64,000 nt of DNA from Marsupella aquatica (Eukaryota > Plantae > Marchantiophyta), in assembly GCA_973895155.1 (NCBI GenBank), contig OZ316893.1, positions 18,383,836 to 18,447,835 on the forward strand, in the 5' to 3' direction. Positions within the stretch are counted from its first letter, which is position 1; each line of letters opens with the position of its first letter. Below the pieces are notes generated by a model. That model had not been told where the DNA came from, searched no databases, and saw only the letters and a program-made list of their open reading frames with translations. The translations under genes were made by a program, and so were the position numbers. Positions 1 to 64,000 of the stretch are shown here, in pieces.

Positions 1-2992
1 TAGAGCTATCACATAGTTGACAAACCCTCTTTTTCCTGTCAATATCCTTCCATCTCCCTTGTTCTACTTCAAGGTGGTGTGAGCTTAGTCTATACTGAGC
101 AATAAGTTGTCTAAGTTGTACTGAGATAGTGCTAGATAAGTATTCTTGTTCTCGATATTTCTTCATGGGGTTCACATCTCTCATGTAGTATTGCTGCCGT
201 GGGCTAGGTTCATGCCAAAGTTTGTGCAAAGCCTTTTGCTCAAGTTTTGCTCTTAGCTTGGTTGGGTGTGTTGGCCATTCATGTTCAGGAAAATCCCAAG
301 CATGGGCCCACCTGCACACATCTGCATACCACCCTTTAGCTGAAGATGAGCGCAAGGCATGAAAAGGAAATCTGTTTTCCTCCAACTCTCTTACACGCAT
401 GATGTATTTGAGTGTGTGGAAGAGTGCCTCCACCTCCAAAGGAAACAAGCCTGCCTCTGCAAGTGTAAGTGCATATGGGGTTTGTGACTTGATCCCAAGC
501 TCCATCTCAAGAAATAGCTTTTGCAGCCCCTCAATCTGTTGCCACCCAGATTTAGACACACCTGCTCCCCAAATTGGTGCTCCATAAAGAATGACTGGTT
601 TCACCAAAGCTCCAAAGAGATGTTTCCTTAACCTCCAAGTGTGTAGACCAGCTCTTTTGCATTTGTTCATGAATGCATAAAAAGCTCTGTACCCATTGGC
701 AGCCCTAGATTTTACACATGAGGCCCAACTCAAGTTTTGAGAGAACTCCACCCCAAGGTATTTGTAGGTCCTCACAAATTCCACCAGATTCCCTTGGAAG
801 TAGAGCTCTGGATTTTGTCGTGTGCCAATGCCCAAACACTTGGTCTTCTTGAGGTTGACTACCATCCCTGTTGCTTGACAAAACTCCTCCAAGGCATTGA
901 GATGTCTTTGCAAAGCTTCTTGAGCATGAGCAAGTAGGACCACATCATCTGCAAATATAAGAAGTTGGAGGACAAACCTACCCAATTGAGTGCCAACTCC
1001 ACCATGCTCCTCCAAAATGTTGTGTAGCTGATCAATGAAGATGCCAAAGAGAGTTGGTGAGAGAGGACAACCTTGGATCACCCCAAGAGTGCTCCAGATT
1101 TCTTCAGAGGTTTCCTTTGAAAGTTTGATGCGCACTTCTTGGTACAATTTAGAAACAGCCAACCTGAGCTCTTCAGGCACTTCCAACTCCACCATCCTAT
1201 CCCAAAGCTTGGATCGGGAAACTTTGTCAAAGGCCTTGGAGAAGTCCACAAACAAGCAAAATAATGGTTTATGTGGAGATTTGGCCTTTTCACACAACAC
1301 CCTCAAGCAGAGAATGTGATCCATAGTGCTGAATTCTCTCCTAAAACCTGCTTGTGAAGGTGCCCTTTTCATCTCACTCTCCAACCAAGAGCTTAATCTG
1401 GCTTCAAGTAGTCCTCCCAAAACTTTAGCAAAAGTATTGCCTACCATGATGGTTCTGTAGTTGTGCACATCGTCCTTGTTGCCTGCCTTGAAGATAGGCA
1501 CCACTCTTCTGGTCATCCAAGCTTTAGGTAAACCTAAAGCCATTGCTTGATTCAGCTCATGCACCAAGTTTGTTAGTAAAGAGGGTCCTCCCCACAAAAG
1601 AAGCTCCAAGTTCAGGCCCAACAGATCTTTAGCTTTCCCATGTTGCATGTGGGAAAGATGCACCTTCACCTCCCTCTCTGTAAACTGAATGGTGTCCCCA
1701 AGGGGCAAAGGCATGCCACTAGCATCTGGAAAGAAATGCAAGGATGTGACATAGGTTACCAGGTCCTGGTGATCCAAGGGGGGAGTAGTCTTGCCTGATT
1801 GCATTCTCTCCCAAAAACGTTTTGGATGTTTGATGAACTCCTCACATAGTGATTGTTGATGACTCTTCAAGAAGCACCTCTTCTTGTGTTTGATGAAGTT
1901 CTTGTACATAGTGAATGCCAAAAGTCTCTTTTCCCCTGAATGTGATCTTGCTTGCATCCTTGCTCTAGCACAATCCTCGTCAAACCAAGCCTTCATGTTT
2001 TGCTTTCTAGGGGGTTTGGTGGAGAAAGTAGAGGCTGCTGCTTGTGCTATGACTTCTGAGAGCTCAATCTGATCATCCAGGGTATGGAGAAGATGTTCAA
2101 AGTTGGCTTTGAAGATGACTTCTCTATCAGGGTCTAGAAACAGAGGTTTGGGTACTGGCTTTCTATGCACTTTGTTTGGGATTGTGGTCAGGTCAAGATG
2201 GAACAACAAAGGCAAGTGTGAAGACTCTGGTTGTTGATCAAGTATTTGAAAGTCAACCACTCTAGTGGCAGAGGTAGGTGAGGCAAGAAGGTAATCAATG
2301 GTACTACATCCTTGTTTAGATCTAAAAGTGTAACCAGATGATTGGGGAAATCTCTCAAGCCCATTCAATATTCTTAGATTACAAGAAGCTCCCAAATGCA
2401 AAAAGTGACGTGTCATGTCATTTGTTCTGGTGTCAAGAGCCTCTCTCACCCAAGGTATCTCTTCACTACATGATGACCAAGGTAAAGTTCCTAAGTCCTC
2501 ACTTTCAGTAAATTGTTCATTAGATACCCTGGCATTAAAGTCCCCCACTATCCATGTCTCCCCTAGTGGTGATATATCATGAATGACTTGGATTAACCTA
2601 TGAAATGGATAATGTGCATCAGCAATTCCCATCTTATAGACATTCATATTAAGGGGAGCAAAGTAGGTGACAATCAGAAATGATGGAGTACCTCTGGTAT
2701 GAAGTCTCACCACCATGAACTGTTTGCTGGGATCTTCATGTTCAATAGAGGTGATGTGTTGAAGTTGATTCTTGGTGTAGACAGCAATGCCTCCAAACCC
2801 TCTTCCCCGTGTGGTCTTCTTCTCATTGAAGATGGATTGTATGCAAGTAAAGCCTTTAATGCTAGGTAGAGCATTTCCCTCATATTCCCAAGTCTCCGTG
2901 AAAAGCAAGATGTCAAAATTCTCAAACAAAGGTTCCCCTCCAATTGCTGTTTCTATGGAAAGTCCTGAAACATTCCATGCCATGACTCTCAA
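1..2992 (-). CDS. LINE ORF2 (APE endonuclease + reverse transcriptase + C-terminal CCHC region), apparently open to the window edge
   Basis: Same sequence as 13940-17143 but has CAA (2513-2515) where copy 2 has TAA. Motifs LRVMAWNVSGL, GDFNAR, QAGFR, FVDFSKAFD, QGCPLSP, FADD, YLG. The ORF track lists no terminated ORF in this frame, consistent with no stop. Confidence 0.8.
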   Translation of the reverse strand, partial: MRVMAWNVSGLSIETAIGGEPLFENFDILLFTETWEYEGNALPSIKGFTCIQSIFNEKKTTRGRGFGGIAVYTKNQLQHITSIEHEDPSKQFMVVRLHTRGTPSFLIVTYFAPLNMNVYKMGIADAHYPFHRLIQVIHDISPLGETWIVGDFNARVSNEQFTESEDLGTLPWSSCSEEIPWVREALDTRTNDMTRHFLHLGASCNLRILNGLERFPQSSGYTFRSKQGCSTIDYLLASPTSATRVVDFQILDQQPESSHLPLLFHLDLTTIPNKVHRKPVPKPLFLDPDREVIFKANFEHLLHTLDDQIELSEVIAQAAASTFSTKPPRKQNMKAWFDEDCARARMQARSHSGEKRLLAFTMYKNFIKHKKRCFLKSHQQSLCEEFIKHPKRFWERMQSGKTTPPLDHQDLVTYVTSLHFFPDASGMPLPLGDTIQFTEREVKVHLSHMQHGKAKDLLGLNLELLLWGGPSLLTNLVHELNQAMALGLPKAWMTRRVVPIFKAGNKDDVHNYRTIMVGNTFAKVLGGLLEARLSSWLESEMKRAPSQAGFRREFSTMDHILCLRVLCEKAKSPHKPLFCLFVDFSKAFDKVSRSKLWDRMVELEVPEELRLAVSKLYQEVRIKLSKETSEEIWSTLGVIQGCPLSPTLFGIFIDQLHNILEEHGGVGTQLGRFVLQLLIFADDVVLLAHAQEALQRHLNALEEFCQATGMVVNLKKTKCLGIGTRQNPELYFQGNLVEFVRTYKYLGVEFSQNLSWASCVKSRAANGYRAFYAFMNKCKRAGLHTWRLRKHLFGALVKPVILYGAPIWGAGVSKSGWQQIEGLQKLFLEMELGIKSQTPYALTLAEAGLFPLEVEALFHTLKYIMRVRELEENRFPFHALRSSSAKGWYADVCRWAHAWDFPEHEWPTHPTKLRAKLEQKALHKLWHEPSPRQQYYMRDVNPMKKYREQEYLSSTISVQLRQLIAQYRLSSHHLEVEQGRWKDIDRKKRVCQLCDSS

Positions 2993-3004
2993 GGTCCCGA
3001 TCCA

Positions 3005-3431
3005 TCATTTAGAAACAACTCTCTTCTTATTGGTAACAACAGCTTGTCCATTGCGCAAGTAGGCTACCAATCCTTGGTCTTTGGCTACCCTCACCTTCTC
3101 AAGCTCAATTTTCCTTGCTTGGACTTGTGTGGGAGTCAGATCATCATCCAACCAAATCCTTAGCCCTTTAAGCATGCTCCTGTTAGCCATCACTCTAGCT
3201 TTCTCGGATTCAGCTGCAAACTTCACCAAGATTGGACGTGGAAGGTCCCCCTTCTTTTGCCCAATCCTATATGCTTGCAAAATGATAGGGTCATGCACTT
3301 TCATCTGAGATTGGAAGAATGAAATTGCTACCTTCTTGGTGTCTTCCTTCTCCTCCTCAACAAGGCCTGATATTTTGCAGTTGCTGACTCTTGCATGCTG
3401 GTTCTTGTGTTCTTCTTCTAGTGCTCTCCTC
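3005..3431 (-). CDS. LINE ORF1 C-terminal part (coiled coil + RRM-like region)
   Basis: ARVSNCKISGLVE...AYRIG...PRPILVKF...IWLDDDLT is a typical LINE ORF1 pattern. The N-terminus of the tracked ORF is chimeric with host sequence. Confidence 0.8.
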
Positions 3432-6400
3432 AAGTCCTTCTTGATACAGAGACCTGTAGTCACATGTCTCGGCTCGCAGTTCATATAAGTGAGCATAACC
3501 ATCCGAGTAGGAAAGTTTTCTTGAGGAGCGCTGAGAAGATAGCTGAGGATTTGATAAGAATAAATCATGAAGCCAATCCTCTAGCAAAGCCGGCTGGTAT
3601 TTTGAATTCCACAACCGGTTCGCTCGTGAAATTAAGCTCTTTGCAAAAACGTCGACGACATAGTAGATATTGAAGAAACGGAGATTAGGAAGTCTCTCAT
3701 GGTACTGTCTACACCCCAAAAATTTGCATCGCTTTGTTGAAGCGTTCAAATGGACCAGGCTGGTCGTGGTGAGTTAGATTTCCTAGCTCGGATGCAAAGG
3801 TCAAATAACATTTCTTTCCTCCAAAGGTACCTCCTGTTGGGTCAGGGTTGTGTAGCAGATAGGCCCCATATATTCAAAATGACAGTCAAGGGTCATGGAT
3901 CTGGTGTAGATCTTCTCCAGCAGATGCAACCCGGCGGAAGATTGGAAGGAGCTTGGGTGAGTTTTGATGTGATGAAGCGAGTGACAACCGACTGGTTTAC
4001 TTTTAGTGCACACGTTTACGATCATAACTTCCAAGCTCTTTGTACAATCTTCACATGCGAACTAAAAGCTGAAGACACGGAGTCCTTTGAGAAAGTGTGG
4101 AGAATTATGATTGAGGTTTGTAAGGAAAATGGGTTACAGGACGTTGTCATTCAAGGTTTTATGGCTGACAATGCTCAAGCTGGATGGATCACCGTTTGCA
4201 ATGTCTTTTTTGGAGGGCACCCAAACCCTAAACATGAACGCTCTGATGCATTTCACTTTTACCAATCTTTCCATCGATATTCTATAGAAGGAGTTTTGGA
4301 GGGTAAGCAACCAGAACATCGGCAACTATGGGAGAAACTGCGGAATGCTCCAACGTTCGTTGCGGCGTATCGAGTTTTGAGGGAGATCGTGTTGTGGTGG
4401 CAAGCGGGAAACTGTGTCCCAGGAAAGCTGATGATGTTGCAGAGTTGGATATCTTGGTTGATTTTTTGATGGCGTCAATGGGGGAATTTCATTCGTGTGG
4501 TAAGTTTTCCTGATGCGTTTATTAGTCAAACCTCACTGTGTTTATACTAGCGCCAGGCGCTGCTTTAATTTTCACTCAGAAAACCTTCAAACATTACAGA
4601 AAACGAAACTTGTACCGATCAACCTTCTTTTATTATCTCCTACTCATTGCTAGCGCTTGGCGCTACTTATACAAAAGAACTAACTTTGTCTGGACGGGTT
4701 TTATTGCTGAGGAAAAGCGCAGAAGAAGGTGCGCTCATTCCAAACTGTACCGGGTCAGAGTCAAGGCACGCCTCCATGAAAGCATGGGCTACAAAAAAAA
4801 TGGTGGGTCTCTTTGAAGCATGCAAAGTTGATCAAAATCGAGCTCTATCACAAGTTGCGGGTTACAGCGCATATCGGAAGGGACTCAATAGAGGGAAAGG
4901 GCCAACTATCTGGGAATTAGCATTCCAATCCGGAGACCAATCTGGTTCACCCAAGTTATTTGAAGAAGCCACCAACATGATTCTTTCCAACGCTGTTGAT
5001 TTGGATCTGGAGAGGAGCTCTCCTCTAAATGGAGATATTGTCACAAAGTCGGTTAAGAGGAAGGGACTCGCAACTAGGATTGTCTCGCCACAAGACTCCC
5101 ATCGGCATGACACCATTCTCATCACTACACCAAATACTCGAGGGTTCAAACGGAAGAATCTCAACAACACTGCCTTCACTTCCTTTCCTGCAAATGTAAC
5201 AGATCCCATAGTCAACCTTGGCGGGAGCGACACTTCAACGAATGGAAGTGATTTCCTTGCAAACACCCCTGAAGCCAGAGGAACAGCAACATCATCGCAA
5301 CCCCCACTCAGTGCTCCGGCTATTCTTCTACGTTTGCCGATAGAGTCAACTCCTTTGGAAATGGACGTTCCTAGAGGGACCTGGCATTTGCGGCGGACGG
5401 CCAAATATGGGGCAGGGCCTCAGTGCAATGGGACTTTGCATGGAAATTCTGAGAGGGATGAGTGTCAAAATTGTGTCAAAAAAGTCGGGTTCCATTCGGC
5501 AACAGGTGTTGTCGGCATTGTTGTCAGCGGACATTGCATTTTCAGAGGCACACCCATTGCAGAAATGATATGGTTCTGCACAAACAAAACATGCTACAAG
5601 AGCCGCCCGCGTCGTGGTGTTGAACGCCTTCCTCCTGTGCCGGATATCTTGCCAGTTGTGAAAGGGACCAACATGTCACCTGCCGAGGTAGAGTTCCTTG
5701 AAGCATAGGGAGTCTCGATGGTCCAAACAGCTGCAACGTCTCGAGATGCACCTGTTCCATTCAACTTGAGAATTGATGTAAACGCATTCCCTGAAAGAAT
5801 CAATTTTGCCAACCCCAACGTACGCCTTCGGACCAGGAATGGGAGAAACTCCAGACCTCAATCAAATCTCACTTTGGCTCACAGTAGACGAATGGAGTCA
5901 GCTTGGAAAGAAGCTATGACTTTGGATGGCATGGTAATGGTAATGGTAATGTATTATAAGCTCCGGGACCATGAAAGTCAAAGGAGCTGCCACAAAAAGT
6001 AAAGTACAATGCAATCAAAGAAAAGAGCAACCAAAAGAGATTGCTCAGAAGAGGACAACTATGTCCTCAAAGAAACTATGGACCTAGAGAGCCCTGAAAG
6101 ATTTTCCAAACCTATTCTCCTTTCCCTATCCACCGCAAAGATATATCTTCCAAGTTGCTGAGGGGGCAGACCAAACAATGCAGACTTTGGATGGCATGGT
6201 AATGGTAATGGCGAGTGGGATGTGAGTATTGGAATTGCATTTGGGAAGCAATTCAAAATCCGGACCCACGAGAACCTTCGATCTCCAAACACTTACTTTG
6301 TCCAAATTTGCGTCTTCCCAACCTGTTCCTGTGAGGATTCCTTCCGTTGTCATTCTCGCGACAAGCCATATATGCCTTGTAAACATTTGTATTGGGTGTT

Positions 6401-6512
6401 TATAAATGTCTTCAAGTTTCATGTAGAGGAGTCTACCCTACGTAGCCAGCCCATTTTCACAATTGCGGAAGTCAGACTCGTGCTGGATAGACAGAACACG
6501 GATGGTTTGTAG
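3428..6512 (+). pseudogene. Family A transposase pseudogene (end of GCM-like domain, DDE core, Cys-rich domain, SWIM finger); intron about 4500-4710
   Basis: HMSRLAVHISEHNHP, WVSFDVMKR, FMADNAQAGW, DAFHFYQ, SESRHAS, and SWIM CSCEDS...PCKHLYW. In-frame stops and a LINE fragment disrupt it. Confidence 0.82.
5931..6182 (-). mobile_element. Short 3'-terminal LINE fragment (about 250 bp) with (CATTAC)n tail
   Basis: Matches 13812-14063. Flanked by direct repeat GACTTTGGATGGC (5918-5930 / 6183-6195), extendable through the tail repeats. Confidence 0.92.
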
Positions 6513-7439
6513 AATAACACGACATTCTAGAGACTGTCATTTTTTGTAACGGATACTATGGTTTTTGTCTGTAGTCAACGGATATTACTCTGGTTTTGTC
6601 TTGCTTTTGGTTAGCGCCTGGCGCTGGTTCTAGAACATTAATATTGTTAAATTTTAAATTTTATCTGGTTATTGTCATGTTGTTGTCCCTATTAAAGCTT
6701 TGTTAGCGCCTGGCGCTAGTTGAAAACACTCTATCCGGCTCCAATATTGCAAATGCCAGAACCCTTCTTCGCCGATTGGTTGTTTAAGCCTATAACTGGA
6801 TTTAGGGTGGGTCCCACCATAAATTACTCCATCCCTGCATGGATTTAATTTTTCCTTCTTGTAGGCCGAACTGCGTTTTCTGAATTGGACTGTTTTGAAA
6901 TGATGTTGTATCTAAATAGCAGGGATATTCAATGACGACATTATTCATGTAGAACAGATGGACACTCGATTTGGAACCTCTCTTTGCAGTTGTGACCACA
7001 CCCTTGGCTTATATCTGTCCGCGTCACATTTGGCACTAAGAAGACATTCAACTTGATGATGTGGTGGAAAATGACGTTAATTTTTGGCAAACTTAGCCAA
7101 AAAGTACACTTGTACCATAAGACTTTCCTGTTACCAGTTAAGAGTTACCTGATAACAGGAATTCTGTTACCTGTTTCCTGTCACCGCTGTTATACCCATC
7201 TACGAATGAGCGGACTAGCGCTCGACGCTAGTATGGTCACCTTCACAATGGACACTATTTGCGTAGTTTGCAAAATGTGTTGATGAGTTCAATCGGATCT
7301 TGCGTATGGCTACAGCTTAATTGATCTATCTCTTACAGATTATTCGATAGATGTCTTAGCCATTTTTGTCATCGCTTGTCTGTAGATCTGACAAGTGACG
7401 CTAGTTTACCGTCCGGTCGTATCAAGCAAGAGGCGTTAG

Positions 7440-9005
7440 ATGCGCGTTGCTTTTTGAATATCGCCTCCCTATAATTTATTCGCAGTCTTTGCTTGTTGCT
7501 TCGCAATGTCTACTTCCAAAACTTCTCATCGTTTTCCTTACATGGCTTTGGCTATTTCATTCTTCTCATTTAGTTTACTCCTCCTTGATCATCTCAAGTT
7601 CTTTTCCCAGTTTCTAGTCTTCGTTTCCACCCGGGTTTAGCTGTCTTCCTCTCCACGGATTCACGCCCCTTTTAATTCTTTGTCAGCATTCCTCTTACTT
7701 CCATCACCCTTTGTTCTTATGCCTTGACTAATCCTTTCCACGCAGCACCAAGTTTGCCTTTCAAAAACCCTCCTTTTCAACCTTCAGCTTCCCAATTTAT
7801 CTTTCTCGGGATCTTTCTCTTCCAAAAGAAACACTTGTTCTTACCTACTAAGCACATCAAAGAAAACTTTTTTTGCCATAGCCCTTATGCTCACTGGTTT
7901 CACAGAAATAAGTTCACCACAACCACCATGTTCCCACAGTTTTATTAACTTAAATCGGTCCTCAGCATCACCTTCGCCTCAACTTTTCCCTACCTTGTCC
8001 TCATCCACCATCGACTGAATTTTCACTCATTCAACCTCAAATTGCGCGACCTCTCCCCATACTCCTTGTTCTCTCAAAAATCTTACTTTCTTGAAGTTTA
8101 AATTCTCCATTCTCAATGTTCATTGGTCACCATCCCAGATCCCTGCCTCTTTGCTGCGCTCACTAATTTTCCCTGCCTTCACCATAGCTCCTCCTTGATT
8201 ACTATAGAAAAATCCTCCACAGCTCCTCTCTGATCATTTGAGAAAAACCTTCCTTCAGCTTCCACGTTCTGCCGCTCACGCCCTTGTCTCCTTCTCTTCC
8301 CAAAATTCCTTTCCAGTTCTCTGATTTTTGACTTAACCCGCCAGAGCGCCACTGCTGTTTACAATCAATTCCCCGTCTTCGGTTGAATCACTCCCCTTTT
8401 CTTATGAGCTCTCAAGCGCGCTCTCCACTTCTCTTTGTCTTCTCCTTGCCTCTGCCTCAAGTTTGAGAAAATGTTCAGCTTTAGTCCAGATTCCTGCATC
8501 TCATGAAAAATCTTAACTACTACCATAATGTTCTCTTGTTTGCCATGATTGAAACTAGCATCTGCGCCCATATCCTTGCACAATGGTCACTACGTTCGGC
8601 TTCCTTCTCGCTAAATGCTTCCCAGGGCTTACTGCTCTGCTCTGGCAACTCCTTCCCTCAATTCTCATATCGCCTGAAGCCTGCCAGTGCGCCACTCCCA
8701 TTGACTTCTCTTCCCTCGAAGATCACTCTAATGTCCCTCTCCTAACAAACAACTGTCTGTCCTTATGAATTAATTTGAATCCTCCAAGCTACCACATGTC
8801 GCAACCTCAATAATTGTCTTAAATTCTTTAAACCTAAGCTTCAATTTTCACTCTTTATTCCTCTTTTGTCATACTAACCTTCCACTTAAACTCAGTTTTG
8901 TTTCTTCCCTTTCACAACCAGAGATACATCCCAAGCTGAACTAAAAGTAGGTCGTCATGTTCCGGCACACTCCACTTCAATCGTCAAATATTTTCCCCGA
9001 TGACA
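7440..9005. repeat. Family B pyrimidine-skewed dispersed repeat (possible LTR remnant), copy B1; left boundary uncertain
   Basis: Ends TCGTCAAATATTTTCCCCGATGAC, as at 52461-52484. 8780-8870 matches the reverse complement of about 63725-63815. Truncates the A3 transposase frame at 9005. Confidence 0.55.
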
Positions 9006-10968
9006 ACGGTGGTATTTCTCCAGTTTGGGTCCTGTGTTGCATCTCCACAACTTTGTTCTTCACCATCATCTGATATATTAATAACTTCACGAGGGAGGGG
9101 AGGTCTAAGGCAATTGGGATTGTCTTCATTGTCAAGAAAGTCAGAAGGTCCACCAATATCAGAAGCACCGCTAAAGTTACTAAATTTGGTGTAAAGATTT
9201 CTTCTTTTCAGACTAGACAGCGACGCCACTGTGCGCAATATCTTATCATGTTGATGAGAATCATTTTCATGAATAGAAGCAGAAGCACTACCCTTCCTTT
9301 TTCCTGACGTTGCTCTAAGATCTCCATGTAAAGGCACTGTTCTATAGAACTCATATTTTCCAGAGGATTCAAATAGTAGATTGGATGCCTTCTCATAGGC
9401 ATCCAACGACCCCATTGTATCTGCATTTCTATAGGCCAGCTCAAATATTGTAGGACCATTGCCACGATGACACCCTTCCAAGTATGCAGTGAACGCTACA
9501 ATCTGTCTAGCTGCTCGATTCTGGTCAACTTCACAGGCTTCCATCAAACCAATTTTCTTCTTCGGCTGGCAGGAACGCATTGATGCATGAGAAGATTCAG
9601 CTCCCGCACAGTTTGGCATCAAAGCAAACTCCTTTGCAGTTTGCGTCTGGAAAATAAACAGAGTTAACACTTGTATTCACTAGCGATGTCTAGCTTGAGG
9701 CATACTCATGTTTGAGTCAGTGACAGAAAAACCTTTACGAAAAGAAGTCGAGAAAGAAGTATTATGGCTAGCGATCTTGCTAGCTTTAATGCATCATAGA
9801 TAATGGCCCGGTACTTACCACCCGAATAAAGTTACCCCATTGTCTCCATCGCACAACCCACCATGAAATCCACCCTTGGAGTGATTTAAGCTTGGAAGGG
9901 TGATCATTCCCTTCTTTCCACCATTTCTAATGTCGTCGGCTATACAATATGCTTCAACGTATGTTGGAGCAATTCTTAACTTCTCCCACATCTTATAGTG
10001 CTCCGCATGACATCCCTCCTTGATTCCCTCCAAAGCGTGTCTTCTGAGGGATTGAGAGAAATGGAAAGCATCACTATGCTCTTTCATTGGATTTCTGACA
10101 CCCCCAAAAACTACCCTTTGGACAGCAATCCAGCCAGCCTCCGCATTGTCTGCTATGAATCCTCCAATAATGGGATTATTCACTTCATTCTCGGATGCAA
10201 CATCTACTGGCATTAACCTCCACGCAGTCTCAAGCGACTCAGTGTCTTTGGCTCTCAACTCACAAGTGAAAATTGTACACATAGCCCGGTAATTATGGTC
10301 ATACACGTGTGCGCTGAAGGTCAACCATCCAGTAGTGATACAATGCATCACGTCAAAACTCACCCAAGAACCTTCCAAAACTCCTCCAGACTCCATGCTC
10401 CTCAAAATTTCCACGCTAGATCCAGGATCATTTGTACTCATTTTGAATACATGCACTCAATCATTTTTGTTTCCTTGACCAGGAAACAAGTACCTTTGCA
10501 CGACAGGGAAATTATTATGTGATTGCATTTCACGAAGTGAGTCAAGTTCTCCTTTTTGGGGATTATCCATCTTCACGCTGCGAAGCATAACTTGGAACTT
10601 TGGAGTGGTTGAAACCACTCTGATCAAACTCCAAATTTCTTTCTGTTCTTCTCTTGACAACTGAGCCGATGATTCTAGATGCAATAGGGAGACTAGGTTC
10701 CCAATTGATTGGTTTCTTAGACGTGCAGGAGTTGAGACCGGATTCAACCTATGGACCCCTAAAACAACATCTTCCACTGTTTTTCTTGCAGAATGAGATT
10801 TTCCCTTCCAAATGGGGTGGTCATGGAATCCCATATGCACAGCCAATCTGGACATATGCATTGAAATGTGACTCTCCAAACCTGGCTTAGGGTATACATA
10901 CAATAGTTTTGCCAGACAATCTTGAATACGGAGAGGCCTCTCTTCACAGAAGCCACAGACGAGTCCGC
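9006..10968 (-). pseudogene. A3 transposase pseudogene, central part (GCM-like C-half, DDE core; intron about 9836-9650)
   Basis: HMSRLAVHMGFHDHP, WVSFDVMH, FIADNAEAGW, DAFHFSQ, AESSHASM; stop at 10457 and frameshifts. Confidence 0.82.
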
Positions 10969-12325
10969 TGTCCTGGGAATAGTGAACTCTCAAGAATACG
11001 TTGGGTGTCTGGCTGCATGTGCTAATTATGTTACTTATCACTTGTAAAAGACCTCATGCTTAGAACCAATTCCCTTGAGAGCCTTGTCCCCTCCCGGCCA
11101 TTTCTCAAGTTCCTTGGGTTCCCCTGTGTCTCTTGCGGTTTTCTCCAGATAAGCTGGGTGGGAAGGGCGTACCCTTTTCCGCAAGGACTCCTAAGCACTT
11201 TTGGTACCAAGAGACATGTGTGATCTACTCCTGATATTGGCAATAACACCAGAGTAGTCGGGGCCAGGCCCACACTCCACAAATCTCCTCCAAGTGATAA
11301 TCTTCTCTACGTGCTTCTATCAACTCTCGACTATGATCTCTCTTCTATTACACTATTATGAACACACTCACATCCCCATCTGTGCATCTATACAATATTA
11401 ATGGATCCGACGATGCGATAATCGCAGTGTATCTTTCTTCCCCAAACTTCTATGTCAGAACCTGCCTAATATCTACCTTCCTCTTTACTATCAACTTAAT
11501 GCTCACCGTAGAACGTAAATTCAAAATCTGCGGACTCTCATTCAAATCAATATTGACATTCATACTTCCTATATGCTTTCTAACTAAGAGAGGTTCAGCG
11601 GCAGAGCCGTCCCTACTTGATCATAGGTTCGTGGACATTATATCTATGGTATTGGCGGCATAGCCGACCTTGCTAGATTCAAAGTTCCATCTTCAAGGTA
11701 CTCGAGTGGTGGCAATGCCTTCCATGACCAAGAATCAAGAAACTTAGAATCCTTCCACCATAGAAACCGGCGGCATAGCCATTCCGTTAGTCCTAGAACC
11801 AATGTTCAAGCATTTCTCCAATGCAAATGCACACAATATGCGTTCTATGCACTCTCTATCCTCACACTCATACACTTGAAATGCTGGAAAATGGACTCCC
11901 CTGGGAGGGCGAACCTCCCTATTATTTATAGTTGGAGCCAGGCCACGCTGGTCCCTTTACAAGAGTATCCTAGAAGATACTAGAATTAACTAGAACTTCC
12001 TAGAACTTACTTTTTACCACGATAAATTCTAGAACTCACTTTTTACCATGGTAAATTCTAGAACTTACCGGAATTTACCTTTTTACTATGGTAAATACAA
12101 GAAATTACTATTTACTAAAGTAGAATCTAGAAGTTATTGGAGTTTACCTTTTTACTATGGTAAATTCTAGAAGTTACTATTTACTATGGTAGATCTTGAA
12201 AATTACCAAGACTTATAATTTTACTTGGTAAAACCCAAAATCTCCTTTTTACCACAAAAACCTCTACTTTTATATTTTCACACAAAACCAAGCTATTCTC
12301 CATATAATCTAATTCCCTTACGACA
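10969..12325 (-). repeat. Gypsy 3' LTR
   Basis: Direct repeat of 43022-44389, with TGTCC...CGACA ends. TTCTAGAA-rich subrepeats at 11975-12200 and a TATA-like CTATAAAA on the minus strand near 11930. Confidence 0.95.
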
Positions 12326-12337
12326 TTCACCCCCACT
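12326..12337 (-). promoter_or_regulatory. Polypurine tract
   Basis: Minus-strand AGTGGGGGTGAA immediately precedes the 3' LTR. Confidence 0.8.
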
Positions 12338-13814
12338 AAAGCTGTGCAGCCTCCGGTCTGCACCAACCTTCGTTTTCCTCATCTTCTTCCAAGTTGACTA
12401 GCGCCTCATTTCCTCCAAACCTACTCCTTTGTTTGAAAAGCTTGACTCGTTTCCCTGCATAAGGTGTACGATGCTCTGTTCCATCCAACTCTTGAATGTT
12501 GTAAGTCGCATTGTCATGAATCTTAGTCACCACATAAGGTCCTCCCCACCTCCTTTCAAACTTCTTAAGTGCCGAATCTTGATTATCCAAACTGTTGTCT
12601 GAAATCAACACCCAATCACCTTCGTGGATGGGAATTGGTCGGAGTCGATGGGTTTTGTCAAAGTGAATCTTGTTCTTCAAGCGCGCCTCTGTCACCCTCT
12701 CCCTCGCAAGCTTTATCATTTCTGGCTTAAGACTGAAGTGCTCAATCCTTCTTGCAATCAGCTCTTCAGTGGAGACCAGATCTCTCCATTCTATGGTGCG
12801 CCAACTATAGACATCTTCCTCAATTGGCATGAGTGGTAGATGCCCTGAAACTAGCTCGACTGGTGGAAACCCAGTGACCGAACTACAAGTGATTCTATCA
12901 GCCATGAGTGCCAAAGGTAGCAAATCAAGCCACAGTGAAGGCTTACCATGACACGCTTTCACTAATGCATTGACAATAGGTGGATGTCCTCTTTCACTTT
13001 TGCCATTTGCCTCTGGATTGTAAGCTGTGGTTAGCTTGAGGCAAATATGAAATTTCTGGAAGAACTCTCTTGCCTCATCGGAATCTAACTCCCCACGATC
13101 TGCTCGCATTTGGTAGAAGCAACCATGTCTAGAAATGATATCCTCCAAGATGAATTGACAAACTTGTGAAGTTGTGTTTGATGTCAGTGCTCTTCCCTCC
13201 ACATATGACGACAAGTCTTCCCTAGCTAGAACTAGGTACTTGGCTCCACGAATTCCCAATGGCATATGAACCAGATCAAGCACCCATTGAAAGTGAAGTG
13301 ATAACGGATGAGTTGGTCTTAACCCATCACGATGCCAAATTTTGGAGTAGACTAAACAAATTTCACAAGTCTCTACATACCTTCGCACATCCATATAGAC
13401 TCTGGGCCACCAATATAATCCTCTGACCCTGTCATATGTGGCTTGAACTCCTCGATGGCCAGCTATCTCCTTATCATGACATTCTTGTAGAATCATGATC
13501 TTGGTGTCTTCATCTCCCACCACTCTCATCGGTATCTGGTTTGACTTCTTCGCTCGGCGCCATAAGTACCCATCTTGTAGAAGAAAACCATAAGACTTCT
13601 TCCTAATCTTTTCAAATTCTTCTCTGCTCCATTCTGGATCTTTCTCTAATGTACTAAGATACCTTCCTATAGTGAGAAGCTCATCAGAGTATAACTCCTC
13701 TCTAAAAGTTGGCATCTTTGATACCTCATTTGCTTCTACTTTGCATTCTTCATGCTCATCATATCGAGCTCTAGATAGCATATCGGCTACTGGATTGTTC
13801 TTTCCTGCTATATG
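12336..13814 (-). pseudogene. Gypsy pol: RNase H end and integrase (HHCC zinc finger, DDE, GPY)
   Basis: HIAGKNNPVADMLSR, CHD..AGH...CEIC, LDLV...ADRG...NGKSER, WGGPY. No obvious chromodomain. Confidence 0.9.
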
Positions 13815-13939
13815 GTAATGGTAATGGTAATGTATTATAAGCTCCGGGACCATGAAAGTCAAAGGAACTGCCACAAAAAGTAAAGTACAATGCAATCAAA
13901 GAAAAGAGCAACCAAAAGAGATTGCTCAGAAGAGGACAA

Positions 13940-16900
13940 CTATGTCCTCAAAGAAACTATGGACCTAGAGAGCCCTGAAAGATTTTCCAAACCTATTCTC
14001 CTTTCCCTATCCACCGCAAAGATATATCTTCCAAGTTGCTGAGGGGGCAGACCAAACAATGCATACAAATCTTTCACCAAGATTTGAGATGCCATCCTAA
14101 CCCCCTCATAAAACTTGCAAGCAATGAATACATGATATTCATTCTCTATACTAGAGCTATCACATAGTTGACAAACCCTCTTTTTCCTGTCAATATCCTT
14201 CCATCTCCCTTGTTCTACTTCAAGGTGGTGTGAGCTTAGTCTATACTGAGCAATAAGTTGTCTAAGTTGTACTGAGATAGTGCTAGATAAGTATTCTTGT
14301 TCTCGATATTTCTTCATGGGGTTCACATCTCTCATGTAGTATTGCTGCCGTGGGCTAGGTTCATGCCAAAGTTTGTGCAAAGCCTTTTGCTCAAGTTTTG
14401 CTCTTAGCTTGGTTGGGTGTGTTGGCCATTCATGTTCAGGAAAATCCCAAGCATGGGCCCACCTGCACACATCTGCATACCACCCTTTAGCTGAAGATGA
14501 GCGCAAGGCCTGAAAAGGAAATCTGTTTTCCTCCAACTCTCTTACACGCATGATGTATTTGAGTGTGTGGAAGAGTGCCTCCACCTCCAAAGGAAACAAG
14601 CCTGCCTCTGCAAGTGTAAGTGCATATGGGGTTTGTGACTTGATCCCAAGCTCCATCTCAAGAAATAGCTTTTGCAGCCCCTCAATCTGTTGCCACCCAG
14701 ATTTAGACACACCTGCTCCCCAAATTGGCGCTCCATAAAGAATGATTGGTTTCACCAAAGCTCCAAAGAGATGTTTCCTTAACCTCCAAGTGTGTAGACC
14801 AGCTCTTTTGCATTTGTTCATGAATGCATAAAAAGCTCTGTACCCATTGGCAGCCCTAGATTTTACACATGAGGCCCAACTCAAGTTTTGAGAGAACTCC
14901 ACCCCAAGGTATTTGTAGGTCCTCACAAATTCCACCAGATTCCCTTGGAAGTAGAGCTCTGGATTTTGTCGTGTGCCAATGCCCAAACACTTGGTCTTCT
15001 TGAGGTTGACTACCATCCCTGTTGCTTGACAAAACTCCTCCAAGGCATTGAGATGTCTTTGCAAAGCTTCTTGAGCATGAGCAAGTAGGACCACATCATC
15101 TGCAAATATAAGAAGTTGGAGGACAAACCTACCCAATTGAGTGCCAACTCCACCATGCTCCTCCAAAATGTTGTGTAGCTGATCAATGAAGATGCCAAAG
15201 AGAGTTGGTGAGAGAGGACAACCTTGGATCACCCCAAGAGTGCTCCAGATTTCTTCAGAGGTTTCCTTTGAAAGTTTGATGCGCACTTCTTGGTACAATT
15301 TAGAAACAGCCAACCTGAGCTCTTCAGGCACTTCCAACTCCACCATCCTATCCCAAAGCTTGGATTGGGAAACTTTGTCAAAGGCCTTGGAGAAGTCCAC
15401 AAACAAGCAAAATAATGGTTTATGTGGAGATTTGGCCTTTTCACACAACACCCTCAAGCAGAGAATGTGATCCATAGTGCTGAATTCTCTCCTAAAACCT
15501 GCTTGTGAAGGTGCCCTTTTCATCTCACTCTCCAACCAAGAGCTTAATCTGGCTTCAAGTAGTCCTCCCAAAACTTTAGCAAAAGTATTGCCTACCATGA
15601 TGGTTCTGTAGTTGTGCACATCGTCCTTGTTGCCTGCCTTGAAGATAGGCACCACTCTTCTGGTCATCCAAGCTTTAGGTAAACCTAAAGCCATTGCTTG
15701 ATTCAGCTCATGCACCAAGTTTGTTAGTAAAGAGGGTCCTCCCCACAAAAGAAGCTCCAAGTTCAGGCCCAACAGATCTTTAGCTTTCCCATGTTGCATG
15801 TGGGAAAGATGCACCTTCACCTCCCTCTCTGTAAACTGAATGGTGTCCCCAAGGGGCAAAGGCATGCCACTAGCATCTGGAAAGAAATGCAAGGATGTGA
15901 CATAGGTTACCAGGTCCTGGTGATCCAAGGGGGGAGTAGTCTTGCCTGATTGCATTCTCTCCCAAAAACGTTTTGGATGTTTGATGAACTCCTCACATAG
16001 TGATTGTTGATGACTCTTCAAGAAGCACCTCTTCTTGTGTTTGATGAAGTTCTTGTACATAGTGAATGCCAAAAGTCTCTTTTCCCCTGAATGTGATCTT
16101 GCTTGCATCCTTGCTCTAGCACAATCCTCGTCAAACCAAGCCTTCATGTTTTGCTTTCTAGGGGGTTTGGTGGAGAAAGTAGAGGCTGCTGCTTGTGCTA
16201 TGACTTCTGAGAGCTCAATCTGATCATCCAGGGTATGGAGAAGATGTTCAAAGTTGGCTTTGAAGATGACTTCTCTATCAGGGTCTAGAAACAGAGGTTT
16301 GGGTACTGGCTTTCTATGCACTTTGTTTGGGATTGTGGTCAGGTCAAGATGGAACAACAAAGGCAAGTGTGAAGACTCTGGTTGTTGATCAAGTATTTGA
16401 AAGTCAACCACTCTAGTGGCAGAGGTAGGTGAGGCAAGAAGGTAATCAATGGTACTACATCCTTGTTTAGATCTAAAAGTGTAACCAGATGATTGGGGAA
16501 ATCTCTCAAGCCCATTCAATATTCTTAGATTACAAGAAGCTCCCAAATGCAAAAAGTGACGTGTCATGTCATTTGTTCTGGTGTCAAGAGCCTCTCTCAC
16601 CCAAGGTATCTCTTCACTACATGATGACCAAGGTAAAGTTCCTAAGTCCTCACTTTCAGTAAATTATTCATTAGATACCCTGGCATTAAAGTCCCCCACT
16701 ATCCATGTCTCCCCTAGTGGTGATATATCATGAATGACTTGGATTAACCTATGAAATGGATAATGTGCATCAGCAATTCCCATCTTATAGACATTCATAT
16801 TAAGGGGAGCAAAGTAGGTGACAATCAGAAATGATGGAGTACCTCTGGTATGAAGTCTCACCACCATGAACTGCTTGCTGGGATCTTCATGTTCAATAGA

Positions 16901-17143
16901 GGTGATGTGTTGAAGTTGATTCTTGGTGTAGACAGCAATGCCTCCAAACCCTCTTCCCCGTGTGGTCTTCTTCTCATTGAAGATGGATTGTATGCAAGTA
17001 AAGCCTTTAATGCTAGGTAGAGCATTTCCCTCATATTCCCAAGTCTCCGTGAAAAGCAAGATGTCAAAATTCTCAAACAAAGGTTCCCCTCCAATTGCTG
17101 TTTCTATGGAAAGTCCTGAAACATTCCATGCCATGACTCTCAA
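13940..17143 (-). pseudogene. LINE ORF2 (APE-RT-CCHC) with one premature stop at 16664
   Basis: ORFs 16664-17143 and 13940-16600 are in one frame. The C-terminal YRLSSHHLEVEQGRW...CQLC...ENEYHVFIAC pattern is recalled from RTE-X clade elements. Confidence 0.88.
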
Positions 17144-17155
17144 GGTCCCGATCCA

Positions 17156-17809
17156 TCATTTAGAAACAACTCTCTTCTTATTGGTAACAACAGCTTGTCC
17201 ATTGCGCAAGTAGGCTACCAATCCTTGGTCTTTGGCTACCCTCACCTTCTCAAGCTCAATTTTCCTTGCTTGGACTTGTGTGGGAGTCAGATCATCATCC
17301 AACCAAATCCTTAGCCCTTTAAGCATGCTCCTGTTAGCCATCACTCTCTAGCTTTCTCGGATTCAGCTGCAAACTTCACCAAGATTGGACGTGGAAGGTC
17401 CCCCTTCTTTTGCCCAATCCTATATGCTTGCAAAATGATAGGGTCATGCACTTTCATCTGAGATTGGAAGAATGAAATTGCTACCTTCTTGGTGTCTTCC
17501 TTCTCCTCCTCAACAAGGCCTGATATTTTGCAGTTGCTGACTCTTGCATGCTGGTTCTTGTGTTCTTCTTCTAGTGCTCTCCTCTCCTCCTCCTTGGCTT
17601 GGACAAATTCCATATGTGATTGTTTTGCAGCCTGTGCAAAGATTTTGAGCTTCTCCTCAATCTCCCCTACAGCCTCATGTATCACTGATTTCTCTGGGCA
17701 CATACTCTTCTCCATGTCTCCAAAACACGATGCAAGCAATGAGAGTTGCTTACCATTCTCCTGAGTTTGAGATCGAAGACTAATCAACCTCTTTTGCTTG
17801 ACATTCTCA
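17156..17809 (-). pseudogene. LINE ORF1, partial, frameshifted by an extra CT near 17345
   Basis: TCACTCTCTAGC here versus TCACTCTAGC in copy 1. Confidence 0.82.
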
Positions 17810-18226
17810 TTCTGGATTAATCATTCTGATGAATGCTATCCATCGTAGCATTGCTATGTTAGGGGTATCACAATTTGCAATCATCCCTAATAATGGCAAG
17901 CAATCCGCGTCAAGAACTACATACGCACCAATCAAGCTATCTTTCTCTTGTTTTAATGCAATTTTTGCACCCCACAACTCACGCTTGACTTGAGGGTACC
18001 TTCTTTGCTGCTCGGTGAAGATCTTTGCTCCAAACCTCGATGCATATCTGTTGCCTTCCTCATCATCTTGTCCAAGCGCCCATCCTGTAGCATAAGGACT
18101 TGACTCCACCGTGATGATTATCGGCTGCCCATTGGTGTAGTTTAGCGGACGCAGGACTGATGACTTCTGTAGTGCTTCCTTTAATCTGCTCATTGCAGTT
18201 GTATGGTCTATTGTCCATACAAACTT
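17810..18226 (-). pseudogene. Gypsy pol: RT connection and RNase H segment
   Basis: KFVWT...IITVESSPYATGWAL...YPQVKRELWG...MLRWIAFI. Confidence 0.88.
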
Positions 18227-18534
18227 CACAACTAGATTTTGTTGCGTCGGATGCTAACAATACCTCCTCATAATCATCGTTAATATAATTAACAACTTCC
18301 ATGACTACGTTTATAACTCCATCCAACGTAACGGTGACGTCGGAGAAATCTAAGCGCTGATTGCCCCCATTTTAACATCGTTGGAAACACATTTAAAATT
18401 AATGTCTCTGGATGAGCTGTCCTAAACATCGTTTTGGTCGTCGTTCAATATTAACGACGTCAATGTTTATGTCGTGGAGGGAGCCGTTAAAGTGGTAACG
18501 TTGCTCTGTAGGACGTTCCAATTGAATCAAGCCA

Positions 18535-19296
18535 TGTTAGACGTTGAGTACATTGGTGTGGACGACTTGAATGAGGAGTAGTCCATGCTGACTCGAGTAT
18601 AGCTTGGGTTTTCTACGGGAGGATTTTGGTTTAAGAGTGTTGAGACCAAAGTAGGCTTGCATTTGTGATTTTTGGAGAATGCACTCTTCCTGAGTACAGA
18701 GAAATTGCAGCGTGGGATAGACTTAGTATTCAATCATGGTGCGCAAGTTCTTCAAGGATGTGCATTGTTGCTTCCTTCCACTTGGTGAAGAGGACAAGAC
18801 TATCCGTGGGTTCTTTTGTCGGGGAGGCGTTATTGAGAAGTTGTGTACCTCATAAACAGACTACTTGCTGGCCTATACGTGGAAAGAAGTTGTTGAGCAC
18901 TTCAGTGACTACCATGGATTGATCGAGCACTTTGCAGAGATAGTTCATTTCATTTCTATCCGTTGGGTAGAGTGCTCAATTCTGGCCAACAAACAGTTGG
19001 ATCCAGGAGACTTCCTGCTGCATCTAGGTGATGATCAGATGTTGGATGAGGCGCCCAACCCAGATGATGGGGAGGCATATCCACCTACATTGCCCAAATG
19101 TGAGCTGTCTTCGACTGAGCTTCACATTGTCTTGTATGATTACAAGGAAAGTTGTGCAGCTGAGGTTGAGGCTGAAAGGCTAAAGGCTGGGGAAGAGGTT
19201 GTCTGGAAGAAATGGAACCAGAGACAGAGGCGTGATTCTTACAAAAGAAGGAAGGCAGATGAGGAGTACTACTGGTCTGGTGAAGGAACTCCTTAA
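18535..19296 (+). pseudogene. Unknown accessory ORF carried by the CACTA element (disrupted)
   Basis: Overlapping ORFs 18665-18922 and 18865-19296 read as coding-like and are followed by AATAAA at 19421. No recognised domain. Confidence 0.4.
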
Positions 19297-19811
19297 GTAG
19301 CAACAATCTGGATGTCAATGGATGAGGCAGTTTAGTGATTCGGCTAGGTTATAGTCGCTTTGTGGTGGACATGCAATGTGCTTTGTAGGACCTTTGTATC
19401 TCTATATCATACTGAATCTGAATAAAGACTCCCTCATGTTTTTCATTTTGAATGCATGTGCCAATTAATGTCACCACTGTCATTAACGTCGCGCGGATAT
19501 AGTAATGTTGCAATACACGACGTCTTTTGTTTAATACGTACCCTAAAATGACGTAAGTTAGTTTAACGTCATTTTAAGTGGAGAATCAACGTCGTGTGGA
19601 GTAACATAAACTGGGTCGTGGCTAAATTAACGTCGTTGAAGGCTCAATAAAACAACGTTAATTGGAATTAACGTCTGCCTGGTACGACGTAGTTTGAAGA
19701 TACATTGGTCTACCGAACGTAATAGTCATACAACGACGTTACCCACAGATGCTACAAACCCACATGAAGGTGGCCATAACGAATATATACATGCATTGAA
19801 TACATTTATGG

Positions 19812-22800
19812 TCATGGATCCATATCATCTACAATTACTGAAGCCATCAAACCCTTCCTCCGCCGTGGGAAGATGGGAATGACGATGGACCATCCTCTCA
19901 TAGTGTGCATCGGAACCATAATACACTGATCCACCTGGCTAGAAAATACTATAGTGTCACTAACCTCAGTCCCGGATGGTGCTACACGAGTCGTGTCTAC
20001 CCGATAGAACCCACACTCATCTTTCACCATGGTGGCTCTATGTGGAGGTGACATGATGGATTTGTGCCATCGCACCTCTAACACAATAGTAGTAAATGAC
20101 CCAAAGTGAACGTCTAAAATATCCAATATAGTGCCACAATAGGGTATCTCAACATCACCTGGGTCTGTCAACATGAACACTCTTGAGTTACATGTACTCT
20201 TCTTCATGTGATCTGTCCTCCAAGTGTGAAAGTGGTGCCCTGACTCATACATGTGTGTATGGGTCGTTGCCCACAACCCTGGTCCCCTAATGATGTTCTG
20301 TACATCAATGGGAATGGATAAGGGTCCATGCTCTGCAAGGAGCCTATCCATGCGCTCCAATGCCCATACGCGAAATAATGCATACCGTCGTGCAACTATC
20401 GGTTGCTGCTCCAAGAATGCACTGCAAAAAATGTATGAATCCATGAGAATATTGCAAGCTCATCCACAGAAGTGCTCCTTGAACCCACTCTAACTTCTAC
20501 ACACATAGAATGTAGAACAACGTCTACTGTTAGATTAACATATATATAGAGTTGCATATATGTACCTATGCAACTCCCTCCACTGAGACATCTCTGGGCG
20601 ATTTCCCAACACATAATTGTGGATCTGTAGGCGAAGTATGTCATCATGTAGTGAACGCTTTTTTGATGCACCCATCAAACGCAACCCACCATTGTCATCA
20701 TCTTGTGCCTCTTCCCAAGTTGTGGGAGCTTCTGTGTCCAAACTCCCTATCATCCCTCCGGAATAAAAGAGGCACTCCGACATGATATACCCCGTTGCCA
20801 TACTTCCCTCTGGTCGAGCTGGTTGACGCACCATGGACTTGAGCACTTTCATGAAGCGCTCTACCCAATACATCCAACGTGCATGGACAGGACCAGCAAT
20901 CGCGACCTCATCCACCAAGTGACATAATAAATGCAATTGCATGTCAAATATGCATGGGGGAAACACCTTCTCCATATTGCACATCACGCGAGCTGACCTC
21001 TCCCTCATCAAAGGAATCTCAGACTCCTTTATCTCCTTAGCGCATACCCACCTATGTTCCTCCTCAAAACCATCAAAGATTTTGTATATCAGATCCACAT
21101 AGGGCCATAGAAAAATGAGTTTGAAATACTTGTTGAATTACATGGCTCCTCCAGCGGTAACAAGAACTTGCAAGAGAGCAATGGAAGAGAGGGTACGTTA
21201 TCATACCTAAAAATGGAGCACATCTCATATATAGTCAGACGGAGTAAACGATGCTCCCGGGAATCATCACAACAACGCAAGACTGCTGGTAGCACATGTT
21301 GTATCAACTTGTGATAATCATGAGACTTCAACCCTATTGGGGGTATGTGATCATTCCTTGTAGTGCACCCACAAAAACCAGCTCCGTAATGGCTAGGGAA
21401 CTTCATCTCGCTTATCATCCCATTCATGTCCTTCAAAACCTCTCTTGGCAAAATCCAAGGACCAGGAGGTTTCTCCCCAGTACGTGTTATCCAACAACTC
21501 TTCACTACTCCAACCCTCTCAGCATCCTCTCGGACTCCACAAGTGTCATTCGTCCCATAAATATGCTTCACCAAGTTCTTAGCAACATTCACTTCAATGT
21601 GCATGGGGTCCAACAACCATCGAACCTGGAGTCTCTGGAAATTGAAATAACATATTGAATCAGTTGCAATCTCTAAATTAAGCATTTTATTGGTCTAATT
21701 TGCTGTAAAGGAACCATGCACTTCTATCACTTACCCTCCAATAAGGCAAGTCCCACATAGCTGAGCGTCGGTTTACTCCACAATCCTTGGGTTTCAGTAA
21801 CTTTGCTTCCACCTTCTCTGCCATTTGAATTTGTCCTTCAACTGAAGGGCCATTAGGACATGGCCGCACTTCAGTCTCTGCCCAATGTGTTGTGTTTTGT
21901 CGCAAGTGGTCATCCATTGCCAACCGGACCCTACTGCCCTCATATGTGGTTTTGTGCAGTAGTCTTGAGTACCTCCCACGCAACTCTGGGCCACATGAAG
22001 GGCAAGCTGAAAAACCTGCCACCTTCAGGCCAGATATTGTCCCCATACCTGCCATTTCATTGAACCATGTTCAGACCACAAATAACCCCAACACTTGCAT
22101 TGTACATGACATTGTGCAAACAATAGTCATTGGGTTGCCCAATGAATTACCTGGACCATCTCTGGTGCAATGAGTGATCATCACCCTCATATTGAAGGTC
22201 CTGCCATTGCCTGCTTCACGAGTGACATCTGTTGTCACTGCTCCAACCTCCCATAGATTATGTAGCTCTTCATAAGCTGGAGCCAAACAGATATCAGGAT
22301 TCTTACAGGCCTTGGGTCCAGGAATTATAGCTAATAGAAGCACATGACCCTTCTTCATTGCCAACCATGGAGGGATGTTTTGATTTATCAAAAGAATAGG
22401 CCAGATGGACTTAGGCTTCCGTCGTTGTTTATATGGGTTCACTCCATCGATTTCCAACCCCAAACGAACATTTCTTGGCTCCTGGGCAAAATTTGGCCAA
22501 GTGGCATCAATGTGCTTCCACGTTGGACTATCTTGGTGGTATTGCATTATCCGTGGTGGGGATTTGTTCTCCACATGCCAAGTCTGTAGTGTGGATATGT
22601 GCTTTCATCGGTAGAGATGCTGAAGTCGGGGAGTGATTGGGAAATAACAAAAAACCTGCCAGATCCAATGTAACTCGTCAATTTGACGACAATCACACTA
22701 AACATCCTTCCACACTACGTATTATTAAAACTAACATCGTGGAGGACGACGTTTCTTACATACGATGTACCATGCGACGTTAGTTATTGCATCCCATACG

Positions 22801-25140
22801 ACATAAAAACAAAAAAACGTCAGGTGGAAAGACATAAAGTGAGATGGACGACGTAAAGTAATCAATTACATAGTCATGTACGACGTTGTTTGAAAGAATG
22901 CAACATTAAAAGTTGGACTTTCTTGTTCTCACATTGCGTTGAGGAAAACATTACCTTTTCTGCAATCTTGTCTCCAATGGTGTCTGGTCGATACCGTGGA
23001 AGCCTACAGTGCTCCTCTGGGCAGTGAGTGTGATCCTTGTACACCCCTCTATACAAGATGCACCCACCTGGGCACATGTGGATAGTCTCTAAAGCCAATC
23101 CAATTGAGGCTAACAACTTCTTAGCCTCCCTCACACATCCAGGGAGAGTGTTTGGTTGGGGCAAGAGTTTGCCGTGGAACAATTGGAAGAGTGCATCTGT
23201 ATGGACATCCGAACCATTGAAAACTCCTTGAAAATTCAACATCAACAAAGTTGCACCCAACCTAGATTTGCAAAACCACAAACACCAGACTTTTTGCAGT
23301 TAGTCCAAGTAGCTAGATGGCATGCCTGGCACTACAACTTAGACTGCCCAATATTCACTGGATGAAATTCCAGAGTTGTGATAATTTTAGGACAACCTTA
23401 CCGTGAGGATGGAGATCCCTCAAATAGAGGTGTTCTGGCTTCAGTCTCCAAGTGATCCCAAGCTTCTTGATCCACTTCCATGATAGGGTGCTCGGCGTCA
23501 GGTGCATGAGGTCCAAAGTGAATGTCAACAAGGTGGGCAAAGGCATCTTCTTCAAGGATAGGGTCATCTCCCTCATCTCCCTCATCGTCAACATCATCAT
23601 CCAACTCTCCATTATATGCATCATGGTACTCCTCATCCTCATCGTCCATCTCATCATGGTCAAGGGGCTGACCCTTAGCATCCTCCTCGTCTGAGAAATG
23701 TAAGGTGGCACGTACGTGAAAGGCACGGGCTGATGTAGTCATCATTGATGGGTGAGGTGTGGGAGTAATATGTACACCATCCTACAGTTTTCAATATGCA
23801 ATGACAAATCACAATTAGAGAAAGGGTTTCCGTGATAAAGCTTATAGTGAAACATCAATAATGAAAAATGCAAGGGTCACCCCATAATGAATATGTCACG
23901 TACACATGTAAACATCAATGCCAATCATAATCTACGAGAATCTCTTGCATCTCGCCGCCGAATACTTGGGCCCATAGAATGGAAACAACTGAGGCAAATC
24001 ATCGGGTGCACAACCGGTAGGGACCACGATATCCACAAGAGCAAATACTCCAAGTCCTACATGAGTCCCCAATGTGGAGGGGAGGATGACCCATGGGCGG
24101 TCCCAAACTATAATAGGCTCCCAAAGCGGTAGGGAGTCCAAACTGGGCTGGGAAGGAGTCCTTTAAGATGTCCAAGGCTCTCCCTCGCAACTGTCTCGGT
24201 GCCCGGGACACCGATGTATCAAGAAAAGGGCATCGGGGTGGAACAATCCTAGGTGGACGGGACTCAATCGATCAGGGTCTAGTGGTCACCACTACTCCCC
24301 TCTCAATAGGGTGCATCCTAAACACTCTCCTCCTCCTCCAAAATACACAGTCTATCTCCCTCAATGTGGCTGGAAAATCGGATGGATGGACGAGTGGTGC
24401 GAGTGCATGATATGCAATGTCTCTCAAGCGGTCCACAAGCAAAGATCGCACTACAACAGGAATCTGTTCCACATGTTCACCAAAACAAGTTCAGAATATG
24501 ACAATCAAAAAACAATTCAAGGAAGGAGATGTTATCATAATTGCAATACCCAACAAAATTGTATTACCTCTCGGGTCGGGGGGGTGTAACGACCATGGAT
24601 CCCTAAATGGCTAAGGACAGTGGTCCTCTCGTGTAAGACAACACCCTTGCATCGTCTGCAAGGGGAAGGCATCTTGCGAAACTGGCCCAATCCCCTGAAG
24701 AGCAGCCACGGCCTCTCCAAATCCATCAGCATGATGGGGGCTCCGGCCTCTCCTACCCTCAGAATGATGTCTGCATCGACGACGCCTAGATCGGTGACGC
24801 CTAGATCGATCATACATGTCTGGTGAGTAATCTCTCTCCCGGTCCGACAGGTCGTCCCTCCCCCTATGATGATGGTCATCTCTGCGTCGGGTGTAAGTAC
24901 CCCCACCATGGTCCTCATAGGATGAGTCATCCCTCCTCCTCCCTCCCTCGTCATCCCTCCTCCTCCGCCGCTCGTCATTGCTCCTATAGCCTGATGAAGC
25001 TGAACTCCCCCTATGCCGATGATGGTGTCTATGTCGGTGAGAACTACCGCCATGCTCATCGTCATCATCACACGAGTCATCCCTTTGCCTATCCGACTCA
25101 TCATACGTCCCCCTATGATGATGATGGTATCTGTGCCGAT
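19812..25140 (-). pseudogene. CACTA TnpD-like transposase (transposase-associated Cys/His motif, Tnp2/Transposase_21, DUF4218/DUF4216-like), multi-exon; first 16 codons at 35793-35746
   Basis: PCRRCKG...HLGIHG, IHMCPGGCILY, DSPTWKHID...PRNVRLGL..DGVNP, LLDPMHIEVNV, GLKSHDYH, FDMQLHLLCHL...WMYWVER, YCGTILDI. Confidence 0.88.
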
Positions 25141-25740
25141 GGGTATAGCGACCGAGACAACAAACAGGCAAACAACAAATACTTTTCCTGTTTGCCTTAT
25201 GCTGTTACCAGGAAAAAACATCTTGTACCAGGGGAAAGAACACACAATCAGGAGTTTAGAATTGTTTAAGTTGGAGTTAGTCCATTGCGGTGAGGGAGGA
25301 TACCTTGTCATGAATCGCTGAACCACATAATAATTGAACCTCATATCCCAACACAAACAAGGGCGAGCATACATAAAAATGTCAAGGAATGCGCACAAAA
25401 ATGGTAGGTCCCACCACAATCGGCAACAAAATATATGAAAATAATACAAAATTAACGCAGCCCAAAACTTTATGGTATGATATGGTCCAAAATAAAAGCG
25501 AACAACGTCTTGACTAGCGCCTGGCGCTATCTTATCGGTATTTAAGGAAACAAATAGTTGGTGTTGAGAACATCAAGCACAACACGATGATATTTAACGG
25601 TGTAGCCTAAACGAAAAAATTATCAGCGCCTGGCGCTAACAAAACATGACGCAACATAAATAACACTATACCGTTGACATACGACAAAATCAATATAACC
25701 GTTTGGACCAATAATACAACCTACATCATCATGATTCATG

Positions 25741-28700
25741 CTATAAACCATGAGCATTTTTCCTCTCTAATATGAGCCGAACCTCTCCAACAGTGAGAAT
25801 TGGTTGGCTGGTCAATGTAGATTCCTCAACGTCTAGTTTGAAAACGGTAAGGAAAATCCAATACAAATGTTTGCAAGGCATATATGGATGTTTCCGAGAA
25901 TGCTGCCGGTAGAAATCCTCACACGAGCAAGTGGGGAAAATGCAAATTTGAACAAAGTAACAATTTGGCGTCCGCATATTTTCGTGCATTTGCACCTTAA
26001 ACTGCTTTCCCCATGCATTCCCAATCGCAACATCCCACTCTCCCTGAATGGACATCGTCTCTTTTTTAGCAGAAGCAATTATGTTCATGTGACCCTGGGT
26101 AAGATTTGACCGAGGAACCGTATTCCTCCAATTCCGGCTTCGGAGACGAACATTGGGTTTGAGAAGATTCACATGTTCTGGAAAGATATTGACATTGATT
26201 CGAAGATCAAAATCTGACGGGGGTCTAGTTGTACGTTCATTTCCGTGCACTAGGGAGATTCTGTTGTCAAGAAGATATTGCAACTCGTCTTCCAAAACAT
26301 TTGTCCCTTTCAAAATGGGAAGAACATTAGGGAAAGGGGGCAGGTTCAATACACCTCGACGCGGGCGGCTTCTGTAACATGTATTGTTTGGGCAAAACCA
26401 AGTCATTTCGGTTATGGGTTCCCCCTGAAAATGCGTTGTCCTTTGACAACAACGCCGATAACACCATGTGGTGAGGGAAATCCAACTCTTTTCACGCGAT
26501 TGCGACACTCGTCTCTTTCAGAATTACGGGAAAATGATCCGTTGCACTGAGGACCAGCACCAAATTTTGAAGTTTGACGTAATTGCCATGCAGTTGGAGC
26601 AACCTCGGTCTCACGGACAGGACACTCTTGTAACGGTTGCTGAAGCACGGAGGGAGCAGTCTGGGGAAGCCTCGTTGAACGCATTCGGTCTCGAGTAGGA
26701 GGGGTATTGAAATCGACATCTTCTCCACCGCCCAAAATGTCACTTCCAGACAGATTAACAACAGGATTAACTTGAGGCGTGGGGCCAGGGATAGCATCAA
26801 ACGTCGTGCGATTAAGATTCTTCCTTTTCATCGATCTAGTATTGGGCGAGGTGACAAGGATTTTATCATGCCTATGGGAGTCTTGTGGCGAGATATTCCC
26901 AGATGCATGTCCTTTCCTCTTCAAAGATTTGGTGACAACGTCTCCATTGAGAGGTGCACGTCTCTCCAAGTCAAACTTGGCAGCGTTGGATAGTAGCATA
27001 TTCATTGCATCTTCATACAACTTGGGGGAGCCTGCCTGGTCCGCTGATCGGAAAGCGAGTTCCCAAATTGTGGGACCTTTTCCTCTATGCAACCCTTTCC
27101 GATACGCAGTGTAAGCAGCAACCTGAGAAATAGCTCGATTTTGGTCCATTTCACATGCCTCAAAGAGGCCAACCTTTTTCTTCATTACCCGTGCTTTCAT
27201 ACCTGTGTGCACCGACTCTGATCCTGTACAATTAGGAATCTTAGCCCCTTCTTCGACACTCTTGTTCTGCAATTACATAGAATAAATTGTCTGTTATGCA
27301 ACAAGAAAACACTAGCGTCGGGCGCTAGTGAAGTGGAGTATGTACCTAGAAGTAAAAACTGGCACTGTCCATTAAGGGACAACTTATTGCGTCGTATTGT
27401 GTCATATGACAGTTTGAATAAATGATAGCGCCAGGCGCTAGTATTAAAGGATGCTATGGTATTGTAATATTTGAATATGGATACAAACATTTTGTAATGA
27501 GAATATAGCACAGCAATACCTAAAGAGCGGAAAGCAAAGTAAACTAACTTACCAAACGAATAAAATTTCCCCATTGCCTCCACCTGACGACCCACCATGA
27601 AATCCAACTCTGGAGCATCCGGAGCTTCCCCGGACACAGTTACCCGACTGCCACCACAAATCAATCTCCCTTGAAATTCTGTAAGCCTCTACAAACATGG
27701 GGGCATTTCGCATCTTATCCCAAAGCCTACGATGCTCTGCTTGACTCTCTTCAATCACTCCTTCAACTGAATGGCGATGGAAGGCTTGGTAGAAATGGAA
27801 TGCGTCAGTTTGCTCACGCTCTGGGTTTGGATGCCCTCCAAAAAAGACATTTTGGACTGCCAGCCAACCAGCTTGAGCATTGTCCGCCATAATCCATGAA
27901 TAATCGGATTTTCTAATCCATTCTCCTTGGACACCTCAATCATTAGTCTCCAAGCCTTCTCGAACGACTCTCTATCCTTTGCTTTTAGTTCGCAGGTAAA
28001 TAAGGTACACAGAGCGCGATAGTTGTGATCGTAAATATGCGCACTAAAAGTAACCCAGTCTTTTGTGAGTCGTTTCATCACATCAAAACTTACCCAAGCA
28101 CCTTCGAGACTTCCACCAGGTTGCATTTGTCTCAAAAGATCGACGCCTGATCCATGGCCGACCGAAGTCAGCTTGAATATGTGAGGACGGTCTTCTTGAG
28201 ATCCTTGACCTAGCTGGTAGGAGGTACCTTTGGAGGAATGGCATGTTGATATTTCTTTGATACCGAACAAGAAAATCAAGTTCACCTCGACCTTTCTGGT
28301 CCTATCTAACACTACGAAAGAGGGACGCAAACTTCTGGGGTGTGGAAACTACCATGAGCGACTCAAATATCTCTGTTTCTTCAATATCTTGAATATCTTC
28401 CACACTTTCACACAGGACTTTACAAAGGACCCTGTCGCCACATTTTTTACACCAGCAGGGGTGAAAATTGGATTTCCTTCCAATTTCTTTTTGATAACCT
28501 CCTCAACAATCTTCTCTGCGCTCCGAGAAAACACCTTTCTTGAAGGATGGTTGTGGATCCCCATATGAATTGCCAAGCGGGACATGTGAGTACAGGTTTC
28601 TGAGTCAACTAGAACCTGAGGGTACATGTAAAATAACCTTGCTGGACAGGATTGGACACAAAATGGAACTTGATCACAAAATTGGCAAACAACTCCACCT

Positions 28701-29557
28701 TCGTCAATGAAGGAGCCAACACGATGTTGCCCGCCAAGTTTGGGGGTTCCACCCCACGCCTTCTGGTTCCTCCTTTTCTTCCATCGAAAATAGTCGCAAG
28801 TATTATTCCTACACTCAATGGAACCAATACACATTACTTTACCAAATTCCCAATATTTCTTGGGATGAACATTAGCTGATGTAGGAAATATTCTGGTCCA
28901 GATGTAGCAATCCTTTGACCGGTCCATGTCGCGCAGACGTGACCCCTTTGAAAGAGCTCCCGCAGGAGGCAACTTGAATACAATATTTCCATTGTATTTC
29001 TTTGGCAAACAGCCGACTTGTTCATGGCAGAAGTCCCCAGCCGTGATGAACCTCGAGATTTCATTGGAACCAGTTGACTTGAGAATGGTATCCATTGCAC
29101 TTCTCCGATACACAATGGAATTTTTGGTAAAAACTCCTGTAACCTCTTGTTTAATAGGGGTAACCTCCTATTTAACAATTGTGTGAGGGGGTTTAGCACT
29201 ACGCTCAGGCAAACCAGAAGGTCCATCATCGTCGCTATCTGAAAGCAAGACAACATCAACAAAGGGTTTGGATGAAGATGGGAGATCAGATGCGACTGGT
29301 TTTCGAATGACAATAGAATACCGAATTCTTGCATTCAGGTGCCAAAAACGAATCCCATCATCAACATCAAAAGAAGCAGTGAAATTAGAGGTTTCATCGC
29401 CGTTTCCCTCCAAAATGTCCTCAATGTCGTTCAAATCCAAACCAAAGCGCCCACAGAGATAATTCTCACTAACTTGCTTGTATACGTCATTGGCCGACAA
29501 TGGAATGGATACAAGGTCACCGGTAGACGGACGCGTTAGAACGATTGACCTCGACAT
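25741..29557 (-). pseudogene. A2 transposase gene (GCM-like Zn domain, Mutator-type DDE core, Cys-rich domain, SWIM); intron about 27550-27268; several lesions
   Basis: DCYIWTR...KVMCIGSIECRNNTC...CQFC...CPAR...HMGIHNHP, WVSFDVMKR, MADNAQAGW, DAFHFYQ, SESVH, CSCEDF...PCKHLYW. Confidence 0.85.
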
Positions 29558-30525
29558 TGTAAGATCATCCAACCCAAAAACACTTAGTTCACAATAATGA
29601 ATGACGTCTTCGAATGCACACAATGGTATTCATAGTGAATAATCCGTTTGTCAGAGCCGTTAGAATACGACAGAATCACTACCGGTCGAAAGCACATCTG
29701 ACACAATAAATGTTTTTTGTCGTTATGTCAACGACATTTACACTAATGAGCCTAAGATGTCAGTTTCCGAAGAGCATAATCATGTTTATTAAATCATCTT
29801 AATTGAGTAGCGCCGGGCACTACTCAAACATCCTCACTCCAACATGGACCCAAAATGGTGCAATATATGTTTAGCGCCAGGCGCTACTCAAACCCACACC
29901 CTAAATTGTGGTATTAAACTGGAATATTTTATCCGGGGTTTCAGAATAGATCCTAATGTTTGTAGCTATTTTCCAAATATTATCTAAAATTTTACCAAAA
30001 TGTGCCCATTTAATATTAGCGTCGGGCGCTAATCTAGAACGGTAATCATGATATTCATTTAAGGAAAAATATTCAAAAATTGTATTCATTTTATTTTTTA
30101 TTTTATACTTCAGGGTCAATGTTGTCCTAACTTAGGGAAAATTTAGGGTTTAAATATTGATCGTTTTGGGTAGCGTCGGGCGCTACTATTGACCAATATC
30201 AGATTTGACCTAGGAATATAGATTAAAATCACCAAACTATTCTTTAACGGTCATATTCAACGGTAACTTTAGGTCCCGTAACGTTGAAGATATGCCAACG
30301 GTATTCGAACAACTAATCCAGAATTGACAAGTGGCGCTCAGGAGAATGTCGTAAATAGATATCAATGTAGCGAGGGGATAGTTTAGAGATGATACTCTCC
30401 CCACCTCCCTTGTCCACGGTATTTAGGTTCCGTTTCGGAGGTTCTTCGTGCAAGAATTCTCTAGAAGAAGTACGGTACGAATGAGGTACTCATCACGATC
30501 GTTAAGCACTTCGTGTATGCGAAAC

Positions 30526-33500
30526 ATGGACCCTCTCCCCACCACCTCGCATGGGTATAGTGCTAACGGGCAGAGAGAGCAGATCCATTCCCAGACATCC
30601 GAGTGCTCATTTTCTGGATCTGTTTATAGTCGTCGTGTGACACGGTCTACAGCATCCCAAGATCCCGAAACAGTCGCGGTAGTCACATTTCCAAAGATCA
30701 GGAGAGCGAAGATGGACGATCTCGACACATACGCTGTGGAAGATCGAGGAGAAATGTCACTGACGATGTCCGACATTATCTCCAAGCACGTTATGGTGTT
30801 TGGCAAGGATTTTTGAGGGCACGACAAAGACCCCCCAAGGATTCTAATGTGCCGCTTGGTTCACATGGAAGTTGTCCGCAACTTATAGAAGGGAAGTCCT
30901 TCAATTGAAAAGTTGAAGGACTCTTTTCGTAGCACAGGATACAACTCAAAAATCGGAATGTTGTTCTATGTCTAGCCGACAGATTCGAATGGGAATGTCC
31001 AGACGTGTACTCCAGAAATTCGAGCGACCTGGGACCCGGTGTGGGTGGCCGAGAACGAGAAGTTTGAAGCTGAATGTGCGGCCGATCCAGACTTCATGGT
31101 GTTACAAGATAAGATGTTTTATGTTTTTGACGGTAACCATCGACTTTACGCATGGTCGATCGTTACGAAAGAAAATCCGGAAGATAGCAAGTATCACCCG
31201 CGTGTGCAATGTACTATCTTCAAGGGTGAAAAGGGATCTTTGATTGAGATTGAGGCGGCTATGCATACTGTGAACCAATAAGTCTCTCTTTGAATTTCAC
31301 CTATCCTTATCTTTTATAGTGTAGTTTTTACTAGCGCCTGGCACTATTGACTGACAAATTCTTCTGTAGACTTGGACAGGCCGTGGTGGAACCTTCCTGG
31401 ATACTTGATGCAGACTGAATTAAGAGGATTTTGTCCAACGATCTAGAATACTACAAATCAATCATCGATGGGGCAAACTTCAAGAAGTTTGGGCAGGTGA
31501 TGCAGAAGACTCAAAAAGGATCGTGGTATTCCAAGAAAATGCCTCAAGAAGCACTTCTGTATATCTTATGCGAGAATAAGATTAAATCCTATTCTCGACA
31601 ATTCAAGATGGACATGGAATCGGCTACCGCTCAGGGAAATCCTTGGTCTCAGGAAGAGACATCCAAACGACATGCCGTCATGATGAAAGAAGCAACGAAG
31701 GATTGGGCAATCAAGGTCTCAAAGATCACTCCCTTGTTGAGTCCTGAGTTTGAAGACTTCATGACAACCTGTGTTGAGATGTATCCGATGACAGAGGTGA
31801 ACAAACGCGAGAAGAAACCGGATGCGGTTGTCTATACCATGGATCGTGCCAGGTTATTTATAGCTGTCTCCGCCCTCGACCCCAAATTGAGGAGCACTTT
31901 GTTAGTAGCGCATTGCACGCCAAAGCTCAGGAAGCAGTTCTTTCATCCGCAAAGTGTTAGCGATGACCCTGTGAAGCAGTGGTGCCACACTTGGCAAACT
32001 TGGAATAGCGTGGAGGGAATTGCCATTGGTATGCTGCAGACTGCCCTCCAGCAAATCAGTGAAATAATTCCTTCCAATCGATTGGAGGAATGGAAGTGTG
32101 AGTCTTATGATTCACTCGTTGAAATAGTGTGCAATGATTTCAAAAAATTTGGGGATGCAGTGAAAGGTAAGTTTTTCAATACGATGTGGATGTCCAAGTA
32201 CCCGGACAAGGAAGACTACACACTCAAGAATCAAAAGCGAGCGAAACGATATGTCTATCGTTTCTTCATGCACATGGAGATTGTGAAGCCTAACTATTTT
32301 CGGGATTACCCAACTGCTTTCCAGAATTGGGTCATCTGCGCAGATGGAGACATTTTGGCCAAACTGTATTTGATGTATCCCGTTGAGGGTATACTTCCAC
32401 CGAGGAAATTGTCCGAGTGGGAGAGAATTCACTGCCCTTGGTATCTTGACACCGACAGATGGGATTCTCCTTTTGACGACACTGAGAATGATGCTTTCCA
32501 TAAACTGTCTAAATCCCAAGTTCCTAGACAATTTGTCTCCAACATGAAGCAAGGAATTGAGGGGGACGTCAACTCGTTGACGACTGAGTTGCAAAAAAAA
32601 TGCGAAACCACAGTGGTTCATGTTGATCGAAGCCGAAAACCAAGAGCCAAAGCCAAGGCAGATGCCCCTGTGGCAAGTGCTAGTGCCAAGTCTGCAAAAA
32701 AATGTAAGCTACACCTCCTTCTTCCGACTTCCTTATTTGGTAGCGCCTGGCGCTATCATGTGTCGTAAGTTTAATGTGTCTTATTTACCAAAATTAATGT
32801 GGGTGTTTGGTCAGCGCCTGGCGCTAACACTCTTTCTGTGCTTGACACCGTTTTTTGGTAGGTGGTCGAAAATCTGATGCCGCCACGGATGACACAAAAG
32901 TCGATGCAACACCAGAAGTCTCTGAGGCCAACACTGGTGCCAATCCAGACCCCATCACCCCCGTTGAGAAGGGGAAGGTTATAGTTCCTGTGGATGCTAC
33001 AAGCACAAAGAAGAAGAAGAAAAGGACCATCGATGCCTGGGAATCATCGCGAGATAATGCTTCTGGGGCCGGTATCCAACGGGATGTGGGGACTTTCAAG
33101 ACCAAACTCGGAAGACACTGTATGGTCGAATCAAGCTTGGCAGAATTCATTGATAGTGCATTTAGTAAGGAAGAGAAGCCAAATTGAGTCTCAGATGCTG
33201 AGAAGTGGAGTAAGGATTTGATCAAATCGGGGTGTAGAGATAAAGGAATCACTCGAGGTGGGAAGGAACGATCATTTGGGGTGAATGCGGGTTTCATCTA
33301 TCTGACCGTCGGGTCCCGAAATGGAATGTCACAGATCACACAGCAGCCAAATCATTTTTTCGGGCGATGGACCCTTTCCTTTCCGATGACGGCATGCTCG
33401 CTATCTTATACTCGGATGACCACGATCAGATTTCCCAGGTCATTTCTGCATGTCATCAATCCAAGAAGTTCATGTGCATCAATACGCACAATGTTTTCAT

Positions 33501-34651
33501 GTCTGTCCCAATGTACAGATCCAAGACAGATGTCCAGGTAAATGTTCTCTCTGAGTAGAGCTATACTAGCGCCCGACGCTACTCTTTCTTTCTTAGGAGG
33601 TCTTCTGTCATGAATAAGAGATTTTTAAAATCCAGTTGGTTTGTCAACTTTTGCAGGTCTTCACTCTTAGACTAGATATATTTTGTCGAGTTTCTTTTAA
33701 AGGAAAGGTCCCAAAGGATCCAAGATTCAAGCCGTTATCTAGCGCTGAAGATCCTTCAATCTCAAACCTTATTGGGCTACGATCTTTGAAGGAAGATCAT
33801 TGTCCTGAACTCCATTTTATTGGGAATTCCCGACTACCGGTTGGTTTTATGCAAACTGTCCTTGAACTCTTTACGATACCTAAGGATATTGTAATTGATT
33901 GGACCGTCGGCTCAGGTAGTACGTTCATTGCTGGGGATTACTCGGGCCATTTTGTCATCGGGTTAGAAAATCATCGGGAGTTTGTTGAGACCGCTTCGAG
34001 GATTTTTTTGGATCTCATTTCTCCCAAACCTTTGGAGACACAACCTCCCCCTCCTCAAATAATCGGACAAAAAAAGAAAGATAGACTTAGATCTGTCCTC
34101 AACTTTGATTCAGATGAAGATGATGGGACGCCAGAAGATGATGTTCCCGAGGATGTCAATGATGGCGGGAAAGAGGAAACCCGACATGATGGGTCAACGG
34201 AGGACAGCGAAGAGTCTTCCAAGTAATTTTCGTCTCTCGTAAGCTCCTTTATCCTTTCAATTGTTGGCTAACCATCAATTCCACCGGTTCTATTGGTTAA
34301 GTACTTACTTCCTCTTTCTCTTCCGCTTCTCTTTTGAGCAGGTCAGAATGGAACCAAAGAAAACAGTTTCAACTCCGGAGGAAAGTGGCTCGAAATGTAA
34401 TCATCACTCCCGAGAAGCCATTTGTGTTGCCATCATACGCTGAGAACGTCGCGAGGAAGGTAGAGAAATTTAGAATGCTCTGCTGGGAAACAAAAGGACT
34501 TAGGCTTCTTAGGGGAGTAGACAGGAAGTTCATGAGGAACCCCTACGTAGATGATGTTTCTAGAAGCAAGTATATTGATGATGAGGCAGAGTCGACCGAC
34601 AGATCTCATAGCTCCCAGAATGAGAGCTCAGAATATGACACTGAAGGGTAG
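30526..34651 (+). pseudogene. A2 second gene: ParB/Srx-like domain, helical region, amino-methyltransferase-like domain and acidic C-terminal exon; introns about 31280-31369, 32704-32861, 33538-33656, 34223-34340
   Basis: FYVFDGNHRLYAW; PFLSDDGMLAIL; RLPVGFMQTVLELFTIPKDIVIDWTVGSGSTFIAG..SGHFVIGLE. Collinear homologue at 45380-49816. Confidence 0.75.
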
Positions 34652-37274
34652 CAATTTTCTCCTCTATCAGGTCAAACTTCCTCCCAACTGTACGAGTATG
34701 ACCTTGGTTTTTGTTAGCGCCAGGCGCTATTGAATTTATTAAATATGAATTGAGTTTGAGGGAGGTTGCCCCTTCCATTCAATGGTTAATGTGGTCTTTA
34801 GTAACGTCCTTTGTGTGGGTTCCTCTCCTTGTTTAACTAGCGCCCGACACTCCCCAAAAAACACGTTGGAAGTTTCCGTTTGATATTTGTCGTTTCCGCC
34901 CTAGTGTCATTTGGCTTTCAGTCGGCGACTGGTATCATCAAGAGGACCAATAACGGGAAATCCAAGCCCCTTATAAACATACTATTGTTTCTTTCAAAGT
35001 CCATTGCTCTCATTTTTCTCCTTCTCGATTCCATGGAAGGCTAGTGTATCGACAGCCCACGAGAGCATATGTCAACTTCCGAGTAGATGGTTTCCGTCAA
35101 GATCTAGATCGTCAGGACACTGGGATTGATGATGACTGTCACTCTTCGAGCTAGGACATTGTACGAGGAAGCACCCACCGGGAGTATTAGTGCCTGGCGC
35201 TAGTTACAATTGTACTGGCAACTTTAGTGTTCCTATGTAGCAATATTTGTACATCGAGGACAATATGTTTCACTTAAATAAAAAAGCTCGGGTTTCTTTT
35301 CTTTCAATTTCCCGTTAGAAGTTATGACTCAGATACCTTGGTTAAGTCCTACTTCTGTGCTTTGATATTGAACTTAGACTATTAGTAATGTTTGGTTTCT
35401 ACTTGGATCTCAGCCTGAACATCAATCCTACGTTCTCGTGATTTTCTCCACAAAGCATTAGAAGCGGCCGGCTCTAGTATTTGGCATGTTGGGGCGATTA
35501 ATGTTTCATTATTTTGGGTTTGAACGCCCGGCGCTAGTATTCGGCATGATGCGTTTGTGATTGTTTTGCCTGTAGACTCTCGGCGCTAGTATTTGGCATC
35601 GCATAATTATCAGTATTTTAGGAACGGATTTTTTTAAGTTTGCCACAATACCAGGAGAAATGTGCTCCCAAAATAGGAAATTTTGCTGTTACCAGTTCCT
35701 GTTATAGTTTTCTGTTTGTTGTTTACTGCCTTTTGTAAACACCTCGTGCCGATGATGCCTGCCCCCATCATGGTTCGATGCATAGGTTGCCATGTCCCCT
35801 GTGATCAAATTTACAAAGGCCCCCACAACATATTAAACCCCAAGCATAAACGTATCCCGCTATGTTAACCAAAATAACGTCCATCCACACGACGTTCTTC
35901 TAAAATTAACGTCATTTTTTAGGTTGTGGGGAGGTTGCCGAATTTATTTTACGTCATAATGTACGACGTACTTAATAAGTTAACGTCGTTCGGTATGACA
36001 TAATTATGTGTAATGTCGCCACTAAACCCTACACCCCTGGTTAACATTGTGATTAATGACGTTAAATTAGGGTAACGGCGGGTCTCCAAGGTTCGTGGGC
36101 TACGGTTGTTTTCCTTTAACAAAACATCGGGAAGTGACTCGAATGTGACTCACATTCAACATTCAACACTTCCCCTCTCCCCCTCTCAACCTCCTATCTT
36201 AACAGTGAATGACTATGGCTCATCCAGACTATCTCCCTTCCAGTGGAGATTTTGATGCAGACTTGGTGGCTATGGATGATCCAGGGGAGTTAGAAAAGGT
36301 GCGTAAAGCTATGCAATCAACACATTCGCTGATACATGCTTTCAACCAGAGTTGGAAGTTCTTGGGAGGAAAAGGAAGCAAGGAGTCTCAGTTTCTGGAG
36401 TACCTGGAAAATATAGAGGCCAATGCTCCTGCCCTCGATGATTATGTGGAAACTGAGAATGCAATGCTCTTGGGGGAGGATGGGGGGCCTTTGATCGATG
36501 CTCTCAACTCCTTCCCGTCCCTACTAGATGATGGGTGGGACGATCCTGCCTTCAATGGAATGCAGCCTGATTCTCAGGCACCTAGTGGGACCCCAATCAA
36601 GAGCGTGGTCAGGGTAGCACATGACAGATTCCAGCCTGATCAGGATCGGGACTCTCGCAGGCGGAGGAGGCATCGTGATAGAACACACAAACAGCAATAG
36701 CAGCCTTGATGAGAGAAGACGGAAGGGGAAAGGGAAGGAGTATAGAGATGCAGATCCACACAGTAGAGGTACATACAAAAGAAGAAGAACAGAGGGAGAT
36801 GCAAGGGCAGACAGAAGAGAGAGGTACTCACCTCAACGTGAACATCACTCCCACAAGAAGCGACAACCTTCTCTTGTGCGACCTGTAACTACTGCTGTGA
36901 GTCGAGACAAACTCCCAACCATCACCTTGGATGCGTTTGATGCTAGGCCGGATGTTCTGGATGAGAAGGCCCTCACAAATTGAGTGCAGACGTGTTGTGC
37001 CAAGCACTGTCCTGGTTGGACAACTTGGAAGGATCTCGCGCAGAACCCAAAGAAGTTTCAGCTCCTCCTGAACAATGTGCAAGCTGGGTTTAGGAACGGC
37101 CGTGAAATAGACTACAGGCACATTAGACAGAAGATCGTAGGCTACCTGCAGATCGGAGGTTTAGATGGAGAAACAAGGTTCGAAAAATGAGATGCCCAAG
37201 GACAGAGCAATACCTGAAACCAGAAGGAATGAGCAACGCCGACTTCAAGTTGATCGTGCCTGAGTTGGAAGCAG

Positions 37275-37372
37275 CACCTGACACCTGACACTTGACACCT
37301 AACACCTGACACCTTTGTCCCCCATGTGCACTTGCTTGCCTACAGGCAAGCGAGTGCACATGGGGGACAAAG
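37275..37372. repeat. 7-bp tandem array (CACCTGA-like) followed by a 29-bp-arm hairpin
   Basis: Arms at 37313-37341 and 37344-37372, one mismatch, 2-nt loop. Confidence 0.9.
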
Positions 37373-38169
37373 CTGCTGCAGCCCGCAAATCAAATGGCCG
37401 CATGCGTGTGACCAATTTCTGGGGCCAGGGAGGATGGCGAGGCTTCCTTGCAACCTATGTAAGTCCCCCACCCTCTTCAAAGCACAACTTGTTCATGCTT
37501 CGGCCGCTGCGATGAGAACATTGAATTAACGTCGTTTTTCTCCTCTAACGTCGCAAGTTCTAAATTTTACGTCTAAACCCCCTACGTTCATCCTACCTAA
37601 CGTCGTCTCTCGCGACATTACATTTAATTAACGTTGTTTCTGCATCATTAATATGGCAGTTCCACTCTATACCTTGTCTTGGACGACGTTAATTAGAAAA
37701 TGTCGTTAGGTACATTGTAATTAACGACGATGGTGACGACGTTCTCCAATTCCTGCAGAAACGCAAGTTTGGAGCCAACGTCGAGCCAAGTGAGCAGGAG
37801 CGGTTCTATTCAAAACGCTATGGCCCGGTGGCCCTATGGGCTAAGCTGGACTCTGTCCCCGAGGACCACCCAATGGTAAGTTACATAGTCAGGTTAGGTT
37901 CCTTCTATACTAGGTTTTGCATCCACTATTTGTAGGAGGTAAACTGATCCCTTATGTCATGTCCAAGAGGATTGGAGTCCTCCAGAGGGGTTAGTGGCAT
38001 GGCCCATTGCGGAAGATGAGGAGGCAGATCATGGAGGGGAGGAGCCTGATACGCAGGAGGAGGCCTTAGTAGACTGTGGGCAGGAGGGCAGTTTAGGTAC
38101 ACAGGGCCGGTCATCTTCTAACCTCTCCCCTCCAGTGGAGACTGATAGGGGTCATACCAGCCATAGACG

Positions 38170-38172
<3 letters not shown>

Positions 38173-38208
<36 letters not shown>
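38173..38208. repeat. (GA)n microsatellite within an Arg-Glu coding stretch
   Basis: Direct observation. Confidence 0.9.
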
Positions 38209-38222
<14 letters not shown>

Positions 38223-39104
38223 AGAGAGGGGGAGGGAGGGAGAGACATAGAGAGAGGAAGAGGAGCCGTGTCGAGAGGGATACCACTAGGGGACACAGTG
38301 GCACTAGAGATGTAGTCCCTAGGAGTAGAGGCAAGGGAGCTGCGGAGTTGGTGTCTGGTAGCAGTAGTTCAGACAAGGATCCACTTCGGTACGAGTTGCG
38401 GCCCCGAGGCAAACAGTCGGAGGCACCGCCACGTATTTCTGTTCGTAGGTCTGGACGTGATAGGAGCCGCTCTCAGCGGCATTAGGGTATACCATGCATG
38501 ACTAGGTGGACGTCCACCTGCATTTTGTACATTTTTGGCAAAAACTTTTGACGCCACCCATTTATAGTGGCATTCCGGACTTCATATGTCTATTTTATGT
38601 GTATTCCGTGTGTATATGAACCTAAACCTAAAGCCCACCCAACTAAGGTAGCTTGGAAGGATGTTCCATACAAGATTAATGTTTACCACAAACGGCACTC
38701 CATTCACGTCTCTCCATTCTTGGTACTATTTTCAAACGTTCTCGTTAACACCATTTTTACCAAGCCTCACACGACTTACTACTCATACGTCCTGGACAGA
38801 CTCATCATTAACAAAGTCACAAACTACGTAATCTGACATTAACATCGTTTTAAACGATGTTATCAGCTGATTTCCCTGTTCAATCTGCGTCCAGAATAAC
38901 GTCTTTATTTACGACGTTAATATGTAACGTAGTATGGACCGACATATGTAACGTCATTTTGGACGATGTAAACTGTAACCTTTGTTACTTTGTACAAAAC
39001 GTGCCCTCATTCACGTCGAGTATGTCGCCTTTCTTTAGCAGCAAGGAGACGTCGGGCTTAACGTCTTCATGTAACACGTAAAAAGTCTTGATAATGTAGT
39101 TGTG

Positions 39105-40649
39105 CTTGGTTCTCTTTCTCAAGAGTTGATATAGGGGTTCTGCAATATGAGCAAAGTGCGGAATCCAAATACGATAGAAGACACATCCTCCAAGAAATCT
39201 CCTTACTTCTTGCACTGTGGTGCAATCTCTCATCTTGTTGATTGCATCCACCTTATCGTTGTTTGGTTTGCGGCCATATGTTCCACACATATGCCCTACG
39301 ACCAATATCTCTTTAAGTCCAAACGCAGACTTCTCACCAGAAAGAGTTACTCTTGCTTCTATCAACCGATGTAGAATGGCTTCCACATCTTGCATATGCT
39401 CCCAAATGAACTGCCTCATTCCATCCTTCCTCAATGTCTCATCTTTTTTACCTTCCGCACATCCCTTGATTGGTATGTCATCAAGAAATGTGCGAGTTTT
39501 CTCCGGAATAAATAATTGCAAAATACGATTCATAGCATTTTGCATATGTGCCACTGAGTTTGTTGCTCCTTGTGGAAGGGTACACATCTTCAATAACCCA
39601 AGTGGAGTTCTCATTGTAGTGATGTCTCGGCTTCCTTCTGCAAGCTGAAACTGATCATATCCTGAGTAGAGATCTCCAATTGAATAGACAGCCCTTCCTG
39701 CAAACTCCTCCGCAAATTCATCCACAATTGGACCAGTTCCTACATTCCGAATGGTGGCTCTATTCGGCGGTTGCATATCCTGTATGAACCTTAGCTTCTC
39801 ATTCTTCTTTCGAATTGTAAACCACCGATTGGAGTATGGTGCCTCTGAACTCTCCAAAATCTTGGCTCTCAGCTTCTCTTTTAGTAGCTCCACTAGTTGC
39901 GGTAGCAAAGCTTTAGGAACCGGAATTGGTTTCAAGTCCCATGGTATATGCGGGACTGTAAAAATCACCATTGGTGCTATCTCGCGTGGATTAGCACACC
40001 CAATCTCCTCAATATTGAAGGCAAAAGCCTTCCCATTTCTAGCAATCATCTCTTTGAAGGCATCTTGCTCAACCATGGTAAGCAAGCCATCTCCTCCAAT
40101 CTTGATCTGCTCCAATGTCTCATTTGTGAAGACATGGCCTATTCTCTTGGAATCTCTCAATCTTGGTTCTTCTTGTGCTCTTCGTAGCAATTCTCCTGCT
40201 TCCAAAGGCAATGGAACTACGGCTGGTTGAACCTTTCTATCCACTGTTTTGTACTTTGTGTTGACGTTCACTCCTTCATGGACTAGATGAGATACTAGTT
40301 CATGAAGTTCTCTTCCAATCTCGATTTCTGATTTGCCTTGCTCAATTGACAAAATCACTTGCTCCACAGACTTGCCTTCTCCTTGTTCTTGTAGTATACC
40401 GAGAACTGTCTCGCCTTCTTCAATTTCCTTTGCTGCTTGCATCATACCTTCTCTTCTCCTCAATCTTTTTTGTAGTTTTCTAGTTGCTTCCTTTGTGTGT
40501 AAGAAGGAGACAACCTTATCTGTCCCTATGCCAACACATGAGGATGTGAAACACTTTTCAATACTGATTTCTTCAGCTTGTGATGGGGTTACCCTCTTGG
40601 CGCCTCGATCTCCCACCTTTGTTGTCGGGACGCCTAGTGGAAACCCCAA
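39105..40649 (-). pseudogene. Gypsy pol: reverse transcriptase
   Basis: PYSNRWF...KLRFIQD, DLYSGYDQ, LPQGATNS, FLDDIPIKG, VRRFLG. Confidence 0.92.
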
Positions 40650-42943
40650 GTATTTTTCTTCTCTCGAGCCCTAAGCTCCCACCTATTTCTCTCGTTTCCT
40701 GGCCGAACAGTCGGAAATTGGACAATTCTCATACCATTGCGGCTCTTCACCTTTGCCACATGTATGCCATCATCCAACACCTTAGTCTCCATTCTCAGTT
40801 GTGTGATGAATGGCTGTCCTAAAATGATTGGATATGGTAGACTATCATGGACAAAAATATTAATGGGCTCGATCACATTGCCCACTTTTATCTTCACATC
40901 TGGGCAAGCACCCCACAATGCATTTTTGGTGGCATTGACGGAATTCACCTTCCACTAGATGTCGCAATCCACAACCCACTGCCCATCTTCATACAACTTC
41001 TTTGACATCAGGTTCACTTCTGATCCTGTGTCAATTAATGCACGGACTGGTCCCTCAATCCCCTCCATCTCAATTTCACATTCACTGCACCCTCGGGCCC
41101 AATATGATTCTTGTGTCTCCTCGACCCTGGACGCCAAAGACCCACTTCTTTCTTCACTTGTAGCTTCATAGACTGCAACGGTTTTCTCAACTTGCTCCAA
41201 CTCATCTTCATGGTCCACCTCTAGTTGATAACTTTCTCCGATATCACTTTCATCCTCTTGCGAAAGCTAAAGTGTGTGTGGACCTTCCTTGTAGAATCTC
41301 TTTTTCTTTGCTTTGGACAATATGATGTCCTACACATCTCTTCTCAGACTGCCAAAGAATTCCTCATTAGAGAAACCCTTCACTGCTTGTCTCCAAAACT
41401 TGTTGGCAATCTCTTGCGGATCAAGTTCCATCTCTACCTCTCGGCTCAACATCCATCCCTGGTCTTTTTCTGCTTGCTGACAGTGGTTTGTCAGAATCCT
41501 TTGAACTTGCCACAGTACTTGGACTAGGATCGTGATTCATTGGATCTTTCTCTTCAAACCGTACTTCCTTTCTTCTAAGCGGTCTCTTGACGGCTTCCAC
41601 TCGTTGTTGTTTCTCTCTAGATTGAACTTCCTCTTGTGACTGCGAATCACTCTTCCTCTTTTCATCAACCATGGCTTCCCATGCAGCTCCAACTTCTGCT
41701 GTGATTGAAGTTATGAGTACTGGTGCATCCCAGCCAGTCTTTTGCCGCAAATGCTCCGCCAATCTTCTCTTCTCAACTTCACCTAGCTTCTTCTCGCATA
41801 TTGTCTCACTTTGAGCATTGTAGACATTGGGCTCGAACGCAGCGGTAACCATTGCTGACTCCCTTTCTCTCAAATGCTTCTCCACCAAAGCTTTCATTCC
41901 TCCTTTGTTGTTGTTCAATGGCACAGGTTCACCAGTATCATAGAAAGCAATCTTCTTCATGCCTGGTTCACCAACAAACTTGATCATTTGCTTACGGAGC
42001 GCCATAGACAGCTCTGTGCATTCTCACTTGGTATGATCTTTGCTATCACACCACATACATGAATAGATTCTGCTCTTGCTAGAGCTTCCTCTTTCATGAG
42101 CATCCTCTTGAATGACTTGTTGTCCAAGCACTTTAGTGGTCAGGATTTTTAATCCTTTCATCAACTTGGACAACTCGTCCACCGCATTCTCCTTCTTCTC
42201 AACTCCAGATGTTTTGATGTGAACTTCACTGCCTCGGACTAGTGCCCTTGCTATCCTCGGACTAGTGCCCTTGCTATAGCCTCATCATCCAACTCTCTTT
42301 GCCTTTGTCGTTGGCTTACCCAAAGAACTGCATTTTCAATCTGCTCCCATGTAGCTTTCCCAAATCGTTGAGGATGTAGTATGTCAAGTGCATACTCAAA
42401 CTCATCTCGCAATTTGCTATCTGCAGATCTCAAAAAATATGTAGCTTTCTGTAGCTTGATTATCTCAGCTTCAGTAATTGAAAGCTGATTAATCTTCTTG
42501 TTGAACTCCTTCAACAACTCTTGCGGCCCCAAGTTCTTGTTACCCTCATTGATCCAATCCAAGAACGTGGCTTGTGTCATCTGGTCCGCATCTTGTAGAA
42601 GAAATTCCTCCTTCATCCTTTGCGTGAATGTTTCCCACGCATTCTCTCCTTCGGCCTCCTTGCTCAATGTCTCTACCACCTTCTTGATTTCTGGCTCCAT
42701 CAGTGTTGGGAACTTCATGATTGCGGTCTCCTCATCAAGGTCGTGGAGCTTGACTTCTCTCCAATACATCTTCAGATATTTTGTTACATCCTTCCCGTCA
42801 AATTCCCCTTCATGATCCACCATTGCACGCAAACACTTGGTGATTTGGCTTGCTCGTACACTCTTCTTCTCTTTCTCTTCTTCTTGGGCTTTCATCGCCC
42901 GCATAGCACTCATGACAATTTGTGCAATCTCTTTGGGCCCCAT
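40634..42943 (-). pseudogene. Gypsy gag and aspartic protease (disrupted)
   Basis: FDGKDVTKYL gag motif; zinc knuckle CMWCDSKDH...C near 42060-42015; ALIDTGSEVNLM; IILGQPF. Confidence 0.85.
42232..42277. repeat. 23-bp tandem duplication frameshifting gag
   Basis: CCTCGGACTAGTGCCCTTGCTAT x2. Confidence 0.9.
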
Positions 42944-42999
42944 CTTGCCCTCATTCTCTCTAACTATTCTCTCTACTAATTAGCACAAGCCTTGAGATT

Positions 43000-43017
43000 T
43001 CCCCAGTATGGTCGCCA
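43000..43017 (-). promoter_or_regulatory. Primer binding site, probably tRNA-Arg type
   Basis: TGGCGACCATACTGGGGA lies 4 nt inside the 5' LTR and resembles the TGGCGACTCCACTGGGGA PBS recalled for Ogre/Tat elements. Confidence 0.7.
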
Positions 43018-43021
43018 CTTA

Positions 43022-44389
43022 TGTCCTAGGAATAGTGAGCTCTCAAGAACACGTCGGATGTCTGGCTGCATGTGCTAATTATGCTACTTATCACTTGTAA
43101 GAGACCTCATGCTTAGAACCAATTCCCTTGAGAGCCTTGTCCCCTCCCGGCCATTTCTCAAGTTCCTTGGGTTCCCTGTGTCTCTTGCGATTTTCTCCAG
43201 ATAAGCTGGGTGGGAAGGGCGTACCCTTTTTCGCAAGGACTCCTAAGCACTTTTGGTACCAAGAGACATGTGTGATCTACTCCAGATATTGGCAATAACA
43301 CCAGAGTAGTCGGGGCCAGGCCCATACTTCACAAATCTCTCCTCCAAGTGATAATCTTCTCTATGTGCCTCTATCAACTCTCGGCTATGATCTCTCTTCT
43401 ATTACACTATTATGAACACACTCACATCCCCATCTGTGCATCTATACAATATTAATGGATCCGACGACGCGATAATTGCAGTGTATCCTTCTTCCCCAAA
43501 CTTCAGTGTCAGAACCTGCCTAATATCTACCTTCCTCTTTACTATCAACTTAATGCTCACCGTAGAATGTAAATTCAAAATCTGTGGACTCTCATTCAAA
43601 TCGATATTGACATTCATACTTCCTATATGCTTTCTAACTAAGAGAGGTTCAGCGGCAGAGCCATCCCTACTTGATCACAGGTTCGTGGACATTATATCTA
43701 TGGTATTGGCGGCATAGCCGACCTTGCTAGATTCAAAGTTCCATCTTCAAGGTACTCGAGTGGTGGCAATGCCTTCCATGACCAAGAATCAAGAAACTTA
43801 GAATCCTTCCACCATAGAAACTGGCGGCATAGCCATTCCGTTAGTCCTAGAACCAATGTTCAAGCATTTCTCCAATGCAAATGCACACAATATGCGCTCT
43901 ATGCACTCTCTATCCTCACACTCATACACTTGAAATGCTGGAAAATGGACTCCCCTGGGAGGGCGAACCTCCCTATTATTTATAGTTGGAGCCAGGCCAC
44001 GTTGGTCCCTTTACAAGAGTATCCTAGAAGATACTAGAATTAACTAGAACTTACTAGAACTTATCAGAACTTATTTTTTACCACGGTAAATTCTAGAACT
44101 CACTTTTTACCATGGTAAATTCTAGAACTTACCGGAATTTACCTTTTTACTATGGTAAATACAAGAAATTACTATTTACTAAGGTAGATTCTAGAAGTTA
44201 TTGGAGTTTACCTTTTTACTATGGTAAATTCTAGAAGTTACTATTTACTATGGTAGATCTTGAAAATTACCAAGATTTATAATTTTACTTGGTAAAACCC
44301 AAAATCTCCTTTTTACCACAAAAACCTCTACTTTTATATTTTCACACAAAACCAAGCTATTCTCCATATAATCTAATTCCCTTACGACA
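43022..44389 (-). repeat. Gypsy 5' LTR
   Basis: Direct repeat of 10969-12325. About 30-35 substitutions by eye (mostly transitions) plus small indels, including one of 10 bp. Confidence 0.95.
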
Positions 44390-44835
44390 CCGCCCTCACT
44401 CACTTGCTCTCCAAGACAAAAGATGTCAGTCAGCAACCCTTTCCCTCTGAAAGCGCAGTCATTTTTCACTCCAATATGTTTCAACTTCCGGCAACCCAAA
44501 TTATGGCATTCAAGAATGCCAGCACAACGGACTTTCGACACAGCCGGGCAATGAAACCTTGGCTTCAAATTTGCAGATGTAGTGACGAGTCTAGTCCAAG
44601 GATAGCCGTCCTTCTCTTGATCCATATCTTGGAGACCTCCTCCGCGCCTGACCCCCTCGACTAGAGGAAGTTCAAAAACAACGTTACCATTGTATGTTGA
44701 TGGCAGACTCGAAACCTGACATTCATTCCATTGATTCCCTCTTCTAAATTGTGCAAGTTCACTTGCTCCACTGATATTGAGAAAAGCGTCATAAGCACTC
44801 GTCCGATACACTGTGGTCATGCTATCCCCAGTCAA
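44390..44835 (-). pseudogene. A3 transposase, GCM-like N-half
   Basis: LPSTYNGNVVFELP...DGYPWTRLVTTSAN...KVRCAGILECHNLGC aligns with A2 28349-29113. Confidence 0.82.
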
Positions 44836-45379
44836 TGGTACAAATTACGGTTGACACCTGTACCGTTTTGTATGGATAAGATTATCCCTGTCGTGAAGGT
44901 TGTTCTTCGGGTTTTCCAAAATGTACAACTAGTGGTCTCTGCCAGGAGATTTATGTTATTCCTTCCATTGTACTGTCGATCAGTGTCGATATTCACTATC
45001 GTAACTGTGTAAGGCTTCGTCGGGAGTTCCTAACAGTTTGTATGGCTGTCCTATTTCTCCTAAAGGCGGTGCGGTGTGGACGTTTTTCACGCGTGCAACT
45101 GCTGCAGTCTCCGGACACGACCACTCTTCTTCGAAGGGGTTTATTTCATGGAGTCATCGTTGTCTCCAGAGAGTATTTCTTTGAGAGGATCATTTTAGTT
45201 GAGGGAGTCGACAAGGAGAGAAACCAGGCCAATAGCTAACAAGAAGGCGCTTGTAGTGGGCTTGAGACTCCTAGGCAACACAAGATGGTGACGGCGGTAG
45301 ATGTTGTGGCTCCTGTGTTTGATCTGAGCGCTTCAAAACCTTACACGGTTGTCATAAACCGTCATCTTCACTCGTTCAG

Positions 45380-48300
45380 AGTGAATGAGTTTGGATTTGC
45401 ATTGGCTCCCCCTTGAATTCCTCTTTGCCGGATGAGGAACATGCAGATTGTTTGGTCTTTGCAGAAGGATTCCACTGCAATAGACACATTTGAAGTCCAA
45501 GTTCAGGACGCAGGGTTACATCGAATTGGATGCGCCTCGCTTTTACGTTCAGGTGACAAACGAGGATGGAGAAATCCAGATGTGTACCAATGCCATCTGC
45601 AAAACTTGGGATGATATTTGGGTGTTGCAGAACAAGGAGTTTGAACGCGAATGTGATTCTCATGTTTCTTCCCAGATCCTCAAGGACAAAATGTTCTATG
45701 TTTTTGATGGAAACCACCGATTGTATTCGTGGGGCCAACTGGCGAAAGAGCATCCGGACAATATTAAGTACCAATCCTTGAGTTGTCTGCAAGATTTTCA
45801 AGGGTGAAAAAAACTCTTTTGTTCAGATCGAGTCGGCAATGCACGCATTGAACAGGTGCGAGTTCTCAGGATAATATCTTTCTGAAATTCCTTTTTTACC
45901 ATATCACTTTCAGCTAGCGATCTTGCTAACATGAGAATGTTGTGGCAAGTTAACTCAATGTCATGTAGAGAACTCCTGGGTTTTGGAGGCTGAACGCGTC
46001 CAGAAGATTGTGAACAATGACTTGTCCATTTACAAGGATATCATCAACGCTGAGAATTACAAACTTTTCCAGTAGAAGATGGCAAACGTGCGGAAGGCGG
46101 CCGGGTATTCGAAGAACACGACACTGGATGCCTGCACTTATATTCTATCCACTGCTAACATTGCATCGCAGACCGAGGACCTGAAGAAGAAATTTTATCT
46201 TAAGGAAGCTCAAGGCGAGCCCCTCTCTAAGGCCTCACAAGACTTAGCAATGCGTGAGATGATGAAAGAACAACTCGTTGATTGGAATGTGAAAGTTCCA
46301 AAGATCGGTCCATTACTAAATCCAGAGTTTGGAGACTTTTTCAAGAAATGTGTCAAAATGCATAACTACTGCAAGAATGAGAGAAAGGAGGCCCAGAGAA
46401 CAGATGACAAAGGAAGGGGAAATGTTTCTTGTGGTCTTGATCGAGCTCGATTGTTCACTAATGTGACCTCCCCCACAGCTCCGATGTACACTCCTAGAGG
46501 CACGGTGTCGTCCTAAGCTTCGGAATAAATTCTTTCATCCAGGTCAATTCTCAGATAGTGAGACTAAGCTTTGGCTTCATCGTTGGGCAGTGTGGGAGCA
46601 AGTTGAGTCAATTGCGTCTTCCCTCATGTCCAAAATTGTTGTTGAGGTTATGCCTACTGTCCCTGAGTCGAGGATCCTTACCTCTTTAGAGAAGATAAAA
46701 GCTTCGCTAATCCTTGACATTGAGGAGGATTTTGAGGATTTTCAAACTCGTGTGAAGACTCGTTTCTTCAAGCAGATTTGGCCCCCCAAGACAGGAGAGA
46801 AGATCGAGATTGCATTGTTTCAAAGGAGAGCAAAGAGATACACATATCAATTTTTTGTAGATAGAGAAGTAGCAGACAAATTCTACTGGTGGTCCTACCC
46901 AGCTTGCTTCTCCCCATGGATAGTAGGAGTTAAAGAGGACCCTACAGGTGATAAGTTTGGGGAATATTGTATGTTTCCTTGCGAGGGAAGTGATGCTCCA
47001 AGGAGATTGAGCGAGTGGGAGGTTCTTCACTGTCCATGGTATTTGGACTTGGACAAATGGTCTGTAACCTTTGACACTGCAGAGAAAGCAGCTCTTCACA
47101 TGATCAATCGGGGATTCCTTCCGGAATCTTACATCTCGGAGTCCAGATTGGCACCCATTGACGCTGAAGTTGGTGGTTGCGAGGCAATGGAAAAGGCTTT
47201 TCTTGGTGTAGCTGCCATAGTGGATAGGAGTCAAGCTCAAAAGCCAAGAAAAGGAGCATTGAAGGACACATCCAAAGATGGGTCCCAGATATTGGGAAAA
47301 CCAAGTAAGTCTGTCAATATTTTGTTACTTTTTATTTTCAAGTCTGTATGTGTGTCGAATATATAGACACTAATGGCTTTTGTTTCACAGAGAGGAGGAA
47401 GGGTGCGGCTTTTGAGAGTTTGAAGAGTGGAGCAGATGATGGTGAGGAACCTCAGTCCCTAGATGTCAAAGTTACAACAGAGAGCGCAGTGGATTTAGGA
47501 AGTATAAAGCGTTTGAAACGGAAGCGAAATATCCAGATTCTTTCAGATTGGACGATGAAGAAGTTTCAGTTGCTCAAGGTGTTGCTCGGATGTGTGGTTT
47601 GAAGATGGATGGGCAGAGACATTTCCTCGCTTGCAGCAATTTGACCGACACTGCAAACTCAATCAACGTAAATAAAGTGAGGCCATCTTGGATGGGAGAT
47701 GGAGATGGAGATCGATGGATTACTGGGATGTCGAAGCGTGGAGTGCCCGAACCCTATCGTAATTAATGGAAAGCCTTATGCTGGGATTGAATCACATTTG
47801 GGATTCATTTCTCTTCCAACTGGGCATAGAACACGCGTTACAGACAAAGAGGTCCCATCTTGGAATGTTTGGAGCGAGAAACTGCCGTATTATTTTTCTA
47901 GAGTGATGAGACCAATGCTTTCAGACGACGGATATGTTGTTGTGCTGCACAGCTCGGATTTCAATCACATGAGGCGAATATTTACTGCAGTCGAGCAAAA
48001 AAACAAATTCAAACAAGCATGTTCAGCTATATATTGTTTTGTTGTCTACCCCATTATGGAGAGCAGATATGGATATCGAGGTAATTATCCCTTCAACTTT
48101 TGGAGATGTTTTATACTAGCAATGTCGCTAACAAAATGTTAATTTTCCACTCCTCAACATGATCAGTTTACCTATTATTTTTCCATTTTTTTACTCAGTT
48201 AATGCTAGCGAGCTCGCTAACAAAGTTTTCAATATTTCTAAAGGATTATGGTTCTTTGTTCAGGTGTGCACTCTCATATTAGACATTTTTTGTCATGTGG

Positions 48301-49816
48301 AATTTAATGCTAAGATTCCTAAAGATCCAGCGTATGTTCCTTTGATGTCTTCGGAAGATTGTCGTGCGAGAGTGCATGGTTATCATCGCCCATCACCATG
48401 CCCTGTGCACGCCCGCTAGGATATTATGGTAGTTTAGGTTCATCATTTAGAGGCCATATAGGCAAGCTATAATAGATATGCTTGGTGTTCTCTAAGCAAG
48501 CATTCTCCTCTTAGTAGCACTTTGGGCAATGTTCTTGTAGCAAACCCTGGTTATTCTCAAAGCAAATAGTCTTTGTTAGGAGCACTCCAGAGCCAACATA
48601 CTTAGATTGCTCATTGCACATTCACTTCAGTTCTTCTTATGTCTTAGCTTTAGCATTGCAAGCACTTGGCTATGGCAGCACACTCCATGGCACCTCCACA
48701 CATTTGAGGATTGGCTGTGACTCTTTAGATGCTCCCAGCACATCATGGCATGCTGCTGGTTTTCTTATGTACTACTCACTCTACATGCTACATACGTATT
48801 ACTATACAGGGGTCCACTTTCATGCCCCAACATTTCTTCATCTTGGTGTTAATGGACAACCATGTATCATCTTTCTGGTTTTCTATTTTGTTGGGTTACT
48901 TGGATGCATATGATACATGTCTCGATATCTTATGCTACCAACTCTATATGTCACGACAAGATGCAAGACATAAGTCAATGTTGAGTGTTTGTTACCCTAA
49001 GACTGACCCATGTCCAGCAGCGGCTGTTGCTGGATCAAAAAGGATTTCAATTGGGTTCATGCAAGTCGTGATGGAATTCCTCACAAAGCCCAAAGACATA
49101 GTCCTTGACTGGACTGTGTGTGACGGGAGCTCGTTTTTTGCTAGAGAATACCCCGGGAGGTTTGTTGTCGGTGTTGAGAACAGGGACATTCTCCATTCCT
49201 GTGCTCAAAAAGGTTTAAACAGTGTTCTTGAGAGGCACTCGAGCAAGGCAAAGATGATTAAGGATCAGGCAGCCAAGGGTAATCAAGACGCTGGGTCGGA
49301 TGATGAGTTCACAATTCCAGGAGATGAACAGGCTGGGCCTTCAAGCGAGAAAGACAAATTCAACCTGGAGTAAAGTACTCGGCCTATTCTAATGTCAAAC
49401 TCCCTATTTGGTTTCTGTTGTTTTCTTCATTTTGTTGCTCTTTGTCAACTGATGCCGGTGGTTGCTTCAGTGATAGGAGGGTGGATTGGTTTTCTGAGGA
49501 GAGATTTCGTCTTTGGAAGGAAGTCCAGGAATCCATTGTGGTTACTCTCGAGAAGCCTTTTACTCTTTCGTGCTATGCTGAGACATCGGCAAAGCAGGTT
49601 GATGAAGCTCCTGTGGTCTTGACTTGGGAGGCGAAAGGTCTTCGATCAATGAGAGGTGCTCAAAGATATCTGGATTTTTCAAGGTTTATCAACAATGAGG
49701 CGGGGACAGTCCGTCAATATTTAGATGAGTCTACCGAGTCCACGGAGAGGGAGACCAGTAGCGATCCTAGTAGTAGTGACATATCTGATGATTCAGAGGA
49801 TGAAGTTTATGACTGA
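45380..49816 (+). pseudogene. A3 second gene (ParB-like + methyltransferase-like), disrupted
   Basis: MFYVFDGNHRLYSW, RRLSEWEVLHCPWYLD, RPMLSDDGYVVVL, RISIGFMQVVMEFLTKPKDIVLDWTVCDGSS..GRFVVGVE. Introns fall at equivalent positions to A2. Confidence 0.75.
48360..48958. mobile_element. Solo LTR (599 bp)
   Basis: TGTCGTG...CACGACA with 4-bp TSD AGAT. Removal restores SSED-ARHKSM. Confidence 0.88.
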
Positions 49817-50199
49817 ACAAGTAGGAATTTGTAGGACTGGATGTACTGGTAGAAGTCGACTCTTACAATTTTGCTGTGTTGGAGTTTTTTGGCAATCCAC
49901 ACTTTCAATGTAAAGAGGGATTATATTATGATGGAAGTGTCTACTTGTGGTGATCTTTTTTCGAAAAAACAATGTGTGTGGCTCAAGTATGGAATGGATA
50001 TGACAATCATGCATGGTTTTTCCTTGTGATTTTCTTTTGATTACTGTAAGAGGTGGAAAACTGAGATATTTTGGCATTGTTTTCATGGAATGTATTAGGA
50101 CTTTGAAGGCCAAAAATGCCTTGCTAACAATACTGACTCGCTAGAAAAATCTCCTGTTTCCTTGCACCATACAATTCCTCCCATGATGTGCTGGGAGCA

Positions 50200-52484
50200 C
50201 CTAAAGAGTCATAGCCAGTCCTCAAATGTGTGGAGGTGCCATGGAGTGTGCTGCCATAGCCAAGTGCTTGCAAAGCTAAAGCTAAGACTCAAGAAGAATT
50301 CCATTCACAAACACTTTTGCTACAATCAAAAGCTTTTAAATACACATCATTTTTATTTTTATTTAACCTTTTTAAGGTTTTTCGGATTTACAACATTTTT
50401 GGAGTCTTCTAATCCACTCTTGTCAACTTTTCCTCAACTAGGGTCTTGACTCGGCTCAGTTCAGGTCTCATGGTCAAGTTTCAATCTTGAGGCCATCAAT
50501 GGTTTCTCCTAGGCATTTTGAACATAATTTCAATCTCCGGTGGGCTTCTTTCATGTCTTCATTTCTCTTACTTTCTTCCTCTTGCCCTTCTTTCTCCCTC
50601 TTCTCGATTTTCCAGTCCCACAACAAAAAACATCTACGGCCAGAAGCCTCAAATCCCATGGCAGCGGACAGTTCCTGACTTAAATATTGTTTCAACTACC
50701 GGATTCCAGTCGCTGAATGAATGTAACTCAATCAACTTACAATCTTCCTTAAAACTCCACAACATCAGATGCAAAAATCTGCAAGTAACCCACACTTCCA
50801 ACTGGAACTTCTTAACCAATCTCATGAAAAGTTACTCCTTTTTGGTCCAAGACAAATAATTTAAACCATTATTCCTGGCCTCAATTATCTCACTTCTTTC
50901 TGTTTTCTCAATGGTTTCTGTCCTCATGCTCTTCCTCGAGTTCTGAGCTTATCTCTCACCTACGTTTGCTTCACGCAAATCAGCACAATCAAGCACACCA
51001 AAATCTCCTATATCTCCTTGGCAGATCCACACTCCATCTCAATCGACTTTATGCCCTTTATCCTTAGCCTCGGATGAACACTTCAACACGATCACTACCT
51101 CTTGTCACCAGATCTCTTAGTTACTAGTAAGAAACGTGTTTCTTTTTCTCGGATCACTACAACACCGACGACTCTTGCTTCAAACTCTTCTTCCTGAAAT
51201 TTCTGATTACTCTCTCCCCTCTTCACACGATCAACAGCAACAACGTCCTTTACTTCTCAAACTTCATTCAAACTCAGGTTTCTTCCAGTGTCATTCTCGA
51301 ATTCAACCTCAATTCATGCCAAAGCTAAGCTGCATTTCTCCCTGAATCTCAATAGCGCGCTCGGCCTCTCCCTGAGATTCCCAAAATCAGCATCTTGTTT
51401 GTTTCAACAGAATCCTCCTTCAATCACGTCTGCCCGATTTCTGACTCTGCAGGTCAATCCTTGGCTCATTCTTTATATCCATTTTTACCATAGCCTTGCC
51501 CCCAGTTCACGTTCCTCCTTTGGATTACCTCTCGTTAATGCCAAATCCTCATTCTTCTTCTTTTTCCTTTCTCAGCGTTACCATGCCCCTTTGCTTTCAT
51601 TTGCCTTAATTCTAACTCCAAAAAATTCACAACAACATCTAAGGCAACGTCAACTCTTTTGGCACATTTGTCGCCCGACTTGCATTACAGTCCTTGTCTC
51701 CTGTCGATACGCCTTGCTTCACCCGAAAAGCTCAATTCCAAACAATCACGCTCGGCAGCACTTTGCTTTTCCCTTTTGCTCCCTTCTTCCAAAAATCCAA
51801 GTAACTACACGACACACTCTCCCCATTCGGCCGTTTTTCTTATCTTTTTCATCCCCAAACCTCCGTCGCGCCTCCGCCTTCCTTTCCAAAAAAAACCCAA
51901 AGCTCAACACACACAACAATTCCCATGAAAATCCAAGCATTCCAATTCCTATCCAGTCTTCTGCTTTTGCCAGCTTCTCCTTGTTCACCCGAGAGACCTC
52001 CCAACAGCTTCAGCGTTTGGCAGCACGCGCCCTTGTCACACTCTCTCCAAATCTTCCATTCTATCGTGCTCCTCCGCCTTCTCTCAAGAACTCCCCGAAC
52101 AAAATCATTCCTGCATTCACCACCACTCCCTGTCTTCTCTCACCTTTTTCTTTTCAAACTCTCCAGCGAGCTCCATCCTTTGCGTCAACTTCTCGCGAAA
52201 TCCACTCTAACCTCCTCGCCTCAGTTTGAAAACTGCCCTTATGAACCGGGCGCTCCCAACTTGCCACATGTCAATGGGAGAAAAAACCCTTCCAAAAGCC
52301 TCAAAAACCATAGCTATTTCTTTTCTCCTCTATTCCTCTTCTGTCTTATTATCTTTCAATTTCAACTCAGCTTTGTTCTTTCTCTTCTCAACCAGAGATC
52401 TAATTCATCACAAGCTGAACTTAAAACAAGTCGACCTTGATTCAGCATACACAACTTCATTCGTCAAATATTTTCCCCGATGAC
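50200..52484. repeat. Family B repeat, copy B2; left boundary uncertain
   Basis: Shares its terminal region with 8780-9005 and has the same C/T strand skew. Confidence 0.55.
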
Positions 52485-52784
52485 GCCGAAAGGCAAGCTA
52501 TGGAGTTGAATGCATAGAAGAAGCATTGGCAGTTTCATATATCACAACGGAATAGTTAAGAATGAATGAAAAACCTTAGCGATTAAGATTCGACAATGAA
52601 AGACTTTGCTGTCAGCCGAGTACAAACAGCAATGAAGATGACGAAGTTGAAGACCTGAGAGGATGTTGACGACTCCGTGAAGGAAGAAAAGTATATTTAT
52701 GATATTAGCAAGGAAGTTTAGATTGGAGATATGGGTCACAGAATTTTTTTACACTTGATGTTTTGGAGCTTTAGTGGAGTATAT

Positions 52785-53248
52785 TGTCGTGCGCATACAC
52801 ATTGCTACACAACATACATCGCTTGTCACATACATCCAGACATAGTCACACTGCCACATCACAAACACGAGAATGGAATACAAGTGGAACTCATGTCCAC
52901 ACATGTCCAAAACCCACAATAATCATCACAACAATTGGCACAACAATCCCGGTCAACAATACCCCATCGATCCCGCACCGATCCGATCACACACGTATGT
53001 CAAGCCAACGCACCTTGCACTACTCAAGGAATCCACGTTGTACAAGCGGAGCTCACAGCTAGCATAGCCACACTTGAGCTCCTCTCTCTCCAAGGTTCAA
53101 CATTGAAAGATAACCTTTCAATGCCTCACAAGAGAACTACCCTCTCACACAAACCTAACAGAACTTTATCGGCTCATATAGCACACATACCAAACATACG
53201 GATCTAGATAGTACGATACACTCTAACACTACCTAGAATGGTGTGACA
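52785..53248. mobile_element. Solo LTR (464 bp), family C
   Basis: TGTCGTGC...GTGTGACA with 4-bp TSD ATAT; homologous to 63047-63427. Confidence 0.88.
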
Positions 53249-53269
53249 ATATGAAGTAAAAAAATTGTT

Positions 53270-53560
53270 TTCTTTTGATGAGTGGAACCCGGTGATTGGA
53301 TCAATTTCTAGATTAGGAACTGTCCGCTGCCATGGGATTTGAAGATTCTGGCCGTAGATTTTTCTTGTTGTGGGATTGGAAAGTTGAAACGAAGAGGAAA
53401 GGAGGGCTTGAGAGAGAGACCCAAGAAGTGAAGAAGAGAAATGAAGATGAAAGGGAGGCTCGTCGGCGAGTGAGGCTATGTAGCAAGTTTCTGGGCAAAA
53501 CAATTGATGACTGACCTGATGAACTGAGACTGACCTGAGCTGAAATGACGTTAGAAATCT
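53270..53560. repeat. Diverged inverted homologue of about 50450-50710
   Basis: AGGAACTGTCCGCTGCCATGGGATTTGA is the reverse complement of TCAAATCCCATGGCAGCGGACAGTTCCT at about 50649-50676. Confidence 0.8.
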
Positions 53561-55514
53561 TAAGTTTGATACAACCAAAAAGCCATGTAACTTCAATCCT
53601 GAAAAAGAAATAAATGAGTGGCTTAGCCATTAAAATTGATTGTAACTCTTGAATTTAAAGCTGAAATGGATGTTAAATCAAAGTGAATGGATGAAAAAAA
53701 TTTATTTAAAAGTTTTTTTATTTGAACTAAGCTTAAGGAAGGATTGTGTATTAGATTTAAAAACAAAGTATGGACTTAGGGAAACTTTAGAAACTAGTGG
53801 TTAAAAATTAGGGTAAAAATAAAATAAAATAAAATAAATCAAAAAATGTAAAATTCTTAAAGGAACTTATGTTTGGACTTTTGAAATGCTTAAGTATTAG
53901 AAACTTAGATGAAACTAGTGAATGAGATTTGATGAAAGATAAAGTATTTAGAAAGTGATTTAAACCTATCTACAAATAAGTCCCTAAGAAATTATAGAAA
54001 CTAGTTTGCACCTCGTTTTAAACGGTTCCCTGGACACCATTACGTGACCCTCCTATGCGGTTTACTCCAAAACTCTACCAGGCTTTTCAGTTCTCCGTTC
54101 AGTAGGGTGTTTGCCTTCATGGCTTCTTTGTTGGTTCTCCCTTTTTTGTCCCTTGCTTCTTAGTTGACTTTTGGTTGGGGTCCCCTTGGCTTGTTTTTCT
54201 TGTTTTTCTTGGGGCCCTTTTCACCTTTTTCTTACCCTTCATTGGGTTGCTCTGCTTTTGGGATCATGTCTCCTGGTTTGGCATTTTTTGCACTTGGGCG
54301 GTGTAATATATATGTAATATATGTGTAAGGGTATCTATCATATATAAGAGGCTTTACAAGAAGTGAGGGAGTGACTTTTTTTCCCCGTAAAAGGATACGG
54401 GAGGACTTCTAAATGTAAAGATTGCAAATTCTGGGGATAGTCTAAAATTCTAAACAAAAGAAACACTCCACATGCAAATCCTGGAGGTGGTCTAAGATTC
54501 TAGACAAAGCAAACACTTTCATATTTGCTGGGGCTAGTCTAAGTTTCTAGACAGAATAAGCAATATACATTTACTACGGTAATTCCCTGCTGTATAGGAC
54601 CATACTTGAATGGGTCCCACGCGCAACTGTGTCAGTAATTTATCCCCAGATACACTTTTATCTTAGTCCGGATATACTAGCATTTGGAATCCAGATTTAC
54701 TTAAGCCGGAGTAAAGAGGAGCAATGCCACCTTCTTGTAAACCCACCTTAACGAGAGCAACATTGACGAGCAGAAGCCTAGGATTTCACTAGCTTTAGAT
54801 TTCACTTGTTGCTGAATTTTAACAGTGATAGAATTTGCCGTAACCTGAAGACCATCCGGTATATTTGCTGTAAATAAGAAACACAAATGTGGGGTGAACC
54901 AGTAATACCACCACCACTGCGTGAATGCTTAGGCTCTATAACGGCGATACAACTAGAATGTAGACGAAATCCAGAGCGATTAGAACGAAGGATGTTGTCG
55001 GATGCAAGCAAATCAGCATAATATTGGCCGATTATCTCAATGACATTCTTCAATGAACCCCTTCAAACATAGAAGACCATCCAAGAAGGTCCTTCACGTC
55101 CTTCAAGCAAACCTGAACTGATGTCAAAATTACTTTAAAGACACACATTTGGTCTGAGCAAACTAACAATCCCAGATTTAGATTAAAGCTGAGGCGGGCG
55201 GTTTTGTGTCGCACGCAAACACAGCCAGCGGACAAATCTCGGTGCTATGTCATCTATATCTATACTATAACGCGAAGCCATCCCTCCTGTCATGGCCTAC
55301 CGAGTAAACAAAAATGAAGCCAATAGACACTAATCTAACTAGACGACAAAAGCAGGAAGCTCGAGAACTAACATCTAGGGTATAAAGGAGCACGGGTGGA
55401 AGGACGGGCTTGTATAGCGCGGGCCCTGAACGACTAGTGACCCAAACTATGCGATTCAAAACCGGGTGACAATTTCAGATCACAAAATTAATTAATGAAA
55501 TCATCAAAATTTGA

Positions 55515-55726
55515 TTTTCGGGTCACTTGAAATATTCAAGGCAGCGATTCAGATGGTAATAGAGGGCCTGCTTCGGAATTTCCATACTCTGATACGTCAA
55601 TAGGTTTTAACCCAGGGGGATTTTCGGGTCACTTGAAATATTCAAGGCAGCGATTCAGATGGTAATAGAGGGCCTGCTTCGGGATTTCCATACTCGGATA
55701 CGTCAACAGGTTTTAACCCAGGGGGA
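55515..55726. repeat. 106-bp tandem duplication spanning the OSCA stop codon
   Basis: Units 55515-55620 and 55621-55726 differ at 3 positions. Confidence 0.9.
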
Positions 55727-58700
55727 AGATAGGCACCTGGGATAGAGTCAAATATTTCATCCTGAATCCCCCTACGTTCGTCCTCCAAATCTTTCTGCTT
55801 CGTGCTCTGCACAAAGCAATGGGAAGCGGGTGGTCAATGACCATATCACTTCTGAGCCGTCTGCGACAGCGCCACTATCAGAGCTCACCTAAAGATATGG
55901 GTTTGAAATTACCTCAACCGAGTACTTCTGAAATACAGGGTAGAAACGCTTCTTGCAATACTGGTGGAAGATGATTGTGATAATGGGCAGTGGCAATGTG
56001 AGCAACGAGACTGTCGTGCTCATCCTGGCTTCAAATATCCCAACAAAAGTAATCTGCATAACAGCTAGACCCGCGATGATGCGACTGTGAACAAGAGGCC
56101 AATATTGTCCAGCAGTTTCATAGGACGGCTCGTATACATGCATTATCTGAAAGCATACAGGAAGAAAGTGAGAAGAACTGATTTCTCAACTAAGAGAGAA
56201 TTCATGCTTCGAGTCGCCTTCTGCTTACTAGCCTTCCGCCTACACTATTTGCAGAGAGTATAAATCCTTTAAAGAGCCATTTTTTCTCTGCGGCTACGTT
56301 TCAGAGTTCAGGTTAGCAGAGAAAGTTTCACGTCTTGCACATAAGATTGACAAATTTCGTGACAATATGAAGATGCGTTGAATTTCGGTCCATACGAATA
56401 CTACAAGGTTGGCAGGTATGCTGTTTTGACAAATCTGTAGCAGAATGGCATCTCAGATCTTGGTGAAAGATTTGCATGCATCGTTTAGTCTGCCCCCTCA
56501 GCAACTAGGTAGATTATCTTAGCAATTGATAGAGAACGGAAAGAAGGTTTGGAACATCTATGAGGACTCTTTGGGTCTCTTTTGAGCTACCTTTCATTTG
56601 CTCATTTCTTTGCATTATACTTTCACATTTTTTGCAGCTCCCTCCACTTTTATGGTCCCGGAGCTTATAAACCATTACCATTACCAATGATATGTCCTGT
56701 GAATGCAAAGCCACAAACGGTACAAAGCACAAGAGTCGAACCTCCACCAAAACTGAACACAGCAAACTCAAAAGTACATTCACCAGACGTCGGAACGCAC
56801 CTGATTTTTAAATATAACGTAACCAAGGACGAAATAAACAAGAACGAATGGAGGCAGTAATGGCGCAATCGCCGAGTAAATTACTCCCACGAAGATAAAA
56901 AGGAGCACATTTGGAATGATCCTGTAAAAAGGAAGAGAATATAATTCCAGTTCGGGCAGCGCGTCGTCCGTTTTCATGGAGTGCCTCTTCAAAGTATTCA
57001 AGATAAGCGTGCTAATATTCAAAATCTCAAGAGGGAATCCTGCCCAGCCCGTAGTCATTATGTATGACATAAAGAATGTTGCCTGCAGCGAAAGGCAAAT
57101 GCAACCGGAATGCATTAAAAGTTACTCAGGTAATTGGACACAAATCCTCGCACGGAAACGTGGGAGTCAGGGATTTCCGAAATCACCACTGCAGAATTTC
57201 CAGAAAACTGTGCTTTACGGAGAGCATCTGATTTTGTCGCACAGCAATGACATATATTTGCTCCGTTCCTGGTACACAACCCTGAAATTGCGAATACAAT
57301 TTGTTACGCCTTTGAAATGGCAAGAAGTCTCACCTGCCCAGGAATGTGTGAAGCCAGACGGTATGGAATGTCTGCCGGATTCTTGATAAAGTCCCACTCG
57401 CTAGCGACCTGAACGGCACCTCCTCCTAAGACTTGGATGAAGAATATCGGCCCCGCTAAGAAATAGAAAAACTTTTCACAAGCTTTCCTTTCTTGGGTGC
57501 TCGTAGACGGATGTCCTTCCAGTCGCGAGAGAAAGAGAAATGTTGGAGGAATCACGTAGAGCAGTCCAGCTAGCAACACTGTTGAAAGGTAGCCACTGAC
57601 AAATTGCTGCAGTCCTGGCCTACACGCGCAAGAATATCAAAATCCGGATGCTAGTTGATGCAAGAAATTATTTAATATATCCCAGCCAGCGGGATGCAAT
57701 CACTCTACATAAATGAATCCAAGCTATATATACGAATGAAGGTAGACAAGCCAGGCCCTGGGAAGCAAACTCCGCCTTTATTCTTCGAGCCAAGTATTTC
57801 GCCATTCCTAGCAATTTATTGAACGCGAAATGTTATCTGGAAGAGAGCAAGCATCTACAGGGCGAACAACAACTGTAGAATAAGGAGAAATCTTACAGCT
57901 TCAATACTATTTGAAGACCTTCTGGCAGGTAGTCCTTTAAATCATCAACGCTGTTGATGGCTACTATAAATGCACTTGGAATACAATAAAAGATGGTGAT
58001 TAGGAAGACCACCACGCCTGCTATGATCTGTCGCAACCATGCCTGTGCAGAGGGCATGGAGAGATTCGGCCAATAAACATCTCTCGGTTCTGGTGCCCAC
58101 TGTGTGACCCAAGTTAATGGATTTTCCGCTTGCATACTTTGTGCAGCAACTGCCGCACCCCACCTTGACTTGAAAGAAACTACCGCAGCAGGTGTTTCCT
58201 GCCGAGTAAACATTGATTTCAGTAATTTAACATTTCTACTTAATTAATTTCAATTCCGTGGACACATTAAAACAAGGAGAACAATAAATTAAGCTTATCG
58301 AGGATTCCAGGTCGGATATCTTAATAACAACATAAATAAAAAGGACAATAACCTGTAAATGTGAACAAAGCACAAACATAAATCATAGGCAAATGGTGAG
58401 GAACATGCTCCATGCACATATATTATAGAATAGATGAAGAGGGAATGGTGGTAATTGGTAGATCTAAATGGACGAAACCTTTTGTTTGTGGAGAATCTCA
58501 TGCTGAGCTTCGCGTATCTTTAAATACAGATCTTGAAGATTCCCGATTTTTTTCTCTATTGGATCAACTTTTTGCCCGTACAAGCCACACAAACCTTCTC
58601 GTTGTGGTTTCCTTTCCCCTGCAGACTTTCGCTTCAGTTGTTGAATTTCCTTTTTCAAAATTTCCAATTTCAGCTACACATGAACAGCACAATTCCGTTA

Positions 58701-61700
58701 GAACACAATTCGCCCAAAGAACTTCCGAAAGGAAACCAGATGGCGATGAACAACCGTTGGAACCCAGAAAGAAATTTGTGAAACGTAGAAAAATCACAAA
58801 AAGCGGCCGCCAGCCCTGTTGGCTCGGTCTCACATTAAAAAATTCGTACCCTAGAAGTCGTTTAAGGAAGACGTGTCACTCAGTCATCACTACATGCGTT
58901 AAAAAAGTGGCGTCAGTTTCAAACTTACAATCATGCCTTCCACCTTTGATGCATTATAGACAATTTGATGCGACAAGTACGTGAGGGAATGAAACCGCGA
59001 GAAAAAGTCTTGCACGCAGTCGGAGTATGATCTACCATCAGGATCTTTTGGTACTGCTAGTACAAGAGCACTGAACTGGTCAGGCTGCGGACGGGCTTCA
59101 AAAAGAAATTTCAGACGCTTCCTGGTGATTGTCTTATATTCCTGCAGAAAATACGTTTCTTCAGAGAGGCTGACCGATGAGACTAGAAACAACAGTGAGT
59201 ATAACAAGTTTGGACATGCACTACAATGTTACAAAAGCTTGCTTGCAAGTGACGACTGAATTCCGCAGACAAGGTGTTCTATTCTCGATTAGAATGGTCC
59301 CTAATCGCCCTGTGCAAAAACGTAATGTAAATGGAGACCCCCGTCGCGAGAGCCAAATTTTTCAGGACAGACTTTTCAACTCAGCAAAAAGTTTCTCTGC
59401 TTTAACAGTGATTGTCTCACAACGAGGAGTCTGTCCCTGTCCTATCTCCACTTGGTGGATTTACGCGGAATCTGGCAACTACCCTTCCATCAAGCAGTCA
59501 TTCTTCCTCAGTAATTTTCCACTTTAAGAAAAGAATTTCAGAGGGTCCTATGTTTTCAGGATTGGCAAAATATCGCACCACTGCAACAGTACCAAAGAAG
59601 AATGAACTCAAAATCCTTACCATAAATAGCATAAAATAGACAATGGAGGAGATAAAATATACTGCACCGAAATGAACCCAAAATCTGTATGGCATGCAAC
59701 ACCTGGATGATTAGGACGTAACTTGCATGAAAATGGCAATAAACAAATAATTCGAGCATTATTGAAGTATACTTTGTGCATTGTCGGTCCGTCACCGGAA
59801 ATGGGTTCCCACTGCACTTCAAACTCATTCAATCATTGGATCAGGAAGTTAGTCATGAAAAGCTCTCACCACCGTATTTATGGCTCGGAGGCAATCTAAC
59901 CTTCCTTACAGCGCAAGTTGAAGTTCTACTATATACATTGGCCATTATAGGGTCTCTAAGTTGCCTTTTTGAGCCTTCGAAACCTTTTTAGAGCTCGGTT
60001 TTCAGAGCCTATTGGAACCCCAACATCAAAGCTACTGAAGGAGTATATAATATTGCTTTGCATTTGTACAAAGCGGACCCTGTATAACGTACCCATGACA
60101 AAAATCTCTGTCTCAAAAGGTTCATGACATTGACGCTCCTCTTCGTAAAGAAAGAGCACTCGAATACTTCTGCAAAGCAACCTTCTAATGTAGATTCGCT
60201 GCCCAAAGAGGAGAAATCTAGAGGTTGAATCAGGTTAGACAATCACAACCGAACTAATTGGAGAACGCAGCGACCCCAACGGTTTCACTGCGCCTGTGCA
60301 CGATGGCTCGAAATTTCTGAAGTTCCACTAAGGAAACGCTATACATGTTTCATCAAAACTTCTGGTAAACTAGTTTCCCAACATAATTCACAAAGCCGGT
60401 CAACTTTCGAGTGCTATGTAGACTTTTAACAACATATTTCACCACGAGCTCGCTGACTTCAAATAAAATAAAGCTGGTTGCGGCTTCATACATGCAAGAA
60501 TACCCTTCTGCCTTTCTCCAGTGTAACTGCATCTTGCAAGAGTGACCTTTACCAATCCAGCAAGTAACCCTCGCCGAGAGACTTATGCAATTTACAGTTC
60601 TATTTTTTATGTGATATTCTTGCTGCCTGCAATGGGACCGTTCGAGAGGATAGCAATGCTGTACCTTTTGGAGCCATTGTTCATATTACTGATCGAGAAT
60701 CTGTCGAAGTCCTGCTCAGCCCAGTCCTCCTTTGATTCGTCATGCTGAACAGTGAAAGTAGTTGGCACGAGAACAAATATCCCAATGACAGAGCATAGGG
60801 CAAACAATCTTATACTGCAATGATGTGACCATGTCAAAAACCGTCTGCTCTTAGTAGCTGGTAACGAAACAGCACCAAGGAACGTCAAGCTAAAAACGCA
60901 CTAATAACTAACGGGATCTGGCGGCCAAGGATCCTAATCAATTTTTAAAATATTCCTAGTTGCTGTCCGGCTTGCAACGAGAACTTCTAATAACAAAACA
61001 GTAAACAGCACTAAAAGAGTGATGAAAGTGGCTTCGCTAGCTTTATCATATTATCGTTTTTTTTGCGGGTGCGTTTCAAGCAGTCTTAATGTGAGCGACA
61101 CCCTGACCAAGAGAATATTAAATCAAGGTTGCAAGGTAGAAACATTCCGATGAAGCTGGCAGGTATCTTCGAACTAGATTTAATTACACTTAGAGTCTAC
61201 AAATCTACTTATGCTCTTTAACATCGACTTCAACTAGAGTCCTTGTCAGAAACTTTCGCAAAATCCCTAAATTGATTGCTAATAAAGATGGCAAATTGCC
61301 GTTTTCCGTGAGCTCTCCACTACAGGTCGTTAGGAACAAAACAAGCAGACTCAAAAAGATGCGGAGCTAACAGGAAGGACGGACAAAGTCGATTGTAACT
61401 GAAGGTGGGTTCTTCATGCAACCCTAAACCTGAGTACTAAAAGATTACCTAAAGATGAAAATTCTCAAGAACACCACAGCATCGAGGCCTGCTGACTGTA
61501 AAATCTCATCCTCAGTGGCTCGCCAGACTCGAATAAGCCATCCTACTGACGGTACAAAACTTTCCAAAGTGCGCCGCTCCTTGTCGGCACGCGCGTTTCT
61601 TCTGTCCTTGAGAAGATCTCTGGTGAAGTAAACACCAGCATTACCTGGCTGCTTACTGAACACAGAGTACAGTGAAAGAAAAAGAACGGCGAAACCGATA

Positions 61701-61738
61701 TTGATACCTGCGCTTGTGAACAAATCCACGAGATTCAT
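55642..61738 (-). CDS. OSCA: OSCA/CSC1/TMEM63-family channel, OSCA2/HYP1-like; 10 exons approx. 61738-61449, 60814-60665, 59684-59621, 59141-58929, 58673-58479, 58198-57897, 57619-57334, 57082-56801, 56146-55913, 55806-55642
   Basis: TSAGINIG...KQPGN..VYF, GLDAVVFLRI, FSISN...GSKRFWVH, PQPDQFSALV..VP, AAVVSFKSRWGA, WAPEPRDVYWPNL, QATFFMSYIMTTGWAG, YEPSYETAGQYWP, AYLPP; GT-AG boundaries at each junction. Confidence 0.93.
56442..56686 (+). mobile_element. Diverged 3' LINE fragment in an OSCA intron
   Basis: Matches the LINE 3' end (ATGGCATCTCAGATCTTGGTGAAAGAT...GGTCCCGGAGCTTATAA) with a CCATTACCATTACCA tail. No clear TSD. Confidence 0.85.
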
Positions 61739-62626
61739 TGTGTATCCTTAATTCCCACCTCTAGTAGGTATGCTCTCTTTTCTACCGAGAGATGAGTATA
61801 CTCCTCCGCCGCGGCCCAAGTTACGCCCTAAGAGTTTGTTCAGATTGTAAAACTAAGCTCATGAATCGCTGCTAAAAACCCCATCCGATACTACTGCAAC
61901 CGCTGAATTCCTTTGAATTTTCTTCCCCCTCTTCGACGCCACATAGTAGATGACTTTAGCGGCTCCACTCGTGCGTTACTTACAGGATCCGGTTCGAGAA
62001 CCGACTCTACATAAAAAAATACTCATTTGTGACAGCGCGCTAAACCATGCTCGCCTCTTTTCAATTTCCTGCCGTGGCCCGTATCACTGCAGTCGGATGA
62101 GATTGAGAACAGAGGACCCTTCGTCAGCTCATCGTCACAATTGCCGAGTCGTGTAATAAGTCCAACTTCGAAAGAGAAGCTGCTTGACCAGCAGCAGCCA
62201 TGTATCTTTCTGCACCAGAGATATATGGATTGCTATGACTCATCGTTTTTCCTACTTTCGGCTAGAAAGTAAGCACATGACAAATCTTTCGTACACGCGG
62301 ATGCCTGACGCGCCCCCACGTAAGAGGTTGTGCTCAATATGGGTCGTCCTCTTCTTCCTAAGGGCTAGCTTCCATGCAGCCAGGATTGCAGCGAATAAGG
62401 ATTAAGTCCGCTCCCAGGGTCACCACTGACGCAGCAGATGACAGGGCAGGCAATTCTTGGGCGCAGATGCACCGTCCCCAACCATAGCCACCACTCCCGG
62501 GTTGCAAACGGCCCTTAAAAGCACACAGAGAGAGCAAAGAGGGAAAAATTCCTGTTGGGAGGGGAAAAAATTTTCTTAGAGTTAAAAACCAAACTTCACT
62601 AGCAAATTTAGTATCTAGTTAGCCAA

Positions 62627-62716
62627 AACCTGGTTAGCAAAACCCCGTTGGGGTACAACCTGGTTAGCAAAACCCAGTTGGGGTACAACCTGGTTAGCAA
62701 AACCCAGTTGGGGTAC
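62627..62716. repeat. 30-bp minisatellite x3
   Basis: AACCTGGTTAGCAAAACCC(C/A)GTTGGGGTAC x3. Confidence 0.9.
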
Positions 62717-63046
62717 TTCTCTTATGGCTAGCAAGCTCGATCCCTTATGTCTAAGTAGCAAACTTGCTGACTATATGTGTTGAGCAAAGACATGACTTGC
62801 AATGGCATGCACATGACTATCCAACAAACAAGTGTTCACCATAGCCAGGGCAATCAGGCATTGGCAGTGTAGGGGTTTGCTGAATTCAAAGGAGACTGGC
62901 TCCGGAAATATATGAAATTTGCTGAAGGCTTGTCCAAACAAATTTTTGCATTTGGCAAAAAACTTAAGCTAAATGTCAACCAGATTTGTGGAGCTAAAGT
63001 ATTTCAACTCCAAGATTACCCAAAGTAACGTATTAACAATAACCCC

Positions 63047-63567
63047 TGTTGTGCGCATACACATCGCTACACAACATACATCGCTTGTCACATATATCCA
63101 CACGTAGTCACACTACCACATCACAAACAAAAGAGAATGGAATACAAATGAAACTCATCCACACATGTCCAAAACCCACAATAATCTCAATAGAATCCGA
63201 ACAACGATCGACGCCAACAATACGCACTTAATCCCATCCGATCCGATCACACACATATGTCGAGCCAACGCACCTTGCACTCAAGGAATTCACGCTACAT
63301 AGAGAGAGCTCTCAGCCACTATAGCCACCACACAAGCTCCCCTCTCCAAGGCTCATATAGCACACATACCAAACATACGGATCTAGATAGTACGATACAC
63401 TCTAACACTACCTAGAATGGCGTGACAACTATCGTGCGCATACACATCGCTACACAACATACATTGCTTGTCACATACATCCACACATAGTCACACTGCC
63501 ACATCACAAACACAAGAGAATGGAATACAAGTGGAACTCATGTCCACACATGTCCAAAACCCATAAT
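63047..63567. repeat. Family C LTR (63047-63427) followed head-to-tail by a partial second copy (63430-63567)
   Basis: Homology to 52785-53248. Confidence 0.82.
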
Positions 63568-63611
63568 CGCCCCCTAGCTGGGAGTAAGGTCCCCTAACTC
63601 TAGCTAGCCAT

Positions 63612-64000
63612 TGTCGTCGGGATGGGAAATAGAGGAAAGGAAGTGAAGGCGTTATTTTTGAGTTGAAAATATTTGGTGAAGGGATTCAGTTTGGGTGTGC
63701 GTTTTGTTGTTTTGGAGAAAGTTCAAAAAGACAAAAGAGGAATAAAACAAGTGAAAGTTGAAGCTTAGACTTAAGGAAATAGAGACAATTAATGCGGTTG
63801 AGACATGTGGCATCCTGAGAGCACATTCCATAAGGGTCAGATTCAAAGTGAGACACGAGGAGGAGAATCGGGAGGAAAAATAACGGCCGATCGAAGACGG
63901 ACGTTAGAAAAAAGTTCGCAAGGAGAAGACAAAAAAAAATATGAGGCGCTATGGAGAGCTCGGGGATGAATAGGTGAGATTCAGCAGAAAGGGAATGTTG
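63612..64000. repeat. Family B repeat, copy B3, opposite orientation, runs off window
   Basis: Begins TGTCGTCGGGA (compare the reverse complement of CCCCGATGACA). 63725-63815 matches the reverse complement of 8780-8870. Confidence 0.6.

What the first reader, a model, noticed from the sequence alone, without database searches (positions are those of the whole stretch)
25141..35745. Family A: two-gene Mutator-like transposon pairing a GCM/DDE/SWIM transposase with a ParB-like + methyltransferase-like protein and dispersed palindromic sites
Seen: a TSD-bounded 10.6-kb unit with two divergent intron-containing genes. The same gene pair recurs in diverged copy A3 and the transposase half in A1, so the second gene is a stable component rather than a one-off capture. 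About 18 palindromes sit in its non-coding DNA. Known: Arabidopsis VANDAL Mutator-like elements have degenerate TIRs and encode VANC anti-silencing proteins that bind family-specific motifs in their own non-coding regions; bacterial ParB loads at palindromic parS sites; ParB-like domains occur fused to N4/N6 methyltransferases in phages. Inference: this is a self-recognition system in which the accessory protein or the GCM-like domain binds the palindromes to mark, protect or pair the element. I do not recognise it as a described plant family.
Basis: partly seen in the sequence, partly recalled or inferred. Interest (0 to 1): 0.92.

Follow-up and report, generated by a model that had tools for sequence, protein, structure and literature searches.

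The report
Liverwort transposon with phage-like helper protein
A decayed plant jumping gene carries a second gene resembling bacterial and phage DNA-handling proteins, and keeps a short palindrome only in its non-coding DNA, with a different version in each lineage, which likely lets that protein recognise its own element and would help it escape host silencing.

Summary
25141-35745 is a decayed Mutator-like DNA transposon (8-9-bp TSD; rejoined flanks give one open frame) with a GCM-type/DDE/SWIM transposase and a divergent five-exon second gene. The gene pair recurs in a second lineage (A3, split by an LTR element); both genes show purifying selection. A full-length homologue of gene 2 exists in Riccia sorocarpa, with copies on 8 contigs. 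All 10 organism-named relatives of 30 looked up are liverworts. The methyltransferase half is a beta-class N6/N4 fold, but its catalytic motif reads D/S-L/M-P/S-T/S in 19 of 19 relatives that show it, so it is probably not a normal methylase. The ParB-like half has lead-level support only. New here: 17 of 17 palindromes are non-coding, they survive in an intron otherwise diverged to noise, and three lineages carry three variants of TAGCG-N4/5-CGCTA. A separate subterminal motif is available for the transposase. Best reading: VANDAL/VANC-like self-recognition built from prokaryote-type parts (about 50%); no binding was shown. No description was found in 10 literature searches; Repbase and Dfam could not be checked.

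The parts
25133..25140 (.). Left target-site duplication GTGCCGAT (9 bp if the next G is counted)
   Evidence: empty site gives one open frame
35746..35753 (.). Right target-site duplication
25141..35745 (.). Focal non-TIR/degenerate-TIR Mutator-like element (decayed)
25141..25260 (.). Left end: GGGTATA terminus and subterminal CTGTTACCAG (25202) / AACAGG repeats; candidate transposase sites
35626..35745 (.). Right end with subterminal CTGTTACCAG (35686)
27553..29557 (-). Transposase exon 1: N-terminal region, GCM/WRKY-like Cys/His domain (named from motif pattern, no Pfam hit), DDE core with FDV, MADNA and DxxH motifs
27267..27552 (-). Transposase intron with palindromes at 27313 and 27426; same intron position in A1, A3 and L001
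25741..27266 (-). Transposase exon 2: putative catalytic E (CTGSESVH), extra Cys-rich domain, C-terminal SWIM-like finger
   Evidence: (SWIM E=0.056, below cutoff)
30600..31278 (+). Gene 2 exon 1 (start approximate): ParB/Srx-like domain with DGNHR (GxxR) motif; 3 stops
31370..32703 (+). Gene 2 exon 2: helical domain of about 400 aa, high pLDDT in a homologue, no clear known fold
32863..33537 (+). Gene 2 exon 3: linker and N-half of the beta-class MTase-like domain; motif IV removed by a frameshifting deletion in this copy
33658..34223 (+). Gene 2 exon 4: MTase motifs X, I, II (PF01555, 31.8 bits vs cutoff 26.7) and acidic tail
34342..34651 (+). Gene 2 exon 5: conserved C-terminal tail, also in A3 and Riccia homologues
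25515..35536 (.). 17 palindromes TAGCGCCnGGCGCTA at 25515, 25624, 27313, 27426, 29808, 29872, 30017, 30171, 31332, 32741, 32812, 33567, 34715, 34838, 35188, 35462, 35522; all non-coding, often in pairs 64-154 bp apart
3444..7197 (+). A1: related copy (transposase 3' part, 52-77% aa identity by segment, synonymous sites near saturation) with the same 15-mer at 4548, 4651, 6612, 6704
8987..10968 (-). A3 transposase C-terminal half; intron palindrome at 9769
44390..49800 (.). A3 transposase N-terminal half (minus) and gene 2 (plus); TAGCGAnnTCGCTA at 45915, 48117, 48206

Best explanation
This is a decayed copy of a two-gene Mutator-like DNA transposon family whose named relatives are in liverworts, and its second protein (a ParB-like domain, a helical domain and a probably inactive methyltransferase fold) likely binds the lineage-specific palindromes in the element's introns and intergenic DNA and would keep its own copies open and transcribed against host silencing. 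Shown: the element, both genes, their selection, the non-coding and lineage-specific palindromes, the altered catalytic motif, and a separate subterminal motif. Inferred: the transposase takes the subterminal CTGTTACCAG/AACAGG repeats; the gene-2 product, probably as a dimer, takes the palindromes and uses the MTase fold as a reader or scaffold rather than a writer. Speculative: the ParB-like domain is an NTP switch that loads at the palindrome and spreads, as Shigella VirB does for anti-silencing.
For: Selection on the motif: 17 of 17 sites non-coding. With motifs removed, the focal and A1 transposase introns are no more alike than shuffles (58 of 200 score as high), yet both keep two 15-mers, and their synonymous sites are near saturation (pS 0.69-0.86). 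Lineage specificity: focal/A1 TAGCGCCnGGCGCTA; A3 TAGCGAnnTCGCTA x4 (shuffle mean 0.1, 0 of 300 reach 4 at up to 2 mismatches); L001 TAGCGCCGGCGCTA x3 in the same intron. This placement matches VANC21 binding in introns, intergenic and terminal regions (PMC5735166 passages). Gene 2 is selected in all 7 segments tested (pN 0.27-0.45 vs pS 0.73-0.92) and is one 1207-aa gene in Riccia (P0104). ParB-like: GxxR in focal, A3 and 8 of 139 stored proteins; Atlas 0.92 to a ParB_N cluster (32% of members) and 0.96 to DUF3723 clusters; ParB-like PHROG E=0.018; DGQHR E=0.02. ParB-N6/N4 MTase fusions are phage-enriched (PMC12704722 passages); VirB is a ParB-type antisilencer (PMC10770331 abstract). A second, subterminal motif is available for the transposase. 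Weak hint: CpG o/e 0.81 in the focal element vs 0.10-0.60 in seven other TE stretches.
Against: No binding, methylome or expression data were obtained. ParB evidence stays below curated cutoffs, and that part of the model has pLDDT 35-79. Co-occurrence of both genes rests on two lineages in one window plus one chimeric Riccia gene model (P0082); TSD-bounded units elsewhere were not seen. A1 and L001 are truncated, so gene 2 cannot be tied to their motif variants. One L001 palindrome extends 23 bp each side, which hints at a hairpin-making process. The CpG hint is confounded by age: A1 0.68, A3 0.52/0.60, and unrelated DNA at 51-64 kb 0.74. 4 CpG-decay changes occur within the palindromes. Unlike VANDAL there are no tandem arrays. 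A 2026 preprint states that a Mutator transposase can itself activate cognate copies (start of abstract).
Confidence: 0.5

Rival explanations
1. The transposase's own GCM/WRKY-like domain binds the internal palindromes (self-activation or folding of the element), and gene 2 does something else, such as target choice or pairing of ends.
For: MULE transposases carry WRKY-GCM1 DNA-binding domains (PMC1702500 passages); AtMu1 transposase is reported to activate cognate copies (start of abstract). In my data the motif variants track transposase lineage as well as gene 2.
Against: The ends have a different repeated motif, and the palindromes are absent from the terminal 200 bp at both ends. A 14-15-bp two-fold symmetric site fits ParB-type or beta-MTase dimers (own knowledge).
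Confidence: 0.2
2. Gene 2 is an active amino-methyltransferase with an unusual catalytic loop that writes 6mA or 4mC at or near the palindromes, marking the element or blocking 5mC.
For: Beta-class order and SAM-loop are kept (DF/W-x-G-G/S-x-G); the domain is under purifying selection; motif IV is conserved in its altered form; nearest structures are M.BceJIV and CcrM. The 15-mer core holds CCWGG/CCSGG, and CCSGG is an N4C target (PMC8885841 passage). Liverworts do use a bacterial-type 4mC enzyme.
Against: 0 of 19 relatives showing motif IV have the aromatic fourth residue or a D/S/N-P-P-Y pattern (8 of 27 rows lack the region). SPPY-to-APPA abolishes N4CMT activity. A3 has GAnnTC, not CCnGG, at the centre.
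Confidence: 0.12
3. The palindromes are self-perpetuating hairpin filler, or RNA/host-factor signals, and have nothing to do with gene 2.
For: L001 sites extend 8, 23 and 6 bp. An earlier AI report on a peat-moss element read its palindrome array as filler (e1-9896733; unchecked). Within-site complementarity of the first 4 flanking bases is borderline (P=0.033 focal, 0.056 for 19 window sites; one of five windows tested).
Against: Over 8 flanking positions the 19 window sites show no excess complementarity (P=0.17), and flanks are not duplicated (best 19 vs null 99th percentile 19). No tandem arrays, no Rfam match. Core sequence, not only symmetry, is kept across lineages. In the window the motif occurs only in or directly beside this family's copies.
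Confidence: 0.13
4. Gene 2 and the palindromes form a ParB/parS-like bridging system that compacts or pairs the element for transposition in place of long TIRs, with no role in silencing.
For: No long TIR; sites are spread along the element, often in pairs 64-154 bp apart; the ParB-like domain resembles DUF3723 of fungal Starship elements.
Against: ParB fold only lead-level. Non-TIR VANDALs are described as autonomous without such a system (PMC6446971 passages).
Confidence: 0.05

Closest known systems
VANDAL MULEs with VANC anti-silencing proteins (Arabidopsis; PMC5735166, PMC6446971, passages read)
   Same: Mutator-like, no long TIRs, extra element-encoded gene, short family-specific motifs in introns, intergenic and terminal non-coding DNA
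   Different: The accessory protein is ParB-like + helical + MTase fold (VANC was not among any hits; no direct comparison with VANC was run). The motif is a 14-15-bp palindrome, dispersed with unrelated flanks, not an 8-9-bp asymmetric motif in tandem repeats. Named hosts are liverworts. Function untested.
Phage ParB-CTPase + N6/N4 methyltransferase fusions (PMC12704722, passages read)
   Same: ParB-like domain and PF01555 domain in one protein; nearest sequence matches of the MTase part are phage and bacterial adenine MTases
   Different: A helical domain of about 400 aa lies between; catalytic motif altered; intron-containing gene in a eukaryotic DNA transposon; no phage match to the ParB part (0 of 15 phage records hit by P0104)
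VirB / KorB / BisD ParB-type gene regulators (PMC10770331 abstract; BisD from a search listing)
   Same: ParB-like switch domain on a mobile element, repeated cis sites, anti-silencing precedent
   Different: No HTH shown here; eukaryotic chromatin context; NTP binding untested
Marchantia MpDN4MT1 and rotifer N4CMT (passages read)
   Same: Bacterial-type beta-class amino-MTase fold in a eukaryote, in one case a liverwort
   Different: Those have (T)SPPY and are active host enzymes; this family has D/S-L/M-P/S-T/S and is transposon-borne. No sequence comparison was made, so kinship is untested.
DAM-carrying DIRS/LTR retrotransposons (bioRxiv 10.64898/2026.05.21.726589; part 1 of 5 and passages read)
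   Same: Prokaryote-type amino-MTase carried by a eukaryotic transposon
   Different: Retrotransposons, Dam class, NPP triplet kept; the main text has 0 occurrences of ParB, Riccia or Marchantia
DUF3723 of fungal Starships (PMC9156397, passages read)
   Same: The Atlas places the N-terminal domain nearest to DUF3723-bearing clusters (0.96; 31-47% of members) and an unnamed mostly cnidarian cluster; conserved accessory gene of a mobile element
   Different: Starships use tyrosine recombinases; no alignment or E-value links the two

Membership tests
MULE / Mutator superfamily | DDE transposase of MULE/IS256 type | tested here: met
   Atlas: 10 of the 10 best named hits share the MULE / ZSWIM RNaseH-like family or clan, scores 0.91-0.93 (on homologue P0101; the tool warns a third of shuffled proteins also get 10 of 10). 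D, D, DxxH and E motifs conserved. No Pfam MULE hit by HMMER.
MULE / Mutator superfamily | 8-11 bp TSD | tested here: met
   8-9 bp, one insertion only
MULE / Mutator superfamily | N-terminal WRKY-GCM1-type finger and C-terminal SWIM | tested here: inconclusive
   Conserved Cys/His patterns; SWIM E=0.056, below cutoff; no GCM profile hit
MULE / Mutator superfamily | Long TIRs (absent in non-TIR MULEs) | tested here: not met
   End-to-end score at shuffle level; a shared subterminal 10-mer instead
VANDAL/VANC system | Family-specific motifs in non-coding regions | tested here: met
VANDAL/VANC system | Motifs amplified as tandem repeats | tested here: not met
VANDAL/VANC system | Accessory protein homologous to VANC | not tested
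   No VANC sequence was in hand; the domain content found is different
VANDAL/VANC system | Accessory protein binds the motif and causes hypomethylation | not testable with these tools
   needs EMSA/ChIP and methylomes
Beta-class N6/N4 DNA methyltransferases | Motif order IV ... X-I-II and fold | tested here: met
   PF01555 above cutoff; Foldseek E 1e-4 to M.BceJIV, 4e-4 to CcrM on a low-confidence model, pLDDT 47; order seen
Beta-class N6/N4 DNA methyltransferases | Catalytic (D/N/S)PP(Y/F/W) motif IV | tested here: not met
   0 of 19 rows showing the motif (27 rows in all); deleted in the focal copy
ParB/Srx NTP-binding fold | GxxR (Box II) motif | tested here: met
   DGNHR in focal and A3 and 8 of 139 stored proteins
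ParB/Srx NTP-binding fold | Overall fold by profile or structure | tested here: inconclusive
   Atlas 0.92; E 0.018 and 0.02; model low-confidence in this part
ParB clamp (ParB/VirB/KorB type) | HTH DNA-binding domain after the NTP domain | tested here: inconclusive
   KorB 151-248 aligns to model 329-532 at Z 4.0, rmsd 3.8, 97 aligned, rank 41, within noise
ParB clamp (ParB/VirB/KorB type) | NTP-dependent loading and sliding | not testable with these tools
   biochemistry needed

The most novel reading that the evidence does not exclude
A eukaryotic transposon has co-opted a phage-type ParB-methyltransferase fusion as an NTP-gated clamp that loads on parS-like palindromes in the element's own introns and spreads along it to counter host silencing. 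This would be a ParB/parS load-and-slide system working on plant chromatin, with protein and site co-diverging between families, possibly sharing its ParB-like module with DUF3723 of fungal Starships.
Probability: 0.2. Interest if true: 0.93.

Novelty: new variant of a known kind. Interest (0 to 1): 0.78.

Why it matters
Element-encoded anti-silencing is best known from Arabidopsis VANDAL/VANC, and how such proteins act over kilobases from short motifs is an open question. This family has the same cis architecture with prokaryote-type parts, and a ParB-like switch would supply a concrete spreading mechanism. It is testable: an intact 1207-aa homologue exists in an assembled Riccia genome, three natural motif variants allow swap tests, and liverworts are tractable. 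Even if the mechanism fails, it is a divergent MULE branch that Pfam misses, carrying a conserved pseudo-methyltransferase and an uncharacterised helical domain now annotated in Riccia as 'trimethylguanosine synthase' or uncharacterised.

Tried and rejected
No whole genome is held and no read data were obtained, so copy number, expression and other TSDs in this host remain open. Word-indexed search with exon 2 among 750-2140-aa proteins: 0 of 2045 candidates; the HMMER scan found 100. Structure searches with the P0025 model: no Foldseek match at E<=0.001 in PDB or BFVD, best VIA Z 4.9; absence shows no new fold. Profile A1 vs PDB sequences: nothing under E 2.3, and its 459 positions mainly cover the helical part. 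A dedicated profile of the ParB-like domain was not built, so that fold stays a lead. VIA on the MTase model: best Z 7.4, mixed methyltransferases and Alba/IF3-like folds, not decisive. Homodimer prediction for residues 150-560: no answer, neither support nor evidence against. Transposase in viral contigs: 0 of 21 candidates. MTase in prokaryote genomes: 0 of 42 (close relatives only). Metagenomes: 1 of 133 candidates (L001). Rfam: 0 matches in 24000-37000. Rejected: one-off gene capture; identity with MpDN4MT1-type enzymes by motif (vs 109; no direct alignment); tandem-repeat origin of the motif. Errors on my side: the L001 rows and the 'all' rows are off by one base and were replaced; three of 17 references, one and segment 'Tnp e' were in the wrong frame and are ignored; the motif-density scan used patterns chosen after seeing the ends, so only the shared-k-mer test counts. 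At up to 3 mismatches the A3 motif is not clearly above chance (17 of 300 shuffles). Literature searches returned 0 papers; others returned none whose title or opening lines describe this family. No supplements were read; those of PMC6446971, PMC12704722 and the closed bioRxiv ones could list such elements.

Full report
1. The element. A direct repeat GTGCCGAT(G) flanks 25141-35745. Alone it could be chance, but removing the element and one repeat copy gives a continuous reading frame in the flank. The left end shares its GGGTATA terminus with copy A1. The terminal 120 bp of both focal ends and the A1 end share CTGTTACCAG, while 0 of 3000 random triples of windows share any 10-mer. There is no long TIR. 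The element lies inside an LTR retroelement whose LTRs (10969-12325, 43022-44389) are 96.6% identical, so its insertion is younger than that one (inference). It carries 7 in-frame stops, about 6 frameshifts and one broken splice donor.

2. Transposase. Minus strand, 29557 to 25741, one intron. HMMER finds no MULE domain. The Atlas places the core of homologue P0101 among MULE / ZSWIM RNaseH-like clusters, and the FDV, MADNA, DxxH and CTGSES motifs are conserved across copies. The order of N-terminal Cys/His finger, DDE core and C-terminal SWIM matches the MULE architecture in PMC1702500 (passages); 'GCM' rests on motif pattern, not on a profile hit. An 8-9-bp TSD fits MULEs (8-11 bp; PMC6446971 passages).

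3. Gene 2. Plus strand, five exons. Exon 2 has 100 relatives at E<=0.001 among 1.84 billion representatives. Of 30 proteins looked up, 10 carry an organism name: 8 Riccia sorocarpa and 2 Calypogeia fissa. The MTase search gave 26 hits, 25 from R. sorocarpa on contigs of 8 different lengths; that genome has eight chromosomes (PMC11735767 passages), the pattern of a dispersed repeat. P0104 (1207 aa) holds all three domains in the window's order. The host of this window is not known. Focal vs A3: all 7 gene-2 segments and all 4 transposase segments have pN far below pS, so both genes were selected through a long separation. Outside the window, linkage rests on one Riccia model (P0082) that fuses transposase N-terminus to gene-2 sequence; a fused model implies the same strand, unlike the divergent layout here.

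4. Domains. C-terminal: PF01555 above cutoff, nearest solved sequences and folds are the beta-class adenine MTases M1.HpyAVI, CcrM and M.BceJIV, on a low-confidence model. Motif IV is D[LM][PS][ST] in 17 Riccia rows and SLPT in 2 rows (A3 and P0133); 0 of 19 have the aromatic residue, and 8 of 27 rows lack the region. Active enzymes have SPPY, DPPY or NPPY, and SPPY-to-APPA kills N4CMT (PMC8885841 passages); Marchantia MpDN4MT1 has TSPPY (preprint passages). I read this as a conserved pseudo-enzyme. N-terminal: DGNHR (GxxR), Atlas hits to DUF3723 and ParB_N clusters, and weak ParB-like and DGQHR profiles; a lead only. Middle: helical, pLDDT mostly above 90 over residues 330-580, with no clear structural match.

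5. Palindromes. 17 in the element vs 0.085 expected, 0 of 17 in exons, present in four of five introns, the intergenic region and both 3' regions. A1 keeps the identical 15-mer at matching places, although synonymous sites are near saturation and the intron minus motifs is at shuffle level. A3 has TAGCGAnnTCGCTA four times in introns (0 of 300 shuffles at up to 2 mismatches; 17 of 300 at up to 3). L001, a metagenome contig 48-62% identical to the focal transposase by segment, has TAGCGCCGGCGCTA three times in the same intron. Three lineages thus share outer half-sites and differ in centre and spacing. Window sites have unrelated flanks and no arrays; L001 sites do extend into hairpins, which keeps the filler rival alive.

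6. Mechanism. The placement and lineage specificity match VANC targets (PMC5735166 passages). The ends offer a different motif for the transposase. The only other element-encoded product is related to proteins that act on symmetric sites (own knowledge). ParB-N6/N4 fusions are phage-enriched (PMC12704722 passages), and VirB is a ParB-type antisilencer that loads and slides (PMC10770331 abstract). I commit to gene-2 recognition of the palindromes with an anti-silencing role at 0.5. Rivals: transposase binding 0.2, filler or host signal 0.13, active methylase 0.12, pairing only 0.05. No step of binding or function was shown.

7. Novelty. Ten literature searches gave no description of this family. 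The nearest paper concerns Dam-carrying retrotransposons (part 1 of 5 and passages). Repbase, Dfam and subscription journals were not searchable, and no supplements were read. Earlier scan notes hold no look-alike sequence but list fungal and moss two-gene transposons with intronic palindromes (unchecked), so the cis design may be widespread while this accessory protein is what is new. Verdict: new variant of a known kind; interest 0.78.

Noticed in passing
window 8987-49800: Deep nesting: A3 is split by an LTR element (LTRs 10969-12325 and 43022-44389, 4-bp TSD CCGC, integrase 12339-13895) that holds a LINE, an RT/RNase H stretch (17344-18253), a CACTA element (Transposase_21, DUF4218; about 19800-23800), another RT (38988-40670) and the focal element.
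   Followed up: partly
window 1-3443 and 14152-17596: Two 99.65% identical copies of an APE+RT LINE with CpG o/e 0.10; one truncates A1, and a 255-bp piece with a 29-bp duplication sits at 5931-6185.
   Followed up: partly
window 7216-7230: One 15-mer palindrome lies 18 bp outside the apparent A1 terminus (7197); unexplained (true end further out, or insertion beside a family remnant).
   Followed up: partly
window 24585-25140 and 35754-about 36150: The target is an LTR-like sequence starting TGTAAC after a G-run, with an open, repetitive Gly/Met/Ile-rich frame across the insertion site.
   Followed up: partly
L001 1111-1298: Three 14-mer palindromes with perfect extensions of 8, 23 and 6 bp; the middle one forms a hairpin of about 60 bp.
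   Followed up: partly
P0104 residues 150-335 (homologue of window 30740-31278): The Atlas links this domain to DUF3723 clusters and to an unnamed mostly cnidarian cluster, suggesting a ParB-like module shared by unrelated eukaryotic mobile elements.
   Followed up: no
window 48360-48950 and 50181-50298: A3 gene 2 has an insertion containing a 118-bp piece 95% identical, inverted, to 50181-50298; the A3 transposase lacks a recognisable SWIM end beyond about 9000.
   Followed up: no
window 42240-42276: Two copies of GGACTAGTGCCCTTGCTA, 23 bp apart, resemble the family motif at 3 mismatches inside the LTR element; probably chance.
   Followed up: no

What the first reader, a model, noticed from the sequence alone, without database searches (positions are those of the whole stretch)
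25515..35588. 15-bp palindrome TAGCGCC-N-GGCGCTA confined to introns and intergenic DNA of the element (parS-like / VANC-motif-like)
Seen in A2 at 25515, 25624, 27313, 27426, 29808, 29872, 30017, 30171, 31332, 32741, 32812, 33567, 34715, 34838 and 35188, with degenerate copies at 35462, 35522 and 35573. Seen in A1 at 4548, 4651, 6612 and 6704. Placement is conserved between A1 and A2 (two in the transposase intron, two after its stop) although the surrounding non-coding DNA does not align. Four of the five A2 introns carry one or two. I saw none in exons or in the Gypsy, LINE, CACTA or OSCA sequence. Inference: conserved, CpG-rich dyads in otherwise drifting DNA point to binding sites for a dimeric element-encoded protein.
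Basis: partly seen in the sequence, partly recalled or inferred. Interest (0 to 1): 0.88.

Follow-up and report, generated by a model that had tools for sequence, protein, structure and literature searches.

The report
Plant transposons with family-specific intron palindromes
A broken 10.6-kb jumping gene in a plant, likely a liverwort, carries 16 copies of one short DNA palindrome only in its introns and gaps, its relatives carry altered versions at the same spots, and a helper protein it encodes (predicted ParB-like, with a likely disarmed methylase domain) likely docks there to shield its own family from silencing; similar helper genes are already reported in algae.

Summary
The palindrome is real: 20 matches within 2 mismatches against 0.02 by chance, and 0 of 16 A2 sites tested lie in exons. 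A2 (25142-35745, target duplication GTGCCGATG) is a multicopy, decayed Mutator-like element. Head to head with its transposase sits a spliced gene for a ParB-like domain, a helical domain and an N4/N6-methylase fold that lacks the catalytic aromatic in 36 of 36 homologues (named ones are liverworts). The motif is wider than reported: half-site RN-TAGCG (purine at -2 in 54 of 56 half-sites). A second element in the window (B) and a metagenome relative (L001) keep this half-site in the same transposase intron but change the spacer: 5 bases in A, 4 in B and L001, each with its own centre. MITE, RNA-hairpin and splice-signal readings failed their tests. Best reading (0.5): family-specific docking sites for the accessory protein, working like VANC anti-silencing. 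The binder is not shown and the transposase is a live rival (0.2). ParB accessory genes beside inverted repeats are published for red and brown algae, so this is a new variant of a known kind.

The parts
25142..35745 (.). Element A2: decayed Mutator-like DNA transposon, 10,604 bp, degenerate termini, multicopy
   Evidence: Empty-site joint 25132 to 35746 with 9 letters fitting both sides in 4 of 4 runs laid; ends compared
25133..25141 (+). Left target-site duplication GTGCCGATG (8 or 5 bp if the element starts 1 or 4 bases earlier)
35746..35754 (+). Right target-site duplication GTGCCGATG
25741..29630 (-). A2 transposase gene, two exons, broken by stops and frameshifts: Cys/His-rich N-terminus, DDE-like core, SWIM-like finger; start approximate
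   Evidence: SWIM only E 0.07, under Pfam's cut-off
27267..27552 (-). Transposase intron (GT..AG) with palindromes at 27313 and 27426
30518..34651 (+). A2 accessory gene, 5 exons (about 30518-31277, 31370-32703, 32862-33537, 33657-34222, 34342-34651): ParB-like domain, helical domain, N4/N6-methylase fold; broken in this copy; start approximate
   Evidence: tblastn against Riccia homologues; splice sites; Pfam N6_N4_Mtase 31.8 bits, cut-off 26.7
25515..25638 (.). Two palindromes 3' of the transposase stop (25515 perfect, 25624 one mismatch, the same end variant as A1 6612)
27313..27440 (.). Two palindromes in the transposase intron (27313, 27426)
29808..30185 (.). Four palindromes between the head-to-head genes (29808, 29872, 30017, 30171)
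31332..31346 (.). Palindrome in accessory-gene intron 1 (31278-31369)
32741..32826 (.). Two palindromes in accessory-gene intron 2 (32704-32861)
33567..33581 (.). Palindrome in accessory-gene intron 3 (33538-33656)
34715..35202 (.). Three palindromes 3' of the accessory gene (34715, 34838, 35188)
   Evidence: other copies hold the consensus letter at 34849 and 35191
35462..35600 (.). Three degenerate sites or half-sites in units about 60 bp apart sharing the tail TAGTATT(T/C)GGCAT
25202..25211 (.). Different near-palindrome CTGTTACCAG 60 bp inside the left end; candidate transposase site (also 35686 and A1 7128)
   Evidence: function inferred
35686..35695 (.). CTGTTACCAG 50 bp inside the right end
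3428..7196 (+). Element A1: 3' part of a related transposase (about 70% DNA identity to A2 in exons), cut by a LINE; palindromes at 4548, 4651 (intron), 6612, 6704 (3' region)
7216..7230 (.). Variant palindrome TAGCG-CTCGA-CGCTA just outside the inferred end of A1; owner unknown
8984..10968 (-). Element B, left half: transposase core and intron with the 14-bp palindrome at 9769 and a broken one at 9681
44390..50150 (.). Element B, right half: transposase N-terminus (minus strand) and ParB-like/methylase-fold gene (plus strand) with 14-bp palindromes TAGCGA-NN-TCGCTA at 45915, 48117, 48206 in introns; outer end approximate
10969..44389 (.). Gypsy insertion (LTRs 10969-12325 and 43022-44389, 4-bp duplication CCGC) that splits element B and contains the LINE, the CACTA and A2

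Best explanation
The palindromes are conserved DNA sites kept only in the non-coding parts of a Mutator-like transposon, and they likely serve as family-specific docking sites for the element's own accessory protein (predicted ParB-like domain plus a likely non-catalytic methylase fold), which would keep that family's DNA active in the way VANC does for VANDAL elements. Shown: the sites, their placement, the shared half-site RN-TAGCG, the family-specific spacer, the element's boundaries and the accessory gene. Inferred: (1) a two-fold symmetric protein reads the two half-sites on double-stranded DNA; (2) it is encoded by the element, because spacer length and centre change with the family while intron position stays; (3) it is the accessory protein rather than the transposase; (4) the outcome is local protection from host cytosine methylation or repressive chromatin, not deposition of a methyl mark. 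Sites sit in introns and gaps because only there can they be gained without altering a protein.
For: Confinement: 20 matches against 0.02 expected; 0 of 16 A2 sites in exons. Selection: the A1/A2 intron aligns only through the motifs; in other copies none of the 40 shown differences (of 51) over 29780-30210 breaks an outer TAGCG/CGCTA, and window-specific departures at 29819, 30176, 34849 and 35191 hold the consensus letter in other copies. Protein-style readout: purine at -2 in 40 of 42 A, 8 of 8 B, 6 of 6 L001 half-sites, while in A the -1/+1 and -2/+2 bases are complementary in only 7 and 10 of 21 sites. Family code: B has TAGCGA-NN-TCGCTA (4 matches, chance 0.00) facing the A1 sites in the same intron; L001 (53% protein identity) has three TAGCG-CYGG-CGCTA sites in that intron (0 in 100 shuffles). 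Both window elements whose two genes are visible (A2, and B once its halves are recognised) pair one accessory gene with one motif type. Accessory protein: conserved in liverwort proteins of up to 1244 aa; N-terminal domain resembles ParB/Srx (KorB Z 6.0, rmsd 2.9, 94 aligned; PadC Z 5.8; Noc, ParB and Srx lead the Foldseek list at E 0.31 or worse; atlas ParB_N models TM 0.49-0.59); motif IV lacks the aromatic in 36 of 36 domains. A separate motif, CTGTTACCAG, sits 50-60 bp inside three element ends, where a Mutator transposase binds in Arabidopsis (10.64898/2026.08.24.746577 section 7). VANC21 binds motifs in introns, intergenic and terminal non-coding regions and VANC6 uses different motifs (PMC5735166 passages). 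CG/GC is 680/791 in the motif-bearing elements against 244/463 in Gypsy, LTR and CACTA neighbours (p 2e-7), a weak hint of less methylation.
Against: No binding, expression or methylation data. Every ParB match is below the tools' bars (Z under 8, E above 0.3, atlas 'name no family'); the GERRxRA motif reads DGNHR (19 of 22). The confidently folded central domain (pLDDT 89) gave no clear structural match, so no DNA-reading domain is identified. A1 and L001 are cut off before any accessory gene, so motif and accessory gene are seen together in only 2 elements, and no accessory-free relative was available as a control. The CpG hint is uneven: B's left half is 0.56 and the unrelated repeat flanking A2 is 0.86; CWG/GWC shows no difference (p 0.87); CpG is not higher in A2 exons near motifs (0.64 near, 0.80 far). 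13 of 19 mismatches in A sites are C>T or G>A, so these copies were probably methylated after insertion. B has only 4 good sites and none between its genes. The test is weak: 4 of 40 rows fall in motifs against 5.6 expected, and contigs often end at the motif.
Confidence: 0.5

Rival explanations
1. The transposase (its Cys/His-rich N-terminal domain) binds the palindromes as a dimer, for self-activation or to organise the element during transposition.
For: All 4 motif-bearing sequences (A1, A2, B, L001) have the transposase, and the best-conserved sites are in its intron. MULE transposases carry WRKY-GCM1 DNA-binding domains (PMC1702500 passages), and a Mutator transposase alone can activate cognate copies.
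Against: AtMu1 transposase peaks at the termini; here the nearest full palindromes are over 200 bp from the ends, many are kilobases inside, and a different motif occupies the subterminal position. The GCM assignment found no support in Pfam or PDB sequences. Earlier scan notes describe the accessory gene with palindromes on Sola-type elements too, which would favour the accessory protein, but I did not test this.
Confidence: 0.2
2. The accessory protein binds the palindromes and is an active, non-canonical amino-methyltransferase that writes 4mC or 6mA on its own element.
For: Pfam N6_N4_Mtase above cut-off, phage DNA-methyltransferase PHROGs, beta-class motif order and a partly kept motif I. 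This is the model proposed for the Ectocarpus protein (PMC12477816 passage). Liverworts use 4mC (10.1101/2021.02.12.428880 passages).
Against: [DNS]PP[YFW] is absent in 36 of 36 homologous domains (DLPSG, DMPTG, DLPTG) and reads SLPTG in B; most of the 36 come from one species. In rotifer N4CMT the Ser and Tyr of SPPY are needed for activity (PMC8885841 passage).
Confidence: 0.13
3. The sites recruit a host factor (transcription factor or chromatin protein), or act as splicing signals.
For: The half-site TAGCG is shared by three families; some sites end in GCTAAC 21-46 bases before an acceptor, a branch-point-like word (recalled consensus).
Against: 10 of 16 A2 sites are outside introns; distance to acceptor ranges from 21 to 271 bases; none in the introns of the host OSCA gene; spacer length differs between two elements in one genome.
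Confidence: 0.08
4. The palindromes are by-products: tiny MITEs, RNA or DNA hairpins, or products of repeat slippage and template switching.
For: In L001 the arms extend to 26 bp and one sits inside a 60-bp inverted repeat; the three degenerate 3' sites look like duplicated units.
Against: No flanking duplications (mean 1.8 bases against 1.67 at random) and no shared flanks (best score 23, shuffled maxima average 23.9); no tandem array at any site; no Rfam match; in the sense strand 6 arm mismatches cannot pair and only 3 are G-U; a 0-1 base centre is too short for a loop.
Confidence: 0.05

Closest known systems
Sola1-1_Ec32 accessory gene, Ectocarpus (PMC12477816; passages seen; supplements not read)
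   Same: About 1100-aa protein with a ParB-like domain and an N4C/N6A methyltransferase domain, on the strand opposite to the transposase, proposed to bind and modify its own element.
   Different: Here a land plant and a Mutator-like element; the methylase lacks its catalytic aromatic; a defined dispersed palindrome with a family-specific spacer is present ('palindrom' occurs 0 times in that paper's main text). Sequence homology to the Ectocarpus protein was not tested.
Plavaka PAG3 with tandem inverted repeats, Bostrychia (10.1101/2025.02.11.637652; passages and section 8 read; supplements not seen)
   Same: ParB-like accessory protein on a DNA transposon, inverted repeats in the element, and the proposal that the protein binds them.
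   Different: PAG3 carries a 2OG oxygenase, not a methylase fold; its repeats are tandem arrays next to the gene, while here single sites are spread through introns and gaps of both genes. Their supplementary figure 13 and table 6 may describe the repeat sequences.
VANDAL/VANC anti-silencing, Arabidopsis (PMC5735166; passages seen)
   Same: Accessory gene, short motif in introns, intergenic and terminal non-coding DNA, absent from exons, different motif per family.
   Different: VANC motifs are 8-9 bp, not palindromic, and multiply in tandem repeats; here 14-15 bp dyads in unrelated flanks. The accessory protein shows a different domain set. Hypomethylation is shown for VANC and only inferred here.
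Bacterial ParB-parS and relatives Noc, KorB (PMC7333895 passages)
   Same: ParB/Srx-like N-terminal fold by weak structural match; a palindromic site of similar length.
   Different: DGNHR instead of GERRxRA; no helix-turn-helix identified; no ParA seen in the element; fused to a 400-aa helical domain and a methylase fold.
MpDN4MT1 of Marchantia and N4CMT of bdelloid rotifers (passages)
   Same: Beta-class amino-methyltransferase fold of prokaryotic type in a eukaryote.
   Different: Those are host genes with intact TSPPY/SPPY and shown activity; this one is transposon cargo without that motif.
Operator triplets beside cI-like phage repressors
   Same: Same half-site and 5-base spacer, TAGCG-N5-CGCTA, in 28 viral loci; 8 of 8 long neighbouring ORFs scanned match phrog_4 (repressor).
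   Different: No sequence homology to the window; an analogy of geometry only.

Membership tests
Mutator-like (MULE) DNA transposon | 9-bp target-site duplication (length recalled) | tested here: met
   GTGCCGATG on both sides, empty site in 4 of 4 runs; 8 or 5 bp cannot be excluded
Mutator-like (MULE) DNA transposon | MULE DDE catalytic domain | tested here: inconclusive
   No Pfam hit on broken ORFs; conserved acidic motifs seen by eye
Mutator-like (MULE) DNA transposon | C-terminal SWIM finger and N-terminal WRKY-GCM1 domain | tested here: inconclusive
   SWIM E 0.07 and 0.12, under cut-off; no GCM hit
Mutator-like (MULE) DNA transposon | Long terminal inverted repeats | tested here: not met
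   The two A2 ends share only short words; fits degenerate-TIR MULEs (recalled), not canonical ones
Algal-type ParB accessory transposon (Sola1-1_Ec32, PAG3) | ParB-like plus DNA-modifying domain in one large protein, opposite strand to the transposase | tested here: met
   Head-to-head gene; 1207-aa homologue P0103; ParB part only weakly supported
Algal-type ParB accessory transposon (Sola1-1_Ec32, PAG3) | Inverted repeats within the element | tested here: met
   16 sites in A2, dispersed rather than tandem
Algal-type ParB accessory transposon (Sola1-1_Ec32, PAG3) | Sequence homology to the algal proteins | not tested
   The algal sequences were not fetched; named hits were liverwort proteins
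ParB CTPase clamp with parS | ParB/Srx N-terminal fold | tested here: inconclusive
   KorB Z 6.0 rmsd 2.9 94 aligned, PadC Z 5.8, Srx Z 5.2; Foldseek E 0.31 or worse; atlas TM 0.49-0.59 under its bar; no Pfam ParB hit
ParB CTPase clamp with parS | GERRxRA motif | tested here: not met
   WDGNHR in 19 of 22 homologues, FDGNHR in A2 and B; G and last R kept
ParB CTPase clamp with parS | Helix-turn-helix domain that reads the palindrome | tested here: inconclusive
   Central domain model pLDDT 89, pTM 0.84; no match with E under 2 or Z over 6.7
ParB CTPase clamp with parS | CTP binding, clamp closure, sliding | not testable with these tools
   Needs biochemistry
Beta-class N4C/N6A DNA methyltransferase | N6_N4_Mtase domain, motif IV before motif I | tested here: met
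   31.8 bits against cut-off 26.7; order seen
Beta-class N4C/N6A DNA methyltransferase | Catalytic [DNS]PP[YFW] motif | tested here: not met
   0 of 36 homologous domains; SLPTG in B, frameshifted in A2
VANDAL/VANC | Family-specific motif confined to introns, intergenic and terminal non-coding DNA | tested here: met
VANDAL/VANC | Motifs amplified in tandem repeats | tested here: not met
   No array at any site; only the three degenerate 3' units resemble this
VANDAL/VANC | Homology to VANC proteins | not tested
   No direct comparison; Pfam scans returned only the methylase domain above cut-off
VANDAL/VANC | Sequence-specific loss of DNA methylation in trans | not testable with these tools
   Only a weak, uneven CpG-retention hint
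MITE | Own target-site duplication and shared body between copies | tested here: not met

The most novel reading that the evidence does not exclude
A second, independently evolved VANC-like anti-silencing system in land plants built from bacterial parts: a ParB-type nucleotide clamp loads at private palindromes in the element's introns and spreads along it, while a catalytically dead methylase fold shields cytosines from the host; families stay orthogonal by changing spacer length (4 or 5 bases) and centre around a fixed RN-TAGCG half-site, which makes a reprogrammable epigenetic targeting code.
Probability: 0.2. Interest if true: 0.85.

Novelty: new variant of a known kind. Interest (0 to 1): 0.56.

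Why it matters
[quoted passage not shown] This locus supplies what a test needs: a defined site, a half-site and spacer code with three natural variants, two cognate protein-motif pairs from one genome (A2 and B) for swap experiments, and a plant group with a transformable model species (recalled). If true, it shows convergent self-protection of transposons from prokaryotic parts and offers orthogonal DNA-targeting modules. Searches for a description in liverworts or other land plants found none; the library lacks most subscription papers, and Iyer et al. 2011, cited for green-algal cases, was seen only as a reference line.

Tried and rejected
No genome is held, so genome-wide enrichment was not tested. 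No RNA holder was listed; this says nothing on expression. The word-indexed search for long homologues of the central ORF found none although the exhaustive search found 100. Scans for related loci with the central domain found nothing in metagenome or viral contigs; with the transposase, 1 locus in metagenomes and none in viral or prokaryotic genomes. PDB sequence searches gave no match under E 0.3. Fold searches of the central domain gave only short helical-hairpin matches. The homodimer prediction gave no answer (score 0.00, alignment not used) and counts neither way. The atlas gave no result for the window's own ParB-like exon or for the Cys/His-rich transposase ORF, so the first rests on liverwort homologues and the second is unclassified. 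An apparent lack of CHG depletion vanished with a symmetric control and was dropped. CpG enrichment near motifs inside exons was not found. MITE, tandem-repeat, Rfam and RNA-hairpin readings were rejected. Phage matches to the paired pattern are repressor-adjacent operators without homology. Look-ups of earlier findings by sequence, by words and near this window returned nothing.

Full report
Observation. The 15-bp palindrome TAGCGCC-N-GGCGCTA occurs 20 times within 2 mismatches in the window, against 0.02 by chance. All lie at 4548-7230 or 25515-35536. Every listed coordinate is right; 34838 and 35462 have three mismatches, '35573' is a half-site, and 7216 was missed. With exons defined by homology and splice sites, 0 of 16 A2 sites tested touch an exon although exons cover 7251 of 10604 bp. 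The A1/A2 transposase intron aligns only through its motifs; the 3' region also aligns without them.

The element. Contigs of 4 public runs (2 studies) cover the whole region with many divergent copies and join 25132 to 35746 with 9 shared letters. A2 is therefore 25142-35745 with the duplication GTGCCGATG; an 8- or 5-bp duplication is possible because A1 shares four more letters at its end. The ends are only loosely inverted. The minus-strand gene is a broken transposase with a DDE-like core and a SWIM-like finger; Pfam support is weak, so 'Mutator-like' rests on the duplication and on layout (PMC1702500 passages). The plus-strand gene, head to head, has five exons and matches full-length liverwort proteins along its length, which is why the host is likely a liverwort or another bryophyte. 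Stops at 30973 and 31416 are specific to this copy.

The accessory protein. The C-terminal domain passes Pfam's cut-off for N6_N4_Mtase but has no [DNS]PP[YFW] motif in 36 of 36 homologous domains, mostly from one species. The N-terminal domain gives converging but individually weak ParB/Srx matches; its nearest atlas clusters by features are DUF3723 proteins (0.95), a conserved cargo of fungal Starship elements (10.1101/2021.12.13.472469 passages). The 400-aa middle folds confidently without a clear structural match. No DNA-reading domain is identified.

The motif is a family code. The pieces at 8984-10968 and 44390-50150 are halves of one element, B, split by a Gypsy with a CCGC duplication, the frame continuing across it. 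B has both genes and no 15-bp site, but it has a 14-bp palindrome TAGCGA-NN-TCGCTA (4 matches, chance 0.00), all in introns, one intact and one broken copy facing the two A1 sites in the transposase intron. The single relative found in metagenomes, L001 (1 of 55 candidate stretches, 53% identity), has three TAGCG-CYGG-CGCTA sites in that same intron. All three share the half-site, and it extends: position -2 is a purine in 40 of 42, 8 of 8 and 6 of 6 half-sites, position -1 is free in A, and in A these flanks do not pair more than expected (7 and 10 of 21). In L001 the flanks do pair (3 of 3) and one site lies in a 60-bp inverted repeat, which the protein model does not explain. A fixed outer half-site, a free base and a variable spacer are what a two-fold symmetric protein reading double-stranded DNA would select (inference); the same half-site and 5-base spacer recur beside cI-like repressor genes in phages, without homology.

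Conservation among close copies. Over 29780-30210, 40 of 51 differences were shown; 4 fall in the 60 motif bases (5.6 expected if uniform, my arithmetic): two where other copies hold the consensus letter, one at the free centre, one C/T at position 6; none breaks an outer half-site in other copies. This is modest support, biased by contigs ending at motifs. 13 of 19 mismatches in the 21 A sites are C>T or G>A, consistent with decay by methylcytosine deamination.

Rejected readings. No flanking duplications or shared flanks, no tandem arrays, no Rfam family, 6 unpairable against 3 G-U mismatches in the sense strand and no fixed distance to splice sites.

Mechanism. Most likely (0.5) the accessory protein binds its family's palindromes and protects the element, as VANC does through motifs in introns and intergenic DNA (PMC5735166 passages). 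The transposase is the main rival (0.2): it is present in all four motif-bearing sequences, but an Arabidopsis Mutator transposase binds termini (preprint section 7) and a different word, CTGTTACCAG, occupies that position at three ends here. An active methylase reading gets 0.13. The only trace of protection is higher CG/GC in these elements than in Gypsy, LTR and CACTA neighbours (p 2e-7), which is uneven and not matched by CWG or by distance to motifs.

What is known. Earlier scan notes (unreviewed) pointed to PMC12477816, which I checked: a 1104-aa ParB-like plus methyltransferase accessory gene in an Ectocarpus Sola element (passages). The Bostrychia preprint reports a ParB-like accessory gene beside tandem inverted repeats and proposes self-binding (passages and section 8). 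PMC4738411 (passages) lists ParB-linked eukaryotic methylases in algae and chytrids and showed no such transposon case in the passages seen. No supplements were read; those of the two algal papers may describe the repeats. Five searches found no land-plant description. The same theme was noted in many other windows of this genome (16 notes fit 'ParB'); these are not independent evidence.

Verdict. A real, selected, family-specific motif system; a new variant of a recently proposed kind. New here: a land-plant Mutator-like host, single sites in introns, a fixed RN-TAGCG half-site with a switchable spacer, and a likely dead methylase. Interest 0.56.

Noticed in passing
window 8984-50150: Deep nesting: element B is split by a 33.4-kb Gypsy (LTRs 96.6% identical, TG..CA, duplication CCGC) that holds a LINE, a CACTA and the repeat into which A2 inserted.
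   Followed up: yes
window 1-3443 and 14152-17596: Two LINE copies 99.65% identical with extreme CpG depletion (CG/GC 0.11), far below every other repeat in the window.
   Followed up: no
window 5918-6211: A 255-bp piece matching 13812-14066 (99%) inserted in A1's last exon between direct repeats of about 29 bp.
   Followed up: partly
window 7216-7230: A variant palindrome 20 bp outside A1's inferred end; the DNA to its right matches no known part of A or B.
   Followed up: partly
window 29808, 30017, 30171, 27313, 33567: A recurring centre variant TC-G-GG; at 30171 most other copies have CC-A-GG and at 29808 about half have T at position 6, which may reflect conversion between sites or a shifting motif.
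   Followed up: partly
L001 1172-1231: A 60-bp inverted repeat with 29-bp arms centred on a motif, and 26-bp palindromes at the other two sites.
   Followed up: no
homologue P0073 residues 85-300: Nearest atlas clusters are fungal DUF3723 proteins and unnamed cnidarian clusters, suggesting that the Starship cargo DUF3723 may be a related ParB-like accessory domain.
   Followed up: partly
L002-L029: 28 viral loci carry paired TAGCG-N5-CGCTA sites, mostly triplets about 29 bp apart between a cI-like repressor gene and a small divergent ORF.
   Followed up: partly
window 55600-61750 (minus strand): Intron-rich host gene of OSCA/ERD4 type, judged by eye from exon translations; no 15-bp site in it.
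   Followed up: no
window 48410-48950 and 50181-50298: An insertion interrupts the last methylase exon of B, and 118 bp of it recur inverted near 50181-50298.
   Followed up: no
window 25142-25240, 35650-35745, 7100-7196: Element ends share AAACAG/AAACAACAAA words and CTGTTACCAG 50-60 bp inside.
   Followed up: partly

Follow-up and report, generated by a model that had tools for sequence, protein, structure and literature searches.

Subfamily-specific palindromes in the non-coding DNA of probable Mutator-like elements from the liverwort Marsupella aquatica, which carry a putative ParB-fold, methyltransferase-like gene

A stretch of 64,000 nt of Marsupella aquatica DNA (contig OZ316893.1, hereafter the window) is a nest of eukaryotic repeats that holds three copies of one DNA element (E1, E2 and E3). 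We found that short palindromes in these copies come in two forms that are not mixed: all 4 near-exact 14-bp sites are in E3, and all 20 sites of the 15-bp form are in or beside E1 and E2. Our preferred reading, which we consider moderately probable, is that the 14-bp palindrome is the word of the E3 subfamily and the likely loading site of a protein with a ParB fold and a methyltransferase-like domain, which would mark or shield its own lineage.

Anatomy of the three copies

The most complete copy, E2 (25142..35745), carries 15 sites of the 15-bp form and has gene B (about 25744-29629, minus strand) and gene A (about 30526-34648, plus strand) on opposite strands. It is surrounded by a 9-bp direct repeat (25133-25141 and 35746-35754), seen at this one copy; four letters of that repeat also stand beside the end of E1, and the exact boundary of E2 is therefore uncertain. 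E1 (3428..7196, plus strand) is partial, comprising the 3' part of gene B and a terminus that corresponds by homology to the left end of E2. It contains four 15-bp sites, and another is found at 7216, about 20 bp beyond its putative end; a gene A of E1 is absent from the window. Stops and frameshifts make pseudogenes of all three copies, in which the system is therefore dead.

The copy of gene A on which the original prediction centred belongs to E3 (45290..49812, plus strand, ends approximate), a pseudogene with stops and frameshifts in which a ParB-fold domain containing DGNHR (about 45440-45856, plus strand) is followed by a helical middle region and a beta-class amino-methyltransferase-like domain (about 47770-49230, plus strand). 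An insertion of about 600 bp in the gene (48354..48958) is skipped by the contigs of related copies described below. Gene B of E3 lies on the minus strand in two parts, 44394..44844 and 9140..10968 (truncated near 9140), which are respectively 5' and 3' of a 33-kb LTR retrotransposon (10969..44389) that has nested insertions of its own, E2 among them. The LTR pair (10969 and 43022) is 96.6% identical, with the 4-bp CCGC on both outer flanks; once the insertion and one CCGC are taken out the frame of gene B reads through and its length matches that in E2, which makes the E3 parts one element. Since the insertion splits gene B, the transposase intron of E3 that holds the sites at 9681 and 9769 is part of the same element as the sites at 45915-48219, and not of a separate copy. 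The gap between genes B and A appears shorter in E3 than in E2.

Gene B gave no transposase match in Pfam or NCBIfam, where a weak SWIM finger (E=0.18) was seen. Its D..D, (C/D)xxH and E motifs were picked out by eye and are presumably those of MULE transposases. The 9-bp repeat around E2 (one copy) falls within the 8-11 bp reported for MULE target site duplications (PMC6446971), and it is on these motifs and this repeat that we call gene B Mutator-like.

Two palindromic forms, partitioned by element

Chance levels were obtained from 40 order-3 Markov simulations of the window. The form TAGCGA-NN-TCGCTA occurs once exactly (0 expected) and, with at most one mismatch, at the four predicted places (9769, 45915, 48117 and 48206; 0.025 expected). 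The form TAGCGC-NNN-GCGCTA occurs 19 times with at most one mismatch (0.125 expected) and 20 times with at most two, always within 4548-7216 or 25515-35522 and never in E3. With arms of 5 bp and at most one mismatch, length 14 gave 5 matches in the window and length 15 gave 19; the other lengths from 10 to 21 gave 0-2 each and were not enriched. Site length is fixed per element, at 14 bp in E3 and 15 bp in E1 and E2, as in palindromes of the ParB/parS kind, and the predicted separation of the two forms by copy was borne out in full.

In E3 one 14-bp site lies in gene A intron 1 (45915..45928), where its right arm continues into GCTAAC, some 21 nt upstream of the likely 3' splice site. Two are in gene A intron 3, at 48117..48130 (with an A at 48121) and, with perfect arms, at 48206..48219. 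The fourth is in the transposase (gene B) intron (9769..9782), accompanied there by the degenerate site at 9681..9694, correctly predicted, which retains one intact arm and is 2 bases short of the form. Two half-sites near the 3' end of E3 (50121..50143, plus strand) are indistinguishable from chance and carry no weight; those at 50121 and 50138 have the same orientation, and such 6-mers occur 68 times in the window. Three further candidates were off consensus and were rejected, namely a 14-mer at 13776 in the integrase frame of the LTR element and 15-mers at 11661/43715 in its LTRs.

None of 25 sites is in an exon, though exons, with limits hand-drawn from protein homology, make up 74% of the elements; among the 20 15-bp sites 8 are intronic and the other 12 intergenic or terminal. 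The original prediction placed the two forms at equivalent intron positions, and this stands when whole introns are compared. Four introns of E2 carry sites; for 3 of them the orthologous intron of E3 carries sites too, similarly far from the splice sites, and gene A intron 2, with two sites in E2, is empty of them in E3. The equivalence does not reach the level of bases. With the sites masked, the E2 and E3 introns showed no alignment above chance (94, 146 and 169 of 200 shuffles were as high), and 'equivalent position' consequently means the same intron rather than proven base homology.

Among the 15-bp sites the cores hardly differ, with changes at 16 of 280 positions (11 of the 16 being C>T or G>A), while the flanks are unrelated, at a mean identity of 0.32 versus 0.29 for random non-coding pairs. 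Tandem Repeats Finder reported no array over any window site. Taken together, the unrelated flanks and the lack of an array mean that simple repeat amplification does not explain the window sites. The element termini carry another repeated word, distinct from the palindromes.

E3-like copies in public runs

E3-like sequence was found in six public runs under three organism codes, with no RNA dataset among the matches listed. Gene A contigs numbered 77-1993 per run in four of the runs, so the E3 subfamily has many copies. Position 48121 was read out from contigs over 47770-48280 among the best 40 of 160 rows, where G instead of A made up 81% of depth in run X1 (8 contigs), 90% in X3 (6 contigs), 45% in X5 (1 contig) and 0% in X4, which has the A of the window; a G here gives the site at 48117 perfect arms. 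Loose ends in X4 and X5 carried further 14-bp sites among the matches listed. The 14-bp form is a trait of the subfamily, common to related copies.

A putative ParB fold and a methyltransferase-like domain in the gene A product

The first exon of gene A encodes DGNHR, without variation among the window copies and 7 rows of homologs; in six homologs the exon stops at the same intron. A profile search with this ParB exon gave 657 relatives, and the 10 longer ones that we looked up were annotated proteins of Riccia sorocarpa (7) and Adiantum (3). One Riccia protein of 1207 aa, reached through the ParB exon, aligned with gene A of E2 and E3 along its length at 25-36% identity; the E2 middle exon as query returned no homolog of longer or similar length. 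In Pfam neither the ParB exon nor any of 15 longer homologs matched a family, the plant mobile-domain Pfam families had no match in the accessory protein, a PDB sequence search had no match for gene A queries, and the Atlas search gave no usable match.

Structural comparison was made with an AlphaFold model of the Riccia homolog (1025 residues), in which pLDDT is about 90 over the first 170 modelled residues; the methyltransferase part is of low confidence and the window fragments are misplaced in the alignment behind it. A first structure model was poor (pLDDT 53.6) and was discarded. Compared with ParB (7bm8), the modelled N-terminal domain scored Z 8.6, with rmsd 2.5 over 99 aligned residues. 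Foldseek by itself returned nothing at E<=0.001 for this domain; ranks 1-11 of its candidates were ParB, Noc and KorB, and a wide search of 48,161 chains put the ParB-like PadC and KorB on top (Z 6.9 and 6.8). A ParB fold of the gene A product is thus supported by the homolog model, which predicts a ParB/Srx-type fold with an arginine-rich GxxR motif. The region after it, as folded within the 1025-residue model, is a helical bundle and had no clear match to a ParB helix-turn-helix; no ParA-like gene is annotated in E2.

Downstream, the E2 exon at 33618-34223 matched Pfam N6_N4_Mtase at 31.8 bits (cut-off 26.7), and PHROG and NCBIfam also gave methyltransferase matches for gene A. Motif I (SAM binding) lies C-terminal to the catalytic motif, the order IV before I of PF01555, and the motif I region is kept in E2, E3 and the Riccia homolog. 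The canonical beta-class catalytic motif is (D/N/S)PP(Y/F/W). At this position four homologs have DLPT, DMPS, DMPT and DVPF and E3 has SLPT(G), so that 5 of the 5 sequences with a catalytic motif are non-canonical; in E2 it is lost.

Palindrome classes follow the ParB-domain tree in metagenome loci

A codon pattern for the DGNHR region recovered 53 metagenome loci, 30 of them distinct; an automatic-pattern search of metagenome and viral contigs found no related loci. These loci are decayed and mostly of lower GC, five distinct ones have gene B upstream and divergent, and methyltransferase exons were barely detectable in them (2 weak matches). The motifs of the window are absent from all of the loci, and words of the type TAGC..GCTA are unenriched there, with a single 14-bp and a single 15-bp example in 268 kb.

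De novo searching found that 19 of the 30 distinct loci have palindromes of their own. AGGTGCC-N6-GGCACCT occurs 17 times in L029 and also in L005, CATATG-N8-CATATG has 10 copies in L021, and the 16-bp core CTYTCGGCGCCGARAG is present in 16 loci, with 67 sites versus 0-1 per shuffle (5 shuffles). The two bases outside this core differ by clade, being AA in 37 of 42 arms of the first clade (and in 7 of 8 arms of L013), TT in 28 of 32 arms of the second and TA in 45 of 48 arms of the third. The changes are mirror-symmetric, and the two arms agree in 52 of the 67 core sites. Eleven of the 30 loci have no array, of which six are contigs of 1-3 kb and five (L018, L051, L034, L011 and L032) are longer. 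A candidate class of the AAGCTT type had 0 matches and was dropped.

On a 44-row tree of the ParB domain, the 20 labelled rows fall into 7 motif classes and need 6 changes, the minimum possible; with shuffled labels the mean was 12.4, and 0 of 200 shuffles were as low as 6. Motif classes were partly defined on the same loci as this test, and of two loci with ties L016 was counted as TT and L037 left unlabelled. Random mixing of motif types among protein clades had been named as the outcome that would speak against the original prediction, and what we found is that motif type tracks the clade in the window and in the metagenome loci. Since kin share labels by descent, the low number of changes shows clustering, not co-evolution. 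There are also irregularities: in 3 loci of the TT clade one intron site still has a TA arm, one 21-bp palindrome crosses clades and one 20-bp palindrome is common to sister clades. In the loci the arrays gather 0.6-2.8 kb upstream of the ParB exon.

Candidate binder of the sites

E2 and E3 are sisters among the 44 rows of the tree, with E3 on a long branch. The original prediction saw in the two forms a co-evolution of site and binding protein, to be traced to whichever domain co-varies with the motif. No domain stands out: between E2 and E3 the identity of gene A ranges over 38-46%, with 46% for the ParB domain, 38-39% for the middle and 39-40% for the methyltransferase part, and transposase identity is 39-61%. 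As E1, moreover, is without gene A, the window data assign no binder. What stands of the proposal is a functional, lineage-specific site, which is well supported; its co-evolution with the ParB-like protein is something we infer.

We favour the gene A product as candidate binder for three reasons: the different repeated word at the termini leaves a target for the transposase itself; ParB proteins recognise palindromes and can change specificity through small alterations of the site (PMC7333895); and inverted-repeat arrays adjoin ParB-like genes in an unrelated superfamily (Plavaka). A dimer of the gene A protein, rather than the transposase, would then bind the two palindrome arms, load at the sites, perhaps spread as ParB does, and alter or shield the methylation state of its own lineage. 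As its specificity drifted, new sites would arise and old ones would be lost under selection, and the outcome would be an escape from host silencing in which other families are not released, as for VANC. In a bolder version, which we put forward as doubtful, MULEs of seed-free plants would carry a eukaryotic ParB clamp that loads at the palindromes and slides in a CTP-dependent manner, its methyltransferase-like domain adding 4mC/6mA or blocking 5mC, and the palindrome variants would be orthogonal specificity groups.

It is unlikely, to our mind, that the transposase binds the palindromes and activates or synapses its own subfamily, with gene A as a passenger, though several observations suit this idea: E1 ties the 15-bp form to the transposase only; the transposases of E1 and E2, which share that form, are 58-77% identical in 3 of 4 pieces (42% in the fourth), as compared with 39-61% for E2 and E3; and the AtMu1 transposase is reported to activate cognate copies sequence-specifically (10.64898/2026.08.24.746577). 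However, the termini have their own, different repeated word, the Plavaka palindrome arrays beside ParB-like genes point to the accessory gene, and the metagenome arrays are placed upstream of the ParB exon.

Neutral concerted evolution, whereby slippage or conversion homogenises a short inverted repeat within each element without any binding protein, strikes us as very unlikely. In the window the flanks of near-identical cores (16 of 280 positions changed) are unrelated, sites are spread over different introns of two genes at distances of kilobases, and one word is common to E1 and E2 despite transposase introns that hardly align (8 of 200 shuffles were as high). In favour of this reading, the arrays of several metagenome loci are regularly spaced, by about 50 or 100-140 bp (about 138 bp in L029 and about 51 bp in L026, among others), so that repeat turnover could homogenise their sites. 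Concordance with the tree is expected from descent alone, and the sites decay by C>T or G>A (11 of 16 changes) like the rest of the dead elements.

We give still less credence to the palindromes being the direct substrate of the methyltransferase domain, with the methylated site as the signal. Every site core is C/G-rich and the beta-class motif I region is kept in E2 (31.8 bits), E3 and Riccia, but four homologs have D[LMV]P and then T/S/F-G as their catalytic motif, E3 has SLPTG and E2 has lost the motif, and a length of 14-22 bp is long for a methyltransferase target. Least probable is that the palindromes are RNA hairpins or branch-point elements regulating intron splicing, for although 3 of the 5 E3 sites end in GCTAAC, which resembles the branch-point consensus, in each intron the site nearest the 3' splice site precedes it by about 21-56 nt and the 9769 site with its flanks folds at -15.9 kcal/mol, 12 of the 20 15-bp sites are outside introns, the spacer length is fixed per element with no need for this in a hairpin, the 14-bp sites fold with five pairs only, and the words of other clades lack CTAAC. 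Dual use as a branch point may occur in some introns.

Comparison with known systems

The closest architecture described so far is that of Sola1-1_Ec32 from Ectocarpus, whose accessory protein of 1104 aa joins a ParB-like domain to an N4C/N6A methyltransferase, and for which self-binding and self-modification have been proposed (PMC12477816). E2 and E3 likewise have a ParB-like domain with an N4/N6 methyltransferase-like domain on the strand opposite the transposase; domain order, approximate size (1104 versus about 1200 aa in Riccia) and an opposed, here putative, DDE transposase are all shared. The likeness is drawn from the published description, and it ends at the host and the transposase, which are a brown alga and Sola1 there and a land plant and a Mutator-like transposase here. 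The account available to us describes no binding motif or subfamily specificity for Sola1-1_Ec32.

In the Plavaka elements of the red alga Bostrychia, PAG3 is a ParB-like protein that goes with inverted-repeat arrays proposed as its binding sites (10.1101/2025.02.11.637652), and thus shares with gene A an N-terminal ParB-like domain in a transposon accessory gene with inverted repeats alongside. PAG3, though, is fused to a putative 2OG oxygenase, the methylase being a separate gene, whereas gene A is fused to a methyltransferase-like domain; and the Plavaka repeats are tandem arrays, whereas the window sites are dispersed in introns. The main text of that report has no motif-versus-tree test, and its supplement may show family-specific repeats (10.1101/2025.02.11.637652).

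For VANC of the Arabidopsis VANDAL elements, binding and demethylation have been shown, as has escape from silencing without release of other families (PMC5735166). VANDAL elements resemble the present ones in being Mutator-like with weak termini, an accessory protein and short motifs that differ between families, and in having these motifs in introns, intergenic and terminal regions (PMC5735166). The window copies and the metagenome loci, too, have family-specific motifs in non-coding regions. In contrast, the VANC motifs are 8-9 bp long, non-palindromic and tandem-amplified, and those here are palindromes of 14-22 bp. No VANC homology was seen in the gene A product by Pfam search; its predicted folds are those of ParB and a methyltransferase.

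In bacterial ParB/parS and Noc/NBS a two-base change of the site defines a new specificity group (PMC7333895), and gene A resembles bacterial ParB in its N-terminal fold with a GxxR-type motif. It differs from ParB/parS in that no ParA partner gene is annotated and no helix-turn-helix was identified, and in being an intron-containing eukaryotic gene fused to a methyltransferase-like domain; a role of its protein in segregation is not expected. Among land plants, Marchantia has a 4mC methyltransferase (10.1101/2021.02.12.428880).

Novelty and significance

Our literature search, which mostly covered sources other than subscription journals, returned no report of such elements in land plants or of motif-versus-clade tracking. 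ParB-methyltransferase accessory genes and nearby inverted repeats are already reported from algal transposons, and the co-evolution of VANC with its motif is known; what is new is a Mutator-like version in a land plant, with a palindrome code that changes clade by clade. According to two recent papers, which put the idea forward without testing it, algal transposons bind and modify their own DNA through ParB-like accessory proteins. The present finding supplies several pairs of protein and matching site, the sites being separated by small mirror-symmetric steps, and a liverwort genome has annotated homologs that are apparently full-length; the clade-by-clade code makes the self-binding idea directly testable by cross-binding.

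If the preferred reading is true, these elements would represent, next to VANC, another system of self-recognition and anti-silencing, built independently, and a ParB clamp would be operating in eukaryotic chromatin. Were the clamp version to hold, the variants would form a natural library of programmable protein-site pairs, like plasmid incompatibility groups. The elements would also offer a possible route for the spread of bacterial-type DNA methyltransferases in land plants.

Further palindromes and inverted-repeat arrays

Most of the metagenome loci carrying the related ParB exon (19 of 30) possess, as their main palindrome, a repeated word that goes with their lineage. Also found across clades was a 21-bp palindrome, GGGGAAG-N7-CTTCCCC (L003, L011, L013, L019, L023, L036, L037 and L044), located in some cases in the intron directly after the ParB exon, and possibly representing an additional mobile element or binding site. 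Upstream of the ParB exon, at distances of 0.7-1.8 kb, a second palindrome, of 20 bp with a GAGCTC-like core, is interleaved with the main palindrome in L003, L012, L015, L019 and L023; GAGCTC is also the centre of the best site in E3, the Mutator-like element copy that bears the 14-bp palindrome. Arrays of spaced inverted repeats were seen in L046 (TTGCGA-N11-TCGCAA, between +3450 and +4070 relative to the ParB motif) and L011 (AATACC-N8-GGTATT, between -6450 and -5100), and perhaps derive from neighbouring elements. Within the window, a tandem repeat at 62627-62716 comprises three copies of a 30-bp unit with inverted arms inside.

Termini and surroundings of the element copies

A shared four-letter sequence adjoins the homologous terminus in E2, the most complete copy (25138-25141), and in the partial copy E1 (7197-7200). 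This leaves two readings: a terminus extended by 4 bp with a duplication of 5 bp, or a target preference. A 15-bp site (7216-7230) lies approximately 20 bp beyond the putative E1 terminus; insertion of E1 in or next to another copy could account for this, as could a misplaced end. E1 is truncated by one of two LINE-like copies (1-3443 and 14152-17596) that share 99.65% identity and are both strongly CG-depleted (observed/expected 0.10). E2 appears to sit inserted in a CACTA-like element, to which we assign the DUF4218 and transposase-associated domains at 20538-21137 and 24538-25572.

Gene A of E3, the ParB-fold/methyltransferase-like accessory gene, contains a 600-bp insertion (48354-48958) that many relatives lack, and 118 bp of this insertion recur, inverted, near the E3 end (50181-50298). 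E3 is flanked by a related pair of pyrimidine-rich repeats (7500-9004 and 51000-52484) in the same orientation.
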